Notes under the pieces: generated by a model
The model's input: the letters and a program-made list of their open reading frames with translations, nothing else
The model's database searches: none
Told to the model about the DNA's origin: nothing
Shown: in pieces, positions 1-64,000 of the stretch
Layout of the letters: every line of letters starts with the position of its first letter
Position numbering within the stretch: the first letter of the stretch is position 1
Program-made: the position numbers and the translations under genes
Assembly: GCA_964349485.1 (NCBI GenBank)
Contig: CAYGGE010000003.1
Span: 5,899-69,898 of the forward strand
Direction of reading: 5' to 3'
Source: an uncultured Candidatus Saccharibacteria bacterium
GTDB taxonomy: Bacteria; Patescibacteriota; UBA1384; CAYGGE01
Length of the DNA: 64,000 bases

Positions 1-73
1 ACCAATTAGTCCTCGTGACAGAGCACAGCTGCGATCTTTCGTTCTGTTTACTGCAGGCCCGAAACAAATCAAA

Positions 74-292
74 ATGCGACGGATGAAGGACCGGGATAGT
101 CGACCTGATCGACAGTTTGATCTGAAGTTCATTAGACTAGAATTGATGCTAGAAAGGACTGTGGCACAAATCCAAGCCCATGTACTTAACAAACGTCTCT
201 TAATTTTTGACACCACCCGTACAAGTGTTGTGACGTTGTCTAGACGTTTTTGGAGTTACATCGAAGAAGTTAGATCGGAGAGAATCGAATAA
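74..292 (+). CDS. hypothetical small protein (72 aa), followed by a hairpin
   Basis: ORF in track; no recognisable motif; terminator-like hairpin just downstream. Confidence 0.25.
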   Translation: MRRMKDRDSRPDRQFDLKFIRLELMLERTVAQIQAHVLNKRLLIFDTTRTSVVTLSRRFWSYIEEVRSERIE

Positions 293-314
293 ATAAACAG
301 CTAGCGGTGTATCT

Positions 315-341
315 GGAGCACGAATCGACGATTCGTGCTCC
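315..341 (+). terminator. stem-loop ggagcacgaat-cgacg-attcgtgctcc (11-bp stem), candidate terminator
   Basis: perfect inverted repeat read directly in sequence, followed by a T-containing tract. Confidence 0.35.
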
Positions 342-477
342 AATTGTTTCTACCTTGACGCTTTAATACTGAGGATTAGTATTTGATTCGTCTCGTAGCA
401 GTCGACAATATCGACAGCTTCGATGTTGCTTGATCAAATCTAGCACGATTTTTTTGGAATACACAAACTGAATTCGT

Positions 478-1032
478 ATGCTCTTAAGAGTCTGTTATAC
501 TAGCTCCATGACTCGACTGAACATAATTGACGTAGAAACCACTGGCCTTTCAGCGCAAGCTAGCCGAGTGATTGAGATTGGGGTGATTCAGGTGGAGGAT
601 GGGGAGGTAGTGAAACGGTACAGCCAGCTCGTTAATCCAGAGGGGCGGGTCCCGTCGTTCATCACCCATCATACAGGCATCACAAACGCCATGATTAAAA
701 ATGCACCGACGTTTGCGGACATATTGCCTGAAGTTCGGTTATTGCTTGATCAGGGTATATTTGTGGCCCACAATGCGGCGTTTGACTATTCGTTTATCCG
801 CCACGAATACCGGCGCCAAGGATTAAGTTTTGTAGCGCCCCAGCTTTGTACAGTAAAATTGTCTCGTCGCTTATTTCCTGGATATGCACGCCACGGCCTC
901 GATCAGATTATTCGGCGTTTCAATATCGACTGCCCATCCCGTCATCGTGCACTCGACGATGCTGAAGTTGTCTGGCGATTCTATCAACAAATCAGTCGGA
1001 CAGTCGATCCGACGCAGATGCTAGTCTATTAA
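478..1032 (+). CDS. DnaQ-like 3'-5' exonuclease (DNA pol III epsilon / DEDDh family); alternative start at 508
   Basis: Exo I motif IIDVETTGL, Exo II HNAAFDYSFI, Exo III HRALDDA. Confidence 0.8.
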   Translation: MLLRVCYTSSMTRLNIIDVETTGLSAQASRVIEIGVIQVEDGEVVKRYSQLVNPEGRVPSFITHHTGITNAMIKNAPTFADILPEVRLLLDQGIFVAHNAAFDYSFIRHEYRRQGLSFVAPQLCTVKLSRRLFPGYARHGLDQIIRRFNIDCPSRHRALDDAEVVWRFYQQISRTVDPTQMLVY

Positions 1033-1052
1033 TCGCCCTCCTGTCGCATTAA

Positions 1053-1086
1053 CAAAAAATGACTGTATTAACACAGTCATTTTTTG
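1053..1086. terminator. bidirectional rho-independent terminator (A6-ATGACTGT-attaac-ACAGTCAT-T5) between convergent genes
   Basis: perfect 8-bp stem flanked by an A-run and a T-run. Confidence 0.65.
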
Positions 1087-1103
1087 TCTCCGAACGAGAA
1101 TAA

Positions 1104-1319
1104 TCATGATTTGCCCATTTTGGATGACATGTAAAGCATCCAGAGAGCAGAGAGACCGACTAGAGAATAGACAACTCGGGTAATTGTTGAACCGACACCA
1201 AAGATCATGTCGACGAGGTTGTAGTCAAAAAATCCAACAAGTCCCCAGTTAACACCACCGACAACCAAGAGGATGAAGCCGACCATATCAAGGCCACTCA
1301 TTTTTTGCATAGCTATCAC
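1104..1319 (-). CDS. DUF378-family small membrane protein
   Basis: GFILLVVGGVNWGLVGFFDYNLV pattern typical of DUF378; two TM helices. Confidence 0.6.
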   Translation of the reverse strand: MIAMQKMSGLDMVGFILLVVGGVNWGLVGFFDYNLVDMIFGVGSTITRVVYSLVGLSALWMLYMSSKMGKS

Positions 1320-1502
1320 CCCCTCTCTGATCGCTTATTACGTGTACGCGCGAATAATCGAGTAAATATTGGCGATGCCAGCAATATTGATACTTACATT
1401 ATACATTAACGACATGTTTCTACAACAGCAGTTCGTTTGTCTTGCAATAGGTTCGTCTATCGATTATCATTAGGTCAATAATCGACAAATCATGAGGTGT
1501 TT

Positions 1503-2018
1503 ATGAGTATTGCTGAGCTACCTATCGGTGATCAATCGCCGGAAGTTGTCAATGTGGTGATCGAAGTTCCGGCAGGGAGCAAGAATAAATATGAGTACGA
1601 TGAAGAACTTCACGTCATCAAGCTCGATCGTGTTCAATTTACAGCCATGGCTCATCCCTATGATTATGGCTTTATTCCTGAGACTCGTAGTGAAGATGGT
1701 GATCATCTTGACGCCTTTGTGATGCTTGACCACAGCGTCTTTCCTGGCTGTTTGGTCGCGGCTCGACCGGTAGGTTTAATTCGCTTAGTTGACGACGGAG
1801 AACAGGACGAAAAGATTATCTGTGTGCCCGCTAAAGACGTCCGATATGACCATATTACCGAGATGACTCAACTCTCACCCCACTTGCCAAAAGAGCTCCA
1901 GCATTTCTTTGAGCATTTGAAAGATCTTCAAAATAAAAAAGCCGAAGTCACCGGTTGGGGTGATGCCGCCGAAGCCAAACAAGTGATTGCCGAAGCCCAA
2001 GCCGTATTTGCAAAATAA
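1503..2018 (+). CDS. ppa: inorganic pyrophosphatase (family I)
   Basis: EVPAGSKNKYEYD, HPYDYGFIPET, DGDHLDAFV signature motifs; AGGTG RBS. Confidence 0.9.
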   Translation: MSIAELPIGDQSPEVVNVVIEVPAGSKNKYEYDEELHVIKLDRVQFTAMAHPYDYGFIPETRSEDGDHLDAFVMLDHSVFPGCLVAARPVGLIRLVDDGEQDEKIICVPAKDVRYDHITEMTQLSPHLPKELQHFFEHLKDLQNKKAEVTGWGDAAEAKQVIAEAQAVFAK

Positions 2019-2040
2019 TAATTAATCACTAGGAGGTCTC

Positions 2041-2178
2041 ATGAAAAATGTCCCGGTTACCAGCGTCCTCTCAATCGTCTTTGGCGTAATCATCCTCTTG
2101 GTGCCCCAGATTTTGTCCTATGCGATCGGTATCTACCTAATCTTAGTTGGCGCGCTCTCGTTTACTAAAGAAAAGTAA
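2041..2178 (+). CDS. small (45 aa) DUF3096-like membrane protein; below the ORF-track length cutoff
   Basis: strong RBS aggagg 5 nt upstream of ATG; hydrophobic MKNVPVTSVLSIVFGVIILLVPQILSYAIGIYLILVGALSF. Confidence 0.5.
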   Translation: MKNVPVTSVLSIVFGVIILLVPQILSYAIGIYLILVGALSFTKEK

Positions 2179-2188
2179 GGTTTGCCGA

Positions 2189-3310
2189 ATGGGGGATACA
2201 ACGGCTCCACTGGTTAAAGTATTTATTGCCCTGTGCATCGTCTCACTTGGAACGAACGTTATTTTGGGTTACCAGTGGCAAAGTGAACGTCAGCAGCTTC
2301 GCACCATGATTGCGGGAACCAAAAATGAACTCCAGCTTCGAAATGTTGAAAATAGTCAACTGAGCGAAGAGAACCAAGATTTCCAGACAGATATCGCCCG
2401 TAAGGAGCAAGAACTGGCGAAAAAGATAGCAGAGCTTGCTACCAAACAAAGTGCACTCAATGATTTGTCTAAACAACTGGCTGACAAGAAGTCCGAACTC
2501 GACACCAAGATTAGAGATTTAGCCGACGCAAAGAAGCAAGTCGACTCTCAAAAATCTCAGCTCGATGCCAATGCATCCGAACTCTCGAAGTTGCGTGACC
2601 GGCCACCCTTATTTTCTTTTCAGGTCAAGTCGACAAGTATAGTTGACGTAGAAGCCAAGAAGGCATCGGTGCAGCAAATCGTGACCGATGCCTATGAACT
2701 ATTTGATCAAATATATCCACGCTACTTGCTGAATAGCGTGACTATTACATTTGTTGATGCGTTTTCTAATCCTAACGCCGCCGGCGAAACAGTAATCAGT
2801 AATAGTAAAGATGGGTTGTCGATTGAAATACGGATTAAAGACTTCAATAAAAACAGTTTTAATGACATTAACACTATCCTCCACGAAGTGGCTCACGCCC
2901 TACGCGGAGTGGCAACGGTTGAGCCGACGGCTTGGGAAGAAGGATCGGCGGTAGCGATTACCGATGTGGTCATGCGAAAACTGGGCGACGCAGACAGGAT
3001 CCCTAAATTTAGTTCCTACTATATCCAGCTTACCGACACGCAATACGAAGCTAAACAAGCCAACCTCTCGATTCCTCGTGATGCTAACGCTTTTTATAGC
3101 AGTACCAAAGTTGTCGACTTCTACCAGGTTCTCGGTAAAGCCTGGTACAAACTCTATGAACAAGATATCGACTTCTTCAAAAAATTTAATGAAAAGCTCT
3201 ACGACCGAAAAGCTAGAGGCGAAGTGATTAACGAAGCCATGGTCCTCGATATCGTCCGCCAAGTCCTCCCCGAAGCGTCACTGACCGGCGCCGCTTGGAA
3301 TTTGAAGTAG
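2189..3310 (+). CDS. membrane-anchored coiled-coil protein with a C-terminal HExxH (zincin-like) domain
   Basis: N-terminal TM helix, ~120-aa heptad-repeat region (KQSALNDLSKQLADKKSELD...), then LHEVAHAL with downstream EEG; RBS aagtaagg. Confidence 0.55.
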   Translation: MGDTTAPLVKVFIALCIVSLGTNVILGYQWQSERQQLRTMIAGTKNELQLRNVENSQLSEENQDFQTDIARKEQELAKKIAELATKQSALNDLSKQLADKKSELDTKIRDLADAKKQVDSQKSQLDANASELSKLRDRPPLFSFQVKSTSIVDVEAKKASVQQIVTDAYELFDQIYPRYLLNSVTITFVDAFSNPNAAGETVISNSKDGLSIEIRIKDFNKNSFNDINTILHEVAHALRGVATVEPTAWEEGSAVAITDVVMRKLGDADRIPKFSSYYIQLTDTQYEAKQANLSIPRDANAFYSSTKVVDFYQVLGKAWYKLYEQDIDFFKKFNEKLYDRKARGEVINEAMVLDIVRQVLPEASLTGAAWNLK

Positions 3311-3387
3311 TTCTCAAAAAGAGCAGAAGGAGCCAGTCCGAGTGGAATGGCTCCTCCATAGCGCTACCCGATGCCGGACGCTAACGT

Positions 3388-4680
3388 CTATCTGAAGATG
3401 TCGGGAAAATCGAAAGGCTGTTCTAGCTCCCGATCTAACCAGATCCCATCCCAGTTGATTCTTCTACCTCCTTTCTTGCCTCGCGATACTGCGTTGCCAC
3501 GCTGTATCGCTCTAGGGAATCGTGGTGGAGTGGTGATTGTAGTAGCTAGGGACTCCTGCCGGAAGCATTGCTCTGGCAACCCGTATTCTTGCGCCATGTA
3601 AGCAACTAAACTCTTTTCCGGATTAACAGTGTGGAAGTCCATTGCTATCGCAAGTAGTTCATGGGCTGACGCGCGTGGATATTCCTGACGATAAAGGTCT
3701 AGCCAATATCGTTTGAGGATCCAGTCGATAGACCATAGACTGCCCCATGGCTGATCCTTGTACTTCACTAGCTTATCAAGTACGTCGGCCCAACGGGTCC
3801 AGATGATCGACATCCAGCCCGGCACCTCGGCTGTCTGCGTTGTCCTTCGAATGAAACGCTCGGCGCTATCACAGAAGTACCTTTGCATATCAAGTGCTGT
3901 ATAGGCTCGTCGCGATTTACAAAGCACCTTTCTTTTCAGACTGGTGTCTGCATTGATGGTCTGCATGGCGATAATTGGCTGATCAGGGTAGAGGAAGGAC
4001 AGGTTCATACCAGCCTCAATCATGCTGAGGACAATGCTCGTCACACCAAGCTTTAGCAGATTAGACCAGTGGGTAAAGTTAGCGTCGCCGATCGTGAGGT
4101 GTAGACGCCGGTACTTTCTAGCCATGTCAGAGAGCAAGAGATGCTCATCACGACTATTCAGAATGGATCGATCCCCTTCTGTCGCATGGTATGCCTCTAC
4201 TTCATCAAGTACCGTTGCCCGTTGAGACTGATGGAACTGGCCCTTCATGTCGACATGTCCACTCCCACAGAAGATCGTCCTTGAGACGAGGAAGGGCACG
4301 AGTGTCGGTGCTAGTTCTTTTGCCCACTGAACCGATCGTTTCATTAAGTAGTTCTCATGACACCCAAATGACGTTCCTGCTGGGTCAATGTTGTCACGAA
4401 ATACCGAGATAATCCTTCCTTGTTTCAGATTGCGTGCCCTTAACCGGTTGAGGTAGATATCAAAACCGAAGTGATACCTAGTTGCCTCAAATGGATCAAG
4501 ACACTCAGGGGTAGCGTATTCTGGATGACCCATGTCCCTATAAAAACGTCCGCCGTTAGGTAGAAACTCACTGTCGAAGTCGCTCAGCCCCATGAGGTAC
4601 GTCACCGCATTTGTTGCATCTTCCTCACCTATCATGGCGCAACCATACTCCATATCTAGACCGATGATACGTGTCAGCAT
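3388..4680 (-). CDS. Pup-ligase family protein (PafA/Dop homolog)
   Basis: N-terminus RIIGLDMEYG (cf. PafA RIxGxETEYG), HPEYATPEC, SFGCHENYL, LVPFLVSRT, NSRDEHL, KYRRLHLTIGDAN, LKLGVTSIVLSMIE all match conserved PafA/Dop blocks; GAGGA RBS before ATG at 4680. Confidence 0.8.
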   Translation of the reverse strand: MLTRIIGLDMEYGCAMIGEEDATNAVTYLMGLSDFDSEFLPNGGRFYRDMGHPEYATPECLDPFEATRYHFGFDIYLNRLRARNLKQGRIISVFRDNIDPAGTSFGCHENYLMKRSVQWAKELAPTLVPFLVSRTIFCGSGHVDMKGQFHQSQRATVLDEVEAYHATEGDRSILNSRDEHLLLSDMARKYRRLHLTIGDANFTHWSNLLKLGVTSIVLSMIEAGMNLSFLYPDQPIIAMQTINADTSLKRKVLCKSRRAYTALDMQRYFCDSAERFIRRTTQTAEVPGWMSIIWTRWADVLDKLVKYKDQPWGSLWSIDWILKRYWLDLYRQEYPRASAHELLAIAMDFHTVNPEKSLVAYMAQEYGLPEQCFRQESLATTITTPPRFPRAIQRGNAVSRGKKGGRRINWDGIWLDRELEQPFDFPDIFR

Positions 4681-4777
4681 TGCATCCTCAAAAAAAAAGA
4701 ACAGTCTCTGGTGAGAGACCAGAGTTGGCAGTAGTGTACCTGAAACTAGTATCACAATCAAGCACTTTTACCGATCG

Positions 4778-6097
4778 GTGTACGCGATTTCGTCGACTGA
4801 CAGGCTATGTTATAATAAGGCTGTCATAAGGAGGGACGTGGGTCTCTTTGATCTGTTTAGACGCCGGTCAATTGAATCTCGGTATGCACTGTCGCTCGAT
4901 ATTGGGACAGAGTTTGTTAAGGCTCTGGTTTTTAAAGTTGAGGACGATGGTAAGGGCTATGTTTTAGGCTACGGTCGTCAACGGCAGAAGCTATCCGACA
5001 TGCAGGGTGGGACCGTGACCGATATCCATGGTGTAATTCGTAATTGCGAAAGCGCAATTGAGCGGGCGGGGGAAATGGCCGGGGTCATCCCCCAGCAAGC
5101 GATCATTGGGATTGCTGGCGAACTGGTCAAAGGCACGACGACCGATATTCGCTATATTCGGCCTAACCCTAAAGCGAAAATTGACATGGTTGAATTGAAA
5201 GATATCGTTTCTCGAGTTCAGCGACGGGCGTTTGACCGTGCTCGGACGCTGTTGGCCTGGGAGAGTGGTCACAGTGAGCTTGACGTAAAACTGGTGAATG
5301 CGGCGATCGTCGATGTCCGGATCGATGGCCACAAAGTAACCAATCCACTCGGTTTCCAAGGGCGTGAGGTTCAAGTCGGAGTTTACAACTGCTTCGCGCC
5401 GATTGTTCATTTGGGTGCTTTGCAAACTATCGCTGACGAACTCGAACTTGACCTCTTATCGGTTGCGGCAGAACCTTACGCCGTAGCCCGATGTATTGGA
5501 CCCGAAGAGTCGTCCGAATTCTCGGCCATTTTTGTTGATATCGGCGGTGGAACCAGCGATATCGCAGTGGTTCGTTCTGGTGGCCTTGAAGGGACTAAGA
5601 TGTTTGCGATCGGCGGGCGGGCTTTCACCAAGAGAATTGCCCAAGTCATGAACATCACATTCTCAGAAGCTGAAGACTTAAAGCTTCGTTATGCTCAAGG
5701 CAATCTAGAAAAAGAGTTAGCCGATTCGGTTCACAATGCGCTCAAATCGGATTCAGCTGTCTGGCTGGCTGGTCTACAGCTTACGCTTGAAGAGTTCTCT
5801 AACTCTGAGCTGTTACCCAATCGCATACTCTTGTGTGGTGGTGGCTCAGGATTACCTGATATATACGAAACGTTGAACAACGCGAAGTGGGATAGCTCGC
5901 TCTCGTTCTCTCGTAAACCCTCAATTCACTTTGTGAAGCCGAAAGACCTCACCATGATTGTCGATAAAACGGGCGAGCTCAAAGAGCCACGTGATGTGAC
6001 ACCCATGGCTTTAGCCAATGTGGCGCTTGAACTAGTTGGTCAAGAAAAGCTAATGGATGGTGTCTTGAGCCGAGTGGTCAGTAGCCTTAAAGCCTAA
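4778..6097 (+). CDS. FtsA-like actin-family ATPase (possible GTG start at 4838 with AAGGAGG RBS)
   Basis: LDIGTEFVKALVF phosphate-1 motif, DIGGGTSDIAVV phosphate-2 motif, EPYAVA; FtsA/PilM superfamily. Confidence 0.65.
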   Translation: MYAISSTDRLCYNKAVIRRDVGLFDLFRRRSIESRYALSLDIGTEFVKALVFKVEDDGKGYVLGYGRQRQKLSDMQGGTVTDIHGVIRNCESAIERAGEMAGVIPQQAIIGIAGELVKGTTTDIRYIRPNPKAKIDMVELKDIVSRVQRRAFDRARTLLAWESGHSELDVKLVNAAIVDVRIDGHKVTNPLGFQGREVQVGVYNCFAPIVHLGALQTIADELELDLLSVAAEPYAVARCIGPEESSEFSAIFVDIGGGTSDIAVVRSGGLEGTKMFAIGGRAFTKRIAQVMNITFSEAEDLKLRYAQGNLEKELADSVHNALKSDSAVWLAGLQLTLEEFSNSELLPNRILLCGGGSGLPDIYETLNNAKWDSSLSFSRKPSIHFVKPKDLTMIVDKTGELKEPRDVTPMALANVALELVGQEKLMDGVLSRVVSSLKA

Positions 6098-6121
6098 AAC
6101 CGAGTACAATAGAGAGAAGCT

Positions 6122-7816
6122 ATGGATGAAATTCTTTACCTTGAACCTGATGAAGAGATAACCACGGTTATCGATAAACTAAAAAAAGCGAACACCAATT
6201 CGGTCGGTTTAGTGATCCCTCGAAGTGCCACCTTAGTACACAGTATTGTTAACCTTAAATTGCTGAAAAAAGAGGCTCAAAGTCTTGGCAAGGAGATCGC
6301 TTTAGTCATGACCGACCGGATTGGCAAGAATATTGCTTCCCAAGTCGGTATCCCAGTTTTCGAAGATGTCCACGCTAAGCGGCCAGTCAATGCTCACGCC
6401 TTGCCGGACATGCCTAAAGGCGACGAAGTTATAGAAGTAGACATGTCTAGTGGTCATACGAAAGAGCCAGCCGTTGAGAGCTCGACTGACACTGAACCGA
6501 TTGTTAAACAATATAGTACACAAACGTCTGAAGAGTCAGATAAAGCTGATAGTGTTCGAAAACAGCCGATTACTGCGGAGCATGATGATCAATCTGGAGA
6601 AGCACAACCGAAAAACTCCAACCATCATGAGACTCAACATAGACCAAAGCATAGAACGGGCACAAAATTTAAATTGATTGCGGTCGTTGTTGTACTAGCT
6701 GTATTGGTTGCTGGTTCATTTCTAGGACTACCACAATCGACGGTCTCGATCATTGTCGAGGCTGAACCGTTCGAAAAGACTGTGCCAATTGTCATTGCTA
6801 GCGAAAAACGAGCTTCAGACGACGATTCAATTTCGGCTACTGGCCAGCTGCTAGTGGTAGAAAATGATGATGCGCGGCGCGTTACTGCAACCGGTAAAAA
6901 AGATGTTGGTGGTAAATCCACAGGTAGCGTTAGCATCTCCAACGCTTGGGACAGTAACTCGATCAAGCTTGCCGCCGGTACCGATTTTACGTCGACTGAT
7001 GGAAAAGTCTACGATCTTGCCGAGGCAGTTACCGTGCCTGGCGCGACTGCAACCCTAAGCCAAGGACAGCTCGTCGCGACACCGGGGAAAGTAACTGGGA
7101 CGCTAATTGCTTTTGAACCGGGCGATAGTTATAATATCAAACCGACAAAGTTTACGATTCAAAATATCCCGTCAGAGCGTAAAGAAAAGATCTTTGGTGA
7201 GAGTAGTAAGGATTTTTCCGGCGGATTTACGAAACAGATAAGCATCATGACTCAAACTGATATCGACTCTGCCAAAGAGAGCATGGTCGGAGATCTGAAA
7301 GACAAGGCGAAACAAGAACTGACTAAGCAAGGTAAGGACATGAAGTTGCTCAGCGAAGCCGTAGCCACCGAAGTAGTAAGCGTTGAGACTAATCCAAAGG
7401 CGGTAGGGAGTGAGACTGATTACTTTGACTTGAAGGTTAAAGTAAAGAATCAAGTTATGGTCTTTGATGAGAAGGGTATGAATAGTGCAGTTGATAACGC
7501 CGTACGCAAAAATGTACCTGACAACAAAGAGTTGATCCTCGGCGAGGATGACGAGTTCGTGATAGAAGTTGATAAAACTGATTATGACAATGGTCAGTTG
7601 ATACTGAACGCTAAAGTAAAAACTAAGATTGGGACCCGTGTAGACCCCAAGGAAGCGAGACAAGGCTTAGCCGGTAAGAACAAAACGACAATAATGCAAA
7701 CCCTCGCCGAGTTACCTAATGTCAAAAACGTAGAAGTTCAGAAGTTTCCTACTTGGTGGTGGCAAGATACTTCTTTTGCACCCTGGAATACTCGAGTTAA
7801 AGTACTCTATGAGTGA
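6122..7816 (+). CDS. hypothetical bitopic membrane protein (564 aa): ~190-aa cytoplasmic N-domain, one TM, ~350-aa external domain
   Basis: hydrophobic FKLIAVVVVLAVLVAGSFLGL; no recognisable catalytic motif. Confidence 0.5.
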   Translation: MDEILYLEPDEEITTVIDKLKKANTNSVGLVIPRSATLVHSIVNLKLLKKEAQSLGKEIALVMTDRIGKNIASQVGIPVFEDVHAKRPVNAHALPDMPKGDEVIEVDMSSGHTKEPAVESSTDTEPIVKQYSTQTSEESDKADSVRKQPITAEHDDQSGEAQPKNSNHHETQHRPKHRTGTKFKLIAVVVVLAVLVAGSFLGLPQSTVSIIVEAEPFEKTVPIVIASEKRASDDDSISATGQLLVVENDDARRVTATGKKDVGGKSTGSVSISNAWDSNSIKLAAGTDFTSTDGKVYDLAEAVTVPGATATLSQGQLVATPGKVTGTLIAFEPGDSYNIKPTKFTIQNIPSERKEKIFGESSKDFSGGFTKQISIMTQTDIDSAKESMVGDLKDKAKQELTKQGKDMKLLSEAVATEVVSVETNPKAVGSETDYFDLKVKVKNQVMVFDEKGMNSAVDNAVRKNVPDNKELILGEDDEFVIEVDKTDYDNGQLILNAKVKTKIGTRVDPKEARQGLAGKNKTTIMQTLAELPNVKNVEVQKFPTWWWQDTSFAPWNTRVKVLYE

Positions 7817-8240
7817 CCAATTGCAACAAACTAGTGCAGGACCCGTTCTCTTAGGTCTTGATTTGGGCACTAAGAGAAGTGGTGTAGCGATCGCTAAACA
7901 CGGGCTAGCAACCGAATATGACACTCTGACTGAACCAAACATGTTGGTCCAGTCGATAGTCGATATTTGTAAAAAAGAATTAGTGACCAAGATTATTATT
8001 GGACTTCCACTTAACAATGATCATACGGAATCCGATCAGTCAGGATGGGTCAGAAAACAGGTTGAATCAATTGTGGCGGCCACCCGATTACCGGTAGTCT
8101 TTGAAGATGAATATTTGACTAGTACGGAGGCCAGACAGCAGTTGTTAGCTCTTGGTCTGTCAGCTGATCAAATTAAAACCAGACTAGACTCAAAAAGTGC
8201 CCAATTGTTACTTGAACAGTATTTGACTCAGGAACTATGA
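7809..8240 (+). CDS. ruvX: YqgF/RuvX Holliday-junction-resolvase-like pre-16S rRNA nuclease
   Basis: LLGLDLGTKRSGVAIA RNase-H-fold signature; ATGA overlap with the upstream stop. Confidence 0.8.
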   Translation: MSDQLQQTSAGPVLLGLDLGTKRSGVAIAKHGLATEYDTLTEPNMLVQSIVDICKKELVTKIIIGLPLNNDHTESDQSGWVRKQVESIVAATRLPVVFEDEYLTSTEARQQLLALGLSADQIKTRLDSKSAQLLLEQYLTQEL

Positions 8241-9172
8241 ACTATTTTCGACTATTCATCCGAAGTCTCATCATCTTAGTCATCGCTTTCTGCTTGGGTT
8301 TGGTTTTCGGCTATGTCCGTGCCATCCGTCAGCCATTGCCGATCACAGAGCCCCTCACCATTACCATCGAAGAGGGTGAAGGACCAAGACTGATTGCCCA
8401 GAAACTGATCAAACAGTCAATCCTAGACAATGAACGACCGTTATTTGTCTATATTTTGGCAATGGGTAAACGAAATATGTTTTATCCAGGCGTTTATGAA
8501 CTCCCGACGCAAGCGTCGATTGTCGATATTGTCCGTATTCTGACGTCGGGCAAGAAGGACCACGTCGTTATCCGTATTAAAGAAGGTTCGAGGATCACTG
8601 ATATTGCAATAGAAATCCAGAAGAAGCTAGGAATCTCAGCGTCGGACATTATTGCTGTAGCTCCTGTAGAGAATTTCGAAGGCTATCTATTCCCCGATAC
8701 TTACTATTTCGCTAAGGAAGCGACTGCCCAATCTGTTGTCAAGACAATGCGGGATAATTTTAACACCAAAACCAGTACACTTGAGCTAACCAAAGAAGAT
8801 GTGATCTTGGCAAGTATCGTCGAACGCGAAGCGGCTAACGATTCAGAACGAGCAACTATTGCTGGTCTCTATCAGAACAGGTTAGCAATCGGCATGGCTC
8901 TACAAGCAGATCCAACTGTTCAGTATGCTAAAGGGAGTTGGGAGGCTATAAGTGTGGCTGACTACAGCAACGTAATCTCACCCTATAACAGCTATCTTCA
9001 CCAAGGACTACCACCGACGCCGATTGCCAGCGCCAGTCTTGCCTCACTTAAGGCCGTCAAATCACCAGAAAAGAGTGATTACTACTACTTCTTCCATACG
9101 AAAGATGGGCAAACGATCTTCTCTAAGACCGGAGCCGAACATACTGCCAATAAGGCGAAATTCTTGAGATAA
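8237..9172 (+). CDS. mltG: YceG/MltG endolytic murein transglycosylase
   Basis: N-terminal TM helix, YceG-like core, conserved ruvX-mltG synteny. Confidence 0.75.
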   Translation: MNYFRLFIRSLIILVIAFCLGLVFGYVRAIRQPLPITEPLTITIEEGEGPRLIAQKLIKQSILDNERPLFVYILAMGKRNMFYPGVYELPTQASIVDIVRILTSGKKDHVVIRIKEGSRITDIAIEIQKKLGISASDIIAVAPVENFEGYLFPDTYYFAKEATAQSVVKTMRDNFNTKTSTLELTKEDVILASIVEREAANDSERATIAGLYQNRLAIGMALQADPTVQYAKGSWEAISVADYSNVISPYNSYLHQGLPPTPIASASLASLKAVKSPEKSDYYYFFHTKDGQTIFSKTGAEHTANKAKFLR

Positions 9173-9269
9173 TGACCTTATTGGCTAGACATTAATTTGA
9201 TTTGACTTTGTGCCTCTTAACAGGTACAGTATAGCTTATACAATTTCTCCCTAAGTGACTAAGGACACA

Positions 9270-10313
9270 ATGATTGGTCGTTTTTTAGGTCTGTTTTCAC
9301 ATGATATCGGTATCGATCTGGGTACCGCCAATACTTTGGTCTATGTCCGTGGCCAAGGGGTGATTATCAATGAGCCGTCAGTCGTAGCAATTAATCAACG
9401 GACCAAGCAGATTTTAGCGATCGGTGACGAGGCACGCAGTATGGTTGGTCGGACACCGAGTCACATTGTGGCCATCCGTCCTTTAGTGGATGGCGTAGTC
9501 TCTGACTTTGAAGTTACCCAGCAGATGCTAAGGTATTTTATCCAAAAGGTTCATAAAGATAAGTTTTCATTCTTTCCGCATCCTCGAGTCGTCATCGGTA
9601 TACCGTATGGTGTGACTGAAGTTGAGCGCCGGGCTGTCGAGGAAGCGGCCCTAAATGCGGGGGCTCGTGAAGTTTTTCTGATCGAAGAACCAGTTGCTGC
9701 GGCGATTGGCGCTCGATTGCCAATTCAAGATGCTGCGGGTAGTATGATCGTCGATATCGGTGGCGGTACGACGGAAGTCGCCGTAATTTCCTTGGGAGGG
9801 ATTATTGCGAGTCGAAGTCTGCGGATAGCTGGCGATGAACTAAACCAAGATATTATCGATTTTGCCAGAAGTGAATATAATCTTCTACTCGGTGAGCGGA
9901 CAGCTGAAGATATCAAGATTGCGATAGGTTCGGTCTTGCCACTCCATGAGAAGCTGGAGATGCCAATGCGGGGCCGTGATCTGATCACCGGCTTACCAAA
10001 AGAAATTTTGGTAAGTGACGCGGCGATTCGTGAAGCAATCACAAAATCGGTTAAACAGGTCGTCGATGCAATCAAAGCTACGATTGAAGAGACGCCTCCT
10101 GAGCTGGTCGCCGATATTATGGCGAGGGGTATCGTCTTAGCCGGTGGTGGTGCTTTATTGAAAGGTTTAGACAAAGTAATTGCTGAGTCAACTAAAACAT
10201 CTGTTTATGTTTGCGATGATCCGCTGACCTCGGTTGTTCGGGGAACAGGTGTTGTGCTTGAAGATCTTGAATCGCTCAAAGAAGTCCTCGTGCCACCACA
10301 AGTAATACGCTAA
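9270..10313 (+). CDS. mreB: rod-shape-determining protein MreB
   Basis: DIGIDLGTANTLVYV, DIGGGTTEVAVIS, GIVLAGGGALL. Confidence 0.95.
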   Translation: MIGRFLGLFSHDIGIDLGTANTLVYVRGQGVIINEPSVVAINQRTKQILAIGDEARSMVGRTPSHIVAIRPLVDGVVSDFEVTQQMLRYFIQKVHKDKFSFFPHPRVVIGIPYGVTEVERRAVEEAALNAGAREVFLIEEPVAAAIGARLPIQDAAGSMIVDIGGGTTEVAVISLGGIIASRSLRIAGDELNQDIIDFARSEYNLLLGERTAEDIKIAIGSVLPLHEKLEMPMRGRDLITGLPKEILVSDAAIREAITKSVKQVVDAIKATIEETPPELVADIMARGIVLAGGGALLKGLDKVIAESTKTSVYVCDDPLTSVVRGTGVVLEDLESLKEVLVPPQVIR

Positions 10314-10320
10314 CTAAGGA

Positions 10321-11109
10321 ATGATGGTGATGTATCGAAGTTATTTATTTGCTATCGGTTTTGCCCTCGTCCTACTGATGACCAATCGATTTGGTGGATC
10401 TCCTAATTTTTCCAATTTAATTGCCGTAGTGATTGAACCAGTTATGGCCGCTGAAGGGACGGCGATTCGTAAGAGTGTCTCATTTTTTAACATTATTCTA
10501 AGTCTTCGAGATTTGGCCAGAGAGAATGCCGGACTTAATAAGCGGAATCATGAGCTTGAGGCGGAGATCAGTCGCTTACGAGAAGTTGAACATGAAAATG
10601 CGATTTTACGAGATGAACTGAAATTCTCCAAGGAATCAAAGACAGATTATATCCCTGCCCAACTGCTCGGTCAGACCAATACGGGCATCATCAAGGATTT
10701 GATTATCAATAAAGGTAGTAAAGAGGGGGTAGTGAGTGATTCGGCGGTAATTGCTCATGGTTATCTTGTGGGAGTCATCAAATCAGTCGAGATAAATCAG
10801 TCCACTGTACGTTTGGTTACTCACCCTCGTTCTATGATCCCGGTGATTACTCAAGATTCGCGGGCTCACGGACAGTTACGTGGAGGTATTGGTGGTTTAA
10901 TCATCACTGACTTGCTAATCGATCAACCGACTTCTCCAGGCGAGACAGTGGTGACTAGCGGTTTAGGTGGCAGTCTACCAAGTGGTATCCCAATTGGTAC
11001 GCTTATAGAAGCGACGGCGAGAAGTGGCGATATTACTAAACGAGCAACCCTCACTTTCCCTGTCGACCTTTCTCGATTGGAGATGGTCTTTATTCGTCAT
11101 AAACAATAG
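10321..11109 (+). CDS. mreC: rod-shape-determining protein MreC
   Basis: N-terminal TM helix, coiled coil (ENAGLNKRNHELEAEISRL), beta-rich C-domain; position after mreB. Confidence 0.75.
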   Translation: MMVMYRSYLFAIGFALVLLMTNRFGGSPNFSNLIAVVIEPVMAAEGTAIRKSVSFFNIILSLRDLARENAGLNKRNHELEAEISRLREVEHENAILRDELKFSKESKTDYIPAQLLGQTNTGIIKDLIINKGSKEGVVSDSAVIAHGYLVGVIKSVEINQSTVRLVTHPRSMIPVITQDSRAHGQLRGGIGGLIITDLLIDQPTSPGETVVTSGLGGSLPSGIPIGTLIEATARSGDITKRATLTFPVDLSRLEMVFIRHKQ

Positions 11110-11114
11110 ATCAA

Positions 11115-11579
11115 ATGCTCTATTTTTTACTTTCAATCTTGGCCATCTTCTTGCTCACCCTTGAGACAGTCTTGCCTCGCTGGCTAGGGGTTGGCACTCC
11201 CCATCTCTTACTTTCAGTACTTTTACCTTTTTGTTTCCAGTTTTCAAGCCAGCGGACGCTGTTTTTTGCCGTTCTATGTGGTCTTTTACTTGATTTCTTG
11301 CCGGGCTCTCTTCTTGGTCTGCATCTATTCCTCTTTAGTCTCTCAGCACTTAGCTTAAGCGCCTTACAGCGATCATTCTTTAAGGATCCGAGTATTCCGC
11401 TAGCTACGCTGTTGTTTGGTGTGGTTAGTCTCGCCTATGAGGTAGTACTTGCTCTCGTCTTTAGCGGTATGGGTTGGCTGATTCTGGCGCCCGTGGTGAC
11501 CACAACAATCTTTGCTTTGATTATCTACTGGCTACTGCTCCTCTTGGGTTCGCGAAAGGAGATATTACTGCATGCCTAA
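11115..11579 (+). CDS. mreD: MreD-like polytopic membrane protein
   Basis: 154-aa multi-TM protein between mreC and PBP2. Confidence 0.55.
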   Translation: MLYFLLSILAIFLLTLETVLPRWLGVGTPHLLLSVLLPFCFQFSSQRTLFFAVLCGLLLDFLPGSLLGLHLFLFSLSALSLSALQRSFFKDPSIPLATLLFGVVSLAYEVVLALVFSGMGWLILAPVVTTTIFALIIYWLLLLLGSRKEILLHA

Positions 11580-13491
11580 TCTCTTCGAGCCAAGTGATCC
11601 GATCGGTTCGTTCGAACGATCGGAGACCGAGTTTCAGGTTAACGTTGAACCGGCAAGTGATCTTGGCGAGGCAACGGTCTCAACGGCTGGTGAACGGGAA
11701 GCCAGCCGGTCCTTTCGATGGCCAATGTTGATCCAGGTTCTTATCTACGTAGTATTACTCACGCGATTAGTAAACCTGCAAATTACCGAGGGTAAGACGT
11801 TTCGTAACCTGGCCGAGGGCAATCGAATAGAGACAAAACTCTTACCAGCGCCACGCGGAGAGATCGTTGACAGGTCCGGTTCTGTCGTTGCTAAAAATGC
11901 TCCCCTATATAATCTCGAACTCTATCCAGCGCAACTTCCTGCGGCGAAGGCTGATCGTGAAGTTATCTATAAAAAAGTATCGACAGTGTCTGGTCACCCA
12001 GTCGACGAGATTATCAGTAAGATTGATCGGCGGGGCTTACGTTCGATTGACCCTGTTGTGCTTGAAACGAATTTAACCCAGGAAACTGCTCTCCTTTGGG
12101 AAATCGCTGTTAATAATCTGTCTGGCGTGGCGATCGCTCGCATACCGGTACGTTCTTATCTGAACATTCCTGGCCTCGCTCATTTATTAGGCTACGTTGG
12201 AAAATTGACCGAAAGCGAACAGGTTAAACGACCAGACATTTTACCCCAGTCGGCCATTGGCAAGACCGGTCTTGAATCCACCTATGATCGGTTCCTTCAA
12301 GGTACTGTCGGTGAAGAAGAGATCGAGGTCGACTCAAAGGGCCAAGTTCAGCGGACGATCGGTGCGAAGGCGCCTATCCCTGGTAATCAACTTAGACTCT
12401 ATCTCGATAAAGACCTTCAGCAAGTCATGAGCGATGCCCTAACGACGGGCTTAAAAAAAGCCGACCGAACTAAGGGTGTGGCCATAGCTCTTGACCCAAA
12501 AAATGGTGGTGTCTTGGGCATGGTGAGTCTACCAAGCTATGACAATAACGCCTTTATAACGTCCGATCGTAACACTGATCGGGCTAGTTATTTCGTCGAT
12601 AAAGATCTACCACTCTTTAACCGGGCGATCGCAGGCACCTATCCACCTGGCTCGACTATTAAACCAATCTGGGCCGTCGCTGGGCTCAACGAGGGGACAA
12701 TCAACGAGAGAACTTCGATAAAGACGCCAGTTGAAATTCGTATTGGTGACTCGGTCTTTCCAGACTGGAAATATCATGAATCCGCCGATGTCAAAACAGC
12801 AATTGCCGAATCGAATAACATCTTCTTTTACGCTTTGGCAGGCGGTTACGATAAGATCAAAGGACTAGGCCCACAAAAACTTAAAGAGTATGGGCAACGT
12901 TTTGGACTTGGTCAGGTGACTGGTATCGACCTACCCGGTGAGACAACGGGACTACTGCCCGACCCAGACTGGAAGAAGCGAGTAAAGAAGACACCTTGGT
13001 ACATCGGTGATACGTACCATATGGGTATCGGTCAAGGTGACGTTCTGGTGACGCCACTCCAGATCGTACGAGCTGTGGCGACGATTGCTAACGGCGGGAC
13101 CCTATACCATCCACAGTTAGTTCATGAAGTTAAGGACACTAACGGTCAGACTGTTCTCAACAATCAGCCAGTAGTTCAAGACTCAATTGACGGCGCGAGT
13201 AATATTTTAAGGATAGTTCGTGAGGGGATGCGAAAGACTGTAACTGACGGCACAGCTCGTTTACTTAATGATCTGCCGATTGCTGTTGCTGGGAAAACAG
13301 GAACGGCACAGTTTGAACAGAAAGATCGGACCCATGCCTGGTTTGTGGGGTTTGCTCCATATGAGAGTCCATCTATTGCCATAGTTGTGATGGTCGAGGG
13401 TGGTGGCGATAGCTATACAGTTGCACTACCTATTGCGAAGGAGATCCTAGCCTGGTATAGTGAGCATCCACCGAGAGGTGCTGACAGGTGA
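11572..13491 (+). CDS. mrdA: penicillin-binding protein 2 (peptidoglycan D,D-transpeptidase)
   Basis: SXXK (GSTIKP), SXN (ESNNIFF), KTG (AGKTGTAQ) motifs; TM anchor; mreBCD synteny. Confidence 0.9.
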   Translation: MPNLFEPSDPIGSFERSETEFQVNVEPASDLGEATVSTAGEREASRSFRWPMLIQVLIYVVLLTRLVNLQITEGKTFRNLAEGNRIETKLLPAPRGEIVDRSGSVVAKNAPLYNLELYPAQLPAAKADREVIYKKVSTVSGHPVDEIISKIDRRGLRSIDPVVLETNLTQETALLWEIAVNNLSGVAIARIPVRSYLNIPGLAHLLGYVGKLTESEQVKRPDILPQSAIGKTGLESTYDRFLQGTVGEEEIEVDSKGQVQRTIGAKAPIPGNQLRLYLDKDLQQVMSDALTTGLKKADRTKGVAIALDPKNGGVLGMVSLPSYDNNAFITSDRNTDRASYFVDKDLPLFNRAIAGTYPPGSTIKPIWAVAGLNEGTINERTSIKTPVEIRIGDSVFPDWKYHESADVKTAIAESNNIFFYALAGGYDKIKGLGPQKLKEYGQRFGLGQVTGIDLPGETTGLLPDPDWKKRVKKTPWYIGDTYHMGIGQGDVLVTPLQIVRAVATIANGGTLYHPQLVHEVKDTNGQTVLNNQPVVQDSIDGASNILRIVREGMRKTVTDGTARLLNDLPIAVAGKTGTAQFEQKDRTHAWFVGFAPYESPSIAIVVMVEGGGDSYTVALPIAKEILAWYSEHPPRGADR

Positions 13492-13596
13492 GTTACTGTA
13501 TGCTATAGTATAAGCTCTGGAAACATTGGTGCTTTCTGTTTATCGTTTTGGGCGTTTATCAGTTACTTGGATGTACTGCTACGAGAAAGGAATATC

Positions 13597-14055
13597 ATGA
13601 AAGACGTTGTATTAACACCAGCTGGTCTGGAAAAGATCAAACTCGAACTTTCTGCACTAAAACAGCGACGTAAAGAGATTGTGGTGCGGATCCAAACCGC
13701 TAAAGAATTCGGCGATCTTTCGGAGAATGCCGAATATGATGATGCTCGCAACGAGCAGTCATTTGTTGAGGGTCGCATCCAAGAACTCGATGAGATGATT
13801 AAACATGCAAAAATTGTTGAAAAAACCACGAAAGGGAGTGGCAAGATTAATGTTGGTAGTACGGTGACCGTCAGTGTTGAAGGCGATGAAGAAGTCTATG
13901 AGATCGTTGGAGCTAATGAGTCTGATCCGGCCAAGGGCAAAGTCTCGATCGACTCACCTATTGGTGCCGCCCTCTATGGTGCCAGTAAGGGTGAGACTGT
14001 TGTGGTCAAGACTCCCACTGGTAAATTTGATTACAAAATTGTGACAGTCAACTAA
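13597..14055 (+). CDS. greA: transcription elongation factor GreA
   Basis: LTPAGLEKIKLELSALK, FGDLSENAEYDDA; RBS agaaagg. Confidence 0.9.
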   Translation: MKDVVLTPAGLEKIKLELSALKQRRKEIVVRIQTAKEFGDLSENAEYDDARNEQSFVEGRIQELDEMIKHAKIVEKTTKGSGKINVGSTVTVSVEGDEEVYEIVGANESDPAKGKVSIDSPIGAALYGASKGETVVVKTPTGKFDYKIVTVN

Positions 14056-14069
14056 TCTGAGATACGCAC

Positions 14070-15635
14070 ATGTATTGGGCCGATGAGATTGCGCAAAAAG
14101 TTATTGCCCGTTCACCTGGCAAAAGCCTCTATCGAGTACATGACTATAAAACTCCTTCTGGGCGCATTCACGTGGGTGCACTTTGTGGCGTGATTATACA
14201 CGGAGTGGTTGCTCGAGCTCTTGAAGCTAAGGGTCACGATGTTGTCTACACCTACGGTTTCGATGACTATGATCCCATGGATGGTTTTCCTATCTATCTT
14301 CCAGAGAATTATCGTCAATATATGGGCATGCCACTTTCTGAGATTCCTTCTCCCCAGCCAGGCTACTCGAGTATTGCTGAACTATATGCGAAAGAATTTA
14401 TAGACGTATTTAACGCTCTCGGCTTTAAACCAACCATTTTGTTCATGAGTGAGTTTTATAAAACCGGCAAGTTTAACGAAGCGATCCGGATGGTTCTCGA
14501 CAATGCGGCAGTAATTCGGCAAATTTATAAAGAGGTAAGTGGTTCAGAGAAGCCCGATGACTGGTTTGGTCTGTCGGTACTTTGCCCCAACTGCGGTAAG
14601 ATTGGAACCACGCGGGTCTATGCGTGGGATGGCAAAGAAGTTAGTTTTAGATGTGAACCGGCAATGGTGAAGTGGGCCGAAGGTTGTGGTCATGTTGGGA
14701 AAGTTGATCCATTTGATGGTCGCTCAAAATTGCCATGGAAGATCGAGTGGGGAGCGAAATGGTGGATGTTTAATGAAGATTTTGAAACAGCTGGCAAAGA
14801 TCACATGACAAAAGGCGGTTCCTTCGATGTAGCTGCTTCGATTTGTCGACAAGTTTTTAAAGCCGAGCCCCCGGTTGGCCGCGAAGTGCCTTATGAGTGG
14901 CTTTTAGTTGGCGGTAAGAAAATGAGCTCTTCTAAAGGCACTGGTGCCAGCGCAAAAGAAGTCGCCGAGCTGTTGCCTTCGCATTTATTAAATTTCTATA
15001 TCGCTAAAGGTAAGATTAATCGTCACAAAGAATTCTCTCCAGACGACAACACCATGCCCTTACTTTACGATGAATATGACAAAGCGATTGTCGCCTACCA
15101 TGCAGACCCCGAAAGTGATTTAGCGAAGGTGATTAGTTACATTAAGTCTGACGATCAGGTGTTCCCCCAGTATACCATGCGTTTTACGAAAGTTGCCTTC
15201 TTATCCCAAATGCCGAGCGTCAATGTCTGGGACGTGGCTCGTAGCGAAAAGGGGACTGAGTTATTGCCAGAGGATGAGGCCGAGCTCACCGAACGGCTGG
15301 CCTATGCCGAGGTATGGTTAGCTACGCTAGCCCCCGATGCGTATAAGTTTGTGCTTCAAGCTACACTACCGTCGGTTACACTCACTGCGCTCCAGAAAAA
15401 TTTTCTCGAAAAACTATATACCATAATGCTTGAAAACGCTCAATTGACTGGTGCCATCCTTCACGAGAAAATTCATGCCCTCAAGACTGAAGCGAACCTC
15501 TCACCCGCAGAAGCATTTGGTGCCATCTATCATATCTTCCTGGCCAAAGACTCCGGTCCTCAGGCAGGTTGGTTCTTGGCGGCTCTTGATCGAGAATTTG
15601 TCCTCAATCGTCTGAAAGATGCAGCACTAAAGTAA
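14070..15635 (+). CDS. lysK: lysyl-tRNA synthetase, class I (archaeal-type LysK)
   Basis: HVGA (HIGH-type) and the class-I LysRS-specific KMSSSKGTG motif. Confidence 0.8.
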   Translation: MYWADEIAQKVIARSPGKSLYRVHDYKTPSGRIHVGALCGVIIHGVVARALEAKGHDVVYTYGFDDYDPMDGFPIYLPENYRQYMGMPLSEIPSPQPGYSSIAELYAKEFIDVFNALGFKPTILFMSEFYKTGKFNEAIRMVLDNAAVIRQIYKEVSGSEKPDDWFGLSVLCPNCGKIGTTRVYAWDGKEVSFRCEPAMVKWAEGCGHVGKVDPFDGRSKLPWKIEWGAKWWMFNEDFETAGKDHMTKGGSFDVAASICRQVFKAEPPVGREVPYEWLLVGGKKMSSSKGTGASAKEVAELLPSHLLNFYIAKGKINRHKEFSPDDNTMPLLYDEYDKAIVAYHADPESDLAKVISYIKSDDQVFPQYTMRFTKVAFLSQMPSVNVWDVARSEKGTELLPEDEAELTERLAYAEVWLATLAPDAYKFVLQATLPSVTLTALQKNFLEKLYTIMLENAQLTGAILHEKIHALKTEANLSPAEAFGAIYHIFLAKDSGPQAGWFLAALDREFVLNRLKDAALK

Positions 15636-15691
15636 TCGCTTGTAGCCTACTAACCCATGAGGTACAATTCTCTTAAGAATAGGAGCACCTC

Positions 15692-16984
15692 ATGCTTGAT
15701 ATCCGAATAGTTCGTGACAATGTTGATAGAGTAAAAGTAGCAATTCAAACCAAAGGATTCGATCCTGCGCTTATTGATGAGTTGTTGCAAGTTGATGACC
15801 GACGTCGTGTCCTGCAAAGTAAAGCAGATGATTTGCGGTCCAAGCGAAAAACTTTGACCCAAGCAGATATCGATCAAGCGCGAGTACTCAAGCAAGAACT
15901 TGAGGTGATTGAAAAAGATCTATCTGGCGCTGAGGCTAAGTTGGCTGCGCTTTTGTATAAGATACCGAATCTGCCATCAAGTGATACACCAATCGGTCGT
16001 GATGATACAGAAAATGTCGTATTAAGAACAGTTGGCCAACCTAGAACTTTTGACTTTACCCCAAAGAATCACTATGAGTTAGGCAGAGACTTAGGTATTA
16101 TTGATTCTGAAAAAGCTGGAGAAGTGTCTGGAACCCGCTTTACTTATACTAAGGGTCGTTTGGTACTCCTCGAATTAGCGTTAGTTCAATATGCAATGAG
16201 TGTCCTGACCGACTGTAAAATGCTCCAGGCAATTGCTGTCGAAGCTAGACTTGATGTTTCAGCCAAGCCTTTTTTGCCAGTATTGCCACCCGTCCTCATT
16301 AAATCAGAAGTTATGGAAAAAATGGCTCGCTTGGAGCCAAAGGAAGAACGCTACCACCTACCTACCGATGATCTCTATCTTATCGGAAGTGCCGAACATA
16401 CTCTTGGACCAATCCATATGGGTGAGATGCGGCAAGAATCCGAATTGCCACTTCGATACGTAGGTTTCTCGACCGCATTTCGCCGTGAAGCCGGTTCCTA
16501 TGGCAAGGATACTAGAGGGATTTTCCGTCTTCATCAGTTCAACAAAACTGAGATGGAATCATTCACTCTGCCAGAGCATGGTCAGGCTGAACAAGACTTT
16601 TTTGTGGCGATCCAAGAATATCTTAATCGGTCACTTAATTTGCCATATGAAGTCCTAATCTGTTGTACAGGCGATCAGGGCGATCCTGATGCCAGACACC
16701 TTGATATCAATACTTGGATGCCTAGTGAAAACAAATACCGTGAAACCCATTCAGCTGATTATATGACCGACTACCAGGCTAGACGGCTGATAACCCGAGT
16801 CAAACGAGCAGATGGTGAGACAGTGTATGTCCACATGAACGATGCAACCGTCTTTGCTGGCCGAACCCTCATCGCAATTATGGAGAACTATCAGCAAGCG
16901 GATGGATCGCTAACTATTCCTGAAGTTTTAGTGCCATTTTGTGGATTTTCTGAGATTGGCGCAAGAGCTCAAAAAGAGGAGTAG
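15692..16984 (+). CDS. serS: seryl-tRNA synthetase
   Basis: N-terminal coiled-coil arm, class-II motifs (RFTYTKGRLV, FRREAGS). Confidence 0.9.
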   Translation: MLDIRIVRDNVDRVKVAIQTKGFDPALIDELLQVDDRRRVLQSKADDLRSKRKTLTQADIDQARVLKQELEVIEKDLSGAEAKLAALLYKIPNLPSSDTPIGRDDTENVVLRTVGQPRTFDFTPKNHYELGRDLGIIDSEKAGEVSGTRFTYTKGRLVLLELALVQYAMSVLTDCKMLQAIAVEARLDVSAKPFLPVLPPVLIKSEVMEKMARLEPKEERYHLPTDDLYLIGSAEHTLGPIHMGEMRQESELPLRYVGFSTAFRREAGSYGKDTRGIFRLHQFNKTEMESFTLPEHGQAEQDFFVAIQEYLNRSLNLPYEVLICCTGDQGDPDARHLDINTWMPSENKYRETHSADYMTDYQARRLITRVKRADGETVYVHMNDATVFAGRTLIAIMENYQQADGSLTIPEVLVPFCGFSEIGARAQKEE

Positions 16985-16986
16985 AT

Positions 16987-17301
16987 ATGCAACTTATTAA
17001 TAAAGTTCGCCACACGAAATTAGATCCTGGCACAAAAGAGTATGCAGAAGCAAAAATTGGCGAGAAATGCATGCAGTATTTGGGTGACGATTCAGCGGTT
17101 GTCTGCGAGATAGAATTTGATGATCAACTCGGTCGAAAGGATGGGGAAGATAAACGTGTAGATGTGACGATTACCTTGCCTCACGAACATCTACCACTGC
17201 ATATTGAAGAAAGTGATCAAACATTCCAAATGGCCATCGATCGAATCGCTGATCGAATAGATAAAGCTCTCCTACGCTATAAAGAGACCCATAAGCGCTA
17301 A
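16987..17301 (+). CDS. hpf: ribosome hibernation promoting factor / RaiA (short form)
   Basis: VDVTITLPHEH...DQTFQMAIDRIADRIDKALLRYKE matches the S30AE/YfiA family. Confidence 0.8.
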   Translation: MQLINKVRHTKLDPGTKEYAEAKIGEKCMQYLGDDSAVVCEIEFDDQLGRKDGEDKRVDVTITLPHEHLPLHIEESDQTFQMAIDRIADRIDKALLRYKETHKR

Positions 17302-17349
17302 TTTACAGGGTATTGTTTTCTCTGGAGCCTTGGTGCCTCGGCAGTTTTT

Positions 17350-17374
17350 ATGGTATGGTATGGTATGGTATGGT
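17350..17374. repeat. (ATGGT)x5 pentanucleotide microsatellite in the secA 5' leader
   Basis: atggtatggtatggtatggtatggt read directly. Confidence 0.95.
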
Positions 17375-17396
17375 ATGGGGAAGAAAGTGAGAATTA

Positions 17397-20093
17397 ATGG
17401 CCTTTTTACAGAAACTATTTAGCACCAATGAACGGACTATTTCTAGACTAAAAACGATCGTAAACGATGTAAATAAGCTCGAAGAAGGTTTGATAAAACT
17501 TTCCGATGACGAACTGAAGGCAAAAACTGCATATTATAAGACAAAGATCAGCGAACGATTGCAGCAGTATCGGGGGGCAAAGGCCGATCCAACCTTAGAC
17601 CGCGAAAAAAATGAAGACGAGGAACATCGAGCCCATGTTGCTTACGAGCAGTCGGTGCTCAACGATCTGTTACCTGAGGTATTTGCGGTGGTGCGTGAAG
17701 CGGCCAAAAGAACGATTGGCCAGCGACATTATGATGTCCAAATCATGGGTGGTGTGGTTTTGCACCAAGGAAAAATTGCTGAAATGAAAACCGGTGAAGG
17801 CAAAACTTTGGTTGCTACTTTGCCTTTATACCTAAACGCATTGCTAGGCAAAGGCGCTCACCTGATCACTGTTAATGACTTTTTAGCCAAGTATCACGCT
17901 CAGTGGATGGGCCAGATTTATTATGCTCTTGGCATGACCTCGGCGGCTATTACACACGATAAGTCTTGGATCTACACCCCAGAGTCGGTGACCGAGAAAC
18001 GAGAAGAGGCGATTGAAGCCGGTCTGATCGATCCTGACTGGCCGTTACTACGAGCCTGTACCCGCCAAGAAGCCTATGGCGCCGATATTACTTATGGCAC
18101 TAACAATGAATTCGGCTTCGATTATCTGCGCGACAACATGGTCTATCGACCGACCGATATGGCCGGGCGGGGTTTCCGCTATGCGATCATCGACGAGGTA
18201 GACTCGATCCTAATCGACGAAGCTCGAACGCCACTGATTATCTCAGCACCAGCGGAAGAGTCGGCTAGCCTCTACGGTCAATTTGCTGGCATCGTCGCCA
18301 AACTTGATCCCGAAAAAGACTACAAACTCGACGAAAAAGATCGGGCGGTCAGTATTACAGATGAGGGGATTGCTCATGTTGAAGTACTGACAAACGTTGA
18401 GAGCTTTTATGATCCGAAAAATATCATGATGGTTCATCATCTTGAAGCAGCTTTGAAAGCTCGGGCCCTGTTTACTCGCGATAAAGATTACGTGGTTCGG
18501 GAGAACGAGATCGTGATCGTTGACGAGTTCACTGGTCGGCTCATGGAAGGTCGACGTTACAGCGAAGGTTTACATCAAGCAATCGAGGCGAAAGAAGGGG
18601 TTGAGGTTAAGCGGGAAAGCGATACCTTAGCGACGATTAGTTTCCAAAATCTGTTTCGCATGTACGATAAGCTTGCTGGCATGACCGGTACGGCCGAGAC
18701 GGAAAGTGAAGAGTTTTGGAAGATTTATGGTCTAGAAGTAGTGGTTATGCCGACTAACCGACCCAATGTTCGCTCTGATTCACAGGACCGGATATATAAG
18801 AGTGAAGCGGCTAAGATGACGGCCGTCGTGGCCGACGTCAAAGAGCGCCAAGCCGCTGGACAGCCAGTCTTAATCGGGACTATTTCAGTAGCTAAAAATG
18901 AACAGTTATCGACAGCTCTCAATAAGGCTGGCGTGAGACATGAGACATTGAATGCGAAAAATCACGAACGAGAAGCCCAAGTTATCGCCCAAGCTGGTCG
19001 TAGTGGGGCGGTCACGTTGGCGACGAACATGGCTGGTCGAGGCGTCGACATTATCTTAGGTGGCATGCCGACAGACGTCGAAGAGGCACGTAAGGTGCGG
19101 GAGGCCGGTGGTCTACGGGTCATCGGTACCGAACGCCACGAGTCACGACGAATCGACAATCAGCTTCGGGGACGAGCCGGTCGCCAAGGCGATCCGGGTC
19201 AATCGATCTTTTTCGTCTCGATGGAAGATGACCTCATGCGGATCTTCGGTGGCGAGAAGATGAAAGCCATGATGGAACGCCTCGGTCTATCTGACGAAGA
19301 AGCAATTGAGCATAAACTTATCTCGGGATCCCTAGAGCAAGCCCAGCGACGAGTCGAAGGCCACAACTTCGATATTCGTAAACACCTCGTTGAGTACGAC
19401 GATGTCATGAACCGTCATCGTAGCGTCATCTATCGTAAAAGACGACGAATTCTCGAGCTCGACCCGATCAAAGAAAATTGGCTGCACGAGGAGATTCTCG
19501 ACCTACTTGAAGACGACGAGTTGCCAAAATTTGAAGCGAAAGTGAAAACCTTTAGCGAAGAAGTCATGAAGCAACTCGAACGGGCCGTCTTTTTGCGCAC
19601 CATTGACATGTTTTGGATTGAGCATTTAAATGCCATGCAAGAACTGCGCGAAGGTATTGGTTTACGAGGCTATGGCCAGCACGATCCGCTGGTTGAGTAC
19701 AAACACGAATCGCACGGTCTGTTTAATCGATTGCTAGACTCAATAGACGATGAAGTGATCGCGATCATCATGAAAACCGAATTGACGCAAAAGACAGAAG
19801 CCAAAACAATCGAACCCGAAAAACCGCGCGCCATGACCTTCCAAGGGGCCGATGAATCGATGGCCGGCGGGGCAATTAGTAACATCGCTAAAGCCGAAAC
19901 CGCCAGCCCGACTGGTCAGCATGTCCACGAAGATATTGAAAATAATCTCGGGAGTGACCTTGCAGGCGTAGAAGTAACCGTCCGCTCAGCCGGCCACAAA
20001 GCCGAACCAGACAAAAACACTAAAAAAATCGGCCGAAACAAGCCCTGCTATTGCGGGAGCGGCAAAAAGTTCAAAAAGTGCCACGGTGTGTAG
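17397..20093 (+). CDS. secA: preprotein translocase ATPase SecA
   Basis: DEAD motor motifs (MKTGEGKTLVATL, DEVDSILIDEARTPLIIS), C-terminal zinc finger CYCGSGKKFKKCHG. Confidence 0.95.
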   Translation: MAFLQKLFSTNERTISRLKTIVNDVNKLEEGLIKLSDDELKAKTAYYKTKISERLQQYRGAKADPTLDREKNEDEEHRAHVAYEQSVLNDLLPEVFAVVREAAKRTIGQRHYDVQIMGGVVLHQGKIAEMKTGEGKTLVATLPLYLNALLGKGAHLITVNDFLAKYHAQWMGQIYYALGMTSAAITHDKSWIYTPESVTEKREEAIEAGLIDPDWPLLRACTRQEAYGADITYGTNNEFGFDYLRDNMVYRPTDMAGRGFRYAIIDEVDSILIDEARTPLIISAPAEESASLYGQFAGIVAKLDPEKDYKLDEKDRAVSITDEGIAHVEVLTNVESFYDPKNIMMVHHLEAALKARALFTRDKDYVVRENEIVIVDEFTGRLMEGRRYSEGLHQAIEAKEGVEVKRESDTLATISFQNLFRMYDKLAGMTGTAETESEEFWKIYGLEVVVMPTNRPNVRSDSQDRIYKSEAAKMTAVVADVKERQAAGQPVLIGTISVAKNEQLSTALNKAGVRHETLNAKNHEREAQVIAQAGRSGAVTLATNMAGRGVDIILGGMPTDVEEARKVREAGGLRVIGTERHESRRIDNQLRGRAGRQGDPGQSIFFVSMEDDLMRIFGGEKMKAMMERLGLSDEEAIEHKLISGSLEQAQRRVEGHNFDIRKHLVEYDDVMNRHRSVIYRKRRRILELDPIKENWLHEEILDLLEDDELPKFEAKVKTFSEEVMKQLERAVFLRTIDMFWIEHLNAMQELREGIGLRGYGQHDPLVEYKHESHGLFNRLLDSIDDEVIAIIMKTELTQKTEAKTIEPEKPRAMTFQGADESMAGGAISNIAKAETASPTGQHVHEDIENNLGSDLAGVEVTVRSAGHKAEPDKNTKKIGRNKPCYCGSGKKFKKCHGV

Positions 20094-20185
20094 CTAGACA
20101 GGAATAATCTACTTCAAAGTTGATGTCGTAACTAGTGTCTAGTGGATAAGATGATTAGCGCTATCTTACGGGCGAAAGATCATAG

Positions 20186-20587
20186 CTAGCTTAGATAAGT
20201 ATTATGACTCTCACCGTCATAGCCGCGGCCAGGGACTAAGCGGACGTGGATTTTGAATTTTCGCACTAGGCCGTCATTGCCTTCGATCATATCAGTATTG
20301 TTTTTTTGCGAGTATTCGACGAGCTCGTACGACAAGAGCTCTTCGAGGGTGCCGATCTCCTCTTTGATATCTTTAATTTTTTCCATAAACTCACGGTTCT
20401 CGGCTTGGTTGACGATATCCTCACGGACCCGTTTCTTTTTAGTGTTAATCTCTTTTGACTCTTTGACGGCCGACTGATAAACGGCATCATTGTCGAGGGC
20501 ATTTTTTATCGCCTCGTTCGCGACTTTCATATCTTCCTTCAACTGTTCGATCGTGGCGATTCGTTTCTGAATACTGGCAATTTCCAT
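20186..20587 (-). CDS. hypothetical coiled-coil protein (133 aa), lone opposite-strand gene
   Basis: charged heptad-rich N-terminal 90 aa, small C-terminal segment; no known motif. Confidence 0.45.
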   Translation of the reverse strand: MEIASIQKRIATIEQLKEDMKVANEAIKNALDNDAVYQSAVKESKEINTKKKRVREDIVNQAENREFMEKIKDIKEEIGTLEELLSYELVEYSQKNNTDMIEGNDGLVRKFKIHVRLVPGRGYDGESHNTYLS

Positions 20588-20648
20588 TTAGCTCCTTTAA
20601 CAATTAATTACAATAATTACCATAACAAACATTTTCAAATGTGTCAGC

Positions 20649-20679
20649 CTTGCCGACTATATATAGATTCTTGCTATAA
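20649..20679 (+). promoter_or_regulatory. candidate sigma70-type promoter with extended -10 (TGcTATAAT) for the ppnK operon
   Basis: TGcTATAAT at 20671-20679, weak -35 TTGCCG; RBS aagagg 10 nt before ATG 20701. Confidence 0.45.
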
Positions 20680-20700
20680 TAACTTAAGAGGTATTACTTA

Positions 20701-21432
20701 ATGAAACGAATTATGACTATAGGGAGAGACCTATCGATCATCAACTCCATCCTAGAACAGGAGGGACTGCTTTTGGTTTCTACAGAGCCCGATCTGATTG
20801 TAACCCATGGGGGCGATGGATATCTATTACAGGCCGAACGTGAGTATCCGGGTGTGCCAAAACTGCCTATCCGCCGCAATTCGATCTGCAAAACTTGCGT
20901 CGATCACGATACGACTCATATTGTGAAAGCCTTAGCTCGAGGAACAATCTCCAAAAGTAGAGTCATGAAACTTGAGTGCACCATCGAAGGTAAAACATAT
21001 TACGCCCTCAACGAATTTTCGTTTCATCACGTTATGCTGAACCAGGCGATTCGGTTTGATGTGAAGATTAATGACGAAGATCATGTCGAAACAGCAATTG
21101 GCGATGGTTTAGTCGTCTCCACTCCCTTTGGCTCCCATGCCTACTATCGCAGTATTACGCGTAGTATATTCCGTCAAGGAATAGGCTTGGCATTTAACAA
21201 CACTACAGAAGCCATCGATCACCTGGTAATACGAGATACCGATACAGTCAGCGTGAAACTATTGCGTGGTCCGGCCTGTTTCATGTCGGATAACGATCCG
21301 ATCCAGATCACACTCGAGAAGGATGCTGTGGCGACAATTAGCAAATCGTCAAAGGTTGCTCAAATGCTGGGTCTTGAGTATTCACATTGCCCTGACTGCG
21401 GGGTGCTTGAGTCAACAGTAGCGGAGGCTTAA
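20701..21432 (+). CDS. ppnK: NAD(+) kinase-like (ATP-NAD kinase family)
   Basis: GGDGYLL (GGDG motif), DGLVVSTPFGSHAYYRS (NAD-kinase C-domain). Confidence 0.7.
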   Translation: MKRIMTIGRDLSIINSILEQEGLLLVSTEPDLIVTHGGDGYLLQAEREYPGVPKLPIRRNSICKTCVDHDTTHIVKALARGTISKSRVMKLECTIEGKTYYALNEFSFHHVMLNQAIRFDVKINDEDHVETAIGDGLVVSTPFGSHAYYRSITRSIFRQGIGLAFNNTTEAIDHLVIRDTDTVSVKLLRGPACFMSDNDPIQITLEKDAVATISKSSKVAQMLGLEYSHCPDCGVLESTVAEA

Positions 21433-21992
21433 TGGCGACAACAATTCATTTTATACGGCATGGCTCAGTTGAGGATCCGCTTGATATATACTATGGTCGG
21501 TTACCTGGGTATCCATTGAGCCAACTTGGAAGAGATGAAGCTACACAGCTGGCAAAACGATTAAAGAACTATCCGATCACAAAGATATATACTAGTCCTC
21601 TTCAGAGGACGCAAGAGACAGCTAAGATCATCAGCGAGCAAATAGATTGTCAGATAGTGGTCGATCAGCGACTGATTGAAGTCAATGCTTCATTCGAAGG
21701 TCAACCGCGAGTCGATTTGCATCGTAAACGGACGGCCGCCGACTACGGTGAATCGATGGCCGAGATCTTCGATCGGATGTCTAAATTTGTAAACCAAGTA
21801 GTGGTTGAACATCCTGACGAGCAAATAGTGGCGGTCAGTCACGGTGGTCCAATTCGCTTACTGGTGATGGGCCTCGAATCACTTCCCTTTACCGATTACG
21901 CTTACGAAGAAGAGGGTGCTCCAGACTACGCATCGGACACTGTCATACGGGTAGATGACAAGGGGGCGACGATCACAAAACTCAATTTCTAG
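21432..21992 (+). CDS. histidine phosphatase family protein (phosphoglycerate-mutase-like)
   Basis: IHFIRHGSVED (RHG catalytic motif), VSHGGPIR. Confidence 0.75.
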   Translation: MATTIHFIRHGSVEDPLDIYYGRLPGYPLSQLGRDEATQLAKRLKNYPITKIYTSPLQRTQETAKIISEQIDCQIVVDQRLIEVNASFEGQPRVDLHRKRTAADYGESMAEIFDRMSKFVNQVVVEHPDEQIVAVSHGGPIRLLVMGLESLPFTDYAYEEEGAPDYASDTVIRVDDKGATITKLNF

Positions 21993-22045
21993 GTGCGTAT
22001 TTTTCTAATGGCTATGATACAATAAATTGAACAATAGGAGGGGCT

Positions 22046-22513
22046 TTGATTTACTTGGCCTCTGATCATGGTGGTTATGCGCTGAAAGAAAAATTGAAAG
22101 AATGGTTAAAAGGTCGAAAGATTCCGCACAAGGACTTTGGGCCAGCTTCGCTGGACCCGGAAGACGACTATCCTGACTACGTTCTGCCTTTGGCGGCTGC
22201 TGTTGCTAAGGATAACGTCAAAGGTATCGTCATCTGTCGTAACGGGCAAGGGGCGGCAATTGCTGCCAATAAGACACCAGGCATACGGGCGGCCGTCTGT
22301 CTCGACACACATTGCGCGACAAGCTCACGTAACGACGACGATGCTAATATCCTGAGTCTTCCGGGCGACTACCTAACTCTGGCGCAGGCTGAAAATATTG
22401 TTAGCAACTGGCTATTCACGCCATTTTCCCATCATGCGAGACATGTCCGTCGACTAGCCAAGCTCGCCGATTTTGAACAGGAGATAGATAAGAAACGAGG
22501 GACCAATGCTTGA
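22046..22513 (+). CDS. rpiB: ribose-5-phosphate isomerase B (RpiB/LacAB family); TTG start, uncertain
   Basis: ASDHGG, GIVICRNGQGAAIAANK, CLD motifs. Confidence 0.8.
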   Translation: MIYLASDHGGYALKEKLKEWLKGRKIPHKDFGPASLDPEDDYPDYVLPLAAAVAKDNVKGIVICRNGQGAAIAANKTPGIRAAVCLDTHCATSSRNDDDANILSLPGDYLTLAQAENIVSNWLFTPFSHHARHVRRLAKLADFEQEIDKKRGTNA

Positions 22514-23063
22514 AACATTGAAATACAAGGTCTGTATCTCAGGCTCTGCTGTCATGAACGAACCGCCTTCGGTAAAGGAGAAGGCTAAGGCCTTAGGTCG
22601 CGAGTTAGCGGCACAAAAGGTAGTGGTCTTAACTGGGGCGACGACTGGCTATCCTTACTATGCGGCGGTCGGTGCCAAAGAAGCCGGCGGAGTGACAATT
22701 GGTTTCTCTCCGGCGATGAGTTACAAAGAGCATACAAAAAAATACCGATTGCCAACCGATAATCATGATCTCATTGTCTATACCGGTTTCGGTTATTCAG
22801 GTCGCAATCTATTTTTAGTTCGTTCCGGCGATGCAGTCATCCATATTGCTGGTCGGATTGGCACGTTAAACGAATTTACAAGTGCATTTGAAGATAAAAA
22901 AGTGATCGGCGTATTGCTTGGGACTGGTGGCACATCGTCGTTAATCGATGGGATCATCGAGATCGCCGATCGTGGGGCAGGTAAGATCGTCTATGACGAC
23001 GATCCTGTGGCCTTGGTTCAACAAGTTGTACAGCTCATAAAGAAGGAAGCCCATGCGGATTAG
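22506..23063 (+). CDS. LOG/TIGR00725-like Rossmann-fold protein (SLOG superfamily)
   Basis: VVLTGATTGYPYYAAVGAKEAGG and HIAGRIGTLNEF (GG-GT--E LOG-like motif). Confidence 0.6.
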   Translation: MLETLKYKVCISGSAVMNEPPSVKEKAKALGRELAAQKVVVLTGATTGYPYYAAVGAKEAGGVTIGFSPAMSYKEHTKKYRLPTDNHDLIVYTGFGYSGRNLFLVRSGDAVIHIAGRIGTLNEFTSAFEDKKVIGVLLGTGGTSSLIDGIIEIADRGAGKIVYDDDPVALVQQVVQLIKKEAHAD

Positions 23064-24396
23064 CTTCCACGGTGCTGCCGGTGAGGTAACTGGCTCAAAT
23101 TTTTTTGTCGAGTCAGGCGATGAACGAATCTTGATCGACTGTGGTATGTTCCAAGGTAGTCGCTTTGCTGAGGAATCAAACTACAAACCACTGCCCTACG
23201 ATGTTCGTGGTTTGACCGGACTTATCTTAACTCACGCTCATTTGGATCACTGTGGTCGCATACCTAAACTCTATAAAGATGGCTTTCGAGGCAAGATCTA
23301 TGCGACAGGGCCGACTTGTGAGCTTGCGGCGATAGTTATGGCCGATGCCGCTGGTATCATGGCTTATGAGGCGGAAGAAGATGGTCACGAGCCACTCTAC
23401 AGTGAGGATGACGTCACCAAGGTGCTAGCCCTTTTCGAACCAGTTGATTATCACCGACCAACTTCACTTGGGAAGAATTTCCGTTTTGAATTTTACGATG
23501 CTGGTCATATCCTTGGGGCGGCGAGTATCTTGCTAAAATCAGAAGGAAAAAAAGTAGTTTTCTCTGGTGATATTGGTAACTATCCCGTGCCCATGATGAA
23601 TCAGCCAGAAGTGCCAGCACAAGCCAATCTAGTAGTTATGGAATCGACCTATGGTGGCCGTTATCACGAGACGGCGGTAGATCGACGCTCGAAACTTCGG
23701 TTAGTGATCCGTCAAACCATCGCACGCAAAGGAGTGTTGCTAATCCCCGCTTTTGCTCTCGAGCGAACACAAGAGATACTTTACGAATTGGCTGGGCTTT
23801 CCGACGATGGATTACTCCCTCATGTACCAATCTTTCTCGATAGCCCCATGGCGATTGCCGCTACTGAAATATATGAACAGAGCATCCGCTACTTCAACCA
23901 CGAAGCCCAGGTTGCTCACAAGATCGGCAATGCCTTGTTCTCCTTTCCTGGTTTGAAGATTACTGAAACATCCGGTCAATCCAGAGCGATAAACCAGGTA
24001 GTCGGACCAAAAATAATTATCGCCGGTTCGGGCATGATGGAGGGTGGACGTATCCAACACCATGCTAAACATTATCTACCTGACACGACTACGACTTTGC
24101 TAATTGTTGGTTACCAAGGAAAGGGGACGCTCGGTCGTGAACTATATGACGGGAGGCGACGCGTCAAGATTCGTGGATCATCGGTGACAGTTCATGCTCG
24201 AGTAGTCGCAATCGGTGCCTATTCAGCTCATGCTGATCAACAAGGACTTGAAGATTGGCTCGGGCGTTTCAAAACTAAACCAAATAAAGTATATTTGGTT
24301 CACGGAGAAGAAGATGGAGCGAGTAAGATGGCGACCAAGATAAAGGATCGCTACGATGTTTCGATCCCAAAACCGGGTACTGAGGCAACATTATGA
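23053..24396 (+). CDS. MBL-fold beta-CASP ribonuclease (TTHA0252 / RNase-J-like)
   Basis: N-terminus MRISFHGAAGEVTGSNFFVESGDERILIDCGMFQG, HAHLDHCGRIP metallo-beta-lactamase motif, beta-CASP C-half. Confidence 0.75.
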   Translation: MRISFHGAAGEVTGSNFFVESGDERILIDCGMFQGSRFAEESNYKPLPYDVRGLTGLILTHAHLDHCGRIPKLYKDGFRGKIYATGPTCELAAIVMADAAGIMAYEAEEDGHEPLYSEDDVTKVLALFEPVDYHRPTSLGKNFRFEFYDAGHILGAASILLKSEGKKVVFSGDIGNYPVPMMNQPEVPAQANLVVMESTYGGRYHETAVDRRSKLRLVIRQTIARKGVLLIPAFALERTQEILYELAGLSDDGLLPHVPIFLDSPMAIAATEIYEQSIRYFNHEAQVAHKIGNALFSFPGLKITETSGQSRAINQVVGPKIIIAGSGMMEGGRIQHHAKHYLPDTTTTLLIVGYQGKGTLGRELYDGRRRVKIRGSSVTVHARVVAIGAYSAHADQQGLEDWLGRFKTKPNKVYLVHGEEDGASKMATKIKDRYDVSIPKPGTEATL

Positions 24397-25055
24397 TCCA
24401 ATTCATACCGACCATTCTCGAATCGACGGCTGATTCGTTTATGACTAAACGGGCGTTGCTTGAACCACTGGTGAAACGTATTTCACTTGATTTTGCAGAC
24501 AATACGTTGGTTCCCAATCAGACTGTCTTACCAGGTGACATCTCGCCTCTCTCACTAGATCATGAGTACGATGCTCATCTCATGGTGAGCGAGCCGAGCC
24601 AGTACTTTAATGCTTTGAAAACTGTTGGAGTCACTAGAGTGATTGTCCATATGGAATCGGCAGAAAATATGACATCGTTAATCGAGAAGGCCAAGCAGTC
24701 GAACCATGGCGTAGCTATCACGCTCAATCCAGAGACCCCAATCGATGAACTAGAGCCATACTTAGGACAGATTGAATTTGTCCAGATCATGGCTATTCAC
24801 CCGGGTTTTGGTGGCCTGCCATTTGTGAGCGAGACGTTTGATCGGATCCGTCAGTTACGAGACATGGCTCCCAAACTCGATATTGCTGTCGATGGCGCGG
24901 TTCGTTATGATAATGCTGAGTCCCTTATAGATGCTGGAGCGACGATGTTGATGGTCGGCAAGGGTGGATATGTGACAGATGATGATGTCGAAAAGGGGAT
25001 TACCAAGTGGCACCATCTGATCGACACCCATCTGAAAGGATCTCATGTTAGTTAA
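24393..25055 (+). CDS. rpe: ribulose-phosphate 3-epimerase
   Basis: PTILESTADSF...DAHLMV...DIAVDGAV TIM-barrel RPE motifs. Confidence 0.8.
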   Translation: MIQFIPTILESTADSFMTKRALLEPLVKRISLDFADNTLVPNQTVLPGDISPLSLDHEYDAHLMVSEPSQYFNALKTVGVTRVIVHMESAENMTSLIEKAKQSNHGVAITLNPETPIDELEPYLGQIEFVQIMAIHPGFGGLPFVSETFDRIRQLRDMAPKLDIAVDGAVRYDNAESLIDAGATMLMVGKGGYVTDDDVEKGITKWHHLIDTHLKGSHVS

Positions 25056-25893
25056 TACGATCGAGATGCTCAAAAATGCCCGCAAGCACGGCTATGCAGT
25101 CGGTGCCTTCAATACTTGCGATCTTGAGATCAGTCAAGCTATCATCGACACTGCAACTAAGCTAAACAGCCCAGTTATCATTCAAACCAGCGAAAAGGCG
25201 ATCGATTACGCCGGTATCGAAGCAATTTATGGTATTTTGCTGACTCTCGCGAAAGCGGCGCCAGTTCCGGTGGCCATTCATCTCGACCACGGTAAGAGTG
25301 TCGAACGTGCAAAACAGTGTATCGAAATTGGTTACAGCTCAGTCATGATTGATACCTCTGTGCTCGATTACGATGAGAATGTTAAAGCAGCGCAGGCAGT
25401 TGTAGCGATGGCCCATCCGAAACACGTCAGTGTGGAAGCTGAGCTGGGGGTTCTTTCTGGAAAAGAAGACTATGTGGCAGCCCTCGAATCGAAAATGACT
25501 AAGCCGAATCAAGCAGTCGAGTTTATCGAGAAGACTGGCGTCGACAGCTTGGCGATTTCGATTGGTAACGCCCACGGAGTGCCTTCGGCCAAAGAAATTT
25601 TCGATCTATTTCGGCTAGAAGAGATTGCTAAGAAAGTCTCGATTCCTCTTGTTCTCCACGGCGCCTCAAGTACCCCACCAGCAAGAATCAAAAGGGCGAT
25701 CGAACTTGGGATCGCCAAGATCAATATAGATACCGACTTACGTCTCGGCTTCAATAACGATTTACGAGCATTTCTAGAGTCGCATCCCGATGCTTACGAT
25801 CCACGGGAGATCTTAACCAAAGCGACCGAGGGGGTTCGTAAGGTAGTGGCGAAGAAAATGGCACTTTTTGGGTCGGTTAATCAAGCAAGCTGA
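25045..25893 (+). CDS. fba: class II fructose/tagatose-bisphosphate aldolase
   Basis: GYAVGAFNTCDLE, VAIHLDHGKS, LVLHGASSTP. Confidence 0.85.
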   Translation: MLVNTIEMLKNARKHGYAVGAFNTCDLEISQAIIDTATKLNSPVIIQTSEKAIDYAGIEAIYGILLTLAKAAPVPVAIHLDHGKSVERAKQCIEIGYSSVMIDTSVLDYDENVKAAQAVVAMAHPKHVSVEAELGVLSGKEDYVAALESKMTKPNQAVEFIEKTGVDSLAISIGNAHGVPSAKEIFDLFRLEEIAKKVSIPLVLHGASSTPPARIKRAIELGIAKINIDTDLRLGFNNDLRAFLESHPDAYDPREILTKATEGVRKVVAKKMALFGSVNQAS

Positions 25894-25903
25894 AGGAGAC
25901 GCC

Positions 25904-26887
25904 GTGCACGATGTAATCGCTATCGGGGATATGAGTATCGATGTCTTTTTAGAGATGAATAAAAAAGAAGCCGATATTCATTGCTCAGTTCGCCATGAGG
26001 ACTGTAAGATTTGTTTCAATTACGCCGATAAGATTCCAGTTGAAGCCATGGTTCGAACAATTGGTGGAAACTCAGCCAATATTGCGGTCGGGGTGCGTCG
26101 ACTCGGTTTGAAATCGGCAATGGTAACCAATCTAGGGAAAGATGAAGAAGGTCAAGTTTGTCGAAAAGCCCTTTGGCATGAAAGAGTTGACACTCGCTTT
26201 ATTGATTTTAATAAGCGAACCAATCTCTCGACCGTGATTAATTATCTCGGTGAGCGGACGATCTTTATCTATCACGAAGAGCGTGAATATCGACTGCCCA
26301 GTTTGCCGAAAAGCCGATATATCTACTTCTCATCGATGAAAAAAGGTTGGGATGTGGTAATCGATCCGCTGGTTAAATATCTTGATCGTCATAAAGTTAA
26401 ACTGGCTTATAATCCTGGGACATACCAACTGCGCGATGGTGCCAAGCTCTCTGCACCACTTTTAAGTCGCTGTGAAATTTTTTATGTCAACCGTGAAGAG
26501 GCGATTCTCTTCACCGGACAGAAGGAAGACGTTAGTTATACCGAGCTATTTGATGCACTTCACAAGCTCGGTCCAAAAATAGTCGTGATTACCGATGGCC
26601 CGAAAGGTTCGTATGTCTCTGATGGTGAACAGCAGTATGTTCTTGGTATATTCGACGTACCTGTAATCGAGCGGACTGGCTGTGGCGATGCCTTTGCCAC
26701 CGGGTTCTTAGTTGCAATTATGGAAGGTAAGTCATTGACTGATGCGATGCGTTGGGGCAGTTTTGAATCTGCAGCCGTCTTGCAAGAAATTGGGCCAGAA
26801 GCTGGCTTGTTACGAAAACATGAGTTAGCTAATTATGAAAAAAAATATCCAAATTTTACGGCGAAAACACTATCAAAAAAACACTAG
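25904..26887 (+). CDS. PfkB-family carbohydrate kinase (ribokinase-like); GTG start with aaggag RBS
   Basis: VIAIGDMSIDVF N-terminal motif, C-terminal TGCGDAFATGFL anion-hole motif. Confidence 0.75.
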   Translation: MHDVIAIGDMSIDVFLEMNKKEADIHCSVRHEDCKICFNYADKIPVEAMVRTIGGNSANIAVGVRRLGLKSAMVTNLGKDEEGQVCRKALWHERVDTRFIDFNKRTNLSTVINYLGERTIFIYHEEREYRLPSLPKSRYIYFSSMKKGWDVVIDPLVKYLDRHKVKLAYNPGTYQLRDGAKLSAPLLSRCEIFYVNREEAILFTGQKEDVSYTELFDALHKLGPKIVVITDGPKGSYVSDGEQQYVLGIFDVPVIERTGCGDAFATGFLVAIMEGKSLTDAMRWGSFESAAVLQEIGPEAGLLRKHELANYEKKYPNFTAKTLSKKH

Positions 26888-26904
26888 ACAGTAGAGGAGT
26901 TACT

Positions 26905-27924
26905 ATGGCAACGGCAATTAATGGTTTTGGCCGAATCGGCCGAACCGCGCTAAGAGTCATGTTGGAACGAGGCATGGAAAGTCAGTTAGTGGCTGTCAAC
27001 GATCTGACCGATGCAGTTACTTTGGCTCATTTACTCAAGTACGATACGAATTATGGAGTTCTTGCGGCTGAAGTAGGTGGTGAAAATAAGCCCATGAGTA
27101 AGCATGGCACAGGCTCAGTCGGTACACTAACCGTGAATGGCCATCAAATCGCAGTCTTTGCTGAGAAAGATCCAAGTCATTTGCCTTGGAAAGAGTTAGA
27201 GATCGATACTGTAATCGAATCAACCGGTCATTTCACCGATGCTAAAGGGGCGAAACTACACCTCGATGCAGGGGCCAAGCGGGTAGTCATCTCAGCACCA
27301 GCTAAAGACGGGACCGTAAAAACGATTGTTCTCGGAGTAAACGGTGAGAGCAAGGATGCCAATGAGGCGATTATCTCCAATGCTTCCTGCACAACAAACT
27401 GTGTCGCACCAGTTGCCCAAATCATGGTGGCCGAGTTCGGAGTCAAGAAAGCACTCATGACGACGATCCATGCTTACACGCAAGATCAAAATCTTCAAGA
27501 CGGACCACATAAAGATCTCCGCCGTGCCAGAAGTGCAGCGGCGAATATTGTACCCACATCTACTGGTGCAGCGATCGCCGCTACCGAAGTAATTCCTGAA
27601 CTCAAGGGCTTGTTCGATGGTGTGGCAATTCGCGTCCCGGTGCCTGTCGGTTCGCTCTCTGACTTTACTTTCCTATTGAAGAAGCGAGTGACGGTCAAAG
27701 AAGTTAACGCAATTTTGAGCGAAGCCGCCAACAGTAGCCGCTACAAAGGCATACTAGCCGTAACCGACGAACCAATTGTCTCATCGGACATCATCGGTGA
27801 CCCACATTCGTCGATTGTTGATCTCTCACTGACCCAAGTTGTCGACGGTGATCTTGTCAAAGTCTTCGCTTGGTACGATAACGAATATGGATACTGCAAT
27901 AGACTTATTGACCAGTTGTCATAG
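26905..27924 (+). CDS. gap: glyceraldehyde-3-phosphate dehydrogenase, type I
   Basis: INGFGRIGR, SNASCTTNCVAP, WYDNEYGY. Confidence 0.95.
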   Translation: MATAINGFGRIGRTALRVMLERGMESQLVAVNDLTDAVTLAHLLKYDTNYGVLAAEVGGENKPMSKHGTGSVGTLTVNGHQIAVFAEKDPSHLPWKELEIDTVIESTGHFTDAKGAKLHLDAGAKRVVISAPAKDGTVKTIVLGVNGESKDANEAIISNASCTTNCVAPVAQIMVAEFGVKKALMTTIHAYTQDQNLQDGPHKDLRRARSAAANIVPTSTGAAIAATEVIPELKGLFDGVAIRVPVPVGSLSDFTFLLKKRVTVKEVNAILSEAANSSRYKGILAVTDEPIVSSDIIGDPHSSIVDLSLTQVVDGDLVKVFAWYDNEYGYCNRLIDQLS

Positions 27925-28019
27925 AGATCGCAACGACTTAATCGTTAGACTTAACCCCATATATAAAGACTATCCGAGTTAACCATTGTAGGTTACAATA
28001 GACGCTGGAGAGGGGTCTA

Positions 28020-28766
28020 GTGGTTAAGACAAAATCTATCACCAAACCTGATACGAGATCGAGCGATCCGCCTAGGCAAGATGACTCAATTATTCACATC
28101 CACCATGTGAGTAAACATTATGGATCAATTATTGCGCTAGATACGATTGACATCAAGATTGAGCGAGGTGAATTCGTCTCTTTAGTCGGTCCTTCGGGCG
28201 CCGGCAAGTCAACGATCATCCGATTATTAATCGGTGAGGAGCGACCAACAACGGGTCGTATTTTTGTTGCTGGCAGAGATATTAGTCAACTCCGCTCTAA
28301 TGAATTACCCTACTATCGACGGAAGATTGGAGTGGTATTTCAGGACTTTAAGTTATTACCTCAGAAAACAGTCAAAGAGAATGTGGCCTTTGCTCTAGAG
28401 GTGGCCGACGTTGAAGCCGATGATATAGCCAGACGAGTCCCAAAGATGCTCGATCTCGTTGGTATGGGGGCGAGAGCCAATGAATTCCCCACGGTTCTTT
28501 CTGGAGGAGAACGTCAACGAATTGCCATCGCTAGAGCGATGGTTCACTCGCCTAAAATCTTGATCGCCGACGAACCGACTGGCAATCTCGACCCCGAAAA
28601 CAGTCGTGAGATTATCGAACTACTCCAACGCATTAACTCAGCCGGTACTGTCGTAGTTTTAGCTACTCATAACAAGGAAGTAGTTAATGCTCTACATCGA
28701 CGAGTTATCTTAGTTCGGTCCGGCAAGATCATGAGTGACCAGATGAACGGTCAATATATGCTTTAA
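28020..28766 (+). CDS. ftsE: cell-division ABC ATPase FtsE
   Basis: Walker A GPSGAGKST, signature LSGGERQRIAIARA, Walker B ILIADEPTGNLD; followed by ftsX. Confidence 0.85.
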   Translation: MVKTKSITKPDTRSSDPPRQDDSIIHIHHVSKHYGSIIALDTIDIKIERGEFVSLVGPSGAGKSTIIRLLIGEERPTTGRIFVAGRDISQLRSNELPYYRRKIGVVFQDFKLLPQKTVKENVAFALEVADVEADDIARRVPKMLDLVGMGARANEFPTVLSGGERQRIAIARAMVHSPKILIADEPTGNLDPENSREIIELLQRINSAGTVVVLATHNKEVVNALHRRVILVRSGKIMSDQMNGQYML

Positions 28767-28812
28767 GACAAGATCCGCTTCAAACTATTTCCAAGTTTAA
28801 TTTTTAAACAAT

Positions 28813-29790
28813 ATGCAAATACTGACGCTCAAACGAATATGCAAGCTCGGTCTGACCAATTTCTGGCGAAATGGCTGGCTTTCGATAGCCGCTAGTCTGA
28901 TCATTATGCTGACCCTGCTCACCATGGGTATTTTTTCTTTGCTCAATGTCTTCGTCAATGCGACTGCCGAAGGAATAAAAGACCGGATCGACCTATCAGT
29001 CTATTTCTATGAGAACGCTACCGAGACCCAGATTAAGGATATGCAATATATTCTCACGAACCGTGTCGATGTTAGTTCGGTACACTACATCACTAAGGAC
29101 GAAGCTTTTGCCTTATGGCAAAAGAGAGCGATTAACGAAAAAGTTAAAAATCTAGTCACTAAAGATGAGAATCCGTTACCACGTAGTCTACAGATTAAGG
29201 CCGCCCAGCCAGAGTATTTGGAATCGATCGCCCGATTTGTCCAAGCGGATAGTTACAAACCCTACGTCAGGGAGGTTAGTTATCTTAAAACAAAAGTTAC
29301 GATCGATAAACTCATTCGCCTGACTAATTTCGTTCGGCAACTGGGTATAGCGGTAACTATTTTTCTGCTCTCGATCTCACTTGTCGTTGTCCTGAACACC
29401 ATTCGTTTGACCATATTTACTAGACGTGATGAGATTGAGATTATGCGATTGGTCGGGGCGAACAATATCTTTATCCGCATCCCATTTAGTATCGAAGCCG
29501 TTCTTTATGGGGTTGTTGGTGCTCTGCTGGCTTATGTCGTGATTGCCATAGGTATGTCCTACCTCGGACCACGCATCGCCAGCTACTTTGCCGACATATC
29601 CTCAGCTTCATCAACTTCATATTTCTACCTCATCCAGCCCTACTTTTCAGCGATCTCCAATGGCACCGGATCAGGTGTAATTCGGAGCCTCATCACTTTA
29701 TGGCCACTGGGCTTGTTTCAACTGGTTGTTGGCATCACCTTCAGTGTCGCCTGCAGTATGCTGGCGATTCGTCGGTATCTACGTGTCTAA
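28813..29790 (+). CDS. ftsX: cell-division permease-like FtsX
   Basis: 4-TM topology with a large first extracellular loop; ftsE synteny. Confidence 0.8.
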   Translation: MQILTLKRICKLGLTNFWRNGWLSIAASLIIMLTLLTMGIFSLLNVFVNATAEGIKDRIDLSVYFYENATETQIKDMQYILTNRVDVSSVHYITKDEAFALWQKRAINEKVKNLVTKDENPLPRSLQIKAAQPEYLESIARFVQADSYKPYVREVSYLKTKVTIDKLIRLTNFVRQLGIAVTIFLLSISLVVVLNTIRLTIFTRRDEIEIMRLVGANNIFIRIPFSIEAVLYGVVGALLAYVVIAIGMSYLGPRIASYFADISSASSTSYFYLIQPYFSAISNGTGSGVIRSLITLWPLGLFQLVVGITFSVACSMLAIRRYLRV

Positions 29791-29824
29791 TTGCTCATAA
29801 CGCCCTCAAATGTTATAGTGAGCT

Positions 29825-31093
29825 ATGGATCAAGGAGGGAAGATACGATCTAAACAATGGGTAGAGTATAATAAAATAAGCCTGACCATTGTCCCTTGGC
29901 TATTGGTTGTAATTTTTGTGCTCGGTTTATATGTAATGCCATCGCAGGTTCTAGGTCAGTCAAGTCGACTTCAAGATATTCAGCGCCAAATCAAGGAAAA
30001 AGAACAATTGGCGGCACAAAAGAAGAAGGAAGCGGCGGCAGAAGAGAAGCGACGGGCTCAACTCAATAAAGATATCGATAAAATCTCGACCGATATTGGC
30101 ACGACGGAAACTCGGTTACAGCAGACAGACACTAAGATCAACGAAACATCTCGAACGATTGAAGATCGGCGTCAAGACATCAGAGATAAAGAGCACGCCA
30201 TCGCCGCCAAAGATGAAGATTTGCACGAAACTGTGGTTGAAGTTAGCATCGCCGCCGACACTAACAGCGACTTTGAAACCTATCTCGGCGAGAAGACATT
30301 AGCCGCTGCTTTTGCCCAACAAGCCGGTTTCGATGCGCTGGTTGATCAAGTGTTAACTCAAGCGGAAGCACTTGAGAAGGAACGTGAAGTGCTGTTGTCA
30401 AGAAAACTTGAGCTCGAGAAGCAACAGCGCGATCTTGAAGCACATAAACAGCAACTAGCGGCCTATCAGCGGGCACTCGATATTCAAAAGAGTCAAAAGG
30501 CAGTCTTAGCTGATCAGGCAAAGCAGAACCAAGCTCAGTTGATCACGGAATCGAACAACGCACTCAAGATTACCGAGGAGCTCAAAAAAGAGTTCGCCAA
30601 GATTGCTAACGAAGAAGCGGCGAAGAACCAAGGTACTCGAGCGTTCAGTGGACGCTGTAAGCAATACATGCAAATTGCCACTGGCGAGTCGTCATCAATT
30701 GGCTACATGGTGCCAGCTCCTGGCGTGATTACGACATGTTATGGTGGGAGTAACTTTGCCCAGCCAAACTTCCACACAGGAGTTGATATCGCCAATATCG
30801 CTGGCACACCAATTAAGGCAACAAACTCAGGTACAGTGACATATACGGGCAAATATACTGGATACGGTAACACAATCGATATTCAACACGATGATGACAA
30901 TATCAGTCGCTATGCACACCTTATGCAGATTCTGGTTTTGCCAGGTGCTCATGTAGATCGAGGCGAGGTAATCGCTTACATGGGAGGCGTTCCGGGTATG
31001 GACGGCGCTGGTTGGTCTACAGGTGCACATATTCACTTCGAAATAAAAGCGTCCAATGGTGTTCCTCGTGATCCACTACTCTATCTGCCATAG
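29825..31093 (+). CDS. coiled-coil M23 (LytM) peptidase, EnvC-like
   Basis: N-terminal TM helix, long coiled coil, C-terminal M23 motifs HTGVDIA, HDDDNISRYAHL, GAHIHFEI. Confidence 0.8.
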   Translation: MDQGGKIRSKQWVEYNKISLTIVPWLLVVIFVLGLYVMPSQVLGQSSRLQDIQRQIKEKEQLAAQKKKEAAAEEKRRAQLNKDIDKISTDIGTTETRLQQTDTKINETSRTIEDRRQDIRDKEHAIAAKDEDLHETVVEVSIAADTNSDFETYLGEKTLAAAFAQQAGFDALVDQVLTQAEALEKEREVLLSRKLELEKQQRDLEAHKQQLAAYQRALDIQKSQKAVLADQAKQNQAQLITESNNALKITEELKKEFAKIANEEAAKNQGTRAFSGRCKQYMQIATGESSSIGYMVPAPGVITTCYGGSNFAQPNFHTGVDIANIAGTPIKATNSGTVTYTGKYTGYGNTIDIQHDDDNISRYAHLMQILVLPGAHVDRGEVIAYMGGVPGMDGAGWSTGAHIHFEIKASNGVPRDPLLYLP

Positions 31094-31139
31094 AGCTCTC
31101 TTGCTTCGGTTTGGTTAGGGACTGTGCTAGTATAGGCAC

Positions 31140-32138
31140 ATGGTAGAAAAACTTATTGATCCAGTTATTCAACCAATCGATGAGTCGATTGAATTGACCC
31201 TTCGACCACAGAATCTCACTGAATATATTGGCCAGTCGAAGGTCAAGGAAAACTTGACTATCTTTCTTGAAGCGGCGAAGAACCGTGGCGAAGCACTTGA
31301 ACATGTTTTGCTCTATGGGCCACCTGGGTTAGGGAAGACTACACTGGCCCATATTATCGCCAACGAGATGGGCAGACAGATTCGCGTGACTTCTGGGCCA
31401 GCGATTGAGCGGGCGGGTGATCTCGCTTCGATTCTCACCAACTTGCAAGATGGTGATATCCTATTTATCGATGAGATTCATCGATTACACCGAACTATTG
31501 AAGAAGTACTCTATCCAGCTATGGAAGACTATGTACTAGATATCGTCTTAGGCAAGGGACCAGCGGCAAAGACTCTTCGCCTCGATCTACCCAGATTTAC
31601 CTTAATAGGGGCGACCACCCGTATGAGTTTACTTTCCTCACCAATGCGTGATCGGTTTGGCATGATCTATCAACTCGAATTCTATGCGCCAGAAGATATA
31701 GAACAGATTATTGGTCGTTCAGCGAAATTGCTTGATATACCTATTGACTTAGCTGGTCGACGCGAGTTAGCCGGGCGGGCTCGTCGGACCCCCCGGGTTG
31801 CCAACCGACTATTAAAACGGGTTAGGGACTATGCCCAAGTCAAGGCCAGGGGGATGATTGACGGACCTGTCGCCAGAGAAGCCATGTTGCTACTCGATAT
31901 CGACGAGTATGGACTAGACGGTACTGATCGGAAAGTCCTGTCAACTATTGTCGAGAAGTTTAATGGCGGTCCTGTCGGGATCGATACTATCGCGGCCGCG
32001 ACTAGTGAAGAACGAGAAACCATTGAAGATGTCTACGAGCCTTACCTGCTTCAGCTAGGTTTTTTAGAACGAACATCGAAGGGCCGAAAAGTAACCGACT
32101 TGGCGCATCGTCATCTTGGCTACACGAAAAAAAGTTAA
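31140..32138 (+). CDS. ruvB: Holliday-junction branch-migration helicase RuvB
   Basis: [12 protein letters not shown], Walker [18 protein letters not shown]. Confidence 0.95.
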
Positions 32139-32163
32139 GAATTATTTAATAATTGTTTAGGTA

Positions 32164-32370
32164 GTGTGGAGGAAGAAAGTCATGATTACCCTGGGTATCT
32201 ACACTTTAGTACTTCTCATCATTGGCCTTATGAGCACCCTCATCACGTATTTCGCGTTGCTTTATCGAGATCCGCACGACAGCGTCGGTATCGTTCTGGG
32301 GGTATATTACCTCCTAGTGAGTATAGTTTTACTTGTCACCCTGGTATCACTCGATTTTAGTGCTGTCTAA
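32164..32370 (+). CDS. small two-TM membrane protein (alternative start 32182)
   Basis: hydrophobic ORF directly upstream of the PH-domain membrane protein. Confidence 0.4.
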   Translation: MWRKKVMITLGIYTLVLLIIGLMSTLITYFALLYRDPHDSVGIVLGVYYLLVSIVLLVTLVSLDFSAV

Positions 32371-32379
32371 AGGAGATAT

Positions 32380-32988
32380 ATGTCTCATAATACACGACCA
32401 GTTATCACTTTTCCTGAACAAGAGGCGGGAGAAGTAGTATTTATCTATACGAGGCGTTATTGGGTGGCCTTTCTACCAGTCTTTTTATTCACCCTATTGG
32501 TTACCATACTCGGTCTAGTCATGATCTTCTTTTTAGCGAATGGTGGTGTTGATCGCAATATAGTTCTTTTGAGTGGGAGTAGCTTCATCTTACTGATGTT
32601 GTTACTGATGTTGTTTGAATTCTTCGACTTCTACTTCGATCTGCATATTGTGTCTGATCGAAGAGTGATCGATATTGATCAGCGAAGGTTATTTAATCGT
32701 CAAGTAGCCAAGCTTCTACTAGAAGATGTTCAAGATGTTGAAACGAGTGTCAAAGGGATCTTGCCGACCTTCTTTCACTATGGGGACGTGACGATTCAAA
32801 CCGCGGGCGCTAAGCCAAATTTCGTATTCAACCAGATTCAACACCCAAGAGAAATTGCCACAATCATCCTCGATCTTTCCAGTCAATCGCGCAACAACGT
32901 GCCGTCGGAAGACCGACGGCCGAGCGGTCCAAACGCCGCAATTATCGACGGAACCATGATTCCTAATCTGCCAGACGAAGTGGAATAA
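32380..32988 (+). CDS. membrane protein with bacterial PH (YdbS/YdbT-like) domain
   Basis: two N-terminal TM helices then a ~100-aa domain (DVTIQTAG...) typical of bPH_2. Confidence 0.5.
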   Translation: MSHNTRPVITFPEQEAGEVVFIYTRRYWVAFLPVFLFTLLVTILGLVMIFFLANGGVDRNIVLLSGSSFILLMLLLMLFEFFDFYFDLHIVSDRRVIDIDQRRLFNRQVAKLLLEDVQDVETSVKGILPTFFHYGDVTIQTAGAKPNFVFNQIQHPREIATIILDLSSQSRNNVPSEDRRPSGPNAAIIDGTMIPNLPDEVE

Positions 32989-33019
32989 CCATATTTCTCC
33001 TTCGTTGGGAAGGAGCAAT

Positions 33020-34480
33020 ATGAGTCAATTGAAAGTATATCCGGATTACCTTTTCCGCGCGCTCTTTGGTCTATTGTTTGGGCTGATCGTCTTATTGCCA
33101 GACAAGATCCATGCGTTGACTATCAACGAAGTGGCCTACGACGTCCGTGGGGCCGATACCAATCGCGAGTGGATAGAGCTCTATAACGAAACTTCCATTT
33201 CGATCGATCTGACTGGAGCTAAACTTCAAGCGATACATAACCTACCGGCTGACCCGCCTCCATCGCCAACCTTAACTGGTTCCCAGATTCAGTCGCCACC
33301 CGTCGGTGGCGGGCGGGGCACTCTGGTCATGGAGCCAGGAGGCTATTTAATATTGGCTCAGAAGCCCGATCTGTTACTCATAGATAACCCAGATCTCCCC
33401 GAACCATGGGCCAAAGTCTCCTTTTCAGCGCTAGCAAACTATCAAGCTGATGAGACAAAGCGGACGACTCTAAAAGTGATCAATAAAGAGGGTTTAGTCT
33501 TGGGAGAGACCAGTTACAGCCCTGGTCCACGAGAGACTTATCCTGAAGGAACTACAATTGAATATCAAGTCGACAACGGTTGGCAACCGTCAAAAGAGCT
33601 GGGAGGAACACCCGGTCGAGTGAATAGCACCTGGTCATTGGCGAGCCCAACGCCACAAAGTTACCCCAGTGGCGTCCGTTTTTCGGAAATATACCCTAAT
33701 GCGGTAGGCGATGACAAAGGTCATGAATGGATAGAGTTCGAAAATACGGGGTCTAACTCTGTCGATCTGACGGGTTGGTATATGGTCGATACATCGGGCA
33801 AGAAGGAACTTCTTTCAGCGAACACGATGCTTGAACCAGGAGCATTTCGACAAGTTATTGTTTCAAGTTTGTCAATTAACAACGATAGTACGAAAACGGC
33901 TGAAGAACTTCGCCTCTATTGGCCAAGTGATCAAGAGACTGATCGAGTGACCTTAGTTGATAAGGCAAAGGAAGATTGGAGCTATGCCCGCTTCTCTAAT
34001 GAGTGGTGGTGGACGGATCAACCGACACCAGGTAGTAAAAACCAACAGTTACAAGCGACTACCTCACCTACAAGCAGTCACTTGATGACGCCATCTCCCC
34101 AGCTAACAATTACTTCGCGTCAACAACCGTCATCTGTGCCTACAATATCTAAGCTAGTAAAATTAGCAGTGACAGAAAAGCCTGTTAGTACCCCAACATC
34201 AAGACCAAAGCCAAAGAGTACAACCAATAAATTGACGCCTAAATCCCAACTAGCGACTCTACGGCCTGAATTGGTAAGTCCAAGCCCAAGAACTGCGAGG
34301 CTATCACAGGTTAAGGGCGTGACAACGAACAATCATCGCGAATCAAGCCGTCCGATTCTAATCACTGGTTTAGTCGTCATTGTGCTGAGCTCAATCGGTC
34401 TGGTGGCACTCTATCGTTATAAGTTGTTATCATTTATTCCTAAGTTACGTAGTCTCTGGCCACCGGAAGTGCTGAAGTGA
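33020..34480 (+). CDS. lamin-tail-domain (LTD) surface protein with S/T/P-rich stalk and C-terminal TM anchor
   Basis: two LTD-like modules (TINEVAYDVRGADTNREWIELYN; VRFSEIYPNAVGDDKGHEWIEFEN), PTS-rich linker, C-terminal hydrophobic helix; RBS ggaaggag. Confidence 0.65.
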   Translation: MSQLKVYPDYLFRALFGLLFGLIVLLPDKIHALTINEVAYDVRGADTNREWIELYNETSISIDLTGAKLQAIHNLPADPPPSPTLTGSQIQSPPVGGGRGTLVMEPGGYLILAQKPDLLLIDNPDLPEPWAKVSFSALANYQADETKRTTLKVINKEGLVLGETSYSPGPRETYPEGTTIEYQVDNGWQPSKELGGTPGRVNSTWSLASPTPQSYPSGVRFSEIYPNAVGDDKGHEWIEFENTGSNSVDLTGWYMVDTSGKKELLSANTMLEPGAFRQVIVSSLSINNDSTKTAEELRLYWPSDQETDRVTLVDKAKEDWSYARFSNEWWWTDQPTPGSKNQQLQATTSPTSSHLMTPSPQLTITSRQQPSSVPTISKLVKLAVTEKPVSTPTSRPKPKSTTNKLTPKSQLATLRPELVSPSPRTARLSQVKGVTTNNHRESSRPILITGLVVIVLSSIGLVALYRYKLLSFIPKLRSLWPPEVLK

Positions 34481-34591
34481 TTAGACAACAAGCACGACAT
34501 TTTCGTGCTGTTTCTATCTTTGCCTGATTCCTGTTTCTGTGTTATTTTTAAGTAGCATCCAATATGCCTAATTGCATGATAAAGGGAGTTT

Positions 34592-36073
34592 TTGGTGGTA
34601 GGAAGACCTCGACGACGACTGACCGCCACATCGCATTACAAAGCCATTGCCGGCCGGGCGGCAGCCTCGCCGAGTATTATTGATGAACGACGTCATAATC
34701 GTCAGAAAGTACAACCGATAAAACTTTTTTTTAGTGTCGTTTTCATCTGCATCCTGATCGTTGGCAGTTGGATGGGAGCTAAAAGTGCCCAAACCTACAA
34801 TAAAGTAGTCGATACGAGCGGTACAAAACGTGCTCCAGCATTAAAGTTTCTAGACGACATCAAGCCAAACCAGCTCAATGGCGAAGGCGACGGGCGAATC
34901 AATGTCTTGCTGATCGGAGTTGGCGGTGCCCGTCACCCAGGAGGAACTCTAGCTGACACAATCATGGTGGCCAGTTTCGATACTAAGAAAAATGAAGTCG
35001 CTCTCCTCTCGATACCCCGTGATCTCTACGTCCCAATCAGCGGTAACGGGAGTGGTAAGATCAACTCGGCCCACTCTTTCGGCGAGTTGAACGTTAAAAC
35101 GACTGGAGGCGGTCCAGCCGTTCTTAAGAAAACTGTGAGCACAATTCTTGATTTACCGATCCATTATTATGTCCGGGTTGATTTCGACGGGCTTAAGGAC
35201 TTGGTTAACGCGCTAGGTGGCGTATCCGTCAACGTAGAGAAGCCGATTATTGACCTCGCTTACCCAGCCGACAATATGATTGATTTTCAACCTTTCCGTT
35301 TGAGTGCTGGACTCCAAAGCATGAACGGGATAACGGCCCTCAAGTATGCTCGTTCTCGTCATGCGGCCGGTAGCGAAGGGAGCGATTTTGCCAGGGCAAA
35401 ACGACAGCAAATTCTGCTTTCAGCTATCCGTTCCAAGGCACTCTCGGCGGGGGTTTTAACTAGCCCAACCAAAATCAATAACATCTTGACTGTCCTTGGT
35501 AACCACATCAAGACAGACATCACTATTTGGGAAGCCCAGCGCTTTTTGCAGACCTGGAAAGATGTTAACTCCTCAAACATCCTGACCAAAGTTATTGACA
35601 ATGGCCCCAATGGACCGTTGATGGCTCATTCGGGTGATGAGCGTGGTTATATCTTGCTTCCACGCACTGGCGACTTTAGTGAAGTCGCCGAAATCGCCCA
35701 TGAGATCTTTGTTGATCCGTTCTTGAGAGAAGAACAGGCTACCATATCTGTCGTCAACGCTAGTGGGAGCACCGCTACTGGTCGCAGTGTCATGGCTCAA
35801 TTGAACAGCTATGGCTACAAGGTGACTGACAATACCCCGAAAGCCCAAGTTACACAGCTCAAAACAGTAATGATTGATTATACAAAGAACAAACCGTACA
35901 CCAAGAAGTTTCTAGAGAAAAGATTTAAAGTGACTGCCACACCGGTTAGATCGACAGCTAGTCCGGCGATTTATGACATAACTCTGACGATTGGTCAGGA
36001 TTATGTACCCAAGAAAGTCCAGACGACACTGAAACCAACACCAAAACCTAGCACAGCGGTTAGTGATCTATGA
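34592..36073 (+). CDS. LytR-CpsA-Psr (LCP) family cell-wall glycopolymer transferase with LytR_C domain
   Basis: TM anchor, INVLLIGVGG...ADTIMVASFD...LLSIPRDLYV LCP core, C-terminal ISVVNASGSTATGRSVMAQLNSYGYKV. Confidence 0.8.
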   Translation: MVVGRPRRRLTATSHYKAIAGRAAASPSIIDERRHNRQKVQPIKLFFSVVFICILIVGSWMGAKSAQTYNKVVDTSGTKRAPALKFLDDIKPNQLNGEGDGRINVLLIGVGGARHPGGTLADTIMVASFDTKKNEVALLSIPRDLYVPISGNGSGKINSAHSFGELNVKTTGGGPAVLKKTVSTILDLPIHYYVRVDFDGLKDLVNALGGVSVNVEKPIIDLAYPADNMIDFQPFRLSAGLQSMNGITALKYARSRHAAGSEGSDFARAKRQQILLSAIRSKALSAGVLTSPTKINNILTVLGNHIKTDITIWEAQRFLQTWKDVNSSNILTKVIDNGPNGPLMAHSGDERGYILLPRTGDFSEVAEIAHEIFVDPFLREEQATISVVNASGSTATGRSVMAQLNSYGYKVTDNTPKAQVTQLKTVMIDYTKNKPYTKKFLEKRFKVTATPVRSTASPAIYDITLTIGQDYVPKKVQTTLKPTPKPSTAVSDL

Positions 36074-36531
36074 ACCGCATTAATTTAATTATGGCCGGTC
36101 TGTTCGTACTTTCTATCATGTCATTTGTGTTGATCGAAAAAGCGACTGCATATCGGGTAAGTAGTCTCGTTTATCTCGTCTTGGTTGGTGCATATGGTAT
36201 CTTTTTGCGTCGCAACGATGTTTTTGCCGCAAGTACCTTATTCTTTAGCCTCTATAGTGTCAATCAATACCTGTTTGTAGAGCTACTTCCAGCTTGGATC
36301 AGTATCGCCTCTGCCAGTTTACTGGTCTTAATTCTCTGGTGGATAGCCTATCGTAATGAGGGATGGCCAGTAGCGATTGCGATCTCTATTCTGGTTTGTG
36401 AGCTGTCGATTGTTAGCCAGTACACAGTACTCGACAACCGCTGGCAGGCCTACATTGTCACCCTACCCTTCTTACTTGCTTTTCAGCAAAATGCTACTGA
36501 TTTCCGTCCCAATAATTCTGAAGTCACTTGA
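36070..36531 (+). CDS. hypothetical polytopic membrane protein
   Basis: 4-5 predicted TM helices; overlaps the LCP gene stop. Confidence 0.45.
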   Translation: MNRINLIMAGLFVLSIMSFVLIEKATAYRVSSLVYLVLVGAYGIFLRRNDVFAASTLFFSLYSVNQYLFVELLPAWISIASASLLVLILWWIAYRNEGWPVAIAISILVCELSIVSQYTVLDNRWQAYIVTLPFLLAFQQNATDFRPNNSEVT

Positions 36532-36578
36532 GTCAACGCATATTCCTTGTTATGCTTGGTTCTTGGTGAAAGGACATC

Positions 36579-37571
36579 ATGAAAAAAAATATGGCACTGC
36601 TTCAAAGATTAGGCCAGCTACTCGGCCAGTTATTTAGTAAGACAATTTCGGTTGTCATCGTGCTAACGAAAAACTTTTCTCGTTTCCTCAATGGTACGGT
36701 CAACTTGCGGGTCATGGCCCACCCAGCAGTTCGTTGGAGCTTGGTAACGATCGCCGCCCTCTACCTGATTATTGGTGGTTTAGTTGGTTACAAGGTATAT
36801 ATTGTCAAATCTGAGTCGACGAACATCAGACGGATCCTCAATGTCTATCCGTTACCGGCCGTACTGATGTCGCAAGATGTCATCCTAGTAAAAGATTATC
36901 TGAATCAGTTAAAATATATTCGCCATTTTGCGGATAAGACTAAACAAGTATTGCCGGCCGACGCCGAATTGCGGACTCAGCTACTTAACCAGCTGACGGA
37001 AACTCGACTGTTGCTTCGTACGGTTTCAGGGCAAAACATACGTATCGTGAAGGCTGACATCGATGCGGCCTATAAGAAGATCGCCGATGAAAACGGCGGT
37101 CCGGAGGAATTACAAAAATTGCTAACCGATCTATACGGCATGAGTGAACGTGAATTTCGAATGTTAATACGTGACCAATTGTTAAGAGAAAAGGTCCGTC
37201 AGCGGTTACTAGTCCAAGTACGTGCCCAACATATCCTAATCCGGGAAGAGAAAAAAGCTCGAGAAATCCTCGAACAAGTGAAGAAAGAATCATCGAAATT
37301 TGATGAATTGGCTAAACAACATAGCGAAGATACCGTAACCAGAGATAAGAATGGTGATCTTGGTTTCTTTGGTCGAGGGGTAATGTCGAAATCGGTCGAG
37401 GAAGCCGCCTTTTCTATGAGTAAAGGGGAAATATCTACAGATATTCTGAAGTCTGAGTTCGGGTTTCACATCTTAAGAGTGACTGATCGTCGGGGCTCTA
37501 TCGATAAAACTTACCAACAGTTTATCGAGACACTCCAAACAAAGCGAAAGGCTTGGGTAATTCTAAAATAG
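36579..37571 (+). CDS. membrane-anchored parvulin-type peptidyl-prolyl isomerase (PrsA/SurA-like)
   Basis: VRAQHILI...GDLGFFGRGVM...GFHILRV PpiC rotamase motifs; N-terminal TM helix. Confidence 0.8.
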   Translation: MKKNMALLQRLGQLLGQLFSKTISVVIVLTKNFSRFLNGTVNLRVMAHPAVRWSLVTIAALYLIIGGLVGYKVYIVKSESTNIRRILNVYPLPAVLMSQDVILVKDYLNQLKYIRHFADKTKQVLPADAELRTQLLNQLTETRLLLRTVSGQNIRIVKADIDAAYKKIADENGGPEELQKLLTDLYGMSEREFRMLIRDQLLREKVRQRLLVQVRAQHILIREEKKAREILEQVKKESSKFDELAKQHSEDTVTRDKNGDLGFFGRGVMSKSVEEAAFSMSKGEISTDILKSEFGFHILRVTDRRGSIDKTYQQFIETLQTKRKAWVILK

Positions 37572-37591
37572 GATCGTGCACAGCTAGACTA

Positions 37592-37620
37592 TTGACAAGC
37601 CACACGACGTTCGGTAATAT
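37592..37620 (+). promoter_or_regulatory. near-consensus sigma70 promoter TTGACA-17-TAATAT, ~270 nt upstream of rpoB
   Basis: exact TTGACA, 17-nt spacer, TAATAT read from sequence. Confidence 0.5.
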
Positions 37621-37892
37621 AGTCGTGTAAACAGGTTAAATTACTACGAGCCGAGGATAGGCCATTGCCATACGCGCTTAAGCGATAATTTATTCTACGT
37701 AGCTGCCTACCGACAGTGTGGGTAATTTTGTGTATTATTATTTTTTTTAGCGATTAAATTTGTATACAACTGATTAATACCGCCCCGACATTCAAAGAGA
37801 TTTCAGGGAAAACGACGCGAAAACTGATTGTGTAGCGAGTCGTCACCCGACCTCATCTCTGGCATCTGTCGATACGACGGAAAGGAGCCCGC

Positions 37893-40800
37893 GTGAAGCG
37901 AAAGTACTTCCACGAACCAAAGTCCCACATCGAGCTACCTGATTTAATCGAAATCCAACGGAATTCTTATAATTGGCTGATGAACGAAGGTATCAGAGAG
38001 ATTCTCGACGAGATCTCCCCGATCTTTGATTTTACAGAGAAATCACTGAAACTTGAGTTTACCGATTTTTCTTTTGAGCAGCCAAAATTGACAGAAGATC
38101 TCGCGAAAGCCAAAAACCTAACCTTTAAAGCTCCACTGCGTTGCCGTGTGGTACTTTCGAACCTCATAACTAAGAAGCAAAAAGAGAGCGATGTCTTCCT
38201 TGGCGAATTTCCACTCATGACCAATCGGGGCACTTTCATCGTTAACGGTGTAGAGCGGGTCGTGGTCAACCAGATTGTTCGCTCTTACGGTGTACTATTT
38301 GTGAGCGAAACGAATGCAGGTCGTCAGTTGTTTGGAGCTAAAGTCATCCCGAGCCGTGGCGCATGGCTTGAATTTGAGACCTCTAACCGAGATGTAATTT
38401 CGGTCAAAGTCGATCGCAAACGAAAAATCCCAGTTACAACTTTCCTCCGCGCGATGGGCTTTAAAGATGACGATTGGCACCAAGTATTTGGTGAGGTCAA
38501 CGATAACCCAGATCATGACTATATCAAGGCGACGCTTGATCGTGATCCGGCTTCTAGCTACGAAGATAGCTTAGTCGAGGTTTACAAGCGAATTCGCCCC
38601 GGTGATTTAGCGACAGCCGATACCGCTAAGACCTTCCTCGAAGCGATGTTTACCAATTTCAAACGTTACGATCTAGGTCGGGTTGGCCGATACAAGATGA
38701 ATCAACGATTGGGTACGAAGGTTAAAGACAACCGACAGTCTCGCATCTTGCGACTCGAAGATCTTGTCGCCGTTGTTCAAGAGATAATCCGACTAAACAA
38801 TGACGCAACCGCCCATCCTGATGATATTGATCACCTGAAGAATCGTCGTGTCCGAGCCGTTGGAGAATCTGTTCAGAACCGCCTTCGGGTTGGTTTCTTA
38901 CGCATGGAACGGATTATCAAAGATCGTATGTCAGTTCTCGAAACTGAAACAGTAACTCCGGCTCAACTCATCAATAGTCGACCGGTTGTAGCTGTCTTGC
39001 AGGAATTCTTCGCCTCAAGCCAACTTTCTCAGTTTATGGATCAAACTAACCCACTTTCTGAACTGGAACACAAACGACGTATCGCGGCTACCGGTCCCGG
39101 TGGTTTATCACGCGAGCGAGCTGGCTTTGAAGTTCGTGATGTTCATAACTCCCACTATGGTCGAATCTGTCCTATTGCGACCCCGGAAGGTCCGAACATC
39201 GGCCTTGTGGGTCAGATTGCTAGTTACGCACGAGTGAATGAATATGGTTTTCTTGAGACACCTTACCAAATTGTTGAGTCTGTCAAAGGATCACCTCGAG
39301 TTACCGATAAGATTGTTTACCTCGACGCCGCGGCAGAAGAGAAGACGATTATCGCCCCTGCTTCCGCCGCGATAGACGATAAGGGCAATTTTATTAACAA
39401 GCGTGAGATCGTTCGTTTCCACGGTGAACCGTTACTCCAGGATGTCGCCGATGTTCAATATGTTGATGTCTCACCTAAGCAGATCGTCTCAATTACCACT
39501 GCGCTGATTCCGTTCGTTGAGCACGACGAAGCCGCTAGATCAATGATGGGCTCAAACATGCAACGCCAAGCAGTGCCTCTCGTCAAACCACAGTCGCCAG
39601 TCGTGGGCACCGGGATTGAAGCTGAAGCGGCTCGTTATTCAGGACAGATTATTTTGGCTGAAGAAGACGGTGAAGTTACAACCGTCGATGCGCGAGAGAT
39701 TGCGGTTACTGGTAAGAGTGGTGATAAAAAGTATCGATTACAGAAGTTTGTCCGCTCAAATCAAGGCACCTCAATCAATCAGCGTCCTTCGGTCAAAGTT
39801 GGTGATAAAGTTAAAAAGGGTACAGTCATTGCTGATTCATCCGCTACAGAGGAAGGCGAACTAGCCCTTGGCCAGAACGTCTTGGTAGCTTATATGTCAT
39901 TTCATGGCGCAAACTACGAAGATGCCATCATTCTCTCAGAACGATTGGTCAAGAATGACCTTTACACCTCGATTCATATCGAAAAATACTCGATCGAAGT
40001 CCGTGATACTCAACTCGGTCCTGAAGTCATCACTCGTGATATCCCAAATGTCGGTGAAGAGGCTTTGGCCCAGCTTGATGAAGAGGGTATCGTCCGAATC
40101 GGCGCCCAAGTGTCTGCCGGCGATATCTTAGTTGGTAAGATCACACCAAAAGGTGAGACTGAACTGTCAGCTGAAGAGAAATTGCTACGCGCCATCTTCG
40201 GGGAGAAGGCCAAAGACGTCAAAGATACGTCACTACGCCTTCCTCACGGTGAACGCGGTAAGATTATCGAAGTCAAAATCTTCTCTAAAGATGCCGGTGA
40301 CGAATTAGCGACTGGTGTATACCAGATGGTTGAAATTTCAATTGCTCAACTACGTAAGATTTCAGTCGGCGATAAACTTGCTGGACGTCATGGTAACAAG
40401 GGTGTTATCTCGAAGATTCTTCCTGAAGAAGAGATGCCTTTCACTCCAGATGGTCAGCCAGTAGATGTGATCTTGAACCCATTGGGTGTTATCTCTCGTA
40501 TGAACCTCGGTCAAGTCCTTGAGACTCACTTAGGTTGGGCAGCTAGTGAATTGGGCTATAAAGTCGCCACACCGGTATTTGATGGCATATCCTACGACGA
40601 GATTCAGACCGAGTTGAAGAAGGCTGGTCTGCCTGTTGACGGTAAGATTCAGCTCTACGATGGCCGAAGTGGCGAACCGTTTGATCAGAAGACGGTCATT
40701 GGGATCAACTACATTATGAAACTAATCCACTTAGTCGATGACAAGATGCACGCTCGCTCAACTGGTCCATACTCCATGGTTACTCAACAACCGCTCGGTG

Positions 40801-41234
40801 GGAAGGCCCAATTTGGTGGTCAGCGATTTGGGGAGATGGAAGTTTGGGCACTTGAAGCATATGGGGTTGCCCATACTTTGCAAGAGATGTTGACGATTAA
40901 GTCAGACGATGTGATTGGTCGCTCTAAGGCTTACGAAGCGATTATCAAGGGTGAGCCAATTCAGAAACCGTCAATTCCGGCAAGTTTTTACGTTTTGATG
41001 CGTGAACTGCAAAGCCTTGGGCTCAATGTTGAGTTGCTTTCTGGAACCGGTGAGAAAGTAATAGTTGCCGAAGTCGATGGACCAAAAGTCCGAGTCGAAC
41101 GGCCTGCCGATGAACATTTGGGCGAAGACGAAATCGCGCCCGAAGAAATGGTCGATTCCGAAGTAACCGAGCTCTTTGCTGGCCAGGAGAAGAATCCGCC
41201 GATCGCCAGTGAAGACGAAGTCATGCCCGAATAA
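37893..41234 (+). CDS. rpoB: DNA-directed RNA polymerase subunit beta
   Basis: full-length collinear RpoB ([22 protein letters not shown] etc.). Confidence 0.97.
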
Positions 41235-41250
41235 GTCTGGAGGAACCCCC

Positions 41251-44200
41251 ATGAGCGCACAGCAAATTCAAAGCCTGAAAGAACTACCTAAGACAACTGA
41301 ATTCGATAACGTTCGAATCTCTGTTGCTTCTCCTGACCACATCTTAGAGTGGTCTTATGGAGAAGTCACAAAACCAGAGACGATTAACTATCGAACTCAA
41401 AAACCCGAGCGAGACGGCCTGTTTGACGAACGAATTTTTGGTCCAACCAAGGACTGGGAATGTTATTGTGGAAAGTACAAGAAGATTCGTTACAAAGGGG
41501 TGATCTGTGATAAGTGTGGCGTTGAAGTCACTCGTTCGTCGGTCCGTCGTGAACGAATGGGTCATATTGATCTTGCCGTTCCAGTTAGTCATATCTGGTA
41601 TCTTAGAGGCGTGCCATCGACACTCAGCCTGATCCTCGACATGTCGGTTTCTGACCTAGAAAAAGTTGCATATTTTGCTGGACTCGTAATTCTTGAAGTA
41701 AACGAAGACGTCCGCAAAGATTCGCTCCTACGACTCGAGCAAGAGTACAAAGAAGCTCAAGGGACGATTAGCGAGATGCAAAAAGTTCAACTCGATGCTC
41801 TCTATAAAGAGACTAAGCAAGAGATTGAACACCTTACTTTAAAGCGTGTTATCTCTGAATCAAAATATCATGACCTTTCCTTGAAATATGGCCATATTAT
41901 TCGAGTCGGTATCGGAGCCGAGGCGATTTATGAACTGCTTCGTAAATTATTGCTCGATAACATGATCACCGAACTTGCTGAGAAAGTTGTCACGATCGAT
42001 GGAGCTAATCGACGCAAACAGATGAAACGCTTGCGAGTCTTGTCGGACATGCAAAAAGCGGGGATTGAGCCATCTTGGTTGCTCATGACTAGACTACCGG
42101 TCATCCCACCAGATCTACGTCCAATGGTTCAGCTCGATGGTGGCCGATTTGCCGCATCTGACCTGAATGATCTTTATCGACGAGTCTTAAACCGAAACAA
42201 CCGTCTTCGACGGCTTATCGCTCAAGGGGCACCGGAAGTAATCCAGCGTAACGAAAAGCGGATGCTTCAGGAAGCAGTCGATGCGTTAATCGATAACTCA
42301 GCTCGTCGTGGTCGTGGGGCTACGGCGACAGCCACTGCACGAAAGTTACGTTCTCTTTCAGACATGCTTCGCGGTAAGCAAGGACGTTTCCGACAGAACC
42401 TACTCGGCAAACGAGTCGACTATTCCGGTCGCTCGGTTATTGTGATCGGTCCTGAATTGAAACTCCACCAATGTGGGCTACCAAAAGTTATGGCCCTTGA
42501 GTTATTTAAGCCATTTGTCATTTCTCGGCTTATCTCAGACGGCCATGTTCACAACGTAAAAAACGCTACTCGTCTTATCGAGCGTGGGGCTTCGGAGGTT
42601 TGGGACATACTCGAACAGGTGACAAGCCACTACTATGTCATGTTAAACCGTGCCCCAACTCTACATCGACTAGGTATCCAAGCTTTTCAACCAGTATTGA
42701 TTGAAGGTAAGGCCATTCAAGTCCACCCCCTAGTTTGCCAAGCTTTTAACGCTGACTTCGATGGAGACCAGATGGCTGTTCACGTTCCGCTGTCCCAAGA
42801 AGCCAGATGGGAAGTTTCTGAGATTATGCGTAGTTCGCACAACCTGTTGAAACCAGCCTCCGGAGAACCTATTGTGGCTCCTCGTTTGGACATGGTTTGG
42901 GGTTGCTACTATATTACCAACCTCGGCGATGGCTTAATTGGCGAAGGCAAGATTTTCTCAGGCAAAAATGAAGCCATCCTTGCATATCAACAGGGCCTGG
43001 TTCATGCTCGGGCAAAAATTCAGGTACGCATGACTGATGCTGAAGGAAAATCAAGTCGAATTGAGACCAGTGTCGGTCGGATTCTATTTAACAATATTCT
43101 GCCTAAAGGTATGACTTACCGCAACGAAGTCATGGATTCAAAAAATCTAAAACGATTAACTCGTGAGATTTACAAACATATGGGCAATGAAGAGACTGCC
43201 GGTTTTGTCGATCGAGTGAAAGAGCTTGGTTTTGAATATGCAACAACCTCTGGCATGACAATCTCGATGGACGATATCCTCATTCCGCCGGAGAAAAAGC
43301 AGATCGTTATCGACTCGAGCAAGGTTATCGAAGATCTCGATAAACAATATCACCGTGGTCTGATTACCGACGGTGAACGTTCAATCAAGACTATCGAGCT
43401 TTGGAACGGTGCCAAAAGTAAGATTGAAAAAGCAATGATGGAACATTACGATAAGAGCAGTCCGGTATATACTATGGTATCTTCGGGTTCCCGAGGTTCG
43501 GTTGCCCAGTTGGTTCAGATGGCTGGTATGAAAGGTCTGGTGGTTAACCCATCAGGTCAGATTATTGAACTGCCAGTCAAAGCCAACTACAAAGAAGGTC
43601 TCTCCGTATTTGAATATTTCATCGCTTCGCACGGTGCACGCAAGGGTCGTTCTGACGGTGCTTTACGTACCTCTGACGCTGGTTACCTAACTCGACGCCT
43701 TGTCGATGTTGCCCAGGATGTGGTCATTAACAACCTTGACTGTAAGACCAAGGAAGGCTGGCTACTTACCCAAGCAGAGAGCGAAGAGATGGGCATGAGT
43801 CTTGAGGAAAGATTGATCGGCCGGGTAGCTTTTGCAGAGATCGTTGATCCAAAGACAAAAAAAGTTTTGGTTAAGAAGAACAGTGAGATAAAAGAAGAGG
43901 ATGCGGCTATTGTCGCTAATGCTGGAATCGAGGAAGTTGTAGTTCGATCAGTTTTGCACTGTATCAATGAACACGGTATCTGCCAACTCTGTTATGGTCG
44001 GGACTTGGCCACAGGTTTACTGATTAAACTTGGAGAAGCGGTAGGGATTATGGCGGCTCAGGCGATCGGTGAGCCTGGAACTCAGCTAACCATGAAAACT
44101 TTCCACTTAGGTGGTGTGACCGGTGCCGATATCACTACTGGTCTACCTCGAGTCGAAGAATTATTTGAGGCTCGTATCCCTAGCAATCCAGCCATTTTGG

Positions 44201-45018
44201 CAGAAATTGCAGGTACTATCTCAATTAAAGAGGATAAAGACAAGCGTGTTTTGCGGATCACTTCAGCAGATATCAAGAGTGAATCTTACAATATTCCTGA
44301 CGGCTATGTCACTACATTAAAGAGTGGTGACGATGTGAAAGCCAAGCAAGCGATTGCGACGGCTCCTGACCAAAAAGCCATCAGAGCTACTTTTGAGGGT
44401 AAGGTTCGTTTGAGCAAAGGTGTAGTTACTATAACCAGTACTGACGCCGAAACAAAAGAATATACTATCCCGTCTGTTGTTAACCTAAGAGTCAAAGACG
44501 GCGATGCAATCGTAATCGGTCAAGAACTGTCTGAAGGTCATCGTGACCTCGCCCAGTCGGTTAAATTACGAGGGATAATCGAGAGTCAGAAGTACATCAT
44601 TAAAGATGTACAAGAGATTTACTCTACTCAAGGTCAGGCTATCAATGACAAGCACTTGGAGATTATTATTAGACAGATGTTCTCTAAGGTCAAAATCCTT
44701 GATGAGGCTGATTCTGAGTTCCTGGTCGGCCAGTTGGTGGAAAGCCGAGAAGTTGAAGATGCTAATCGCTTGATTGCTAAACAGAAGCACCATCCAGCCA
44801 TCTACGAACCAGTAGTCATGGGTATTACTCGAGTATCCTTAAAGACGGAAAGTTTTCTTTCCGCCGCTAGCTTCCAGGAAACCACCAGCGTCTTAATCGA
44901 TGCCGCGATTAAAGGTACTGTTGATCACTTGCGTGGACTTAAAGAAAATGTGATTATCGGTAAGCTTATTCCTGCCGGTACCGGGTTAACCAACATCACT
45001 CATCCTGACCAACCATAG
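41251..45018 (+). CDS. rpoC: DNA-directed RNA polymerase subunit beta'
   Basis: zinc-binding CYCGKYK...CDKCG, NADFDGDQMAVH catalytic motif; RBS ggagg before ATG 41251. Confidence 0.97.
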   Translation: MSAQQIQSLKELPKTTEFDNVRISVASPDHILEWSYGEVTKPETINYRTQKPERDGLFDERIFGPTKDWECYCGKYKKIRYKGVICDKCGVEVTRSSVRRERMGHIDLAVPVSHIWYLRGVPSTLSLILDMSVSDLEKVAYFAGLVILEVNEDVRKDSLLRLEQEYKEAQGTISEMQKVQLDALYKETKQEIEHLTLKRVISESKYHDLSLKYGHIIRVGIGAEAIYELLRKLLLDNMITELAEKVVTIDGANRRKQMKRLRVLSDMQKAGIEPSWLLMTRLPVIPPDLRPMVQLDGGRFAASDLNDLYRRVLNRNNRLRRLIAQGAPEVIQRNEKRMLQEAVDALIDNSARRGRGATATATARKLRSLSDMLRGKQGRFRQNLLGKRVDYSGRSVIVIGPELKLHQCGLPKVMALELFKPFVISRLISDGHVHNVKNATRLIERGASEVWDILEQVTSHYYVMLNRAPTLHRLGIQAFQPVLIEGKAIQVHPLVCQAFNADFDGDQMAVHVPLSQEARWEVSEIMRSSHNLLKPASGEPIVAPRLDMVWGCYYITNLGDGLIGEGKIFSGKNEAILAYQQGLVHARAKIQVRMTDAEGKSSRIETSVGRILFNNILPKGMTYRNEVMDSKNLKRLTREIYKHMGNEETAGFVDRVKELGFEYATTSGMTISMDDILIPPEKKQIVIDSSKVIEDLDKQYHRGLITDGERSIKTIELWNGAKSKIEKAMMEHYDKSSPVYTMVSSGSRGSVAQLVQMAGMKGLVVNPSGQIIELPVKANYKEGLSVFEYFIASHGARKGRSDGALRTSDAGYLTRRLVDVAQDVVINNLDCKTKEGWLLTQAESEEMGMSLEERLIGRVAFAEIVDPKTKKVLVKKNSEIKEEDAAIVANAGIEEVVVRSVLHCINEHGICQLCYGRDLATGLLIKLGEAVGIMAAQAIGEPGTQLTMKTFHLGGVTGADITTGLPRVEELFEARIPSNPAILAEIAGTISIKEDKDKRVLRITSADIKSESYNIPDGYVTTLKSGDDVKAKQAIATAPDQKAIRATFEGKVRLSKGVVTITSTDAETKEYTIPSVVNLRVKDGDAIVIGQELSEGHRDLAQSVKLRGIIESQKYIIKDVQEIYSTQGQAINDKHLEIIIRQMFSKVKILDEADSEFLVGQLVESREVEDANRLIAKQKHHPAIYEPVVMGITRVSLKTESFLSAASFQETTSVLIDAAIKGTVDHLRGLKENVIIGKLIPAGTGLTNITHPDQP

Positions 45019-45026
45019 CCAAGGGC

Positions 45027-45055
45027 TTGAAAAACAGTTCATTGTACGGTATAGT
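45027..45055 (+). promoter_or_regulatory. candidate sigma70 promoter TTGAAA-17-TATAGT for rpsL-rpsG-fusA-tuf-rpsJ
   Basis: hexamers and spacing read from sequence, 28 nt upstream of rpsL ATG. Confidence 0.5.
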
Positions 45056-45082
45056 CTACCGGTAGCAAATTAAGGAACAATT

Positions 45083-45496
45083 ATGCCAACTATTTCCCAA
45101 CTTGTCCGTAAAGGCCGTGAGGTCCTCACGAACAAATCAAAGTCACCTGCCTTGCAGAAGGGCTTTAATATTCTAAAAAACCGTCCAGTTGACTTTGAAA
45201 AGGGTCGACCCTTTATGCGTGGAGTCTGTGTTCAGGTTCGTACCATGACACCTAAGAAACCTAATTCAGCGTTACGAAAGATTGCTAGGGTTCGTCTGAC
45301 CTCTGGTCAGGAAGTAACCGCTTACATTCCGGGCGAAGGTCATAACTTGCAAGAACACTCAGTGGTCGTGATCCGAGGTGGTAAAGTCAAAGACTTGCCA
45401 GGTGTACGTTACCACATTGTTCGCGGTAAGCTCGACACTGCCGGCGTTACCGACCGCAAACAGGGCCGCTCCAAATACGGCGCCAAAAAAGCGTAA
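45083..45496 (+). CDS. rpsL: 30S ribosomal protein S12
   Basis: [12 protein letters not shown]...PNSALRK...[10 protein letters not shown]. Confidence 0.97.
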
Positions 45497-45597
45497 ATAG
45501 TTCTCTAGTTGTCTGGTTTTCTGGTTGTCACGTTACGACCAAGCCATCGATCAACTAGATAACTAGATAACCATATAACTAAACAACAGGAGAATAC

Positions 45598-46071
45598 ATG
45601 CGAGGAAGAGCGAAGATGCGTCGACGCGAAGTACTTCCAGATCCCAAAACGGGATCAGTACTCGTTGCGAAATTCATCAATAAAGTCATGTTAGATGGTA
45701 AAAAGACAACGGCCCAGGGTATCGTCTACAAATCGTTAGATAGATTAGCTGAGAATACCGGGATGGATGCGGTAGATGCTTTTGAGACCGCCATTCGTAA
45801 CGCTTCACCAGTGCTTGAAGTGAAGTCTCGCCGAATCGGTGGCGACAACTATCAGGTACCCATGGAAGTCCGCCCAACCCGAAAGACAGCCCTGTCATTT
45901 CGTTGGATTATCGATGCCGCGCGCACTCGTAAAGGCAAGCCGATGGATGAATGTTTAACTCAAGAACTGACTGACGCATTCAACAACACGGGCTCAGCAA
46001 TTAAGAAAAAAGAAGAAGTTCACCGTATGGCCGAAGCCAACCGAGCCTTCGCCCACTTCGCTCGGTTCTAA
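45598..46071 (+). CDS. rpsG: 30S ribosomal protein S7
   Basis: [10 protein letters not shown]...QVPMEVRP S7 signature. Confidence 0.95.
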
Positions 46072-46123
46072 ATACGAGTTATGAATCACGAGATTAGAAT
46101 AGTAGAATAAGGAGCTCTGGCTT

Positions 46124-48286
46124 ATGGTCCGCGAATATCCCCTTGAGAATACTCGAAACATTGGAATTATTGCCCATATCGATGCCGGTAAGACAACAAC
46201 TACCGAGCGTATTTTGTTTTACACTGGTAAAACATACAAGATTGGTGAAGTACATGAAGGGGCTGCTACCATGGACTGGATGGAGCAGGAACGGGAACGG
46301 GGGATTACGATCACCGCAGCTGCCACAACGGCTTTCTGGCCACCCAAAGAGCGTTCTGTAGCTCCAGGTGAACGAACCTCGATGTTAGCTGACGATATCC
46401 CACAGCATCGCATCAATATTATCGACACCCCAGGCCACATCGACTTTACAGTAGAGGTTCAACGGTCGTTACGTGTCTTGGATGGGGCAGTTGTGGTATT
46501 CGATGGCGTAGCTGGAGTTGAGCCTCAGTCGGAAACGGTTTGGCGCCAAGCAGACAAATATGGCGTACCTCGAATGTGCTTTATTAATAAGCTCGATCGA
46601 ACCGGTGCTGATTTCTTCAAGGCCTATGATTCAATTTTGGATCGTCTTGGCTCCCACGCTATTCCAGTGCAAATCCCTATGGGTCATGAAGCCGATATGT
46701 TGGGGGTTATCGATCTCTTAACTCGTATGGCCTTCACTTGGACTGACAAGCTCGGTGCTCATATCGAAATCGGTGAGATTCCTGAGAAATTTGCCTCTCA
46801 AGCGGAAGAGTGGCGCGCGAAGTTGATCGAAAAAATCGTTGAAACAGACGAAGCTCTCCTTGAGCAATTTTTTGCCGGCGATGAACCGTCAGTCGATGTG
46901 CTCAAGAAAGCCATGCGCAAAGCGGTCCTTGAACTAAAAGTCGTCCCGGTATTTGCTGGATCAGCTCTAAAGAACAAGGGTGTTCAACCGCTACTTGATG
47001 GGGTTATCGACTACCTACCTAGTCCTTTAGATATTCCACCAGTCAAGGGTATTCATCCTAAAACCGAGGAAGTCGTCTATCGTGAAGCATCGGATAGCGA
47101 GCCATTTACTGCCCTAGCTTTCAAGGTTGCCAATGATCCGTTTGTTGGTTCGTTAACCTTCTTCCGAGTCTATTCCGGGAAAGTTACCGCTGGATCCTAT
47201 GTTAGGAACTTCACCAAAGGCGAACGCGAACGCCTAGGTCGAATTGTTCGACTCCATGCAAACAGCCGTGAAGATGTCACCGACGTTTTTGCCGGTGAGA
47301 TTGCCGCGGCGGTGGGACTTAAAAATACGGGTACAGGCGATACTTTGGCCGATGAAAATCACCCAATTTTGCTTGAAACAATTTATGCTCCTGACCCAGT
47401 TATCGATATGGCGATTGAGCCAAAGACCAAAGTTGACCAAGAGAAAATGGGCATTGCCCTCTCTCGTTTGGCCGCTGAAGACCCGACACTTCGAGTTGCT
47501 ACCGATCCTGAAACCAGCCAGACCATCATTAAGGGTATGGGTGAACTTCATCTTGAGATCGTAGTCGATCGCATGAAACGTGAATTCAACGTTGAAGCCA
47601 ATGTCGGCCGACCACAGGTCGCATATCGTGAGACCATTAAAAGCTCTGCTTCCGATATTGAAGGTAAGTATATTCGACAAACCGGTGGCCGAGGTCAATA
47701 CGGTCATGTGGTCATCGACGTTGAACCACAACCTGAAGCTGGTATGGGTTTTGAGTTCGTCAACAAAATTGTGGGTGGGGCCATTCCTAAGGAGTTTATT
47801 AAGCCAGTTGAACAAGGCATTAAAGAGGCTCTCGATAAAGGTGTTGTTGCTGGTTACCCAATGGTTGATGTCAAAGTCACACTTCATGACGGTTCCTACC
47901 ACGACGTTGACTCATCTGAGATGTCCTTCCACATTGCTGGCTCAATGGCTCTCCAGTCCGCCGCCAAACGAGCTGAACCAATCCTCATGGAACCAGTAAT
48001 GAAGGTTGAAGTTGTGACACCTGAAGAATATTTTGGTGACGTTATGGGTGACTTAAACTCGAAGCGTGGACAGATTCAAGGCACATCAGATCGCGGTAAC
48101 GCCAAAGTCGTCGATGCCTTCGTCCCACTATCTGAGATGTTCGGCTATGCCACAACAGTCCGTTCCATGACCCAAGGTCGAGCCGCTTACACCATGGAAT
48201 TTGACCACTACGCCGAAGTGCCAAGTCATGTTGCAGCAACGATTATCGCGACGCGTGGCAAAACACCAGTCGCTAGCGCTGAATAG
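46124..48286 (+). CDS. fusA: elongation factor G (720 aa, small G-domain insertion)
   Basis: [22 protein letters not shown]; ~20-aa insert ([22 protein letters not shown]) before the DTPGH block. Confidence 0.95.
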
Positions 48287-48299
48287 TCGAGTATTCCGC

Positions 48300-48328
48300 T
48301 TGACAGCCTCGGTGCGATATGGTTAAAT
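48300..48328 (+). promoter_or_regulatory. candidate internal promoter TTGACA-17-(TGg)TTAAAT in the fusA-tuf spacer
   Basis: exact -35, 17-nt spacer, extended -10-like TGgTTAAAT; 5-bp GC hairpin (ctccc-ttta-gggag) at 48457-48470. Confidence 0.4.
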
Positions 48329-48497
48329 ACTTATAGAGCAATCAACCAATATCTCACGGACTCGATGGCCCTCACATCACGGTTAGGGATCGGGCAGGTT
48401 ATTGGATGTAAATCATATAAATCATATATATAACTAATAAATAGCAATGTCCTCGCCTCCCTTTAGGGAGTGTGAAGGATGAAGAAAGGGTAGGGTC

Positions 48498-49679
<1,182 letters not shown>

Positions 49680-49703
49680 CGCTGTCGCAGGAGTTTGTAC
49701 CTT

Positions 49704-50027
49704 ATGTCTAAACGTGACGAACAAGGCCAGAAAATCCGCATCCGTCTGCGTGCGTACGACTATCGAATCATCGATAAGAGTGCCCGTAAGATCATTGAAA
49801 CGGCCGAGCGAACCGGCGCCGTAGTTCACGGTCCGATTCCTCTACCAACGGAAAAGAAGAAGATTACGGTACTGAAAAGTACGTTCGTCCACAAAGACGC
49901 TCGTGATCAGTATGAGATGCGAACTCATAAACGGCTCATCGATGTCCTTGACCCAAATTCAAAGACCATCGACGCCCTGATGAGTCTAGATCTGCCGGCT
50001 GGTGTCGATATCGAAATAAAGACCTAA
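49704..50027 (+). CDS. rpsJ: 30S ribosomal protein S10
   Basis: [41 protein letters not shown]. Confidence 0.95.
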
Positions 50028-50039
50028 TAAATCGCGTGT

Positions 50040-50070
50040 CAAAAAAAGCCCCATAAAGGGGCTTTTTTTG
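50040..50070. terminator. bidirectional rho-independent terminator A7-AGCCCC-ataaa-GGGGCT-T7 between rpsJ and convergent obg
   Basis: 6-bp GC stem flanked by A7 and T7 runs. Confidence 0.85.
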
Positions 50071-50078
50071 TTCGGTTA

Positions 50079-51086
50079 CTATTCGGTAACCGGGCCAGTA
50101 ATCACGGGATCTTTGGGTAAATTGGCAATGATCTTTTGTATTAATTGATCGGTGCCTTGGTGAGCAATCGAAGAGATTGTTAATGGTTTATGGGCCTTAA
50201 TAAATGTCTCGTGTAGCTGTCCATACTCTGGTAAGGCATCAATTTTCGTTAAAACAATTATCTCGGGTTTATTGAGTAGGGTTTTGTCAAACTCACCGAG
50301 TTCCTTACGAATTATCTGATAGTTCTTTTCGAGATCATCGTCGAGTACGGATAATAGATGAACGATCACGTTAGTGCGCAGAATGTGTTTTAAAAACTCA
50401 TGTCCTAAGCCCTTGCCGATAGCCGCTCCTTCGATTAAACCAGGGATATCTGCGACCACAAACTGATCGTCGTGGTAGTTTACCATCCCCAGGTTTGGTT
50501 CAAGCGTGGTAAAAGGGTAATCTGCAATCTTAGGTCTGGCATTTGATATAACCGACAGTAGCGTGGACTTCCCAGCATTTGGTAGGCCCACCAGTCCGAC
50601 ATCGGCAATCAGTTGTAGCTCAAGCCTCAAAGACTTCTTGACTCCGAGTGTGCCCGGCTCAAACTCGCGTGGCGTTTGGTTAGTCGCACTTCGAAAACGC
50701 CAGTTGCCTTTGCCGCCATGACCACCTTTAGCAATTAGGACCTCATCGCCGTCATTGATCAAATCAGCCACAACACGTGAACTATCACCCATAAGGTGAT
50801 GAATCCGAGTTCCTGGCGGGACGTAGAGGTACAGATCTTCACCAGACTTACCTGACGATCGAGTGCCACTACCATTCTCACCTGACTGGGCCTTAAAGTT
50901 TTTCGTACCACGATAAGTTGCTAAGCCATGGGTTGATAGGCTCGCTTTAATGTAAATACTACCCCCACGTGCTCCGTCACCACCGTCTGGGCCGCCTCTG
51001 GGGACATGTTTTTCATGTCGAAAAGAGACGGCTCCGTCGCCACCTCTACCCGCTTGAACTGTAATCTCGACTTCATCGATAAGCAT
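50079..51086 (-). CDS. obg: GTPase Obg/CgtA
   Basis: Obg fold N-terminus (GGDGGDGARGGSIYIKA), G-domain GLPNAGKST, DIPGLIEGA. Confidence 0.93.
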   Translation of the reverse strand: MLIDEVEITVQAGRGGDGAVSFRHEKHVPRGGPDGGDGARGGSIYIKASLSTHGLATYRGTKNFKAQSGENGSGTRSSGKSGEDLYLYVPPGTRIHHLMGDSSRVVADLINDGDEVLIAKGGHGGKGNWRFRSATNQTPREFEPGTLGVKKSLRLELQLIADVGLVGLPNAGKSTLLSVISNARPKIADYPFTTLEPNLGMVNYHDDQFVVADIPGLIEGAAIGKGLGHEFLKHILRTNVIVHLLSVLDDDLEKNYQIIRKELGEFDKTLLNKPEIIVLTKIDALPEYGQLHETFIKAHKPLTISSIAHQGTDQLIQKIIANLPKDPVITGPVTE

Positions 51087-51122
51087 AGTATTTATATACC
51101 CTAATTTGGAGACCTGTGCTGT

Positions 51123-52091
51123 TTATCCGCCGACAAAATTGATTGGATTTAGACGTTGGCCGTTGTGAATGATCTCAAAGTGAACATGTGGTCCAGTGGA
51201 TCGACCAGTATTGCCCATCCTACCTATTGCGTCACCAGCGGCGACTGTATCACCAGGGCTAACCGTGACCGCGCTCTGGTGAGCGTAGAGGGTTTGCCAG
51301 CCATTACCATGATCGATACGGGTTACGATGCCGTACCCACCATTCCAACCGCTGGAGTCGGTAGAGATGATTCGACCTGCTGCAGCGGCACGTAGCGTCG
51401 TCCCAACCGCGTTAGGACAGTCAATCGCATATTTATGGTAGCCGTTATAACAAACACTATTTACTGGCTTACGGAACTGGCCGGTATTCGAGAAACCAGC
51501 ACTGTCGCCGCTAGACGCTCTGGCTGAAGTCAGACGACTTTGTTGTCGTAGGTTTGCTAGACGTGTCTGTTTTTCACGAGCTAGCTGCTCTCGGGCTTTG
51601 CGCTCTTGTTCATTAAGGACGTCAAGCCACTCGGTTGAATTGGTAGTGCTCTCTGGAGCAATAGTCAATTGGGTTCCTGGCTTGATCTTAACCGCATCTT
51701 CTACCTTAATACTGTTTTCAGCCAGCAAGGTTGCCACGTTGATATCATAATGAGCCGCGATTTTGCTCAAGCTTTCCCCTTGTTGTACTGTGTGATAAAC
51801 GGTCTCTTTACGAAGCCCACGTCTAATTCGCTCCGCTTTATCATGGTCGATAGTCTCAACCAACATTGGTTTCGGTACATAAGTAGTCTCTTGACCGACG
51901 GCCGCAGACAATACTTGATCCCTCACTTCGGAGGGGTTGAGATTAGCTAATACAGGGATATATGGGTTTACGTCACTACTCGCTTCAACCAGCGATTCAG
52001 GGATATAGTTGATGAACGGATTAATTTGTGTAGTTACATTGACGATAGGTGAGGATACTGCATTTAAAGAGAGAACAAAGAACGCCAACAC
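51123..52091 (-). CDS. LysM-domain M23 family peptidase
   Basis: LysM (YHTVQQGESLSKIAAHY...KPGTQLTI), M23 core (GYGIVTRIDHGNGWQTLYAH, GPHVHFEI). Confidence 0.85.
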   Translation of the reverse strand: MLAFFVLSLNAVSSPIVNVTTQINPFINYIPESLVEASSDVNPYIPVLANLNPSEVRDQVLSAAVGQETTYVPKPMLVETIDHDKAERIRRGLRKETVYHTVQQGESLSKIAAHYDINVATLLAENSIKVEDAVKIKPGTQLTIAPESTTNSTEWLDVLNEQERKAREQLAREKQTRLANLRQQSRLTSARASSGDSAGFSNTGQFRKPVNSVCYNGYHKYAIDCPNAVGTTLRAAAAGRIISTDSSGWNGGYGIVTRIDHGNGWQTLYAHQSAVTVSPGDTVAAGDAIGRMGNTGRSTGPHVHFEIIHNGQRLNPINFVGG

Positions 52092-52389
52092 AATAAGTGC
52101 GAATTGGCGATTAACAAATCGTGCAGTTTTCTTTCCCGACCGTACCAGATAGGTTATCGCACTGGTCCGGTGGCTGATTGTTTCTATGAATTGAGTGACC
52201 CTCTTTCGTAACGGAATTTCGCTATTGTCCGTACTAATAATGGTCCTCCTCTCATACTGTTGTATCCAAGAATATTAACAAAAAGGCTAGTGAATAGTCT
52301 CTCTTGAATATGCTAACTAGCTTACCAAATATAACCAGTCATGTCAAGTAGAATCAGGTTTAAGGTATATATTTTCTTTGCGTTTACGG

Positions 52390-54183
52390 CTATTTTTCGG
52401 TGACGGGCAAAGCTCGATTTAGTCGTCGGATATGCTCTTCTAATTTAAAGAATTCGAGGCTATCGCCGACCCGAGGTAGTACACTAGAGTCAATCAATAA
52501 ACCACATTCTGTACCCGCTTCAACTTTATCGACAACTGACTTTTCGCGTTGAACTCGGATGACTGTGGCCTCACCAATCTTCTCTCCGTCACGCATGATC
52601 GAGGCTTTAGCTTGTTTCTCAACCACGCCACTCTTCACCCTGCCACCGACAATGCCGGCAGACTTGCTAGATTTAAAGATCTGTAGGATTTCCAGTGCCC
52701 CTAACTTAATCTCAATTATTTCCGGCTCTAATAGGCCCGAAAGAGCGTCGAATAGATCGTCAATCAACTGATAAATGATGTCGTAGCTTGAGATCTTAAC
52801 CCCTTTTTGGGCGGCATATTTACGAATCGTTGGAGGGATAGTTACCCTGAAACTGACGATCAGGCCGTGGGTCGCTAGCGCCATGTTAATATCTGACTCG
52901 CTGACGTCGCCGACTCCCTCATGGATGATCTTGATCGCTACTTCTTCGGTAGATAACTCATCGAGTGAACTTCGAATGGCCTCAACTGAACCTTGAACAT
53001 CGGCCTTAAGGATAATGTTGAGTTCTTTTAGGTTGCCTTCGGCGATGGCCTCCGAAAGTTCGCCGAGTCCAACGTGTTTGACGCTACGAACATTGCGAGC
53101 GATACCCGTTTTTTCAACCAATTCTCGGGCTACCTTTTCGTTGGCGACTTCATGGAACATCTCACCAAATTCAGGAACAGACTTCAAACCGGCGATTCTA
53201 ACTGGTGTGGAAGGAGCAGCAGTAGGTACCCTTTTGCCTAGATCATTCTCCATGAAGCGGATCTTGGCATAGGTTGAACCAAAGGCGATTGTCATCCCTA
53301 CCTCGAGGGTCCCACTCTGTACGAGAACGGTAGCTACGGCACCGATACCGGTGGCTTGGTGCGATTCAATCACGATACCGCTTGTCTGTCCATCAGCTGG
53401 TGCAGTAAACTCAGCGACATCGGCAGTCAGAAGGATGAGCTCTAGGAGGGCTGGGATACCTTCACCGGTTATCGAGGAGACGGGGGCGATCACTGTTTTG
53501 CCACCCCATTCCTCGGGTAGGAGATCGATATCAACCAGTTGCCGCTTAGTTCTTTCGAGGTCGGCCTCTGGTTTATCCATTTTGGTAATCGCGACAATGA
53601 TCGGTACGTTTGCCGCCTTGGCGTGACTGACGGCTTCGATTGTCTGGGGTTTCACACCATCGTCAGCGGCGACTACCAATATAACAATGTCGGTAATATT
53701 TGCACCGTGAGCACGCAGCGCTGAAAACGCTTCATGGCCCGGGGTGTCGAGAAATGTGATCAGACGGCCTTTACCCTTATCGTCTTTAATTTCAACCTGG
53801 TATGCACCGATATGTTGAGTAATTCCACCACTTTCTGTCGCCACAACATTGGTCCGACGAATGGTGTCGAGCAGTTTAGTCTTACCATGATCGACATGGC
53901 CCATCACGGTGACAACTGGTGGTCTTGCGATAACCTTACCACTGTCGCCCCTAGGCTTCGTTTCAGCGCCGATACTCAGTGGAAGTTGAATGGTCAGACC
54001 AAGTTCGTCAGCGACAATCGCTGCTGTATCGAAGTCTACACTTTCATTGATAGTAGCTCGTACGCCATAACCCATTAAGATCTGGATGACTTTGACGACG
54101 GGTACGCCAAGCAACTCCGACAGACGTCTGACGGGTACAACTTGAGGAACCTCAATAATGACTGACTGTAGATCCATACGCAT
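52390..54183 (-). CDS. infB: translation initiation factor IF-2 (short form, 597 aa)
   Basis: IF2_N domain, G-domain [22 protein letters not shown], beta-barrel domains. Confidence 0.93.
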   Translation of the reverse strand: MRMDLQSVIIEVPQVVPVRRLSELLGVPVVKVIQILMGYGVRATINESVDFDTAAIVADELGLTIQLPLSIGAETKPRGDSGKVIARPPVVTVMGHVDHGKTKLLDTIRRTNVVATESGGITQHIGAYQVEIKDDKGKGRLITFLDTPGHEAFSALRAHGANITDIVILVVAADDGVKPQTIEAVSHAKAANVPIIVAITKMDKPEADLERTKRQLVDIDLLPEEWGGKTVIAPVSSITGEGIPALLELILLTADVAEFTAPADGQTSGIVIESHQATGIGAVATVLVQSGTLEVGMTIAFGSTYAKIRFMENDLGKRVPTAAPSTPVRIAGLKSVPEFGEMFHEVANEKVARELVEKTGIARNVRSVKHVGLGELSEAIAEGNLKELNIILKADVQGSVEAIRSSLDELSTEEVAIKIIHEGVGDVSESDINMALATHGLIVSFRVTIPPTIRKYAAQKGVKISSYDIIYQLIDDLFDALSGLLEPEIIEIKLGALEILQIFKSSKSAGIVGGRVKSGVVEKQAKASIMRDGEKIGEATVIRVQREKSVVDKVEAGTECGLLIDSSVLPRVGDSLEFFKLEEHIRRLNRALPVTEK

Positions 54184-54235
54184 CAGTATACCAGGTAGCT
54201 ATCTGATAAGCAACCGATTTACAGTAATTGGACGG

Positions 54236-55450
54236 TTATTTGGAAAAACGTGAGTAGGCGATTACGGCACTTCGCCTAGTGCGGGAGCTCATGATTTTAT
54301 GGAGTGGCATGATATTTAATAAATAATCGAAGACAAGGAGCTTCTTGAGAAGTAATCCAAACTTCCCATAGAGTGTCCACGATTTAATAGGTAAGAGTGC
54401 GGCGTAATTACCAAAGTTAAAGGCGCGTGGATTAAGGGGTGGTACATAGCTTTGTTGAGGGTGGTTGTGTAGCTGACGGTAGATATTTTTTGCGACATGT
54501 GCGCCTTGCGTAGTGGCATATACTACACTAGGCGAAAGCGATTGTCGTTTAGTAACGCCGAAGTGTGCAGCATCACCGACAACATATACTCGACTAAAAC
54601 CGCGAGCTTGTAGGTTAGGCATAACCCGAATTCTGTCTCGTGCATCAGTCTCAAAACCGACCTCATTAACTGGTCGTGTACCGTGACTGCCACCTGTCCA
54701 AATGAGTAAGTCATAAGGTATATCACTATTATTGCTCAGTTTCACATGCATCTTATTAACTCGTTTAATGGCTTTGCCAAAGTAGAGGCTTACTCCAAGG
54801 GTCCGTAGTTTCTGCTCCATAGCTAGCGCCAAATGCGTCTCTTCACCTGGCAGTACTCGACCGCCTTGTTCAATAAGATCGATAACGACTTGTGCTTCAT
54901 AGCTGTCGCGACCTTGACATAATTCTTTGTTAAAATAAGCGAGCGTACCTGCTAATTCGCAGCCAACCGCGCCTGCCCCTCCAATCACCACAGATATTTT
55001 CTTTTTTTTGATCAACAGTTCATTGACTATCGCTCGGAGATATAAAGCGTCCTCAAAAGAGTTTAGAACAGTTGCATATTCAGCAATGCCTGGGACTTTG
55101 CCGATATCTGGGGTATTGCCAAGCCCGATCACCAAATAGTCATAGCGAATAGTTCCGCTTTGATTAAGACTGACTTTCTGATGGATCGGATCGATTTGCT
55201 TGACCGTATCAATTATCAAGTGAATCGGCCGTTTGCCAATCAACTCACGCAGTGGCATGCAGAGTACCTCACGGATATCTTTAGCGGTTACGACTTCGTA
55301 TAGTGTCGAATGTAATGTGTGATACGGCGTCTTGTTGACCAGGACGATCTTACTATCTTTTCGCTCACCAATCTGATCAGCCAAATCAAGGGCACAGCGA
55401 AGTCCCGCGATTCCAGCGCCTAAGATGAGAATTGTCTGCTTACCTTTCAT
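54236..55450 (-). CDS. FAD-dependent pyridine-nucleotide-disulfide oxidoreductase, type II NADH dehydrogenase-like (start 55450/55462/55480 uncertain)
   Basis: two dinucleotide-binding motifs ILILGAGIAGL and VIGGAGAVGCELAG. Confidence 0.6.
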   Translation of the reverse strand: MKGKQTILILGAGIAGLRCALDLADQIGERKDSKIVLVNKTPYHTLHSTLYEVVTAKDIREVLCMPLRELIGKRPIHLIIDTVKQIDPIHQKVSLNQSGTIRYDYLVIGLGNTPDIGKVPGIAEYATVLNSFEDALYLRAIVNELLIKKKKISVVIGGAGAVGCELAGTLAYFNKELCQGRDSYEAQVVIDLIEQGGRVLPGEETHLALAMEQKLRTLGVSLYFGKAIKRVNKMHVKLSNNSDIPYDLLIWTGGSHGTRPVNEVGFETDARDRIRVMPNLQARGFSRVYVVGDAAHFGVTKRQSLSPSVVYATTQGAHVAKNIYRQLHNHPQQSYVPPLNPRAFNFGNYAALLPIKSWTLYGKFGLLLKKLLVFDYLLNIMPLHKIMSSRTRRSAVIAYSRFSK

Positions 55451-56846
55451 GGTGTCCTTCATTAGTATCCGTTTTTCCATGGCTATAGGCTACACCGTGC
55501 AGGATTGGTAGGGCGACGATAAGTAATCCTGTTGTTAGATTGAGTAACAACGAAAGGCTGTTCATGTCGCGAGTAATGATTGTGGCAGTAATAATCGCGA
55601 GTGACAGGAGGATAAGATAGAATACACTGACGATTGTGAGGAAATGGTGGGTGATTTTTCCTTTAATTTTTAGCCAACTTGCTCCGCCGAGACAGGCAAA
55701 ACCAATAACTTCCAGAATTAGACCAATAATAATCATTAGTGGTCTAGCTTGTTGGCTGGTATAAGCTTGGAAGATGTAGGCACCAAATAATACAGCAAAC
55801 CCACCAAGGAGCAGGCTATTGCCTCTAATCTTACGATAGGGAATGAGCTCCATGATAATAAAGAAAACGACTAAGACCACTGCCGCTTGTGGCCAGAGCA
55901 TTAACAATTCTTGATTACCGAGTAACCCTGCCAAGCCAACCGCAGCCATCTTTGAATCTGTCTTGCTAGGATGGTCTTTTGAAAGGCGTAGTTCACCGGG
56001 CAGAAGCGTCACCTCAGGTTCGTGATCTTTGGTTTTTGACTCGAGAGGGAAGAGATCGTCAAGGAGCTCATCGCGTGTTTGGGGTGGTTTTTCAACAGTT
56101 GGTTTTGGTTCTTCGGCTTTATGCTCAGTCGACTGCTCTGGGCTTTTCTTCGTCATGTCAGGGGCGACTGGAGTATCGATCTTAATAGCCGGAGCCTTAG
56201 ACTCCTTTTGACTTCGTTTACGACTTCCGAGATATGAAAGATCGACTGTGCCATGCGCTGGTATTGGTTTAACTTTTGTCTCAACCGTTTCTTCTACTGG
56301 TGTGCTGGTCGATACTTCCGATGCCTGTACTTTCTCAGCCTCCTCTACACCAGCCATTTTTTTAGGTGTAGTTTCTGTGACCACCGTCTCTTTTTGGACC
56401 ACTTTATCGTCATCCGGTTCTGGCGTTAATGCTCCTTTGGCTTTGCCTTGTGCTGTAGATTCAATCGGTTTGCCCTCTCCTGTGAGTAGCGCTACCCAAC
56501 TCTCCTTGGAGTCGGTGATACTTTTAGGGTCGGTCACAGTTGGTGGTACAGTTTCGAACTCATCGCCTTCTTGGTGATGAAGGGTTAGATAGCCAGCACC
56601 GAGAAGGAAGAATCCAGATATTTGAACGATTCCGAAAGTAAGCTGAAGTACTCCCGCATTTAAGCCCATCGCTCGCATCAGAGCCCAGAGAATTAGCAAG
56701 AATGAGCCGAGAGCCATGGTTAGATAAGATCGTTGTTTTAATCGGTCAAACTTTCGGGCTGCTTCCATGAGTACAAACAACAAAGCCAACACAATAATAA
56801 TGCCGGCAAAATACTCCAACAACCGCAGCAGTAGCTCAGCTGACAC
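55440..56846 (-). CDS. hypothetical polytopic membrane protein with a central acidic/Pro/Thr/Lys-rich low-complexity linker
   Basis: N- and C-terminal TM clusters separated by ~230 aa of E/K/T/P-rich sequence. Confidence 0.5.
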   Translation of the reverse strand: MSAELLLRLLEYFAGIIIVLALLFVLMEAARKFDRLKQRSYLTMALGSFLLILWALMRAMGLNAGVLQLTFGIVQISGFFLLGAGYLTLHHQEGDEFETVPPTVTDPKSITDSKESWVALLTGEGKPIESTAQGKAKGALTPEPDDDKVVQKETVVTETTPKKMAGVEEAEKVQASEVSTSTPVEETVETKVKPIPAHGTVDLSYLGSRKRSQKESKAPAIKIDTPVAPDMTKKSPEQSTEHKAEEPKPTVEKPPQTRDELLDDLFPLESKTKDHEPEVTLLPGELRLSKDHPSKTDSKMAAVGLAGLLGNQELLMLWPQAAVVLVVFFIIMELIPYRKIRGNSLLLGGFAVLFGAYIFQAYTSQQARPLMIIIGLILEVIGFACLGGASWLKIKGKITHHFLTIVSVFYLILLSLAIITATIITRDMNSLSLLLNLTTGLLIVALPILHGVAYSHGKTDTNEGHHER

Positions 56847-56967
56847 GCTATTCCCTCCTTAATTCCTTAAGTTCAGCATATCATGAAATGGAGGCTTGCT
56901 CTAGGTGGAAACAAAAAAGCTCCTCTTTACCGAGAAGCTCCCGTGGCCAATCTTTCGATGTTTTTTT

Positions 56968-57044
56968 TGGTGGATCTGTGCAGACTCGAACTGCAGACCT
57001 CTACAATGTCAATGTAGCGCTCTAACCAACTGAGCTACAGATCC
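56968..57044 (-). tRNA. tRNA-Val (anticodon GAC), CCA encoded
   Basis: minus-strand GGATCTGTAGCTCAGTTGGTTAGAGCGCTACATTGACATTGTAGAGGTCTGCAGTTCGAGTCTGCACAGATCCACCA folds as a cloverleaf: 7-bp acceptor, D-arm, anticodon loop TTGACAT, T-arm GTTCGAGTC. Confidence 0.85.
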
Positions 57045-57087
57045 GTAACAGATGTATGATATCAAAAACAAGCCCTCGATTCAAGGT

Positions 57088-57765
57088 TTATTCACCCGTC
57101 GGCTTGATTCGCTTGGTCTTGGGGCGTTCTTCTTGGACTTTTGGCAGCGTGATGGTGAGTACACCGTTTCTCATGTCGGCTGTTGCTTCATCACTGATTA
57201 CTGGAAGAGGAAGGCCGAATGTTCGGCTAAAGGATTGTTGTCGATATTCTTGACGCAGATAGTCTTGTGAATTATTCTTTCCCTCACTTATGGCTGTACC
57301 GCTAATCGTCACGAACTCATCAGCCACATCGATATCGATCTGTTCTCGCGTAAAACCTGGGGTGTGAGCTTCGAGATAGAGCTGCTTTTCGTCTTGTCTG
57401 ACGTTGATCATCGGGAACGTTGTTCCAACCGTGAGCGGAAAATGGATATCCTGATCAAAGGGCTGATCAATGTGTTCCCTGGCATCGGTCAGCGATCCCC
57501 ACGGGCTCACGTCCTTACCGATCGCCACTCCTTTTTCGACCCCCTTATCTTCCACTTTACTGGTTACTGGCATGGTCCGGATCACATCCTCTAATGGCTC
57601 ACGAAAAAACTCAGCCAGTTGAATAGCGAGTGGCAACGAGGGTAACCATCGACCCTGTTCAAGGGAGATCAGAGACTGACGTGAAATGTTAAGCTGTTTA
57701 GCCAGCTCCTCTTGGGTCAGATGATGATGTTTACGAAGCTCTCGAACTCGAACAATAATTTGCAT
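57088..57765 (-). CDS. fusion protein: N-terminal XRE-family HTH DNA-binding domain + C-terminal Hsp20/alpha-crystallin domain
   Basis: N-terminus LRKHHHLTQEELAKQLNISRQSLISLEQGR (HTH_XRE); C-terminus EAHTPGFTREQIDIDV...GVLTITLPK (alpha-crystallin domain hallmark). Confidence 0.7.
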   Translation of the reverse strand: MQIIVRVRELRKHHHLTQEELAKQLNISRQSLISLEQGRWLPSLPLAIQLAEFFREPLEDVIRTMPVTSKVEDKGVEKGVAIGKDVSPWGSLTDAREHIDQPFDQDIHFPLTVGTTFPMINVRQDEKQLYLEAHTPGFTREQIDIDVADEFVTISGTAISEGKNNSQDYLRQEYRQQSFSRTFGLPLPVISDEATADMRNGVLTITLPKVQEERPKTKRIKPTGE

Positions 57766-57773
57766 GCCTTAAC

Positions 57774-57791
57774 TGTAAAGAAAACTTTACA
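57774..57791. promoter_or_regulatory. perfect inverted repeat TGTAAAG-N4-CTTTACA over the promoter/RBS of the HTH-Hsp20 gene (candidate operator or SD-proximal RNA hairpin)
   Basis: 7-bp arms, 4-bp spacer, 9 nt upstream of the minus-strand start codon. Confidence 0.45.
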
Positions 57792-57812
57792 TTGTGTCAA
57801 GGTCATAACAGG

Positions 57813-57841
57813 TTGAAATTAGGTTTTAATCAGCGTACAAT
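57813..57841 (+). promoter_or_regulatory. candidate sigma70 promoter TTGAAA-17-TACAAT for leuS
   Basis: hexamers and 17-nt spacing read from sequence, 28 nt before leuS ATG. Confidence 0.5.
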
Positions 57842-57869
57842 GGGAGAAATAATCGAGTGAGGAATACAC

Positions 57870-60278
57870 ATGGCCACAACATATAATCCGCAAGCGATCG
57901 AGCAGAAATGGCGTGATTTGTGGAAAACTAATGGTCTAGCCAAGGCGAAAATCGACCCTTCCAAGGTTAAGCAATATACTTTAGTCATGTTTCCATATCC
58001 TTCAGGCGAAGGATTGCACGTTGGTCACTGGCGCCCCTATGTTATCTCTGACGTTTGGATGCGGTATCAAAAAATGCAGAATAAGGAAGTGCTTTACCCC
58101 ATGGGCTGGGATGCTTTTGGTCTGCCAGCAGAAAATCGAGCTATTTCTCAAGGTATTCATCCTAAACAATCTACCGATAATGCGATTGCGAACATGAAGC
58201 GTCAGCTCCAAGAAACTGGAGCGCTGTTTGATTGGGATCGAGAACTAAACACGTCGGATCCAAACTATTATCGATGGACGCAGTGGCTGTTTATTCAGCT
58301 CTACAAAAAAGGTCTTGTCTATCGTAAAGAGGCGATGGTCAATTGGTGTCCGAAGGATCAGACGGTATTGGCCAATGAACAGGTAGTCGATGGTGATTGT
58401 GAGCGATGTGGTACTGCTGTAATTAAGAAATCACTAAAACAATGGTTTTTTAAGATTACCGACTACGCCGAAGAACTCCTCGATTTTTCTCAAATCGATT
58501 GGGCCGATCGGGTCAAGACTATGCAAAAAAACTGGATCGGTAAGAGTGAGGGATTGCTCTTCACAGCGCCGGTCAAAGATATCGATCTCACCATTCAAAC
58601 CTACTCAGCACATTTTGAGGCCTGCTATGCCGATACGTTTGTGGTTATTGCCCCGGACCATCCATTGCTACCTAAGTTATTGGACGGTCTAGATAATAAA
58701 GAAACGATTATGGCTTTTGCCGAAGAACTCGTCAAGAAACGAGTCGCCCGAGGTTTTGCTGAAGATGTCGAACCCGAAGGCATTTTTACGGGTCGGTATA
58801 TCGTTGATCCACTGGGCAATGGTGATCTACCTATCTGGATTGCAAGCTTTGCCCTGGCCGACTACGGTACGGGAATCGTCAAATGTTCAGCTCACGATAC
58901 GCGAGACTTTGCTTTTGCGAAAAAATATGGCATCCCGCTAAAAGCAGTGCTATTGCCAGACAATGAAGATCTCCGGAGGAAAGTTGAAAATTTCGAGGTC
59001 TGTTACAGCGACATGCAACAAGGTAGGCTGAGCGAGCCAGAAGAGCTGGCAGGTAAAAGAGCTGGCGAAGTAAGCCAAGCGGTAGTTGAACATGTATCAG
59101 AGCGTGGTTTTGCGACACGTAAAACGACTTATCGTCTCCGAGACTGGCTGATCTCTCGTCAACGATATTGGGGAGCGCCAATCCCGATAATTTACTGTGA
59201 TAGCTGTGGTGAATTGCCGGTCGCCGACGAACAATTACCGGTCATTTTACCTCTTGAAGCCGATTTTCAGCCAGGCGGTGAATCACCGCTGGCTCGGGAC
59301 CCAAATTTTGTTCATACCACCTGTCCTAACTGTAGTCAGCAAGCTAAACGTGAAACCGATACCATGGATACTTTTGTTGATTCGTCGTGGTATTTTCTAC
59401 GATACTGCGACTCAACCAACGATCAAACAGCTTTTGATCCAGAGAAGGTTAAGTATTGGATGCCAGTTGATCTATATATCGGTGGTATTGAACACGCTAT
59501 TCTTCACTTACTTTACGCCCGTTTCTTCACTAAAGCGCTGGCCGATATTGGTCTCCTGAACTTCCGTGAGCCGTTTAAGCAATTACTAGATAATGGCATG
59601 ATCTACTTAAACGGTAAGAAAATGTCAAAATCTAAGGGCAATGTGGTTAACCCAGACGAACTGGTCGCACGCTACGGTGCAGACACTTTGAGGGGCTATG
59701 AGATGTTCATCGGGCCTGCCAATCTTGATCAGGAATGGAATCCAAATGGGGTAGCCGGTGTTCATCGATTTCTTCACAAGACATGGCCGTTATTTCAATC
59801 CGATCTGGAAGCATCAGGTGAGCTTCTGCCCGAAACCCATCGTCTGATCGAGAAAATTACCGACGACATCGATAATTTTAGTTTCAATACGGTCGTTAGC
59901 AGTCTCATGAGTTATGTGAATGAGGTCACGAAATCCAAATTAGATATCACCAATGCCGATAAAAAAGTACTGGCTCAGTTGATGGCGCCGATTTTCCCGC
60001 ATTTTGCTGAAGAAGTTTGGGCGAAGCTGGGTGGAGATGAAAGCATATTCCTTTCTGCTTGGCCAACATATGACAATTCAAAGGTTCACGCCGACACTGT
60101 CATTGTCGTTATGCAGGTCAATGGCAAGACAAAGGGCACAATTACCGCTAAGATAGATTCTTCTGAGTCGACGATCATCGAGTTATTACGGACCGATCAA
60201 AAATTAGCTAAACTTATCCCAGAAGCGGTCGATCGAACTGTCTATACTGGACGGCTGATCAATTTCGTGTTAAAATAA
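57870..60278 (+). CDS. leuS: leucyl-tRNA synthetase
   Basis: [12 protein letters not shown] (HIGH), KMSKSKGN, editing and anticodon-binding domains. Confidence 0.95.
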
Positions 60279-60313
60279 TTTCTAGTTTAACCTATTAAAC
60301 GCGGGAGTCCCCT

Positions 60314-60484
60314 ATGGCAATGCCTAAGAAAAAACTATCAAGCACCCGTGGCAAACGACGACGAAGCGAGAACGATAAATTGACTCGCCAAGCGGTTGCT
60401 ATTTGTGCTAATTGTGGTGTAACCAATGCACCTCATACCGTTTGTGCAAAATGTGGTTATTATAAGGGTCAAAAAGTAACTTAA
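60314..60484 (+). CDS. rpmF: 50S ribosomal protein L32
   Basis: MAMPKKKLSSTRGKRRRS...CANCG...HTVCAKCGYY zinc-ribbon L32 pattern. Confidence 0.8.
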   Translation: MAMPKKKLSSTRGKRRRSENDKLTRQAVAICANCGVTNAPHTVCAKCGYYKGQKVT

Positions 60485-60509
60485 GCTTCAATAAGTTGGA
60501 GTGCACCTC

Positions 60510-60944
60510 ATGAATCGACATCTTTCTCGAACGATTTGCATGCAAACACTCTATGAGTGGGACATGCGTCGCGAAAGCGATATAACAGAAGTGACCAATC
60601 GCAATATCGTTGAATTTCAAGATGATGCTGATGCTGACTACATTCGACAGGTAGTGACCGGTAGTATCGAACGTAGTCAAGAGATTGATGGACAGATAGA
60701 GAAAGTTGCTCCCGAGTGGCCAATCAATCAGATTTCGCCAATTGATAAAGCCATCTTGCGCCTGGCGATCTTCGAACTTTTATTTAGCGAGGACGTTCCT
60801 CCAAAAGTAGCCATCAATGAAGCAGTTGAGCTATCGAAAATGTTTGGTGGTGAAAATTCTTCTAAATTTATTAATGGCGTATTAGGAACTATATATCGCT
60901 CTTCGAAAAAATATAATCCAGATGACGATAAAACAGAAGAGTAG
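60510..60944 (+). CDS. nusB: transcription antitermination factor NusB
   Basis: RHLSRTICMQTLYEWD...ILRLAIFELLFSEDVPPKVAINEAVELSKMFGGENSSKFINGVLG. Confidence 0.9.
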   Translation: MNRHLSRTICMQTLYEWDMRRESDITEVTNRNIVEFQDDADADYIRQVVTGSIERSQEIDGQIEKVAPEWPINQISPIDKAILRLAIFELLFSEDVPPKVAINEAVELSKMFGGENSSKFINGVLGTIYRSSKKYNPDDDKTEE

Positions 60945-61005
60945 TTTTACGAGCTTCACGTGAATTATCCGTGCCGTTCGTAAATCTATTCTCTAGAAAG
61001 AGTAT

Positions 61006-61698
61006 ATGCCAAGTGATCTTTCAGAGATCGAAAAGCAGTTAGGTATCTCATTTACCGATAAAGACCTGCTTCGACAGGTATTCGTCCATCGCTCGTATCT
61101 CAATGAGAATGCTGGTTTCGATCTTGCGCACAATGAACGACTCGAGTTTTTGGGCGATGCTGTACTCGAATTGGTTGTAACCGAACATCTTTACAAGAAT
61201 TACCATAATCCCGAAGGCGAGTTGACTAACTGGCGGAGCGCCATTGTTCGTGGTGTCATGCTCGCCGAGGTTGCTCAAAGCTTATCAATAGGCGACTATC
61301 TTTTCTTGTCTCGGGGTGAACAAAAAAGTGGCGGTAAGGCCCGACAGTTAATCCTTGCGAATACCTTCGAAGCATTTATTGGCGCCCTTTATCTCGACAA
61401 AGGTTACGAAGCGGCCCAAGCCTTTATCGGTCAACATCTCTTAGTCCGATTGGCGCCTATAATTGAGAACAAACTATATCTAGACGCTAAAAGTCGGCTA
61501 CAGGAGCTCTCGCAGGAGCGCTTTGGAGTTACCCCTTCGTATCGCGTCCTTTCCGAAAATGGTCCTGACCACTCAAAGAGCTTTAAGGTTGGTGTATACG
61601 TTGGGGATAAGCCCATGGGTGAAGGTTCTGGTAGCTCAAAACAAAACGCCGAACAGGCCGCGGCGACCAATGCGTTAAGTGGTCTCAATATTATTTAA
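61006..61698 (+). CDS. rnc: ribonuclease III
   Basis: HRSY...NERLEFLGDAVL RNase III signature, C-terminal dsRBD. Confidence 0.93.
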   Translation: MPSDLSEIEKQLGISFTDKDLLRQVFVHRSYLNENAGFDLAHNERLEFLGDAVLELVVTEHLYKNYHNPEGELTNWRSAIVRGVMLAEVAQSLSIGDYLFLSRGEQKSGGKARQLILANTFEAFIGALYLDKGYEAAQAFIGQHLLVRLAPIIENKLYLDAKSRLQELSQERFGVTPSYRVLSENGPDHSKSFKVGVYVGDKPMGEGSGSSKQNAEQAAATNALSGLNII

Positions 61699-61700
61699 TT

Positions 61701-62450
61701 TTATTGCGCGCTACTAATACAGTACGGTCTAAGATTGATATAGAGCTCTTTTGCTTTGCGGGTTAGACGACTATGGGGAGCGATATTGATTGGCAACTTA
61801 GGATCGATACTGACCGCTTCGGCATATAGAAACACAGCTTTTTTCGCCAAAAATTGGTTCTGTGGTCGTGATCGTCGTTTAACCGAAGACAGAGTTCTCT
61901 CACCCTGACTGATGAACATTTCATAACGACGCTCGATTGTCACCCAGTCCCAGCACTGTCTAACAAATAGTGAAAGCTGGTATGTGCTATCATCGGCGGT
62001 CGTTACTAGCTGAAAGATATAATTATCGATGCCTTGACGCCTGGAGTACCGTTGCAATTCTTGCTTATTCTGCCTGGCCGATACCCAAACACTCGATTTT
62101 AACATCCCATAATTAGCCGTCTTCAAAAAATTACGAAGATTGTCGCGTAACTTTCTTTTTGATTCCGGGATATCAAATATCACCAAATGCCACTGTCGAT
62201 TCCAAGTCTCTGGACTGGTTTTTTTTATCGCGTCTAGCGTTTGATTGAGTTTCTCTATCCCGTGCAGACTAATACTGTACGTCAACTCACTACGACGCTC
62301 TTTTTTTATGACTAAACCCTTGTTAACTAGGCGACCGAGTGCTGAGTAGATAACCTGGAGGTCGGGATTTTCGAAGTAAGTCGGTATGATCTCTGTCGAA
62401 GATTCACCTAGATCATCGAGCAGGATGAGTAACTCATCGATGATAGTCAT
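61701..62450 (-). CDS. PaaX-family transcriptional regulator
   Basis: N-terminal winged HTH; WNRQWHLVIFDIPESKRKLRDNLRNFLKTANYGMLKSSVWVSA matches the PaaX core. Confidence 0.6.
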   Translation of the reverse strand: MTIIDELLILLDDLGESSTEIIPTYFENPDLQVIYSALGRLVNKGLVIKKERRSELTYSISLHGIEKLNQTLDAIKKTSPETWNRQWHLVIFDIPESKRKLRDNLRNFLKTANYGMLKSSVWVSARQNKQELQRYSRRQGIDNYIFQLVTTADDSTYQLSLFVRQCWDWVTIERRYEMFISQGERTLSSVKRRSRPQNQFLAKKAVFLYAEAVSIDPKLPINIAPHSRLTRKAKELYINLRPYCISSAQ

Positions 62451-62537
62451 GCCCTCTCCCTAAAGTTTAGAACTTATTCGATCGTTAAGTCTATACTATA
62501 AAGATTGGTCTACAATGTCAAACCGGAGGCAGCTAAG

Positions 62538-63716
62538 TTAGCGAACAATAGACTGCCAGGTAAAATTGGCGAAGCCATATTCAAAAAGTTTCCTCGAAAC
62601 GATAGCGCTGGCTTGGGCAGTATTATCATATGTATCAAATACTACTGCAATTAGCCGGTGGCCGTCTTGCACTGCACTTGAGACGAGACAATGGCCAGCC
62701 CCAGTACCATCGGCAAGTTTTGGTGTGTTACCAGTCTTGCCTGATTCAGTTGGCAGATATTCGAAACCTGAACCCTGCTTAATCAACCAGTTAGAGTTCT
62801 CAAATAGATGGCGATAATGTTCAGGTGAGATGTATTCATACGTTGCCAGTCCGGCAATCTCCATATAAAGATCGAAGTTTAAGGCATAAATCTTTAATTT
62901 GGCCATGTCTCGGGCAGTCGATCTACCTTCTAAATCATTCAGTCCAGCCGGATCTGCAAAGTGAGTATTATATGCACCCTGTCGTCTGGCCATGGCGTTC
63001 ATCTCATCGACAAAGCGTTTGATTGGATCTGTATCGCCTGGTTTAGCTAACTGCTCGGCGATGGCATATGCGGCGTCGTTGCCGGAGACCATTAGTAGAC
63101 CATATAGTAGCTCGCGAATTGTGGCAGTTTCACCGATACGAAACCCGACAGCCGAGCCGATTTGTGTCGCAGCAGCTTGAGATATGGTCACCCGTTCTTC
63201 AAGATTCTTGTATTGTTCAAGGGCAACAATAGCGGTCGCGATCTTGGTTGTGCTAGCGATCGGCACAGGCTTATCGGCGGATTTTTCATAGAGTACTGTA
63301 TGACTTGTTGCATCGACTAAAATAACATTTTCAGCAGCACTGTAGGGATCCTTGACCCCATTGTTACGAATTGGCATGGGCGGGAGCTTTAGCGAGGCTA
63401 TCGTCGGCAAACTAACAGTCGGCAGACTGTTGATCGATGCTGTAGCTTCGACAGTTGCTGTACCATCGGACGCGACTACTGCGCCATCAGGATTACTGCC
63501 CTCAAAGCCAATGATTGCGACGGTTATCGCCAAGGCCATAACAAGCAGATGACGCCATTTATCAAAGACTTTAGGCGGGATTGTCGGTTTACGCATGCCT
63601 ATCTTTTGAGAGCGATTCATCGACGGTGTTTGATGACCAGCACGAAGACCCGATCCCGGAACTCGCCGCGATAGTTCGGTCGATTTTGGCTGTAAGGACG
63701 GACCAAAGCTACTCAT
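62538..63716 (-). CDS. D-alanyl-D-alanine carboxypeptidase (S11, PBP5-like)
   Basis: SXXK ASTTKI, SXN VSGNDAA, KTG KTGNT; signal/TM anchor. Confidence 0.85.
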   Translation of the reverse strand: MSSFGPSLQPKSTELSRRVPGSGLRAGHQTPSMNRSQKIGMRKPTIPPKVFDKWRHLLVMALAITVAIIGFEGSNPDGAVVASDGTATVEATASINSLPTVSLPTIASLKLPPMPIRNNGVKDPYSAAENVILVDATSHTVLYEKSADKPVPIASTTKIATAIVALEQYKNLEERVTISQAAATQIGSAVGFRIGETATIRELLYGLLMVSGNDAAYAIAEQLAKPGDTDPIKRFVDEMNAMARRQGAYNTHFADPAGLNDLEGRSTARDMAKLKIYALNFDLYMEIAGLATYEYISPEHYRHLFENSNWLIKQGSGFEYLPTESGKTGNTPKLADGTGAGHCLVSSAVQDGHRLIAVVFDTYDNTAQASAIVSRKLFEYGFANFTWQSIVR

Positions 63717-63787
63717 TCCCCTCCATGATGAAAGTTATATCTTAACAACTCTACCTCAAGTAGCACGTTTTGTCGAGCGACTAAACG

Positions 63788-64000
63788 CTATTCGGTCACC
63801 TTAATATGTAGCTCTTTTTGCTGTTTATCGCTAATGGTCCCAGGTGCATCCATCATCAAATCTCGGCCATCACCAGTTTTTGGAAAGGCGATGACTTCAC
63901 GGATGTTTGGTTCGCCGGCTAACAGCATGACTAAGCGATCAATCCCTGGGGCGATGCCACCATGGGGTGGGGCGCCGTAGCTGAAGGCTTCGAGCATGTG
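63788..64000 (-). CDS. class II aminoacyl-tRNA synthetase C-terminus (AspRS-like), truncated by window edge
   Basis: motif 3 [14 protein letters not shown]...[10 protein letters not shown]; gene continues beyond 64000. Confidence 0.7.

Follow-up and report, generated by a model that had tools for sequence, protein, structure and literature searches.

A solitary PafA-like enzyme in a Patescibacteria/CPR bacterium appears to represent a small third subfamily of the PafA/Dop family

PafA/Dop enzymes have so far been understood only within Pup (or UBact) tagging. The DNA analysed here, a single stretch of 64 kb (the window), carries on its minus strand a gene for a PafA-like protein of the Pup_ligase family (3388..4680), identified from the ORF list, PF03136, the public gene calls and the AF2 fold. 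The protein, P0001, appears to belong to a small, rare and previously undescribed third subfamily of the PafA/Dop family. We tentatively favor the reading that P0001 is an intact third-subfamily enzyme, encoded by a solitary and probably acquired gene, which would work like PafA on a non-Pup donor.

The minus-strand ORF of the gene runs from a TTG at 4761 to 3388, with the TAG stop codon at 3388-3390. The true start is assigned to the ATG at 4680, predicting a product of 430 aa, which is exactly P0001 in the public gene calls and agrees with the trimming of an N-terminal extension proposed in the initial annotation of this DNA. The in-frame 5' extension from the TTG (4681..4761, minus strand) was dropped: a sequence look-up of the 457-aa long form gave no record, the homologs P0002 and P0004 begin at the residue equivalent to the ATG, and a Shine-Dalgarno sequence, GAGGA, read directly from the sequence, lies inside the extension (4685..4689, minus strand), 4 nt 5' of the ATG. 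Six contigs of at least 4 assemblies carry P0001 unchanged and share its CPR flanks; NCBI and ENA both list the protein, with contigs k141_356693 of ERZ27247820 and k141_615601 of ERZ27247830. Downstream, the 77-bp gap separating the gene from its convergent neighbor holds a strong hairpin (3357-3326) that runs into a U-rich tail (3317..3357 in all, minus strand; RNA fold -34.5 kcal/mol, z = -3.43 vs shuffles), which is likely the intrinsic terminator of the ligase gene. The consensus terminator scan missed this hairpin, probably because of its interrupted stem. The gene has a ribosome-binding site and a terminator of its own, and it is predicted to be monocistronic, as in every subfamily context recovered. 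Just 5' of the Shine-Dalgarno sequence, on the same strand as the gene, there is also a terminator-like hairpin of 7-8 bp (CTCTGGT...ACCAGAG) followed by a T-run (4690..4724, minus strand), found by the terminator-like scan and seen in the sequence. It had no Rfam match, and the 5' leader as a whole folded no better than shuffles (z = -0.34).

The initial annotation had claimed PafA/Dop homology from the motifs RIIGLDMEYG, HPEYATPEC, SFGCHENYL, LVPFLVSRT, NSRDEHL, KYRRLHLTIGDAN and LKLGVTSIVLSMIE, every one of which is in the translation. Profile and structure searches bore the homology out: P0001 matched Pfam Pup_ligase PF03136 at E = 2e-90 (304.3 bits, residues 36-412, cut-off 25), and its PDB sequence matches were Dop (E = 1e-55) and PafA (E = 1e-42). 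The AF2 model of P0001 (pLDDT 91, pTM 0.93) aligned in Foldseek over ~440 columns, with TM 0.88 to Dop and 0.83 to PafA(-Pup). Placement with gamma-glutamyl-cysteine ligase (GCL) had been set beforehand as a refutation of the homology; P0001 grouped with PafA/Dop, and its model reached TM ≤0.48 with 8-12% identity to YbdK/GCL/GS. A profile search of Pfam and NCBIfam gave no match to the GCL, YbdK or glutamine synthetase families. P0001 is confirmed as a member of the Pup-ligase (PafA/Dop) family, not of GCL/GS. Of 94 positions with at least 90% conservation among canonical PafA/Dop proteins, it retains 72 (77%), with an overall identity of ~32%. When assembled genome contigs, no close relative among them, were scanned, the best matches were canonical PafA/Dop proteins, 33-35% identical.

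Within the family, the claimed PafA/Dop identity stood at the level of the family only: P0001 scored 227.7 bits against the PafA equivalog TIGR03686 (cut-off 551.3) and 238.9 bits against the Dop equivalog TIGR03688 (cut-off 492.3), and so qualifies as neither. Its relatives P0002-P0004 also fell below the cut-offs, the subfamily scores against the two equivalogs spanning 214-242 bits. A word-indexed search gave only four subfamily members; an exhaustive search of 1.84 billion representative proteins raised the count to ~8 clusters, scoring 310-724 bits, with canonical proteins starting at ~287. In phylogenies the subfamily came out as monophyletic in all 100 bootstraps and sat on a long branch, and its members share diagnostic indels. 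Because of the low equivalog scores, the complete bootstrap support, the bit-score gap and the shared indels, we consider these proteins a distinct third subfamily.

A test of length and of the Dop-loop had been proposed as a means of separating the ligase from the deamidase type. By the criterion of a conserved insertion, ~40-65 residues, before beta2, P0001 has no Dop-loop: there is no insertion between beta1/helix1 and beta2, and the alignment to Dop starts only at P0001 residue 38, corresponding to Dop residue 83. The C-terminus is shortened as well, and the architecture of P0001, lacking the loop and ending early, appears PafA-like. Individual residues give a mixed picture. F39 and A56 (positions of PMC7947786 Table 1) are PafA-type, as is a D-M-G resembling D-V-G; the lack of a Ser insertion, R48, P58 and N409 are not. 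P58 and the absence of the Ser that PafA has inserted after the catalytic Asp are also Dop-like, as is the slightly better fold match to Dop; Dop H95, A96, S101 and S452 are M, G, A and N in P0001. The alpha-loop, the target-contacting element of PafA and the chief feature that tells ligase from hydrolase (PMC7947786), differs in P0001 from PafA HxWEGxSSAxxRS, and in the subfamily it matches neither PafA nor Dop and varies among members. We rejected a non-helical alpha-loop as a Dop-like trait, since the canonical PafA control P0253 likewise lacked the crystallographic helix in AF2. The best outgroup matches of the subfamily profile were of PafA length, the named ones being called Pup--protein ligase, and the subfamily clade was sister to Dop alone in 0/100 bootstraps. 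Because of the missing Dop-loop, the PafA-type F39 and A56, the PafA-like outgroup matches and the phylogeny, we lean toward a ligase type for P0001.

Loss of the acidic catalytic residues was also looked for, and the residues proved intact. Using the Mg-ligand and active-site residue list of PMC8599861 and the residue mapping of PMC8599861 and PMC12053664, we found the catalytic set invariant in P0001-P0004, although these proteins are only 37-50% identical to one another. The invariant positions are D/E9, E11, Y12, R45, Y47, D49, E54, H108, R154, R177, R192, H194, D199, N201, R390 (adenine contact) and W410 (ribose contact). The GhExE nucleotide motif reads G7-L-D9-M-E11-Y12, and D49 is the equivalent of the catalytic Asp of Mtb PafA, D57. 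The set of Mg ligands (E, E, Y, E, H, H) plus catalytic Asp is complete, the first Glu being replaced by Asp in P0001 and P0002, while P0003 and P0004 have the Glu. All the ATP, Mg and catalytic residues are retained, and P0001 is predicted to be an intact, catalytically competent enzyme. The residues of the pocket for the Pup C-terminal tail, S104, N97, I98 and R171, are kept too. S104 corresponds to Cglu S126/Mtb S119, and R171 to Cglu R201, which forms a salt bridge to the terminal Glu of Pup (PMC5952411, PMC8599861). Some more distant subfamily members have degenerate motifs: RLV replaces RDE in P0298, and in P0301 KLEY replaces HPEY and CHSSY replaces CHENY.

RpoB places the host in Patescibacteria/CPR, related to Berkelbacteria, in keeping with the Patescibacteria-like host proposed initially. 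The surprise that such a host presents is smaller than first supposed, since Pup-ligase homologs outside Actinobacteria, including single-copy and proteasome-less ones, have already been documented (PMC2588565, PMC7947786). A literature search on pupylation in CPR/Patescibacteria found nothing useful. A Pfam inventory of all called genes over ~84 kb around the PafA-like gene (the window plus ~20 kb of extra flank) listed housekeeping genes only. The divergent neighbor is FtsA-like, as annotated; the neighbor at 2189-3310, initially called an envelope gene, had an HExxH motif and weak coiled-coil-type matches only, with no family match. The absence of Pup, 20S and Mpa/ARC genes from the 64 kb, part of the initial annotation, held up when profiles were used and was extended: no Pup, UBact, 20S or Mpa gene was found in the window or the ~20 kb of extra flank, PrcA/PrcB profiles had no matches around the gene, and no second PafA/Dop paralog was found in the readable ~84 kb. 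The Mpa profile matched just ~31 residues of the P-loop of RuvB.

As a positive control, the Pup/UBact HMMs detected a modifier gene within 10 kb, at ≥79 bits, in 67/80 canonical loci; for the window with its flanks, and for five other contexts of the subfamily, their scores were ≤7.6 bits. The subfamily gene is solitary in all six contexts recovered, which strengthens the suggestion of a free-standing gene, and no ORF family except BipA is common to the contexts. Small ORFs of 89, 130, 152 and 42 aa beside P0297 and P0299 were considered as modifiers and set aside: they lack Pup/UBact similarity and a G[QE] terminus, and have no counterpart in other contexts. Among relatives, 0/80 syntenic ftsA-like loci had a PafA-like homolog, and the gene lies at a synteny breakpoint. 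The composition of the gene is mildly atypical (GC +1.4 SD, GC3 +1.75 SD). The gene looks like a lineage-specific acquisition, probably a horizontal one; the case for transfer is drawn mainly from phyletic pattern and synteny, the composition being only mildly atypical.

P0001 is most likely a carboxylate-amine (isopeptide) ligase that depends on ATP and uses a donor other than a recognizable Pup; the direction of the reaction, and the nature of donor and acceptor, are what we infer. The beta-sheet cradle would bind ATP and Mg2+. Phosphorylation would turn a carboxylate into an acyl-phosphate; the most plausible carboxylate is the side chain of a glutamate that ends a peptide or protein tail. 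An amine, most plausibly a lysine, would then attack the acyl-phosphate to form an isopeptide bond. The donor would not be a recognizable Pup or UBact and would not be encoded beside the enzyme. Because there is no proteasome or Mpa nearby, the product is presumed not to be a tag for proteasomal degradation. A bolder and more doubtful form of this proposal would make the whole subfamily the ligase of a Pup-independent conjugation that activates the terminal glutamate of an unrelated protein, peptide or metabolite and joins it to lysines or amines in proteasome-less bacteria.

The solitary context might also be explained by conventional pupylation with dispersed genes, P0001 being the ligase for a Pup/UBact gene, and possibly an Mpa-like unfoldase, located elsewhere in the genome. 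The conserved Pup-tail pocket residues, R171 among them, are what such an enzyme would have, the readable part of the genome is only ~84 kb, and proteasome-less pupylation has precedents in corynebacteria and in Plesiocystis/Rhodopirellula (PMC3511204, PMC2588565). However, Pup adjoins the PafA-family gene in all lineages studied (PMC2588565), the modifier that lay within 10 kb in 67/80 canonical loci was found in 0/6 independent subfamily contexts, P0001 falls short of both equivalog models and there is no second paralog in the ~84 kb, so that we judge dispersed pupylation unlikely. Rather unlikely, too, is a small-molecule carboxylate-amine ligase, in which the PafA scaffold would have been repurposed to couple a small amine to glutamate or some other acid, with no protein tagging. 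The lack of a modifier or a conserved partner gene in any context would fit this explanation, as would the derivation of the family from gamma-glutamyl-cysteine-synthetase-like enzymes (PMC2588565), the ability of PafA itself to pupylate free lysine (PMC5952411), and the failure of the subfamily to conserve the alpha-loop with which PafA meets its protein targets; the fold of P0001, on the other hand, is distant from GCL/GS (TM ≤0.48).

It is improbable that P0001 is a Dop-like amidase or deconjugase, hydrolyzing a gamma-glutamyl amide or isopeptide and not forming one. Dop structures are its best PDB matches in sequence and fold, and the missing PafA-type Ser insertion and Dop-type P58 point the same way, but there is no conserved Dop-loop, Dop H95, A96, S101 and S452 are replaced, the nearest relatives by profile are PafA ligases, and the subfamily is never sister to Dop alone. 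It is very improbable indeed that the gene is functionless in the host, whether as the decaying relic of a transfer or as an artefact of assembly or binning. The gene is very rare and patchy, its composition is mildly atypical and distant members have degenerate motifs; against this, the ORF is intact with a Shine-Dalgarno sequence and terminator, the identical protein recurs with CPR flanks on 6 contigs of at least 4 assemblies, the catalytic residues are invariant at 37-50% identity and 77% of the family-conserved positions are kept.

The Pup gene has been described as invariably adjoining a PafA/Dop-family member (PMC2588565). Because the subfamily keeps the catalytic machinery and the glutamate-tail pocket, with no modifier, partner or proteasome in any context, our results suggest that the PafA scaffold has a second use. 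If P0001 does work like PafA on a non-Pup donor, it would offer the pupylation field a natural minimal ligase for testing the fold without Pup, and would add a rare, probably transferred capacity for protein modification or ligation to the very few genes that a CPR bacterium has. Pup-independent conjugation, if true, would mean a new system in bacteria, for post-translational modification or peptide ligation, based on the PafA scaffold. Should a Pup-like gene be present elsewhere in the genome, pupylation would be extended to CPR in a dispersed and proteasome-free form, a smaller but useful result.

P0001 shares with PafA (TIGR03686; PDB 4B0T, 4BJR; Actinobacteria, Nitrospirota) the fold, the small C-terminal domain and a similar length. 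Also common to both are the lack of a Dop-loop, the full ATP/Mg/catalytic set including the Mtb D57 equivalent, the pocket serine (Mtb S119), the Arg contacting the terminal Glu of Pup, and F39 and A56. In contrast, the two are only ~31-33% identical, and P0001 has no counterpart of the Ser that PafA has inserted before HPEY, of its alpha-loop sequence or of its terminal helix. The Asp before the conserved Trp in PafA is Asn in P0001, P0001 has the subfamily-specific indels, and its locus, unlike PafA loci, has no adjacent pup, dop paralog, mpa or prcAB (~84 kb). Dop (TIGR03688; PDB 4B0R, 7OXY), the best PDB match in sequence and fold, agrees with P0001 in how far the catalytic Asp lies from HPEY, and P0001 also has a Pro at the Dop P103 position; P0001 lacks the ~40-residue Dop-loop, and its C-terminal tail is ~30 residues shorter. 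The homologs of Planctomycetes and Deltaproteobacteria (Rhodopirellula, Plesiocystis) resemble P0001 in that each locus has a single family member without linkage to a proteasome, and in being ~30% identical to PafA as well as to Dop (PMC2588565, PMC7947786). They are described as having an adjacent Pup or a 4-TM insertion (PMC2588565), or a partial Dop-loop alignment (PMC7947786), and by these descriptions the third subfamily, with no adjacent Pup, 4-TM insertion or Dop-loop, is set apart from these homologs.

UBact loci of Verrucomicrobiota and other Gram-negative phyla, like the locus of P0001, have PafA/Dop-family enzymes outside Actinobacteria. In the verrucomicrobial loci examined, UBact (ending ...RQRTG[QE]) and the PafA/Dop-family gene lie no more than 10 kb apart, and a second paralog occurs in several of these loci, whereas the P0001 locus has neither UBact nor a second paralog. 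Lehmann et al. (2017) reportedly found UBact in some candidate phyla, CPR lineages included. In corynebacteria pup, dop, pafA and the ARC ATPase have stayed together, unlike the P0001 locus with its ligase-like gene only. Corynebacterial pupylation, which proceeds without a 20S proteasome (PMC3511204), is an earlier example of Pup-ligase chemistry that does not lead to a proteasome.

The ligase gene was listed in the window as a minus-strand ORF running from a TTG at 4761 to 3388. The ATG at 4680 is its true start, as the initial annotation had proposed in trimming the product to 430 aa. A Shine-Dalgarno sequence, GAGGA, is read 4 nt 5' of this ATG on the minus strand, the 430-aa product (P0001, the query) matches public gene calls exactly, and its homologs start at the residue equivalent to the ATG. 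A 457-aa form starting at the TTG was rejected, there being no such record in the public gene calls. A chimeric assembly as the source of the gene was ruled out, because six contigs, drawn from no fewer than four assemblies, carry the identical protein and flanks. The ligase gene is a monocistronic unit, since it is divergent from the ftsA-like operon; a strong hairpin with a U-rich tail (z = -3.43) occupies the 77-bp gap between it and the convergent lower-coordinate gene. Another terminator-like hairpin plus T-run lies at 4690-4724 (-), directly 5' of the ligase Shine-Dalgarno and on the same strand. Because there is no same-strand upstream gene to terminate, this hairpin may be a leader, an attenuator, or a bidirectional element of the divergent promoter region. 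The convergent neighbour (2189-3310, +) encodes a 373-aa protein: the N-terminus has a hydrophobic segment, a long region resembles a coiled coil, and the C-terminal part holds a HEVAH (HExxH, zincin-like) motif; its Pfam, NCBIfam and PDB matches were coiled-coil noise only.

All motifs from which the initial annotation had assigned the protein to the Pup-ligase (PafA/Dop) family were found in the translation, and the assignment itself was borne out. The query matched Pfam Pup_ligase (PF03136) at E = 2e-90 and 304 bits (cut-off 25) and the solved structures of Dop (E = 1e-55) and PafA (E = 1e-42). Its AF2 model (pLDDT 91, pTM 0.93) superimposed on Dop with a TM of 0.88 and on the PafA-Pup complex with a TM of 0.83. 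The competing placement named beforehand, among GCL enzymes, was not what was found: YbdK, GCL and GS gave TM values of at most 0.48 at about 10% identity. Residues were mapped with PDB alignments (the CgluPafA chain numbering is native) and the residue lists of PMC8599861 and PMC12053664. The mapped Mg, ATP and catalytic positions are all present in the query, and are invariant in it and its three closest relatives (P0001-P0004) except at D9. The Mg ligands E8, E10, Y92, E99, H155 and H241 of AcelDop correspond to query D9 (Asp in P0001 and P0002, Glu in P0003 and P0004), E11, Y47, E54, H108 and H194. The catalytic Asp (Dop D94, Mtb PafA D57) is D49, the conserved Arg (Dop R90) is R45, and the adenine and ribose contacts, CgluPafA R418 and W440, are R390 and W410. 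S104, invariant in P0001-P0004, is the counterpart of the serine shaping the groove that receives the C-terminal tail of Pup (Mtb S119, Cglu S126; PMC5952411), and the pocket neighbours of that serine, N119 and V120, are N97 and I98. R201, the sole PafA residue that salt-bridges the terminal Glu of Pup (PMC8599861), is R171, again invariant in the four proteins. The query retains 72 of 94 columns at least 90% conserved among 46 canonical-type sequences, at an overall identity of about 32%. Family, fold and residue conservation of the query are established, and the pattern of retained residues speaks for purifying selection acting both on catalysis and on the binding of a tail that ends in glutamate.

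Neither canonical type accommodates the query. Its NCBIfam equivalog scores were 228 bits for PafA (cut-off 551) and 239 bits for Dop (cut-off 492), and P0002-P0004 likewise fell below both cut-offs. Alignment with homologs found no Dop-loop in the query. At the discriminating positions of Table 1 of Hecht et al. (PMC7947786), F39 and A56 are PafA-type and D-M-G-H resembles the D-V-G-S-H of PafA without the Ser, whereas P58 is Dop-type and N409 fits neither, the residue being Asp in PafA and Ser in Dop. The alpha-loop is unlike either and varies inside the clade, and the query has neither the terminal helix of PafA nor the longer tail of Dop. The subfamily as a whole lacks the Dop-loop and the Ser insertion before HPEY; carries [RH]DN[IM]D for KNNTD, RLHLT for RLHVI and [HF]PRA for TTRA; has a 3-residue insertion after RDE and a VPxW insertion; and ends early, around FxFP. 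In a neighbour-joining tree with midpoint rooting, indicative rather than decisive, the orphan clade was monophyletic in 100/100 bootstraps. Its long branch lay outside the canonical clusters; its mean distance was 1.51 to PafA and 1.56 to Dop, while PafA and Dop were 1.15 apart. The clade was sister to Dop alone in 0/100 bootstraps of this tree, its exact attachment being unstable. Because the best outgroup matches of the clade profile are PafA-length and those named are Pup--protein ligases, we describe the query as PafA-like in architecture but of a separate subfamily. In the same tree two non-canonical Pup_ligase proteins fused to HEAT repeats (PF13646), P0016 and P0116, formed a group together with P0105 and P0111, separate from the canonical PafA and Dop proteins.

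A word-indexed search of 5.8 billion proteins gave four members at 700-745 bits, the next match scoring 296 bits. An exhaustive HMMER search of 1.84 billion representatives (5,523 hits for the whole family) added P0297, P0298, P0299, P0300 and P0301 at 482-310 bits before canonical proteins began at about 287 bits, so the subfamily comprises about eight clusters at 50% identity. Core motifs are degenerate in more distant members, RLV replacing RDE in P0298, and KLEY and CHSSY replacing HPEY and CHENY in P0301; in some of the subfamily, catalysis may be lost or altered. Six independent contexts were recovered (the window, as L001, plus L005, L006, L171, L172 and L173), and in all six no Pup, UBact, paralog, Mpa or proteasome gene stood beside the ligase gene. 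The only ORF family common to any two was the housekeeping GTPase BipA, 71% identical between L005 and L173.

The absence of modifier and proteasome genes from the window, claimed in the initial annotation, also held. Among window ORFs of 25-160 aa a GG[QE] terminus is absent, and a G[QE] terminus occurs in three, each of 26-29 aa. One HMM per type was built from 44 distinct Pup and 7 UBact sequences of 80 canonical PafA/Dop loci and run on complete six-frame stop-to-stop translations. In 67/80 canonical loci the HMMs scored at least 79 bits for a modifier lying no more than 10 kb away. Their scores did not exceed 7.6 bits in the window and its flanks or on the contigs that carry other subfamily members, and in 0.8 Mb of DNA from CPR relatives they had no significant match. 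Because of that recovery the absence of a modifier carries weight, within the ~84 kb of genome readable. PrcA and PrcB queries from three canonical loci gave no proteasome hits in the region, and for the Mpa queries the match was confined to about 31 residues in the P-loop of RuvB. Nor was a second Pup_ligase paralog, a 20S subunit or Mpa/ARC among the called genes of the window, ~9.5 kb to its left and 10 kb to its right. Among the canonical loci, Nitrospirota carry actinobacterial-type Pup ending ...QKGG[QE], and the modifiers in Verrucomicrobial and Chthoniobacterales loci are of UBact type and end in ...RQRTG[QE]; neither HMM detected the other type.

The CPR/Patescibacteria host first proposed was right, given the RpoB identities: 100% to a protein encoded by a public contig of 164 kb, 81-85% to one group and about 71% to Candidatus Berkelbacteria / Patescibacteria group proteins. 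The inventory of every called gene in the window and both flanks comprised envelope and division genes (mreBCD, PBP2, ftsEX, LytR, D-Ala-D-Ala carboxypeptidase), translation and transcription genes (rpoBC, S12/S7/EF-G/EF-Tu/S10, IF2, several aminoacyl-tRNA synthetases, further ribosomal proteins), secA, ruvB, dnaK/dnaJ, obg, sugar-phosphate metabolism and a few unknowns. The S10 gene (49704-50027, +) follows tuf, with convergent obg next instead of the usual L3-L4-L23 ribosomal operon, and an S13-S11-S4-rpoA-L17-L13-S9 cluster lies past the right end of the window (L169, 1686-5166). Lysyl-tRNA synthetase (14070-15635, +) belongs to class I (PF01921), a type found in only a limited range of bacteria. 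At 57088-57765 (-) an N-terminal Cro/C1-type HTH is fused to a C-terminal Hsp20/alpha-crystallin domain, an unusual architecture, and at 61701-62450 (-) a PaaX-like protein whose middle domain is Cas2-like stands beside RNase III and NusB; no CRISPR array was noticed.

The ftsA-like - 564-aa protein - ruvX - yceG block (4838-9172, +) recurs in 80 metagenomic CPR-type loci (L089-L168), with FtsA-like identities of 50-63%; the 564-aa protein (6122-7816) is only 25-33% identical, and its sole lead to a family is a weak match to the GlxA beta-barrel. A Pup_ligase homolog was present in 0/80 of these loci, about 30 of them with the full 8 kb upstream, and the left flank was not syntenic, which places the ligase gene at a synteny breakpoint. 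The query has no database relatives above about 50% identity, against 81-85% for RpoB, and its gene deviates from the window mean in GC (+1.4 SD) and GC3 (+1.75 SD), with codon usage somewhat atypical for its length. Together these observations point to a lineage-specific acquisition that was not recent.

By homology with PafA (PMC3511204, PMC8599861), a two-step chemistry is most likely: a gamma-carboxylate held by R171 and the S104 pocket would be phosphorylated at the expense of ATP, and an amine near D49 would then attack. Which way this reaction runs, and what serves as donor and as acceptor, are inferences. A Dop-like amidase, with which the Dop-type P58 would agree, is a rival; the missing Dop-loop speaks for a ligase (PMC7947786). 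The alpha-loop, the second determinant, carries no information in this case: its non-helical shape in the model was dropped as a Dop-like trait, the canonical PafA control modelled with the same pipeline also having no helix. Ligand-free AlphaFold2 misses the alpha-loop helix of the PafA crystal structure (canonical PafA, model m457f0d25af1a), so this secondary structure is unfit to tell ligase from depupylase. Two further rivals are a small-molecule ligase and a conventional partnership with a Pup or UBact encoded elsewhere in the genome. That the gene is a relic is unlikely, its expression signals being intact and its residues conserved.

The query is best assigned to a third subfamily within the Pup-ligase family, PafA-like and orphan, here in a CPR bacterium. 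This subfamily is very rare, and its function is predicted from sequence, models and analogy. Pup-ligase homologs that are non-actinobacterial, single-copy and proteasome-less were already known. By the published rule Pup always adjoins a PafA-family gene, and the Plesiocystis and Rhodopirellula loci, which lack a proteasome, follow it too (PMC2588565), whereas none stands beside the orphan subfamily genes in the six contexts recovered. The orphan subfamily departs from this adjacency rule, and is a natural test of the PafA scaffold without Pup.

Follow-up and report, generated by a model that had tools for sequence, protein, structure and literature searches.

In the window, the 64-kb stretch of DNA analysed here, the gene for an actin-fold ATPase of the FtsA/PilM branch is followed on the same strand by the gene for a bitopic partner protein. 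It is somewhat probable that the two form a conserved two-component module which spans the envelope, follows the logic of PilM-PilN or FtsA-FtsN and couples the ATPase to a baseplate-like ectodomain, likely in peptidoglycan growth or remodelling. The module seems to be ancestral to the Chloroflexota-Dormibacterota-Patescibacteria group. Patescibacteria account for a large part of bacterial diversity, and their conserved 'core' genes are mostly without an assigned function. No description of the pair was found in the literature searched for it.

Both open reading frames were found at the coordinates given in the earlier note on this DNA, with a distance between them of 24 nt (6098-6121) instead of the 25 nt counted there. 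More than 8000 homologues of the ATPase and 239 of the partner show that they are real genes and no chance open reading frames. The downstream gene is, as the note had observed, not ftsZ and codes for a bitopic protein of 564 aa (6122-7816); no tubulin signature was detected across the whole 64-kb window nor in 80 related loci. The features of the locus are listed in Table 1.

Table 1 Features of the ATPase-partner locus and of the genes downstream, in positions of the window.
Feature	Position	Strand	Basis and remarks
Sigma-70-like promoter candidate	4725..4752	+	Divergent intergenic region upstream of the ATPase; consensus scan 9/12
FtsA/PilM-family actin-fold ATPase gene, 419 aa	4838..6097	+	HMM, fold, homologues, gene calls
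Partner residues 1-85, conserved cytoplasmic alpha/beta domain	6122..6376	+	pLDDT >92, conservation
Partner residues 86-180, disordered acidic/polar linker of variable length	6377..6661	+	pLDDT <50 over residues 110-180
Partner residues 181-202, sole TM helix, N-terminus predicted inside	6662..6727	+	Topology prediction, positive-inside rule
Partner residues 203-564 and stop codon, extracytoplasmic beta-rich domain, Baseplate-J/gp47-like, with GlxA-type beta-barrel	6728..7816	+	pLDDT >90, Foldseek
ruvX (YqgF)	7809..8240	+	PF03652 96.7 bits; ATG overlaps partner stop codon by 8 nt
mltG (YceG), endolytic murein transglycosylase	8237..9172	+	PF02618 246.9 bits
mreB, mreC, mreD, PBP2 (Rod complex)	9255..13491	+	Pfam matches

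The ATPase and its family

The upstream product had been described as an FtsA-like actin ATPase, and FtsA is indeed its best match by sequence and by fold. The two motifs named in that description, LDIGTEF and DIGGGTSDIAVV, are both present, and the phosphate-1, phosphate-2 and GGG adenosine motifs do not vary across 55 aligned ATPase homologues. Among the HMMs the nearest family was TIGR01174 (ftsA, E 1e-30), with a score of 107.1 bits against an equivalog cut-off of 175.85 and model positions 3-260 of 371 aligned, so that the HMM classification does not make the ATPase an unambiguous canonical FtsA. The scores were 62.3 against a cut-off of 409 for NF007009, 34.9 bits against 133 for TIGR01175 (pilM) and 23.9 bits against 27 for PF11104, the Pfam model of PilM, and the Pfam model SHS2_FTSA gave no match in the ATPase. 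PDB sequences of FtsA scored at most 63 bits against the ATPase; the best 150 representatives of its own family scored at least 190 bits over the full length, with 29-60% identity. Because it falls below both the FtsA and the PilM cut-offs, gives no SHS2_FTSA match and has family scores far exceeding those of PDB FtsA, the ATPase is distinct from both. Its own family is large (363 representatives at 50% clustering and E<=1e-30) and separate from FtsA and PilM, the ATPase being a third paralogue in the FtsA/PilM branch. The MreB HMM cut-off of 365.75 was likewise not reached by the ATPase, at 24.4 bits; the true MreB lies at 9255-10313 and scores 474 bits.

The AF2 model of the ATPase (pTM 0.82) matched FtsA over its full length in Foldseek (E 3.6e-29, TM 0.69/0.79), followed by PilM (E 2e-21). 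In the model, subdomain 1C (the SHS2 insert) replaces 1B, as a beta-beta-alpha-beta-beta unit inserted at residues 87-188, and a C-terminal helix is predicted at residues 405-418, after a low-confidence linker. This helix is amphipathic, with a hydrophobic moment of 0.51 in the window and of 0.79-0.88 in three other lineages (range 0.5-0.9 over the four).

The start of the ATPase, which had been left ambiguous between GTG 4778 and GTG 4838, is settled for GTG 4838, since the SD sequence AAGGAGGG lies upstream of it at 4828-4835, the consensus N-terminus of the homologues, MGLFDFL, aligns with VGLFDLF of the window, and gene callers called the 419-aa ATPase on three independent contigs. Positions 4778-4837 are an unused extension of the open reading frame. 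Promoter-like sites upstream of the ATPase were not commoner than in shuffled sequence, and the candidate listed in Table 1 is weak.

The bitopic partner

A cytoplasmic N-domain of about 190 aa had been assigned to the partner. Its cytoplasmic placing stands, while its extent has to be revised to a folded domain of 85 aa followed by about 95 disordered residues. The single TM helix and the external domain rich in T/K/V were recovered as described, with the helix at residues 181-202 and an ectodomain of 362 aa containing 10.5% K, 10.0% V and 9.1% T. The predicted topology is N-in: the net charge of the partner is +3 before the TM helix and -2 after it, and over 71 homologues the mean charge is +4.1 before and -0.2 after, the former exceeding the latter in 68 of the 71. 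The linker measures 65-162 aa in these 71 homologues and about 450 aa in Ktedonobacteraceae.

The N-domain carries the motif YLEPDEEIT and the invariant residues Y6, E11, E12, I13, P33, S41, L45 and D65, and we propose that it is the domain on which the ATPase docks. A Pfam search of 31 partner N-domains gave no consistent match, a PDB profile search gave chance-level matches alone (E>=0.84), and hhalign against an approximate SpoIIAA sequence gave a probability of 0.1%. The ECOD call for the N-domain of the counterpart in Southlakia epibionticum is 'SpoIIaa-like', which would relate it to STAS domains, with a probability of 0.888 (PMC10633639 tables). Searched for homologues on its own, the N-domain gave mainly contig-end fragments, together with a Dormibacteraeota locus and a split form in Moranbacteria, in which the ATPase stays adjoining the gene for the N-domain. 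In a natural fusion of 875 aa, found on two independent contigs, the ATPase is joined to the TM helix and ectodomain and the N-domain is missing, which suggests that the job of the N-domain is to tether the ATPase.

The partner had been called unrecognised, which holds for the N-domain, without a Pfam match, and not for the ectodomain, which is Baseplate-J/gp47-like. Its Foldseek matches in the PDB were GlxA (E 5e-8) and the baseplate wedge proteins of phages XM1, Mu, A-1(L), Pa193 and Milano (E 7e-6 to 3e-4), with a probability of 1.00 for XM1 (E 7e-6), Mu (1e-5) and A-1(L) (2e-5), and its BFVD matches were Baseplate J-like proteins. At E<0.01, PF21110 matched 52 and PF04865 matched 25 of the 71 partner homologues; the homologue P0448 scored above the PF04865 gathering score (25.1 vs 21.1), and the Ktedonobacteraceae orthologue matched phrog_6 (baseplate wedge subunit, E 1e-12). 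The window partner itself gave no match to PF04865 or in the PHROG search and 21.6 against a cut-off of 27 for PF21110. For the S. epibionticum counterpart the ECOD call is 'gp6 C-terminal domain III' (PMC10633639 tables). The ectodomain, a homologue of the baseplate-wedge proteins (Baseplate J/gp47) of phages, has the beta-barrel and the domains that follow in common with wedge proteins of the Baseplate J/gp47/T4 gp6 type (PF04865; PDB 9ki1 of Mu and 7kh1 of XM1) and the GlxA beta-barrel (PF21110; PDB 4unm). The likeness is at the domain level only, with low global TM-scores (0.13-0.22), and the domain arrangement therefore differs from that of the wedge proteins. Unlike them, the partner is cellular, membrane-anchored and extracellular, carries a cytoplasmic domain and a TM helix in the same chain, and has its gene in a housekeeping operon from which other tail genes are missing. 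The baseplate fold gives no explanation of the function of the partner here.

Gene order and the Southlakia epibionticum counterpart

In related genomes the pair is kept as a unit: in 72 of the 74 evaluable species-level genomes the partner directly follows the ATPase, and in 2 the ATPase is non-adjacent; in locus L092, three inverted genes lie between the two. The gap has a median of 15.5 nt, with overlapping or abutting genes in 17 of 78 pairs. The order alaS - ATPase - partner - ruvX - mltG (- mreBCD - pbp2) is kept and reaches Ktedonobacteria and Dormibacterota: alaS precedes the pair in 63 of 80 loci, ruvX comes after the partner in 61 of 78, and mltG and mreB are downstream in 66 of 70 and 43 of 59, respectively. 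The pair is also present in Ktedonobacteraceae, on a 409-kb contig and in Dormibacteraeota, and is kept where the surrounding genes change. The resemblance to PilM-PilN or FtsA-FtsN logic that the earlier note had seen in the pairing is thus backed by adjacency, by tight or overlapping spacing, by the natural fusion and by persistence despite changed neighbours.

The mreBCD-pbp2 continuation is limited to the lineage of the window, and the versions of the cluster in Ktedonobacteraceae, Moranbacteria and S. epibionticum have no Rod genes. Since the pair is kept without mreBCD in Ktedonobacteria and S. epibionticum, it is not an obligate part of the Rod complex. The alaS-ruvX-mltG genes are by themselves an old conserved cluster, as in the Firmicutes gene order, and the ATPase-partner pair may have been lodged in this pre-existing cluster.

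The homology between its ectodomain and the baseplate wedge proteins of phages raises another reading of the partner, on which the same neighbourhoods bear. It could be left over from, or belong to, a structure like a phage tail (contractile injection or prophage) or a defence system, with the ATPase as an unrelated neighbour. We regard this as extremely unlikely. Around the pair, further genes for a tail, sheath, tube or spike were not found, the context was a housekeeping one in every locus examined and is kept across three phyla, both genes are core in Patescibacteria, and adjacency to and fusion with the ATPase speak against independence. The membrane-anchored, extracellular placing of the domain and the missing PHROG match of the window partner argue likewise, and a defence system was rejected on the PADLOC search, which gave no matches.

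In the cultured Saccharibacterium S. epibionticum ML1 (Wang et al. 2023, Cell; PMC10633639 Tables S1/S2), the order is alaS, SEML1_0656, SEML1_0655, ruvX, mltG. SEML1_0656 and SEML1_0655, of 427 and 556 aa, are near the window pair in size and alike in domain calls, and they are most likely the orthologues of ATPase and partner, an assignment made from gene order, sizes and annotation. SEML1_0656 is named 'PilM' (K03590) and SEML1_0655 'baseplate J/gp47', and their Tn-seq calls are NE/NE/GD and NE/ES/ES, respectively (PMC10633639). In this published table the pair has an effect on fitness, SEML1_0656 showing a growth defect and SEML1_0655 turning essential upon passaging; mltG is non-essential. 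The essentiality of SEML1_0655 could come partly from polarity on the overlapping essential ruvX. Both genes are flagged as core and as Patescibacteria-enriched, and they appear solely in the supplementary tables, under these generic names; no mention of baseplate, FtsA or MreB was found in the main text (PMC10633639).

Several features would fit the ATPase being the functional FtsA of the lineage, either a divergent orthologue or a division-specific paralogue, that tethers FtsZ to the membrane, with the partner as an FtsN-like divisome protein signalling to septal wall synthesis. FtsA is the nearest relative by HMM, PDB sequence and fold, the KEGG-type annotation is K03590, family members carry the JGI label 'cell division protein FtsA', and the predicted C-terminal amphipathic helix resembles the membrane-targeting sequence of FtsA. 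The ATPase loop MQGGxVxDI is also like the same region of FtsA, as compared with the E. coli sequence. Such a role is nevertheless unlikely, given the score under the equivalog cut-off and a gene that never adjoins ftsZ in the window and the 80 loci, where its neighbours are the partner, ruvX and mltG. Chloroflexota, by comparison, generally retain ftsA-ftsZ adjacency in the dcw cluster (PMC10608941). S. epibionticum, moreover, has a separate, essential and SHS2-positive FtsA, SEML1_0174, directly upstream of FtsZ 0175, whereas the apparent counterpart of the ATPase is merely 'growth-defect' (PMC10633639). Canonical FtsA was rejected on the HMM cut-off, the gene context and this gene table. 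The partner gene had been said to stand 'instead of FtsZ'; ftsZ is indeed not adjoining, and it lies neither in the window nor on the contigs that carry the ATPase gene, but FtsZ is probably not replaced, and the pair would rather be a paralogous module elsewhere in the genome, with an apparent orthologous pair coexisting with canonical ftsA-ftsZ in the cultured relative.

The PilM-PilN alignment complex of the type IV pilus (PDB 2ych, 5eou) is the other close known system. PilM lies in the same actin-superfamily branch and is the second-best and a strong fold match, its gene is immediately upstream of that of a bitopic partner and often overlapping, as here, and the 875-aa fusion mirrors the logic of natural fusions of the PilM-PilN kind. 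Together with the NCBI pipeline name 'pilus assembly protein PilM' for the S. epibionticum gene, this could point to a PilM-PilN-type platform in the inner membrane that serves a type IV pilus, a competence machine or a related filament machine. We hold this to be very unlikely, as the ATPase stays below threshold in both PilM HMMs, no pilB, pilC, pilN, pilO or pilin genes were found near the pair in the window cluster or the related loci examined, and the partner has a folded N-domain, against the short N-terminal peptide of PilN, and an ectodomain unrelated to PilN/PilO. A bona fide PilM of the type IV pilus, SEML1_0104, with the PilN-like neighbour 0105, is encoded separately in S. epibionticum (PMC10633639). 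PilM was rejected on HMM scores and context.

A possible role in the envelope

With FtsA-FtsN (PDB 7q6i, Vibrio maritimus FtsA with FtsN 1-29) the pair has in common the actin fold with an inserted 1C-type subdomain, the predicted C-terminal amphipathic helix, and a bitopic partner in which a cytoplasmic N-terminus is followed by a linker, a single TM helix and a domain outside the cytoplasm, in the wall compartment. In contrast to FtsA, which is typically far less conserved, the ATPase retains 46% identity between phyla; in contrast to FtsN, the cytoplasmic element of the partner is a folded 85-aa domain and not a short peptide, and the outer domain is Baseplate-J-like and not SPOR.

As a two-component envelope-spanning module, the pair would work as follows. 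The ATPase would bind ATP, would be held at the inner face of the membrane by its C-terminal amphipathic helix and would dock on the 85-aa cytoplasmic domain of the partner. The flexible linker and the TM helix would then couple the nucleotide or assembly state in the cytoplasm to the position or oligomeric state of the extracellular wedge-like domain in the wall compartment. The pair is presumably co-transcribed with ruvX-mltG and, in the lineage of the window, also with mreBCD-pbp2, which would make a role in peptidoglycan growth or remodelling the most likely one; we infer this link to cell-wall enzymes purely from gene order. A bolder possibility, which we consider doubtful, is that a polymerising ATPase patterns rings or arrays of the wedge-like domain that organise wall or surface-layer assembly, as a cytoskeleton-to-envelope system ancestral to the Chloroflexota-Dormibacterota-Patescibacteria clade whose partner is also related, as a cellular protein, to the wedge proteins of phage baseplates. 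If this were true, such a relative would bear on the origin of that fold.

For the two-component module itself, the pair is core, lineage-enriched and fitness-relevant in the sole genome-wide screen available, the Tn-seq of S. epibionticum, and the genetics existing for this organism make it a tractable entry to envelope building in ultrasmall bacteria. The database labels of the pair (FtsA, PilM, 'baseplate J') are misleading, and recognition of a third FtsA/PilM-type module corrects the annotation; counts of 'ftsA' from metagenomic studies of these bacteria probably merge two genes. The module would also be a shared derived character joining Patescibacteria with Chloroflexota and Dormibacterota, and in it a phage-baseplate fold serves as the extracellular domain of a housekeeping membrane protein.

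Gene layout and the actin-like ATPase

The coordinates of the ATPase gene, of its partner gene and of the other features are collected in the table. The spacing between the two genes is 24 nt in the window. AAGGAGGG stands 5' of GTG 4838, the ATPase homologues show an N-terminus MGLFDFL aligned with this start, and gene callers gave a length of 419 aa on three contigs. The ambiguity noticed earlier is thus decided in favour of GTG 4838, and the longer ORF starting at GTG 4778 is unused. The order downstream of ruvX is mltG/yceG, mreB, mreC, mreD and PBP2, and no terminator-like sites were seen between the partner, ruvX, mltG, mreBCD and PBP2 genes. As the earlier note had stated, the gene following the ATPase is not ftsZ, and a search for the FtsZ signature across the 64-kb window gave none. 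The remaining large ORFs of the window are housekeeping genes. The window belongs to a Berkelbacteria-like Patescibacteria metagenome contig, and its genes are also present on ENA, Logan and NCBI contigs.

Positions of the genes in the window and of the parts of the partner protein (AF2 model)
Feature	Position	Strand	Remark
387-aa coiled-coil protein	2147-3310	+	without real family match
Pup-ligase (PafA/Dop) homologue	3388-4761	-	PF03136, 304 bits; divergent from ATPase gene
ATPase gene	4838-6097	+	419 aa; actin fold; start GTG 4838
Partner gene	6122-7816	+	564 aa
N-domain	partner residues 1-85		compact alpha/beta
Disordered stretch	partner residues 86-180		
Single TM helix	partner residues 181-202		
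Ectodomain	partner residues 203-564		beta-rich, confidently modelled
ruvX	start 7809		overlaps partner stop codon by 8 nt
FtsE, FtsX, coiled-coil M23 peptidase (EnvC/PcsB-like)	28020-31093	+	
491-aa protein, then LytR-CpsA-Psr protein	33005-36073	+	two lamin-tail domains in the former
468-aa ORF	55440-56846	-	no Pfam match at E<=1e-5

FtsA was the top family for the ATPase, yet every match remained below the curated threshold, with 107.1 bits versus 175.85 for TIGR01174 (FtsA), 34.9 versus 133 for TIGR01175 (PilM) and 24 versus 366 for the MreB model. Pfam recognised the generic FtsA C-terminal module alone, SHS2_FTSA being undetected, and the matches to PDB sequences were of at most 63 bits for FtsA and 34 bits for PilM. 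The AF2 model (pLDDT 81.8, pTM 0.82) exhibits an inserted 1C-type subdomain and, after a low-confidence linker, a C-terminal helix (405-418) with an amphipathic character seen in four lineages. With this model, Foldseek placed FtsA structures at the top (E 3.6e-29, TM 0.69/0.79), followed by PilM (E 2e-21). The FtsA-like actin ATPase proposed from the sequence is therefore upheld by both HMM and fold searches, though below the curated FtsA threshold. The nucleotide-binding motifs are invariant across homologues. In the loop 48-63 (window 4979-5026), residues Q48, Q50, L52, D54, M55, G57, V60, D62 and I63 are also invariant; this loop, modelled at low confidence (pLDDT <50 at 56-60), is a candidate interaction surface.

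The ATPase is unusually conserved: identity is 64-94% for the 120 best of its more than 8000 homologues and 46% for the Dormibacteraeota orthologue. Of 1.84 billion representatives searched exhaustively with HMMER, 363 reached E<=1e-30. The top 150 are without exception full-length, with about 400-450 aa, 29-60% identity and scores of at least 190 bits, so the family is large and clearly nearer to its own members than to canonical FtsA. Two members, P0349 (locus L093, 2327-5236) and P0363, carry long N-terminal extensions with a Peptidase_C14 (caspase-like) or TIR domain, and no partner gene adjoins P0349. These extensions and the P0349 locus suggest a side branch with a different role, possibly in signalling or defence.

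Domains and topology of the partner

The AF2 model of the partner (pLDDT 86.9) showed four parts. The topology is N-in, the positive-inside rule being met by 68 of 71 homologues, in which the linker ranges from 65 to 162 aa versus a steady 349-386 aa for the ectodomain. The most conserved region is the N-domain, with the motif YLEPDEEIT and eight invariant residues; it gave no match against Pfam and PDB sequences. Structural matches of the ectodomain were the GlxA beta-barrel (E 5e-8) and the baseplate wedge proteins of phages XM1, Mu (gp47), A-1(L), Pa193 and Milano, and those in BFVD were Baseplate-J-like proteins. PF21110 was found in 52/71 homologues and PF04865 in 25/71, and the Ktedonobacteraceae orthologue matched PHROG 6, a baseplate wedge subunit (1e-12). 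The bitopic nature proposed in the earlier note is thus retained, while "unknown" gives way to a better description of the partner: a bitopic protein, uncharacterised, whose ectodomain is Baseplate-J-like.

Conservation of the pairing

A synteny scan with one genome per species gave 80 loci, all from Patescibacteria. The partner gene lies directly 3' of the ATPase gene in 72 of the 74 evaluable loci, with a median gap of 15.5 nt, and the genes overlap or abut in 17/78 pairs. One Moranbacteria MAG encodes the partner as two proteins, one of 161 aa with the N-domain and one of 473 aa with the TM helix and ectodomain; both genes lie 3' of the ATPase, with ribosomal genes after them. Two independent contigs each carry an 875-aa fusion in which an ATPase part (30% identity, E 3e-61) is followed by a TM helix and an ectodomain (25% identity, E 2e-31). 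Since the N-domain is absent from this fusion, a Rosetta-stone argument hints that its normal job is tethering the ATPase to the membrane protein. The high-GC protein P0448, in which the ATPase C-terminus, N-domain, TM helix and Baseplate_J domain are together, is a possible second fusion; it comes from a single short contig and a frameshift could explain it. At locus L092, three inverted genes lie between the ATPase and a 559-aa protein clearly homologous to the partner (hhalign E 4e-42). On this Saccharibacteria-like contig, RuvX and YceG/MltG form one 531-aa product (15487-17082), which ties two genes commonly held unrelated.

Beyond Patescibacteria, the order alaS, ATPase, Baseplate_J protein, ruvX, yceG, bacA was found in Ktedonobacteraceae (Chloroflexota), where the partner has 933 aa and a linker of about 450 aa, and on a 409-kb metagenome contig. 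A Dormibacteraeota MAG has alaS, ATPase and an N-domain protein, truncated where the contig stops. Ktedonobacteria are missing mreBCD (PMC10608941), so the module is independent of the Rod system. Among the Patescibacteria loci, alaS lies less than 4 kb 5' of the ATPase in 63/80; none is present anywhere in the 64-kb window, and the upstream side of the ATPase is replaced in the window lineage. The contig titled 'Candidatus Nanoarchaeia archaeon' (L059, DATIHE010000041.1) carries the bacterial set of ATPase, partner, ruvX and yceG, and is probably Patescibacteria DNA that was mis-binned.

The pairing outlasts changes in context and architecture: it is an ancient pair, tightly coupled in coding and fused at times. 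The likeness to PilM-PilN or FtsA-FtsN drawn in the earlier note is supported by the adjacency, the tight gaps, the fusion and the pairing kept across contexts.

Probable counterparts in Southlakia epibionticum and proposed working

In the cultured Saccharibacterium S. epibionticum ML1, the SHS2-positive FtsA (SEML1_0174) lies directly 5' of FtsZ (SEML1_0175), both essential, and SEML1_0104 is the type IV pilus PilM with a PilN-like neighbour (Wang et al. 2023, PMC10633639, supplementary tables). A separate cluster holds alaS (0657), 'PilM' 0656 (427 aa, K03590), 'baseplate J/gp47' 0655 (556 aa), RuvX 0654 and MltG 0653 (PMC10633639). The order of the genes, their sizes and the domain calls lead us to infer that SEML1_0655 and SEML1_0656 are orthologous to the partner and the ATPase. 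As this genome has its own FtsA-FtsZ and PilM, the reading of the ATPase as plain FtsA is settled against for S. epibionticum, and the pair is a third FtsA/PilM-type module. ECOD assigned residues 6-105 of SEML1_0655 as SpoIIaa-like (probability 0.888), its other domains being an aminomethyltransferase beta-barrel, a G3P pilus-binding domain and gp6 C-terminal domain III (PMC10633639). Both genes were flagged as core and Patescibacteria-enriched; HMM calls at three time points were NE/NE/GD for SEML1_0656 and NE/ES/ES for SEML1_0655, whose normalised reads went from 373 to 34 and 24 (PMC10633639). Provided the orthology holds, the pair is required for fitness in one relative in culture. The main text of Wang et al. 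2023 has zero occurrences of 'baseplate', 'FtsA', 'FtsZ' and 'MreB' (PMC10633639), and no account of the pair turned up in our literature searches; it is already in databases under misleading names, unstudied so far and directly testable now.

One member of the pair binds ATP and has the FtsA/PilM fold; the other is bitopic, with N-in topology and an ectodomain like that of baseplate wedge proteins. The two genes sit with ruvX-mltG, in the window also with mreBCD-pbp2. The ATPase would dock at the membrane onto the N-domain, its amphipathic C-terminus assisting, and its nucleotide or assembly state may pass via linker and TM helix to the ectodomain, which would work in the wall compartment. 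A cell-wall role, drawn from gene order only, is the weakest step, because alaS-ruvX-mltG is an old cluster in its own right. It is also weakened by S. epibionticum, in which MltG is dispensable while the partner is not (PMC10633639).

Elsewhere in the window, the Pup-ligase homologue is unexpected for a reduced Patescibacteria genome, and no pup or proteasome genes were seen near it. L004, the closest relative, is the only one that keeps the 387-aa coiled-coil protein (68% identity) 5' of the ATPase. The FtsE-FtsX-M23 cluster is the window's second module controlling cell-wall hydrolysis.

Follow-up and report, generated by a model that had tools for sequence, protein, structure and literature searches.

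A SLOG4/beta-CASP ribonuclease gene pair, conserved across CPR bacteria and embedded in a sugar-phosphate operon, may link RNA to ribose-5-phosphate

The region described here comes from a CPR (Patescibacteria) bacterium and forms a conserved sugar-phosphate operon, in which a two-gene module is embedded: a SLOG cluster4 (SLOG4) protein and a TTHA0252-type beta-CASP ribonuclease. This module is conserved across hundreds of CPR species, and the pairing is our main result, beyond what an earlier note on this DNA had found. Because the pair sits within pentose-phosphate genes in two lineages, we suggest that it turns RNA into ribose-5-phosphate and free bases. That is, the RNase would degrade RNA to nucleoside 5'-monophosphates (NMPs) or short oligonucleotides, the SLOG4 protein would break the N-glycosidic bond in the 5'-NMPs by means of a LOG-type Arg/Glu dyad, and the adjacent RpiB and Rpe would interconvert the resulting pentose phosphates. 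The freed bases would be salvaged, and flux would presumably run from RNA towards the sugar phosphates. We give this route a probability of roughly 0.45.

The window is the whole stretch of DNA that was analysed, 64 kb in length. An open reading frame check recovered nine genes (g1 to g9), all on the plus strand, exactly where the earlier note had placed them between 20701 and 27924 (table 1), and its family calls hold with three corrections, namely g4 (SLOG cluster4), g1 (distant NAD-kinase-like) and the start of g8 (25904). The junctions are tight (g1/g2 -1 nt, g2/g3 +53, g3/g4 -8, g4/g5 -11, g5/g6 -4, g6/g7 -11, g7/g8 +10, g8/g9 +17; negative values are overlaps). The candidate promoter and ribosome-binding site lie in a 113-nt gap upstream of g1, and the 19-nt promoter spacer is one base over the limit of the promoter scan used within the cluster, where promoter- and terminator-like sites showed no excess over shuffled sequence. 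Shared orientation by itself is not special in this window, because from about 4.8 to 50 kb nearly every gene lies on the plus strand, with short gaps over 45 kb. The cluster is real and conserved: the array NAD-kinase-like protein, (histidine phosphatase), RpiB, SLOG4, RNase, Rpe, aldolase, PfkB and GAPDH persists in relatives with an RNase of only about 57% identity (loci L174 and L175).

Table 1. Features of the operon and the matches on which their names are based.
Feature	Position	Strand	Basis
Possible promoter (TTGCCG, 19 nt, TATAAT) and ribosome-binding site (AAGAGG)	20650..20700	+	Sequence reading; consensus match only
g1, distant NAD-kinase-like protein, 243 aa, GGDG motif	20701..21432	+	PF20143 29.2 bits (cut-off 23.7)
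g2, histidine phosphatase superfamily (branch 1), His_Phos_1	21432..21992	+	PF00300 131.7 bits
g3, ribose-5-phosphate isomerase B (RpiB)	22046..22513	+	TIGR00689 144.4 (cut-off 88.3); NF004051 142.6 (cut-off 135)
g4, SLOG cluster4 (LOG-superfamily) protein	22506..23063	+	PF18306 114.6 bits
g5, TTHA0252-type beta-CASP metallo-beta-lactamase ribonuclease	23053..24396	+	Lactamase_B, Beta-Casp and RMMBL
g6, ribulose-phosphate 3-epimerase family (Rpe)	24393..25055	+	PF00834 120 bits; NF004076 134.7 (cut-off 165)
g7, class II ketose-bisphosphate (fructose-1,6-bisphosphate) aldolase (FBA)	25045..25893	+	PF01116 321 bits; TIGR00167 292.8 (cut-off 215.6)
g8, PfkB-family sugar kinase	25904..26887	+	PF00294 126.8 bits; start from public gene call
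g9, type I glyceraldehyde-3-phosphate dehydrogenase (GAPDH)	26905..27924	+	TIGR01534 402.9 (cut-off 367.2)

The first gene, previously called ppnK, does encode an NAD-kinase-like C-terminal domain, the only part matched in the profile search, but the likeness is distant: g1 stays far under the cut-off of all NCBIfam NAD-kinase models, and the top PDB hit is an NAD kinase from Listeria (E 1.5e-7). Homologs of g1 head the cluster in L174 and L175 too. The histidine phosphatase g2 is present in L174 and absent from L175 and L010; it reaches no NCBIfam equivalog, and among PDB entries it comes closest to phosphoserine phosphatase and to phosphatases of the PhoE type. No equivalog is reached by g8 either (PDB matches YdjH, fructokinase, PH1459 and ribokinase; best E-values 1e-18 to 5.5e-12). 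This kinase probably starts at 25904, as in the public gene call (327 aa), and not at the alternative TTG at 25868, which would overlap g7. The aldolase g7 scores 338.4 against TIGR01859 (cut-off 343.05).

For the RNase g5, the best PDB match is TTHA0252 of Thermus thermophilus (2dkf, E 5e-93, residues 1-423), with which it aligns end to end, all metal-binding motifs being present (HxHxDH as THAHLDHCG, and the later His/Asp motifs). TTHA0252 and the archaeal aCPSF-type beta-CASP RNases are its closest known counterparts. TTHA0252 is described mainly as an endonuclease, and NMP production is therefore not assured.

A functional link between the LOG-like protein and the RNase proves far stronger than the earlier note could know. 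In Parcubacteria-type CPR the SLOG4 gene is almost always beside a beta-CASP RNase gene. Specifically, 65 of 72 CPR species loci have a beta-CASP gene no more than two genes away from SLOG4. In 63 of the 72 it is the immediate neighbour, upstream on the same strand in 60 and downstream, as in the window, in three; the gap within the pair has a median of 23 nt. General markers of synteny recur much less often, with a Mur ligase in 18 loci and RuvA in 16. Moreover, the two proteins occur as natural MBL-betaCASP-RMMBL-SLOG4 fusions, with an RNase part orthologous to g5 (E 9e-85), in five clusters with identity to the protein P0271 down to 62%, one of them named Ca. Sericytochromatia; as separate products they may form a physical complex. 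Outside CPR, by contrast, a LOG-type neighbour of the TTHA0252-type RNase is rare (within 600 nt of the RNase ortholog in 3 of 80 further loci). Occasionally a canonical type-II LOG takes the SLOG4 place beside the RNase in other bacteria, as in L090 (a 2.9-Mb contig, 73% GC), where a LOG with GGGPGVME and PGGYGTLDE motifs lies upstream of the RNase ortholog at a distance of 4 nt. We found no known coupling of a LOG to an RNase in the literature.

We predict that g4 binds nucleoside 5'-monophosphates and is possibly an N-ribohydrolase. Its former label, LOG/TIGR00725-like, survives at the level of the LOG superfamily (PF18306); as a LOG by curated models g4 was rejected, since it misses every cut-off (TIGR00725 67.4 vs 106.9; TIGR00730 34.1 vs 96.35; PF03641 24.2 vs 27). 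In Foldseek searches with the AF2 model (pLDDT 93), the best match is the SLOG cluster4 protein TM1055 of T. maritima (PDB 1rcu; TMq 0.79, 26% identity), followed by molybdenum-cofactor (Moco)-binding proteins, type-I LOGs with bound AMP (TM 0.74-0.76) and DprA. Unlike TM1055, the CPR subfamily has an invariant signature of its own (TGATTGxPY, YTGFxYxGRNL, GRxGTLNEFxxAFED).

The Rossmann-like SLOG fold is common to g4 and the LOG/PpnN phosphoribohydrolases (PF03641, TIGR00730; CgLOG, CgLOGII/TtLOGII, E. coli PpnN), and LOG-family enzymes split AMP by hydrolysis, which yields adenine together with ribose-5-phosphate (PMC5379747). A literal PGGxGTxxE motif, which had been proposed as a check, is absent from g4 (AGRIGTLNE), yet the Arg and Glu used in catalysis are kept, as are the Thr and Gly residues that bind phosphate: R100, E123, T120, G119 and G116 align with Arg155, Glu178, Thr175, Gly174 and Gly171 of CgLOGII, whose roles are defined in PMC5379747 and PMC4979012, and are invariant across 45 CPR homologs. 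On the other hand, g4 differs from LOGs in having TGATTG for GGGxxG, Asn for the base-contacting Asp/Glu and an extra invariant loop (H76, Y80, P83, D88). The dyad is not diagnostic and no proof of catalysis, because Moco-binding proteins keep both residues too. Catalysis by g4 is unproven because its nearest solved relatives are these Moco-binding proteins and the uncharacterised TM1055 structure, and we found no demonstrated enzymatic activity of any PF18306/TIGR00725 member in the literature.

Alternatively, g4 could be a non-catalytic ligand-binding partner that switches or tunes the RNase on sensing a nucleotide (the product NMP, an alarmone or some other small molecule), with the pentose genes incidental. 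SLOG domains are nucleotide/ligand sensors as well as enzymes, according to a passage in PMC6459960 citing Burroughs et al. 2015, and the closest solved relatives of g4 bind ligands and are not enzymes. Tight adjacency, translational overlap and fusion are the pattern of a regulatory subunit, the higher conservation of SLOG4 than of the RNase (median identity 59.6% vs 45%) is expected for an interaction surface, and the departures from the LOG motifs would suit a loss of catalysis. Yet SLOG4 also occurs without the RNase, in about 10% of CPR loci and in settings centred on nucleotide metabolism (at the head of a pyrD-K-C-E-F operon in one case, fused to a CMP/RibD-type deaminase in another), which suggests an autonomous activity. 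The invariant dyad and phosphate-binding residues, the catalytically intact LOG that can hold the SLOG4 position, and RpiB as immediate neighbour in two different arrangements also speak against a purely regulatory role, which we regard as somewhat unlikely.

The pair could instead serve only to process or turn over RNA, with no route from RNA into glycolysis; it would lie among sugar genes merely because a small genome is densely packed. Its neighbours in most CPR genomes are unrelated genes (RuvA, Mur ligase, an Aa_trans-type permease). Of the 80 GTDB loci sampled, 66 have no homolog of the window's sugar-phosphate genes within 10 kb, and about 90% of the sampled pairs have no sugar-phosphate gene nearby. 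The one-strand packing of the window is also in keeping with this explanation, as is the lack of transketolase and transaldolase genes in the 64-kb window, and FBA, PfkB and GAPDH are linked to the pair only in the window's own lineage. The pentose link itself is broader. RpiB directly adjoins SLOG4 in L009, L010, L174 and L175, and on the opposite side in L013, L015, L035 and L064; the order in the window lineage is RpiB-SLOG-bCASP-Rpe, whereas in an Uhrbacteria-type lineage it is bCASP-SLOG-RpiB-Rpe-GT2-TktN-TktC, with a split transketolase. Together with the retention of the whole nine-gene array in diverged relatives, this recurrence makes a role in RNA alone rather improbable to us. The earlier proposal that genes of the window carry pentose phosphate to triose phosphate is weakened, as no transketolase or transaldolase that would lead on to FBA and GAPDH was found there.

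Two further explanations concern g4 as a binding protein. As a DprA-like nucleic-acid-binding protein, it would load or guide the RNase on single-stranded RNA; Foldseek does find DprA structures (probability 1.0), and one tandem-SLOG relative has a sub-threshold DprA Pfam match. However, a profile search with g4 itself at E <= 0.01 gave no hit to DprA (PF02481), its TM to DprA is 0.62-0.67 vs 0.74-0.79 to LOG and TIGR00725-type structures, and it keeps the mononucleotide phosphate-binding GT motif. The clustering with DprA that the earlier note had considered is thus not seen, and we think such a role very unlikely. A Moco or pterin carrier like Chlamydomonas MCP (2iz5-7) or Rippkaea MoBP (6y01) shares the fold (TM 0.74-0.78; family-profile E-values of 2e-14 to 8e-11) and the Arg and Glu positions, and one archaeal-type SLOG4 adjoins a pterin-binding DUF4346 gene, but g4 and MCP are only about 25% identical, neither the window nor any fetched locus holds a Moco biosynthesis or Moco-enzyme gene, and the conserved RNase link and pentose-phosphate neighbourhood have no MCP counterpart or rationale, leaving this idea barely credible.

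The route from RNA through NMPs to ribose-5-phosphate that the earlier note proposed is plausible and partly supported, with the conserved pair and fusion, the LOG active-site residues and RpiB/Rpe on its side, and the missed LOG cut-offs and the lack of transketolase and transaldolase in the window against it. Destroying nucleotides also seems costly for organisms unable to make them. In bringing nucleotide ribose to central carbon, the route would resemble the pathway of AMP phosphorylase, R15P isomerase and form II/III or III RuBisCO in archaea and some CPR (PMC5113843), genes of which are absent from the window. The chemistry differs, since that pathway uses phosphorolysis to ribose-1,5-bisphosphate and then carboxylation, whereas g4 would hydrolyse NMPs to ribose-5-phosphate. 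Both routes would serve organisms of minimal metabolism.

The conserved unit in this region is a pair of genes, one for a SLOG4 protein (Pfam PF18306; g4 in the window) and one for a predicted TTHA0252-type beta-CASP RNase (g5), and the sugar-phosphate operon around them is a lineage-specific setting for that pair. Very close homologues of g4 occur throughout the CPR (Patescibacteria), sharing 57-79% identity with it in named candidate phyla, and in Minisyncoccia and one Parcubacteria genome the SLOG4 gene again adjoins a beta-CASP gene, in reversed order and surrounded by genes for RuvA, a Mur ligase and an amino-acid-type permease. A scan of one genome per GTDB species returned at least 589 matching stretches, the best 80 of which are all from Patescibacteria. 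Among the 72 loci with an indexable SLOG ORF in these best 80 of at least 589, a beta-CASP orthologue lies no more than two genes from SLOG4 in 65, directly upstream on the same strand in 60 and directly downstream, as in the window, in 3. The 63 adjacent pairs of this set are separated by a median gap of 23 nt (at most 50 nt in 46/63), and background synteny at the same loci is far weaker (Mur ligase 18/72, RuvA 16/72). SLOG4 is the better conserved partner: compared with the window, its median identity is 59.6%, and that of the RNase 45%.

Some further genes recur beside the pair. Within the three genes that follow SLOG4 (+1 to +3, loci L009-L088), a permease of the Aa_trans/Trp_Tyr_perm type is present in 49/72 and could belong to the module; a protein of ~90 aa with a weak Peptidase_U32_C-like match (23/72) and an MgtC-family protein (17/72) are found at the same positions. 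The beta-CASP gene of one 74%-identical relative (L009) lacks residues 173-308, that is, the Beta-Casp domain, reflecting decay of the gene or else a deletion introduced in assembly.

The two proteins are also found as one. An exhaustive search of representatives recovered a natural fusion, MBL-betaCASP-RMMBL-SLOG4, in five clusters with identities to the fusion protein P0271 as low as 62%; one cluster is named Candidatus Sericytochromatia, the genomic context is non-CPR, and the RNase portion is an orthologue of g5 (E 9e-85). Inside the CPR, no SLOG4-RNase fusion was present among the best 120 matches to a concatenated g5 + g4 query. On a 2.9-Mb, 73% GC contig (L090), a canonical type-II LOG with intact motifs (GGGPGVME, PGGYGTLDE) precedes the RNase orthologue with a 4-nt gap, in the LOG-RNase order of the window. 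We rejected a general LOG-RNase link for this RNase family because, across 80 metagenomic loci with non-CPR RNase orthologues, a LOG-type gene lies within 4 kb in only 3/80, which is ~10x a rough chance estimate of 0.4%, yet rare. A P-type cation ATPase gene adjoins both the L090 pair and the P0271 fusion locus, which may be coincidence.

Other SLOG4 members, found without the RNase, have nucleotide-centred contexts. A 43%-identical SLOG4 gene (L091) heads a pyrD-pyrK-pyrC-pyrE-pyrF operon, whose start it overlaps, and lies divergently to a gene for a pterin-binding DUF4346 protein, in a context that looks archaeal (PAC2, ThrRS). Further architectures (P0220, P0169, P0269, P0125, P0246) comprise fusions to a CMP/RibD-like deaminase or a YHS metal-binding domain, and tandem SLOG domains.

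The earlier note had placed nine genes at 20701-27924, and nine + strand ORFs are indeed found there (g1 to g9), with successive junctions of -1, +53, -8, -11, -4, -11, +10 and +17 nt. Pfam and NCBIfam models bear out most of the family names it gave; the exceptions are 'ppnK' for g1, 'LOG/TIGR00725-like' for g4 and the start of g8. The only model that g1 passes is the Pfam NAD-kinase C-terminal domain (29.2 bits, cut-off 23.7); among the curated NCBIfam NAD-kinase models it reaches at best 54.9 bits (cut-off 219), and its best PDB match has E 1.5e-7, so that g1 is better described as distantly NAD-kinase-like. The product of g2 is a His_Phos_1 protein, g3 is RpiB (TIGR00689 144.4, cut-off 88.3; NF004051 142.6, cut-off 135) and g6 is Rpe. 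Three domains score above cut-off in g5 (PF00753 Lactamase_B, PF10996 Beta-Casp, PF07521 RMMBL). Moreover, it can be aligned with Thermus TTHA0252 over the full length (E 5e-93), and its metal-binding motifs (THAHLDH, GH, GD, E, H(A)D, HGE) line up with those of that protein, which by domains and motifs makes it a predicted TTHA0252-type ribonuclease. The class II aldolase g7 passes the subfamily model TIGR00167 (292.8 versus 215.6) and falls slightly under the FBA equivalog TIGR01859 (338.4 versus 343.05), with tagatose-bisphosphate aldolase models scoring similarly. PfkB-family membership of g8 is given by PF00294, and no substrate-naming equivalog among the NCBIfam models was reached (best 114.8, cut-off 300); its start is probably 25904, as in the public gene call. 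Finally, g9 is a type I GAPDH (TIGR01534 402.9, cut-off 367.2).

Co-orientation of the cluster means little, because the + strand carries almost all genes over 4.8-50 kb of the window. A consensus scan of 19900-28900 for promoters and terminators gave the same counts as shuffled sequence and is therefore uninformative about operon splitting. Upstream of g1 there is a TTGCCG-19-TATAAT element with an AAGAGG site, recognized by their resemblance to consensus. In the window and in three loci of the pair, Rfam models matched tRNAs only, with no riboswitch or leader RNA.

By model score, the best label for g4 is PF18306 'SLOG cluster4' (114.6 bits, cut-off 26.3, model positions 1-125 of 151), which the public gene call also gives. 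The LOG/TIGR00725-like label does not hold on the same scale, as g4 stays below the cut-offs of TIGR00725 (67.4 versus 106.9), TIGR00730 (34.1 versus 96.35), PF03641 (24.2 versus 27) and NF058542 (21.6 versus 300). The nearest named relative comes from a Berkelbacteria MAG, which places the source of the window in the CPR/Patescibacteria. The nearest solved relatives by sequence are TM1055 (1rcu), which is the top PDB match and of the TIGR00725 type although that cut-off is missed, and the molybdenum-cofactor (Moco) carrier/binding proteins 2iz5 and 6y01; true LOGs are weak sequence matches. Foldseek on a confident AlphaFold model (pLDDT 93.3) gave the same ranking, with 1rcu at TMq 0.79, Moco-binding proteins at 0.74-0.78 and AMP-bound type-I LOGs at 0.74-0.76.

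The PGGxGTxxE motif proposed as a check in the earlier note is not literally present in g4, which reads A115-G-R-I-G-T-L-N-E123: the proline is replaced by a family-variable alanine and the second glycine by an invariant arginine. The first glycine-rich loop also differs, being TGATTG in g4 and GGGxxG in LOG. The catalytic and phosphate-binding residues are nevertheless retained. In a profile alignment with the characterised enzyme CgLOGII, catalytic Arg155 and Glu178 correspond to g4 R100 and E123, and phosphate-binding Thr175, Gly174 and Gly171 to T120, G119 and G116 (roles of the CgLOGII residues, PMC5379747; of those in CgLOG, PMC4979012). All five g4 residues are invariant across 45 CPR homologues, and the base-contacting Asp177 of CgLOGII becomes a near-invariant Asn in the g4 family. 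At these positions the LOG catalytic dyad is intact, which makes g4 a possible N-ribohydrolase. Moco carrier proteins retain the same Arg and Glu, so that these residues permit catalysis without proving it.

Sugar-phosphate homologues of the window type accompany the pair in only a few of the 80 GTDB loci (the best 80 of at least 589). Two loci of the window's own lineage (L174, L175) carry NADK-like-(HisPhos)-RpiB-SLOG-bCASP-Rpe-FBA-PfkB-GAPDH-FtsE-FtsX; their RNases are ~57% identical to g5, and the array is nonetheless conserved. A third locus (L010) has the array from RpiB on, with a divergent Rpe. Four Uhrbacteria-type genomes show a different order, bCASP-SLOG-RpiB-Rpe; in three of the four, a glycosyltransferase gene comes next, after which a split transketolase is encoded in two halves. 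SLOG4 is thus the immediate neighbour of RpiB in both arrangements. Ribose-5-phosphate is both the substrate of RpiB and a product of LOG-type hydrolysis. The transketolase and transaldolase, and the AMP phosphorylase and RuBisCO, that the earlier note had in mind are absent from the 64-kb window, as are TPI, PGK and R15P isomerase; the transketolase is supplied in the Uhrbacteria-type sister arrangement. In L174 and L175, an extra gene for a xylose-isomerase-like TIM barrel (AP_endonuc_2) overlaps the start of the NADK-like gene, and genes for a NUDIX protein, a YfbR-like HD 5'-nucleotidase and a 2',5'-RNA-ligase-like protein, which the window does not have, lie between SecA and the cluster.

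Other features of the window and its relatives are collected in the table below. To our knowledge, pupylation-type ligases are not usually associated with CPR bacteria. In Uhrbacteria-type loci (L035, L064, L015), large proteins whose N-terminus resembles, by eye, that of the window's lamin-tail protein are encoded upstream of the RNase-SLOG pair and divergently from it.

Coordinates of additional features in the window and in loci of relatives
Feature	Sequence	Coordinates	Strand	Remark
Sizeable ORF	Window	2147-3310		No significant Pfam match
Pup-ligase family gene (PF03136)	Window	3388-4761	-	Adjoins FtsA-like and MreB genes
Sizeable ORF	Window	6122-7816		No significant Pfam match
Class I lysyl-tRNA synthetase (tRNA-synt_1f)	Window	14070-15635	+	
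133-aa ORF	Window	20186-20587	-	Just upstream of cluster; position conserved in L174 and L175; no significant Pfam match
Lamin-tail-domain protein	Window	33005-34480	+	
Sizeable ORF	Window	36070-36531		No significant Pfam match
Sizeable ORF	Window	55440-56846		No significant Pfam match
XRE-type HTH_3 and Hsp20/alpha-crystallin domains in one protein	Window	57088-57765	-	
Shortened beta-CASP gene	L009	1975-2925		
Large divergent protein	L015	2012-5020	-	
Large divergent protein	L035	3664-6771	-	
Large divergent protein	L064	6494-8419	-	
P-type cation ATPase beside LOG-RNase pair	L090	596-3223	-	
SLOG4 gene and pyr operon	L091	3573-8576		
Stretch with the extra genes (TIM barrel, NUDIX, HD 5'-nucleotidase, 2',5'-RNA-ligase-like)	L174	607-5131		
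Stretch with the extra genes (TIM barrel, NUDIX, HD 5'-nucleotidase, 2',5'-RNA-ligase-like)	L175	255-5715		

Taking together the gene identities, pairing statistics, fusions, residue conservation and neighbourhoods observed here, the most likely mechanism keeps the core of what the earlier note proposed, and we give it a probability of roughly 45%. The beta-CASP RNase, putatively in a complex with its partner, would supply 5'-NMPs; SLOG4 would hydrolyse these to base together with ribose-5-phosphate; and RpiB, Rpe and, elsewhere, transketolase would carry the pentose phosphate onward. In the main rival, which we consider somewhat unlikely, SLOG4 does no catalysis and serves the RNase as a nucleotide sensor or subunit. 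Its relatedness to Moco carriers, the altered motifs of g4 and the SLOG4-RNase fusion are all compatible with such a role. Overlapping with it is the less probable reading that the sugar-phosphate neighbourhood of the pair is incidental. The fold similarity of the g4 model to Moco-binding proteins would also suit a Moco carrier, but this is unlikely given that no Moco gene lies within the 64-kb window or the fetched loci. A DprA-like role is likewise unlikely: the DprA model PF02481 (DNA_processg_A) has no match to g4 at E <= 0.01, so g4 does not group with DprA, an objection that the earlier note had raised to its own proposal, and DprA structures score below LOG-type ones in Foldseek (0.62-0.67).

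The literature searched (the original SLOG study by Burroughs et al. 2015 lay outside it) contained no paper linking beta-CASP RNases with SLOG, TIGR00725 or LOG proteins, none joining Patescibacteria with a phosphoribohydrolase and none giving PF18306 an enzymatic function. The kinds of parts are already known and the operon is ordinary; what is new is that RNase and SLOG4 are coupled in a conserved way and that this coupling is wired to pentose-phosphate enzymes. CPR bacteria have no nucleotide synthesis and a patchy central metabolism. The main current answer to where their ribose, bases and energy come from is the RuBisCO nucleoside pathway; many lineages do not have it. As a concrete candidate for a further route, we have here a very highly conserved pair that is present in several hundred species and is linked in two arrangements to RpiB and Rpe, with transketolase in one of them. 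If true, it would be the hydrolytic counterpart of the AMP-phosphorylase/RuBisCO route (PMC5113843; PMC7304191). More tentatively, the pair may be a two-enzyme module devoted to turning RNA into ribose-5-phosphate and bases, widespread in Parcubacteria-type CPR and present as one fused protein in Sericytochromatia, which would be the first enzymatic function of PF18306/TIGR00725 and the main means by which RuBisCO-less CPR recover ribose and bases from RNA that they scavenge or turn over. Ultimately, an enzymatic SLOG4 would provide a function for the large PF18306/TIGR00725 family, and a SLOG4 that is instead a ligand sensor would define a new regulated RNase.
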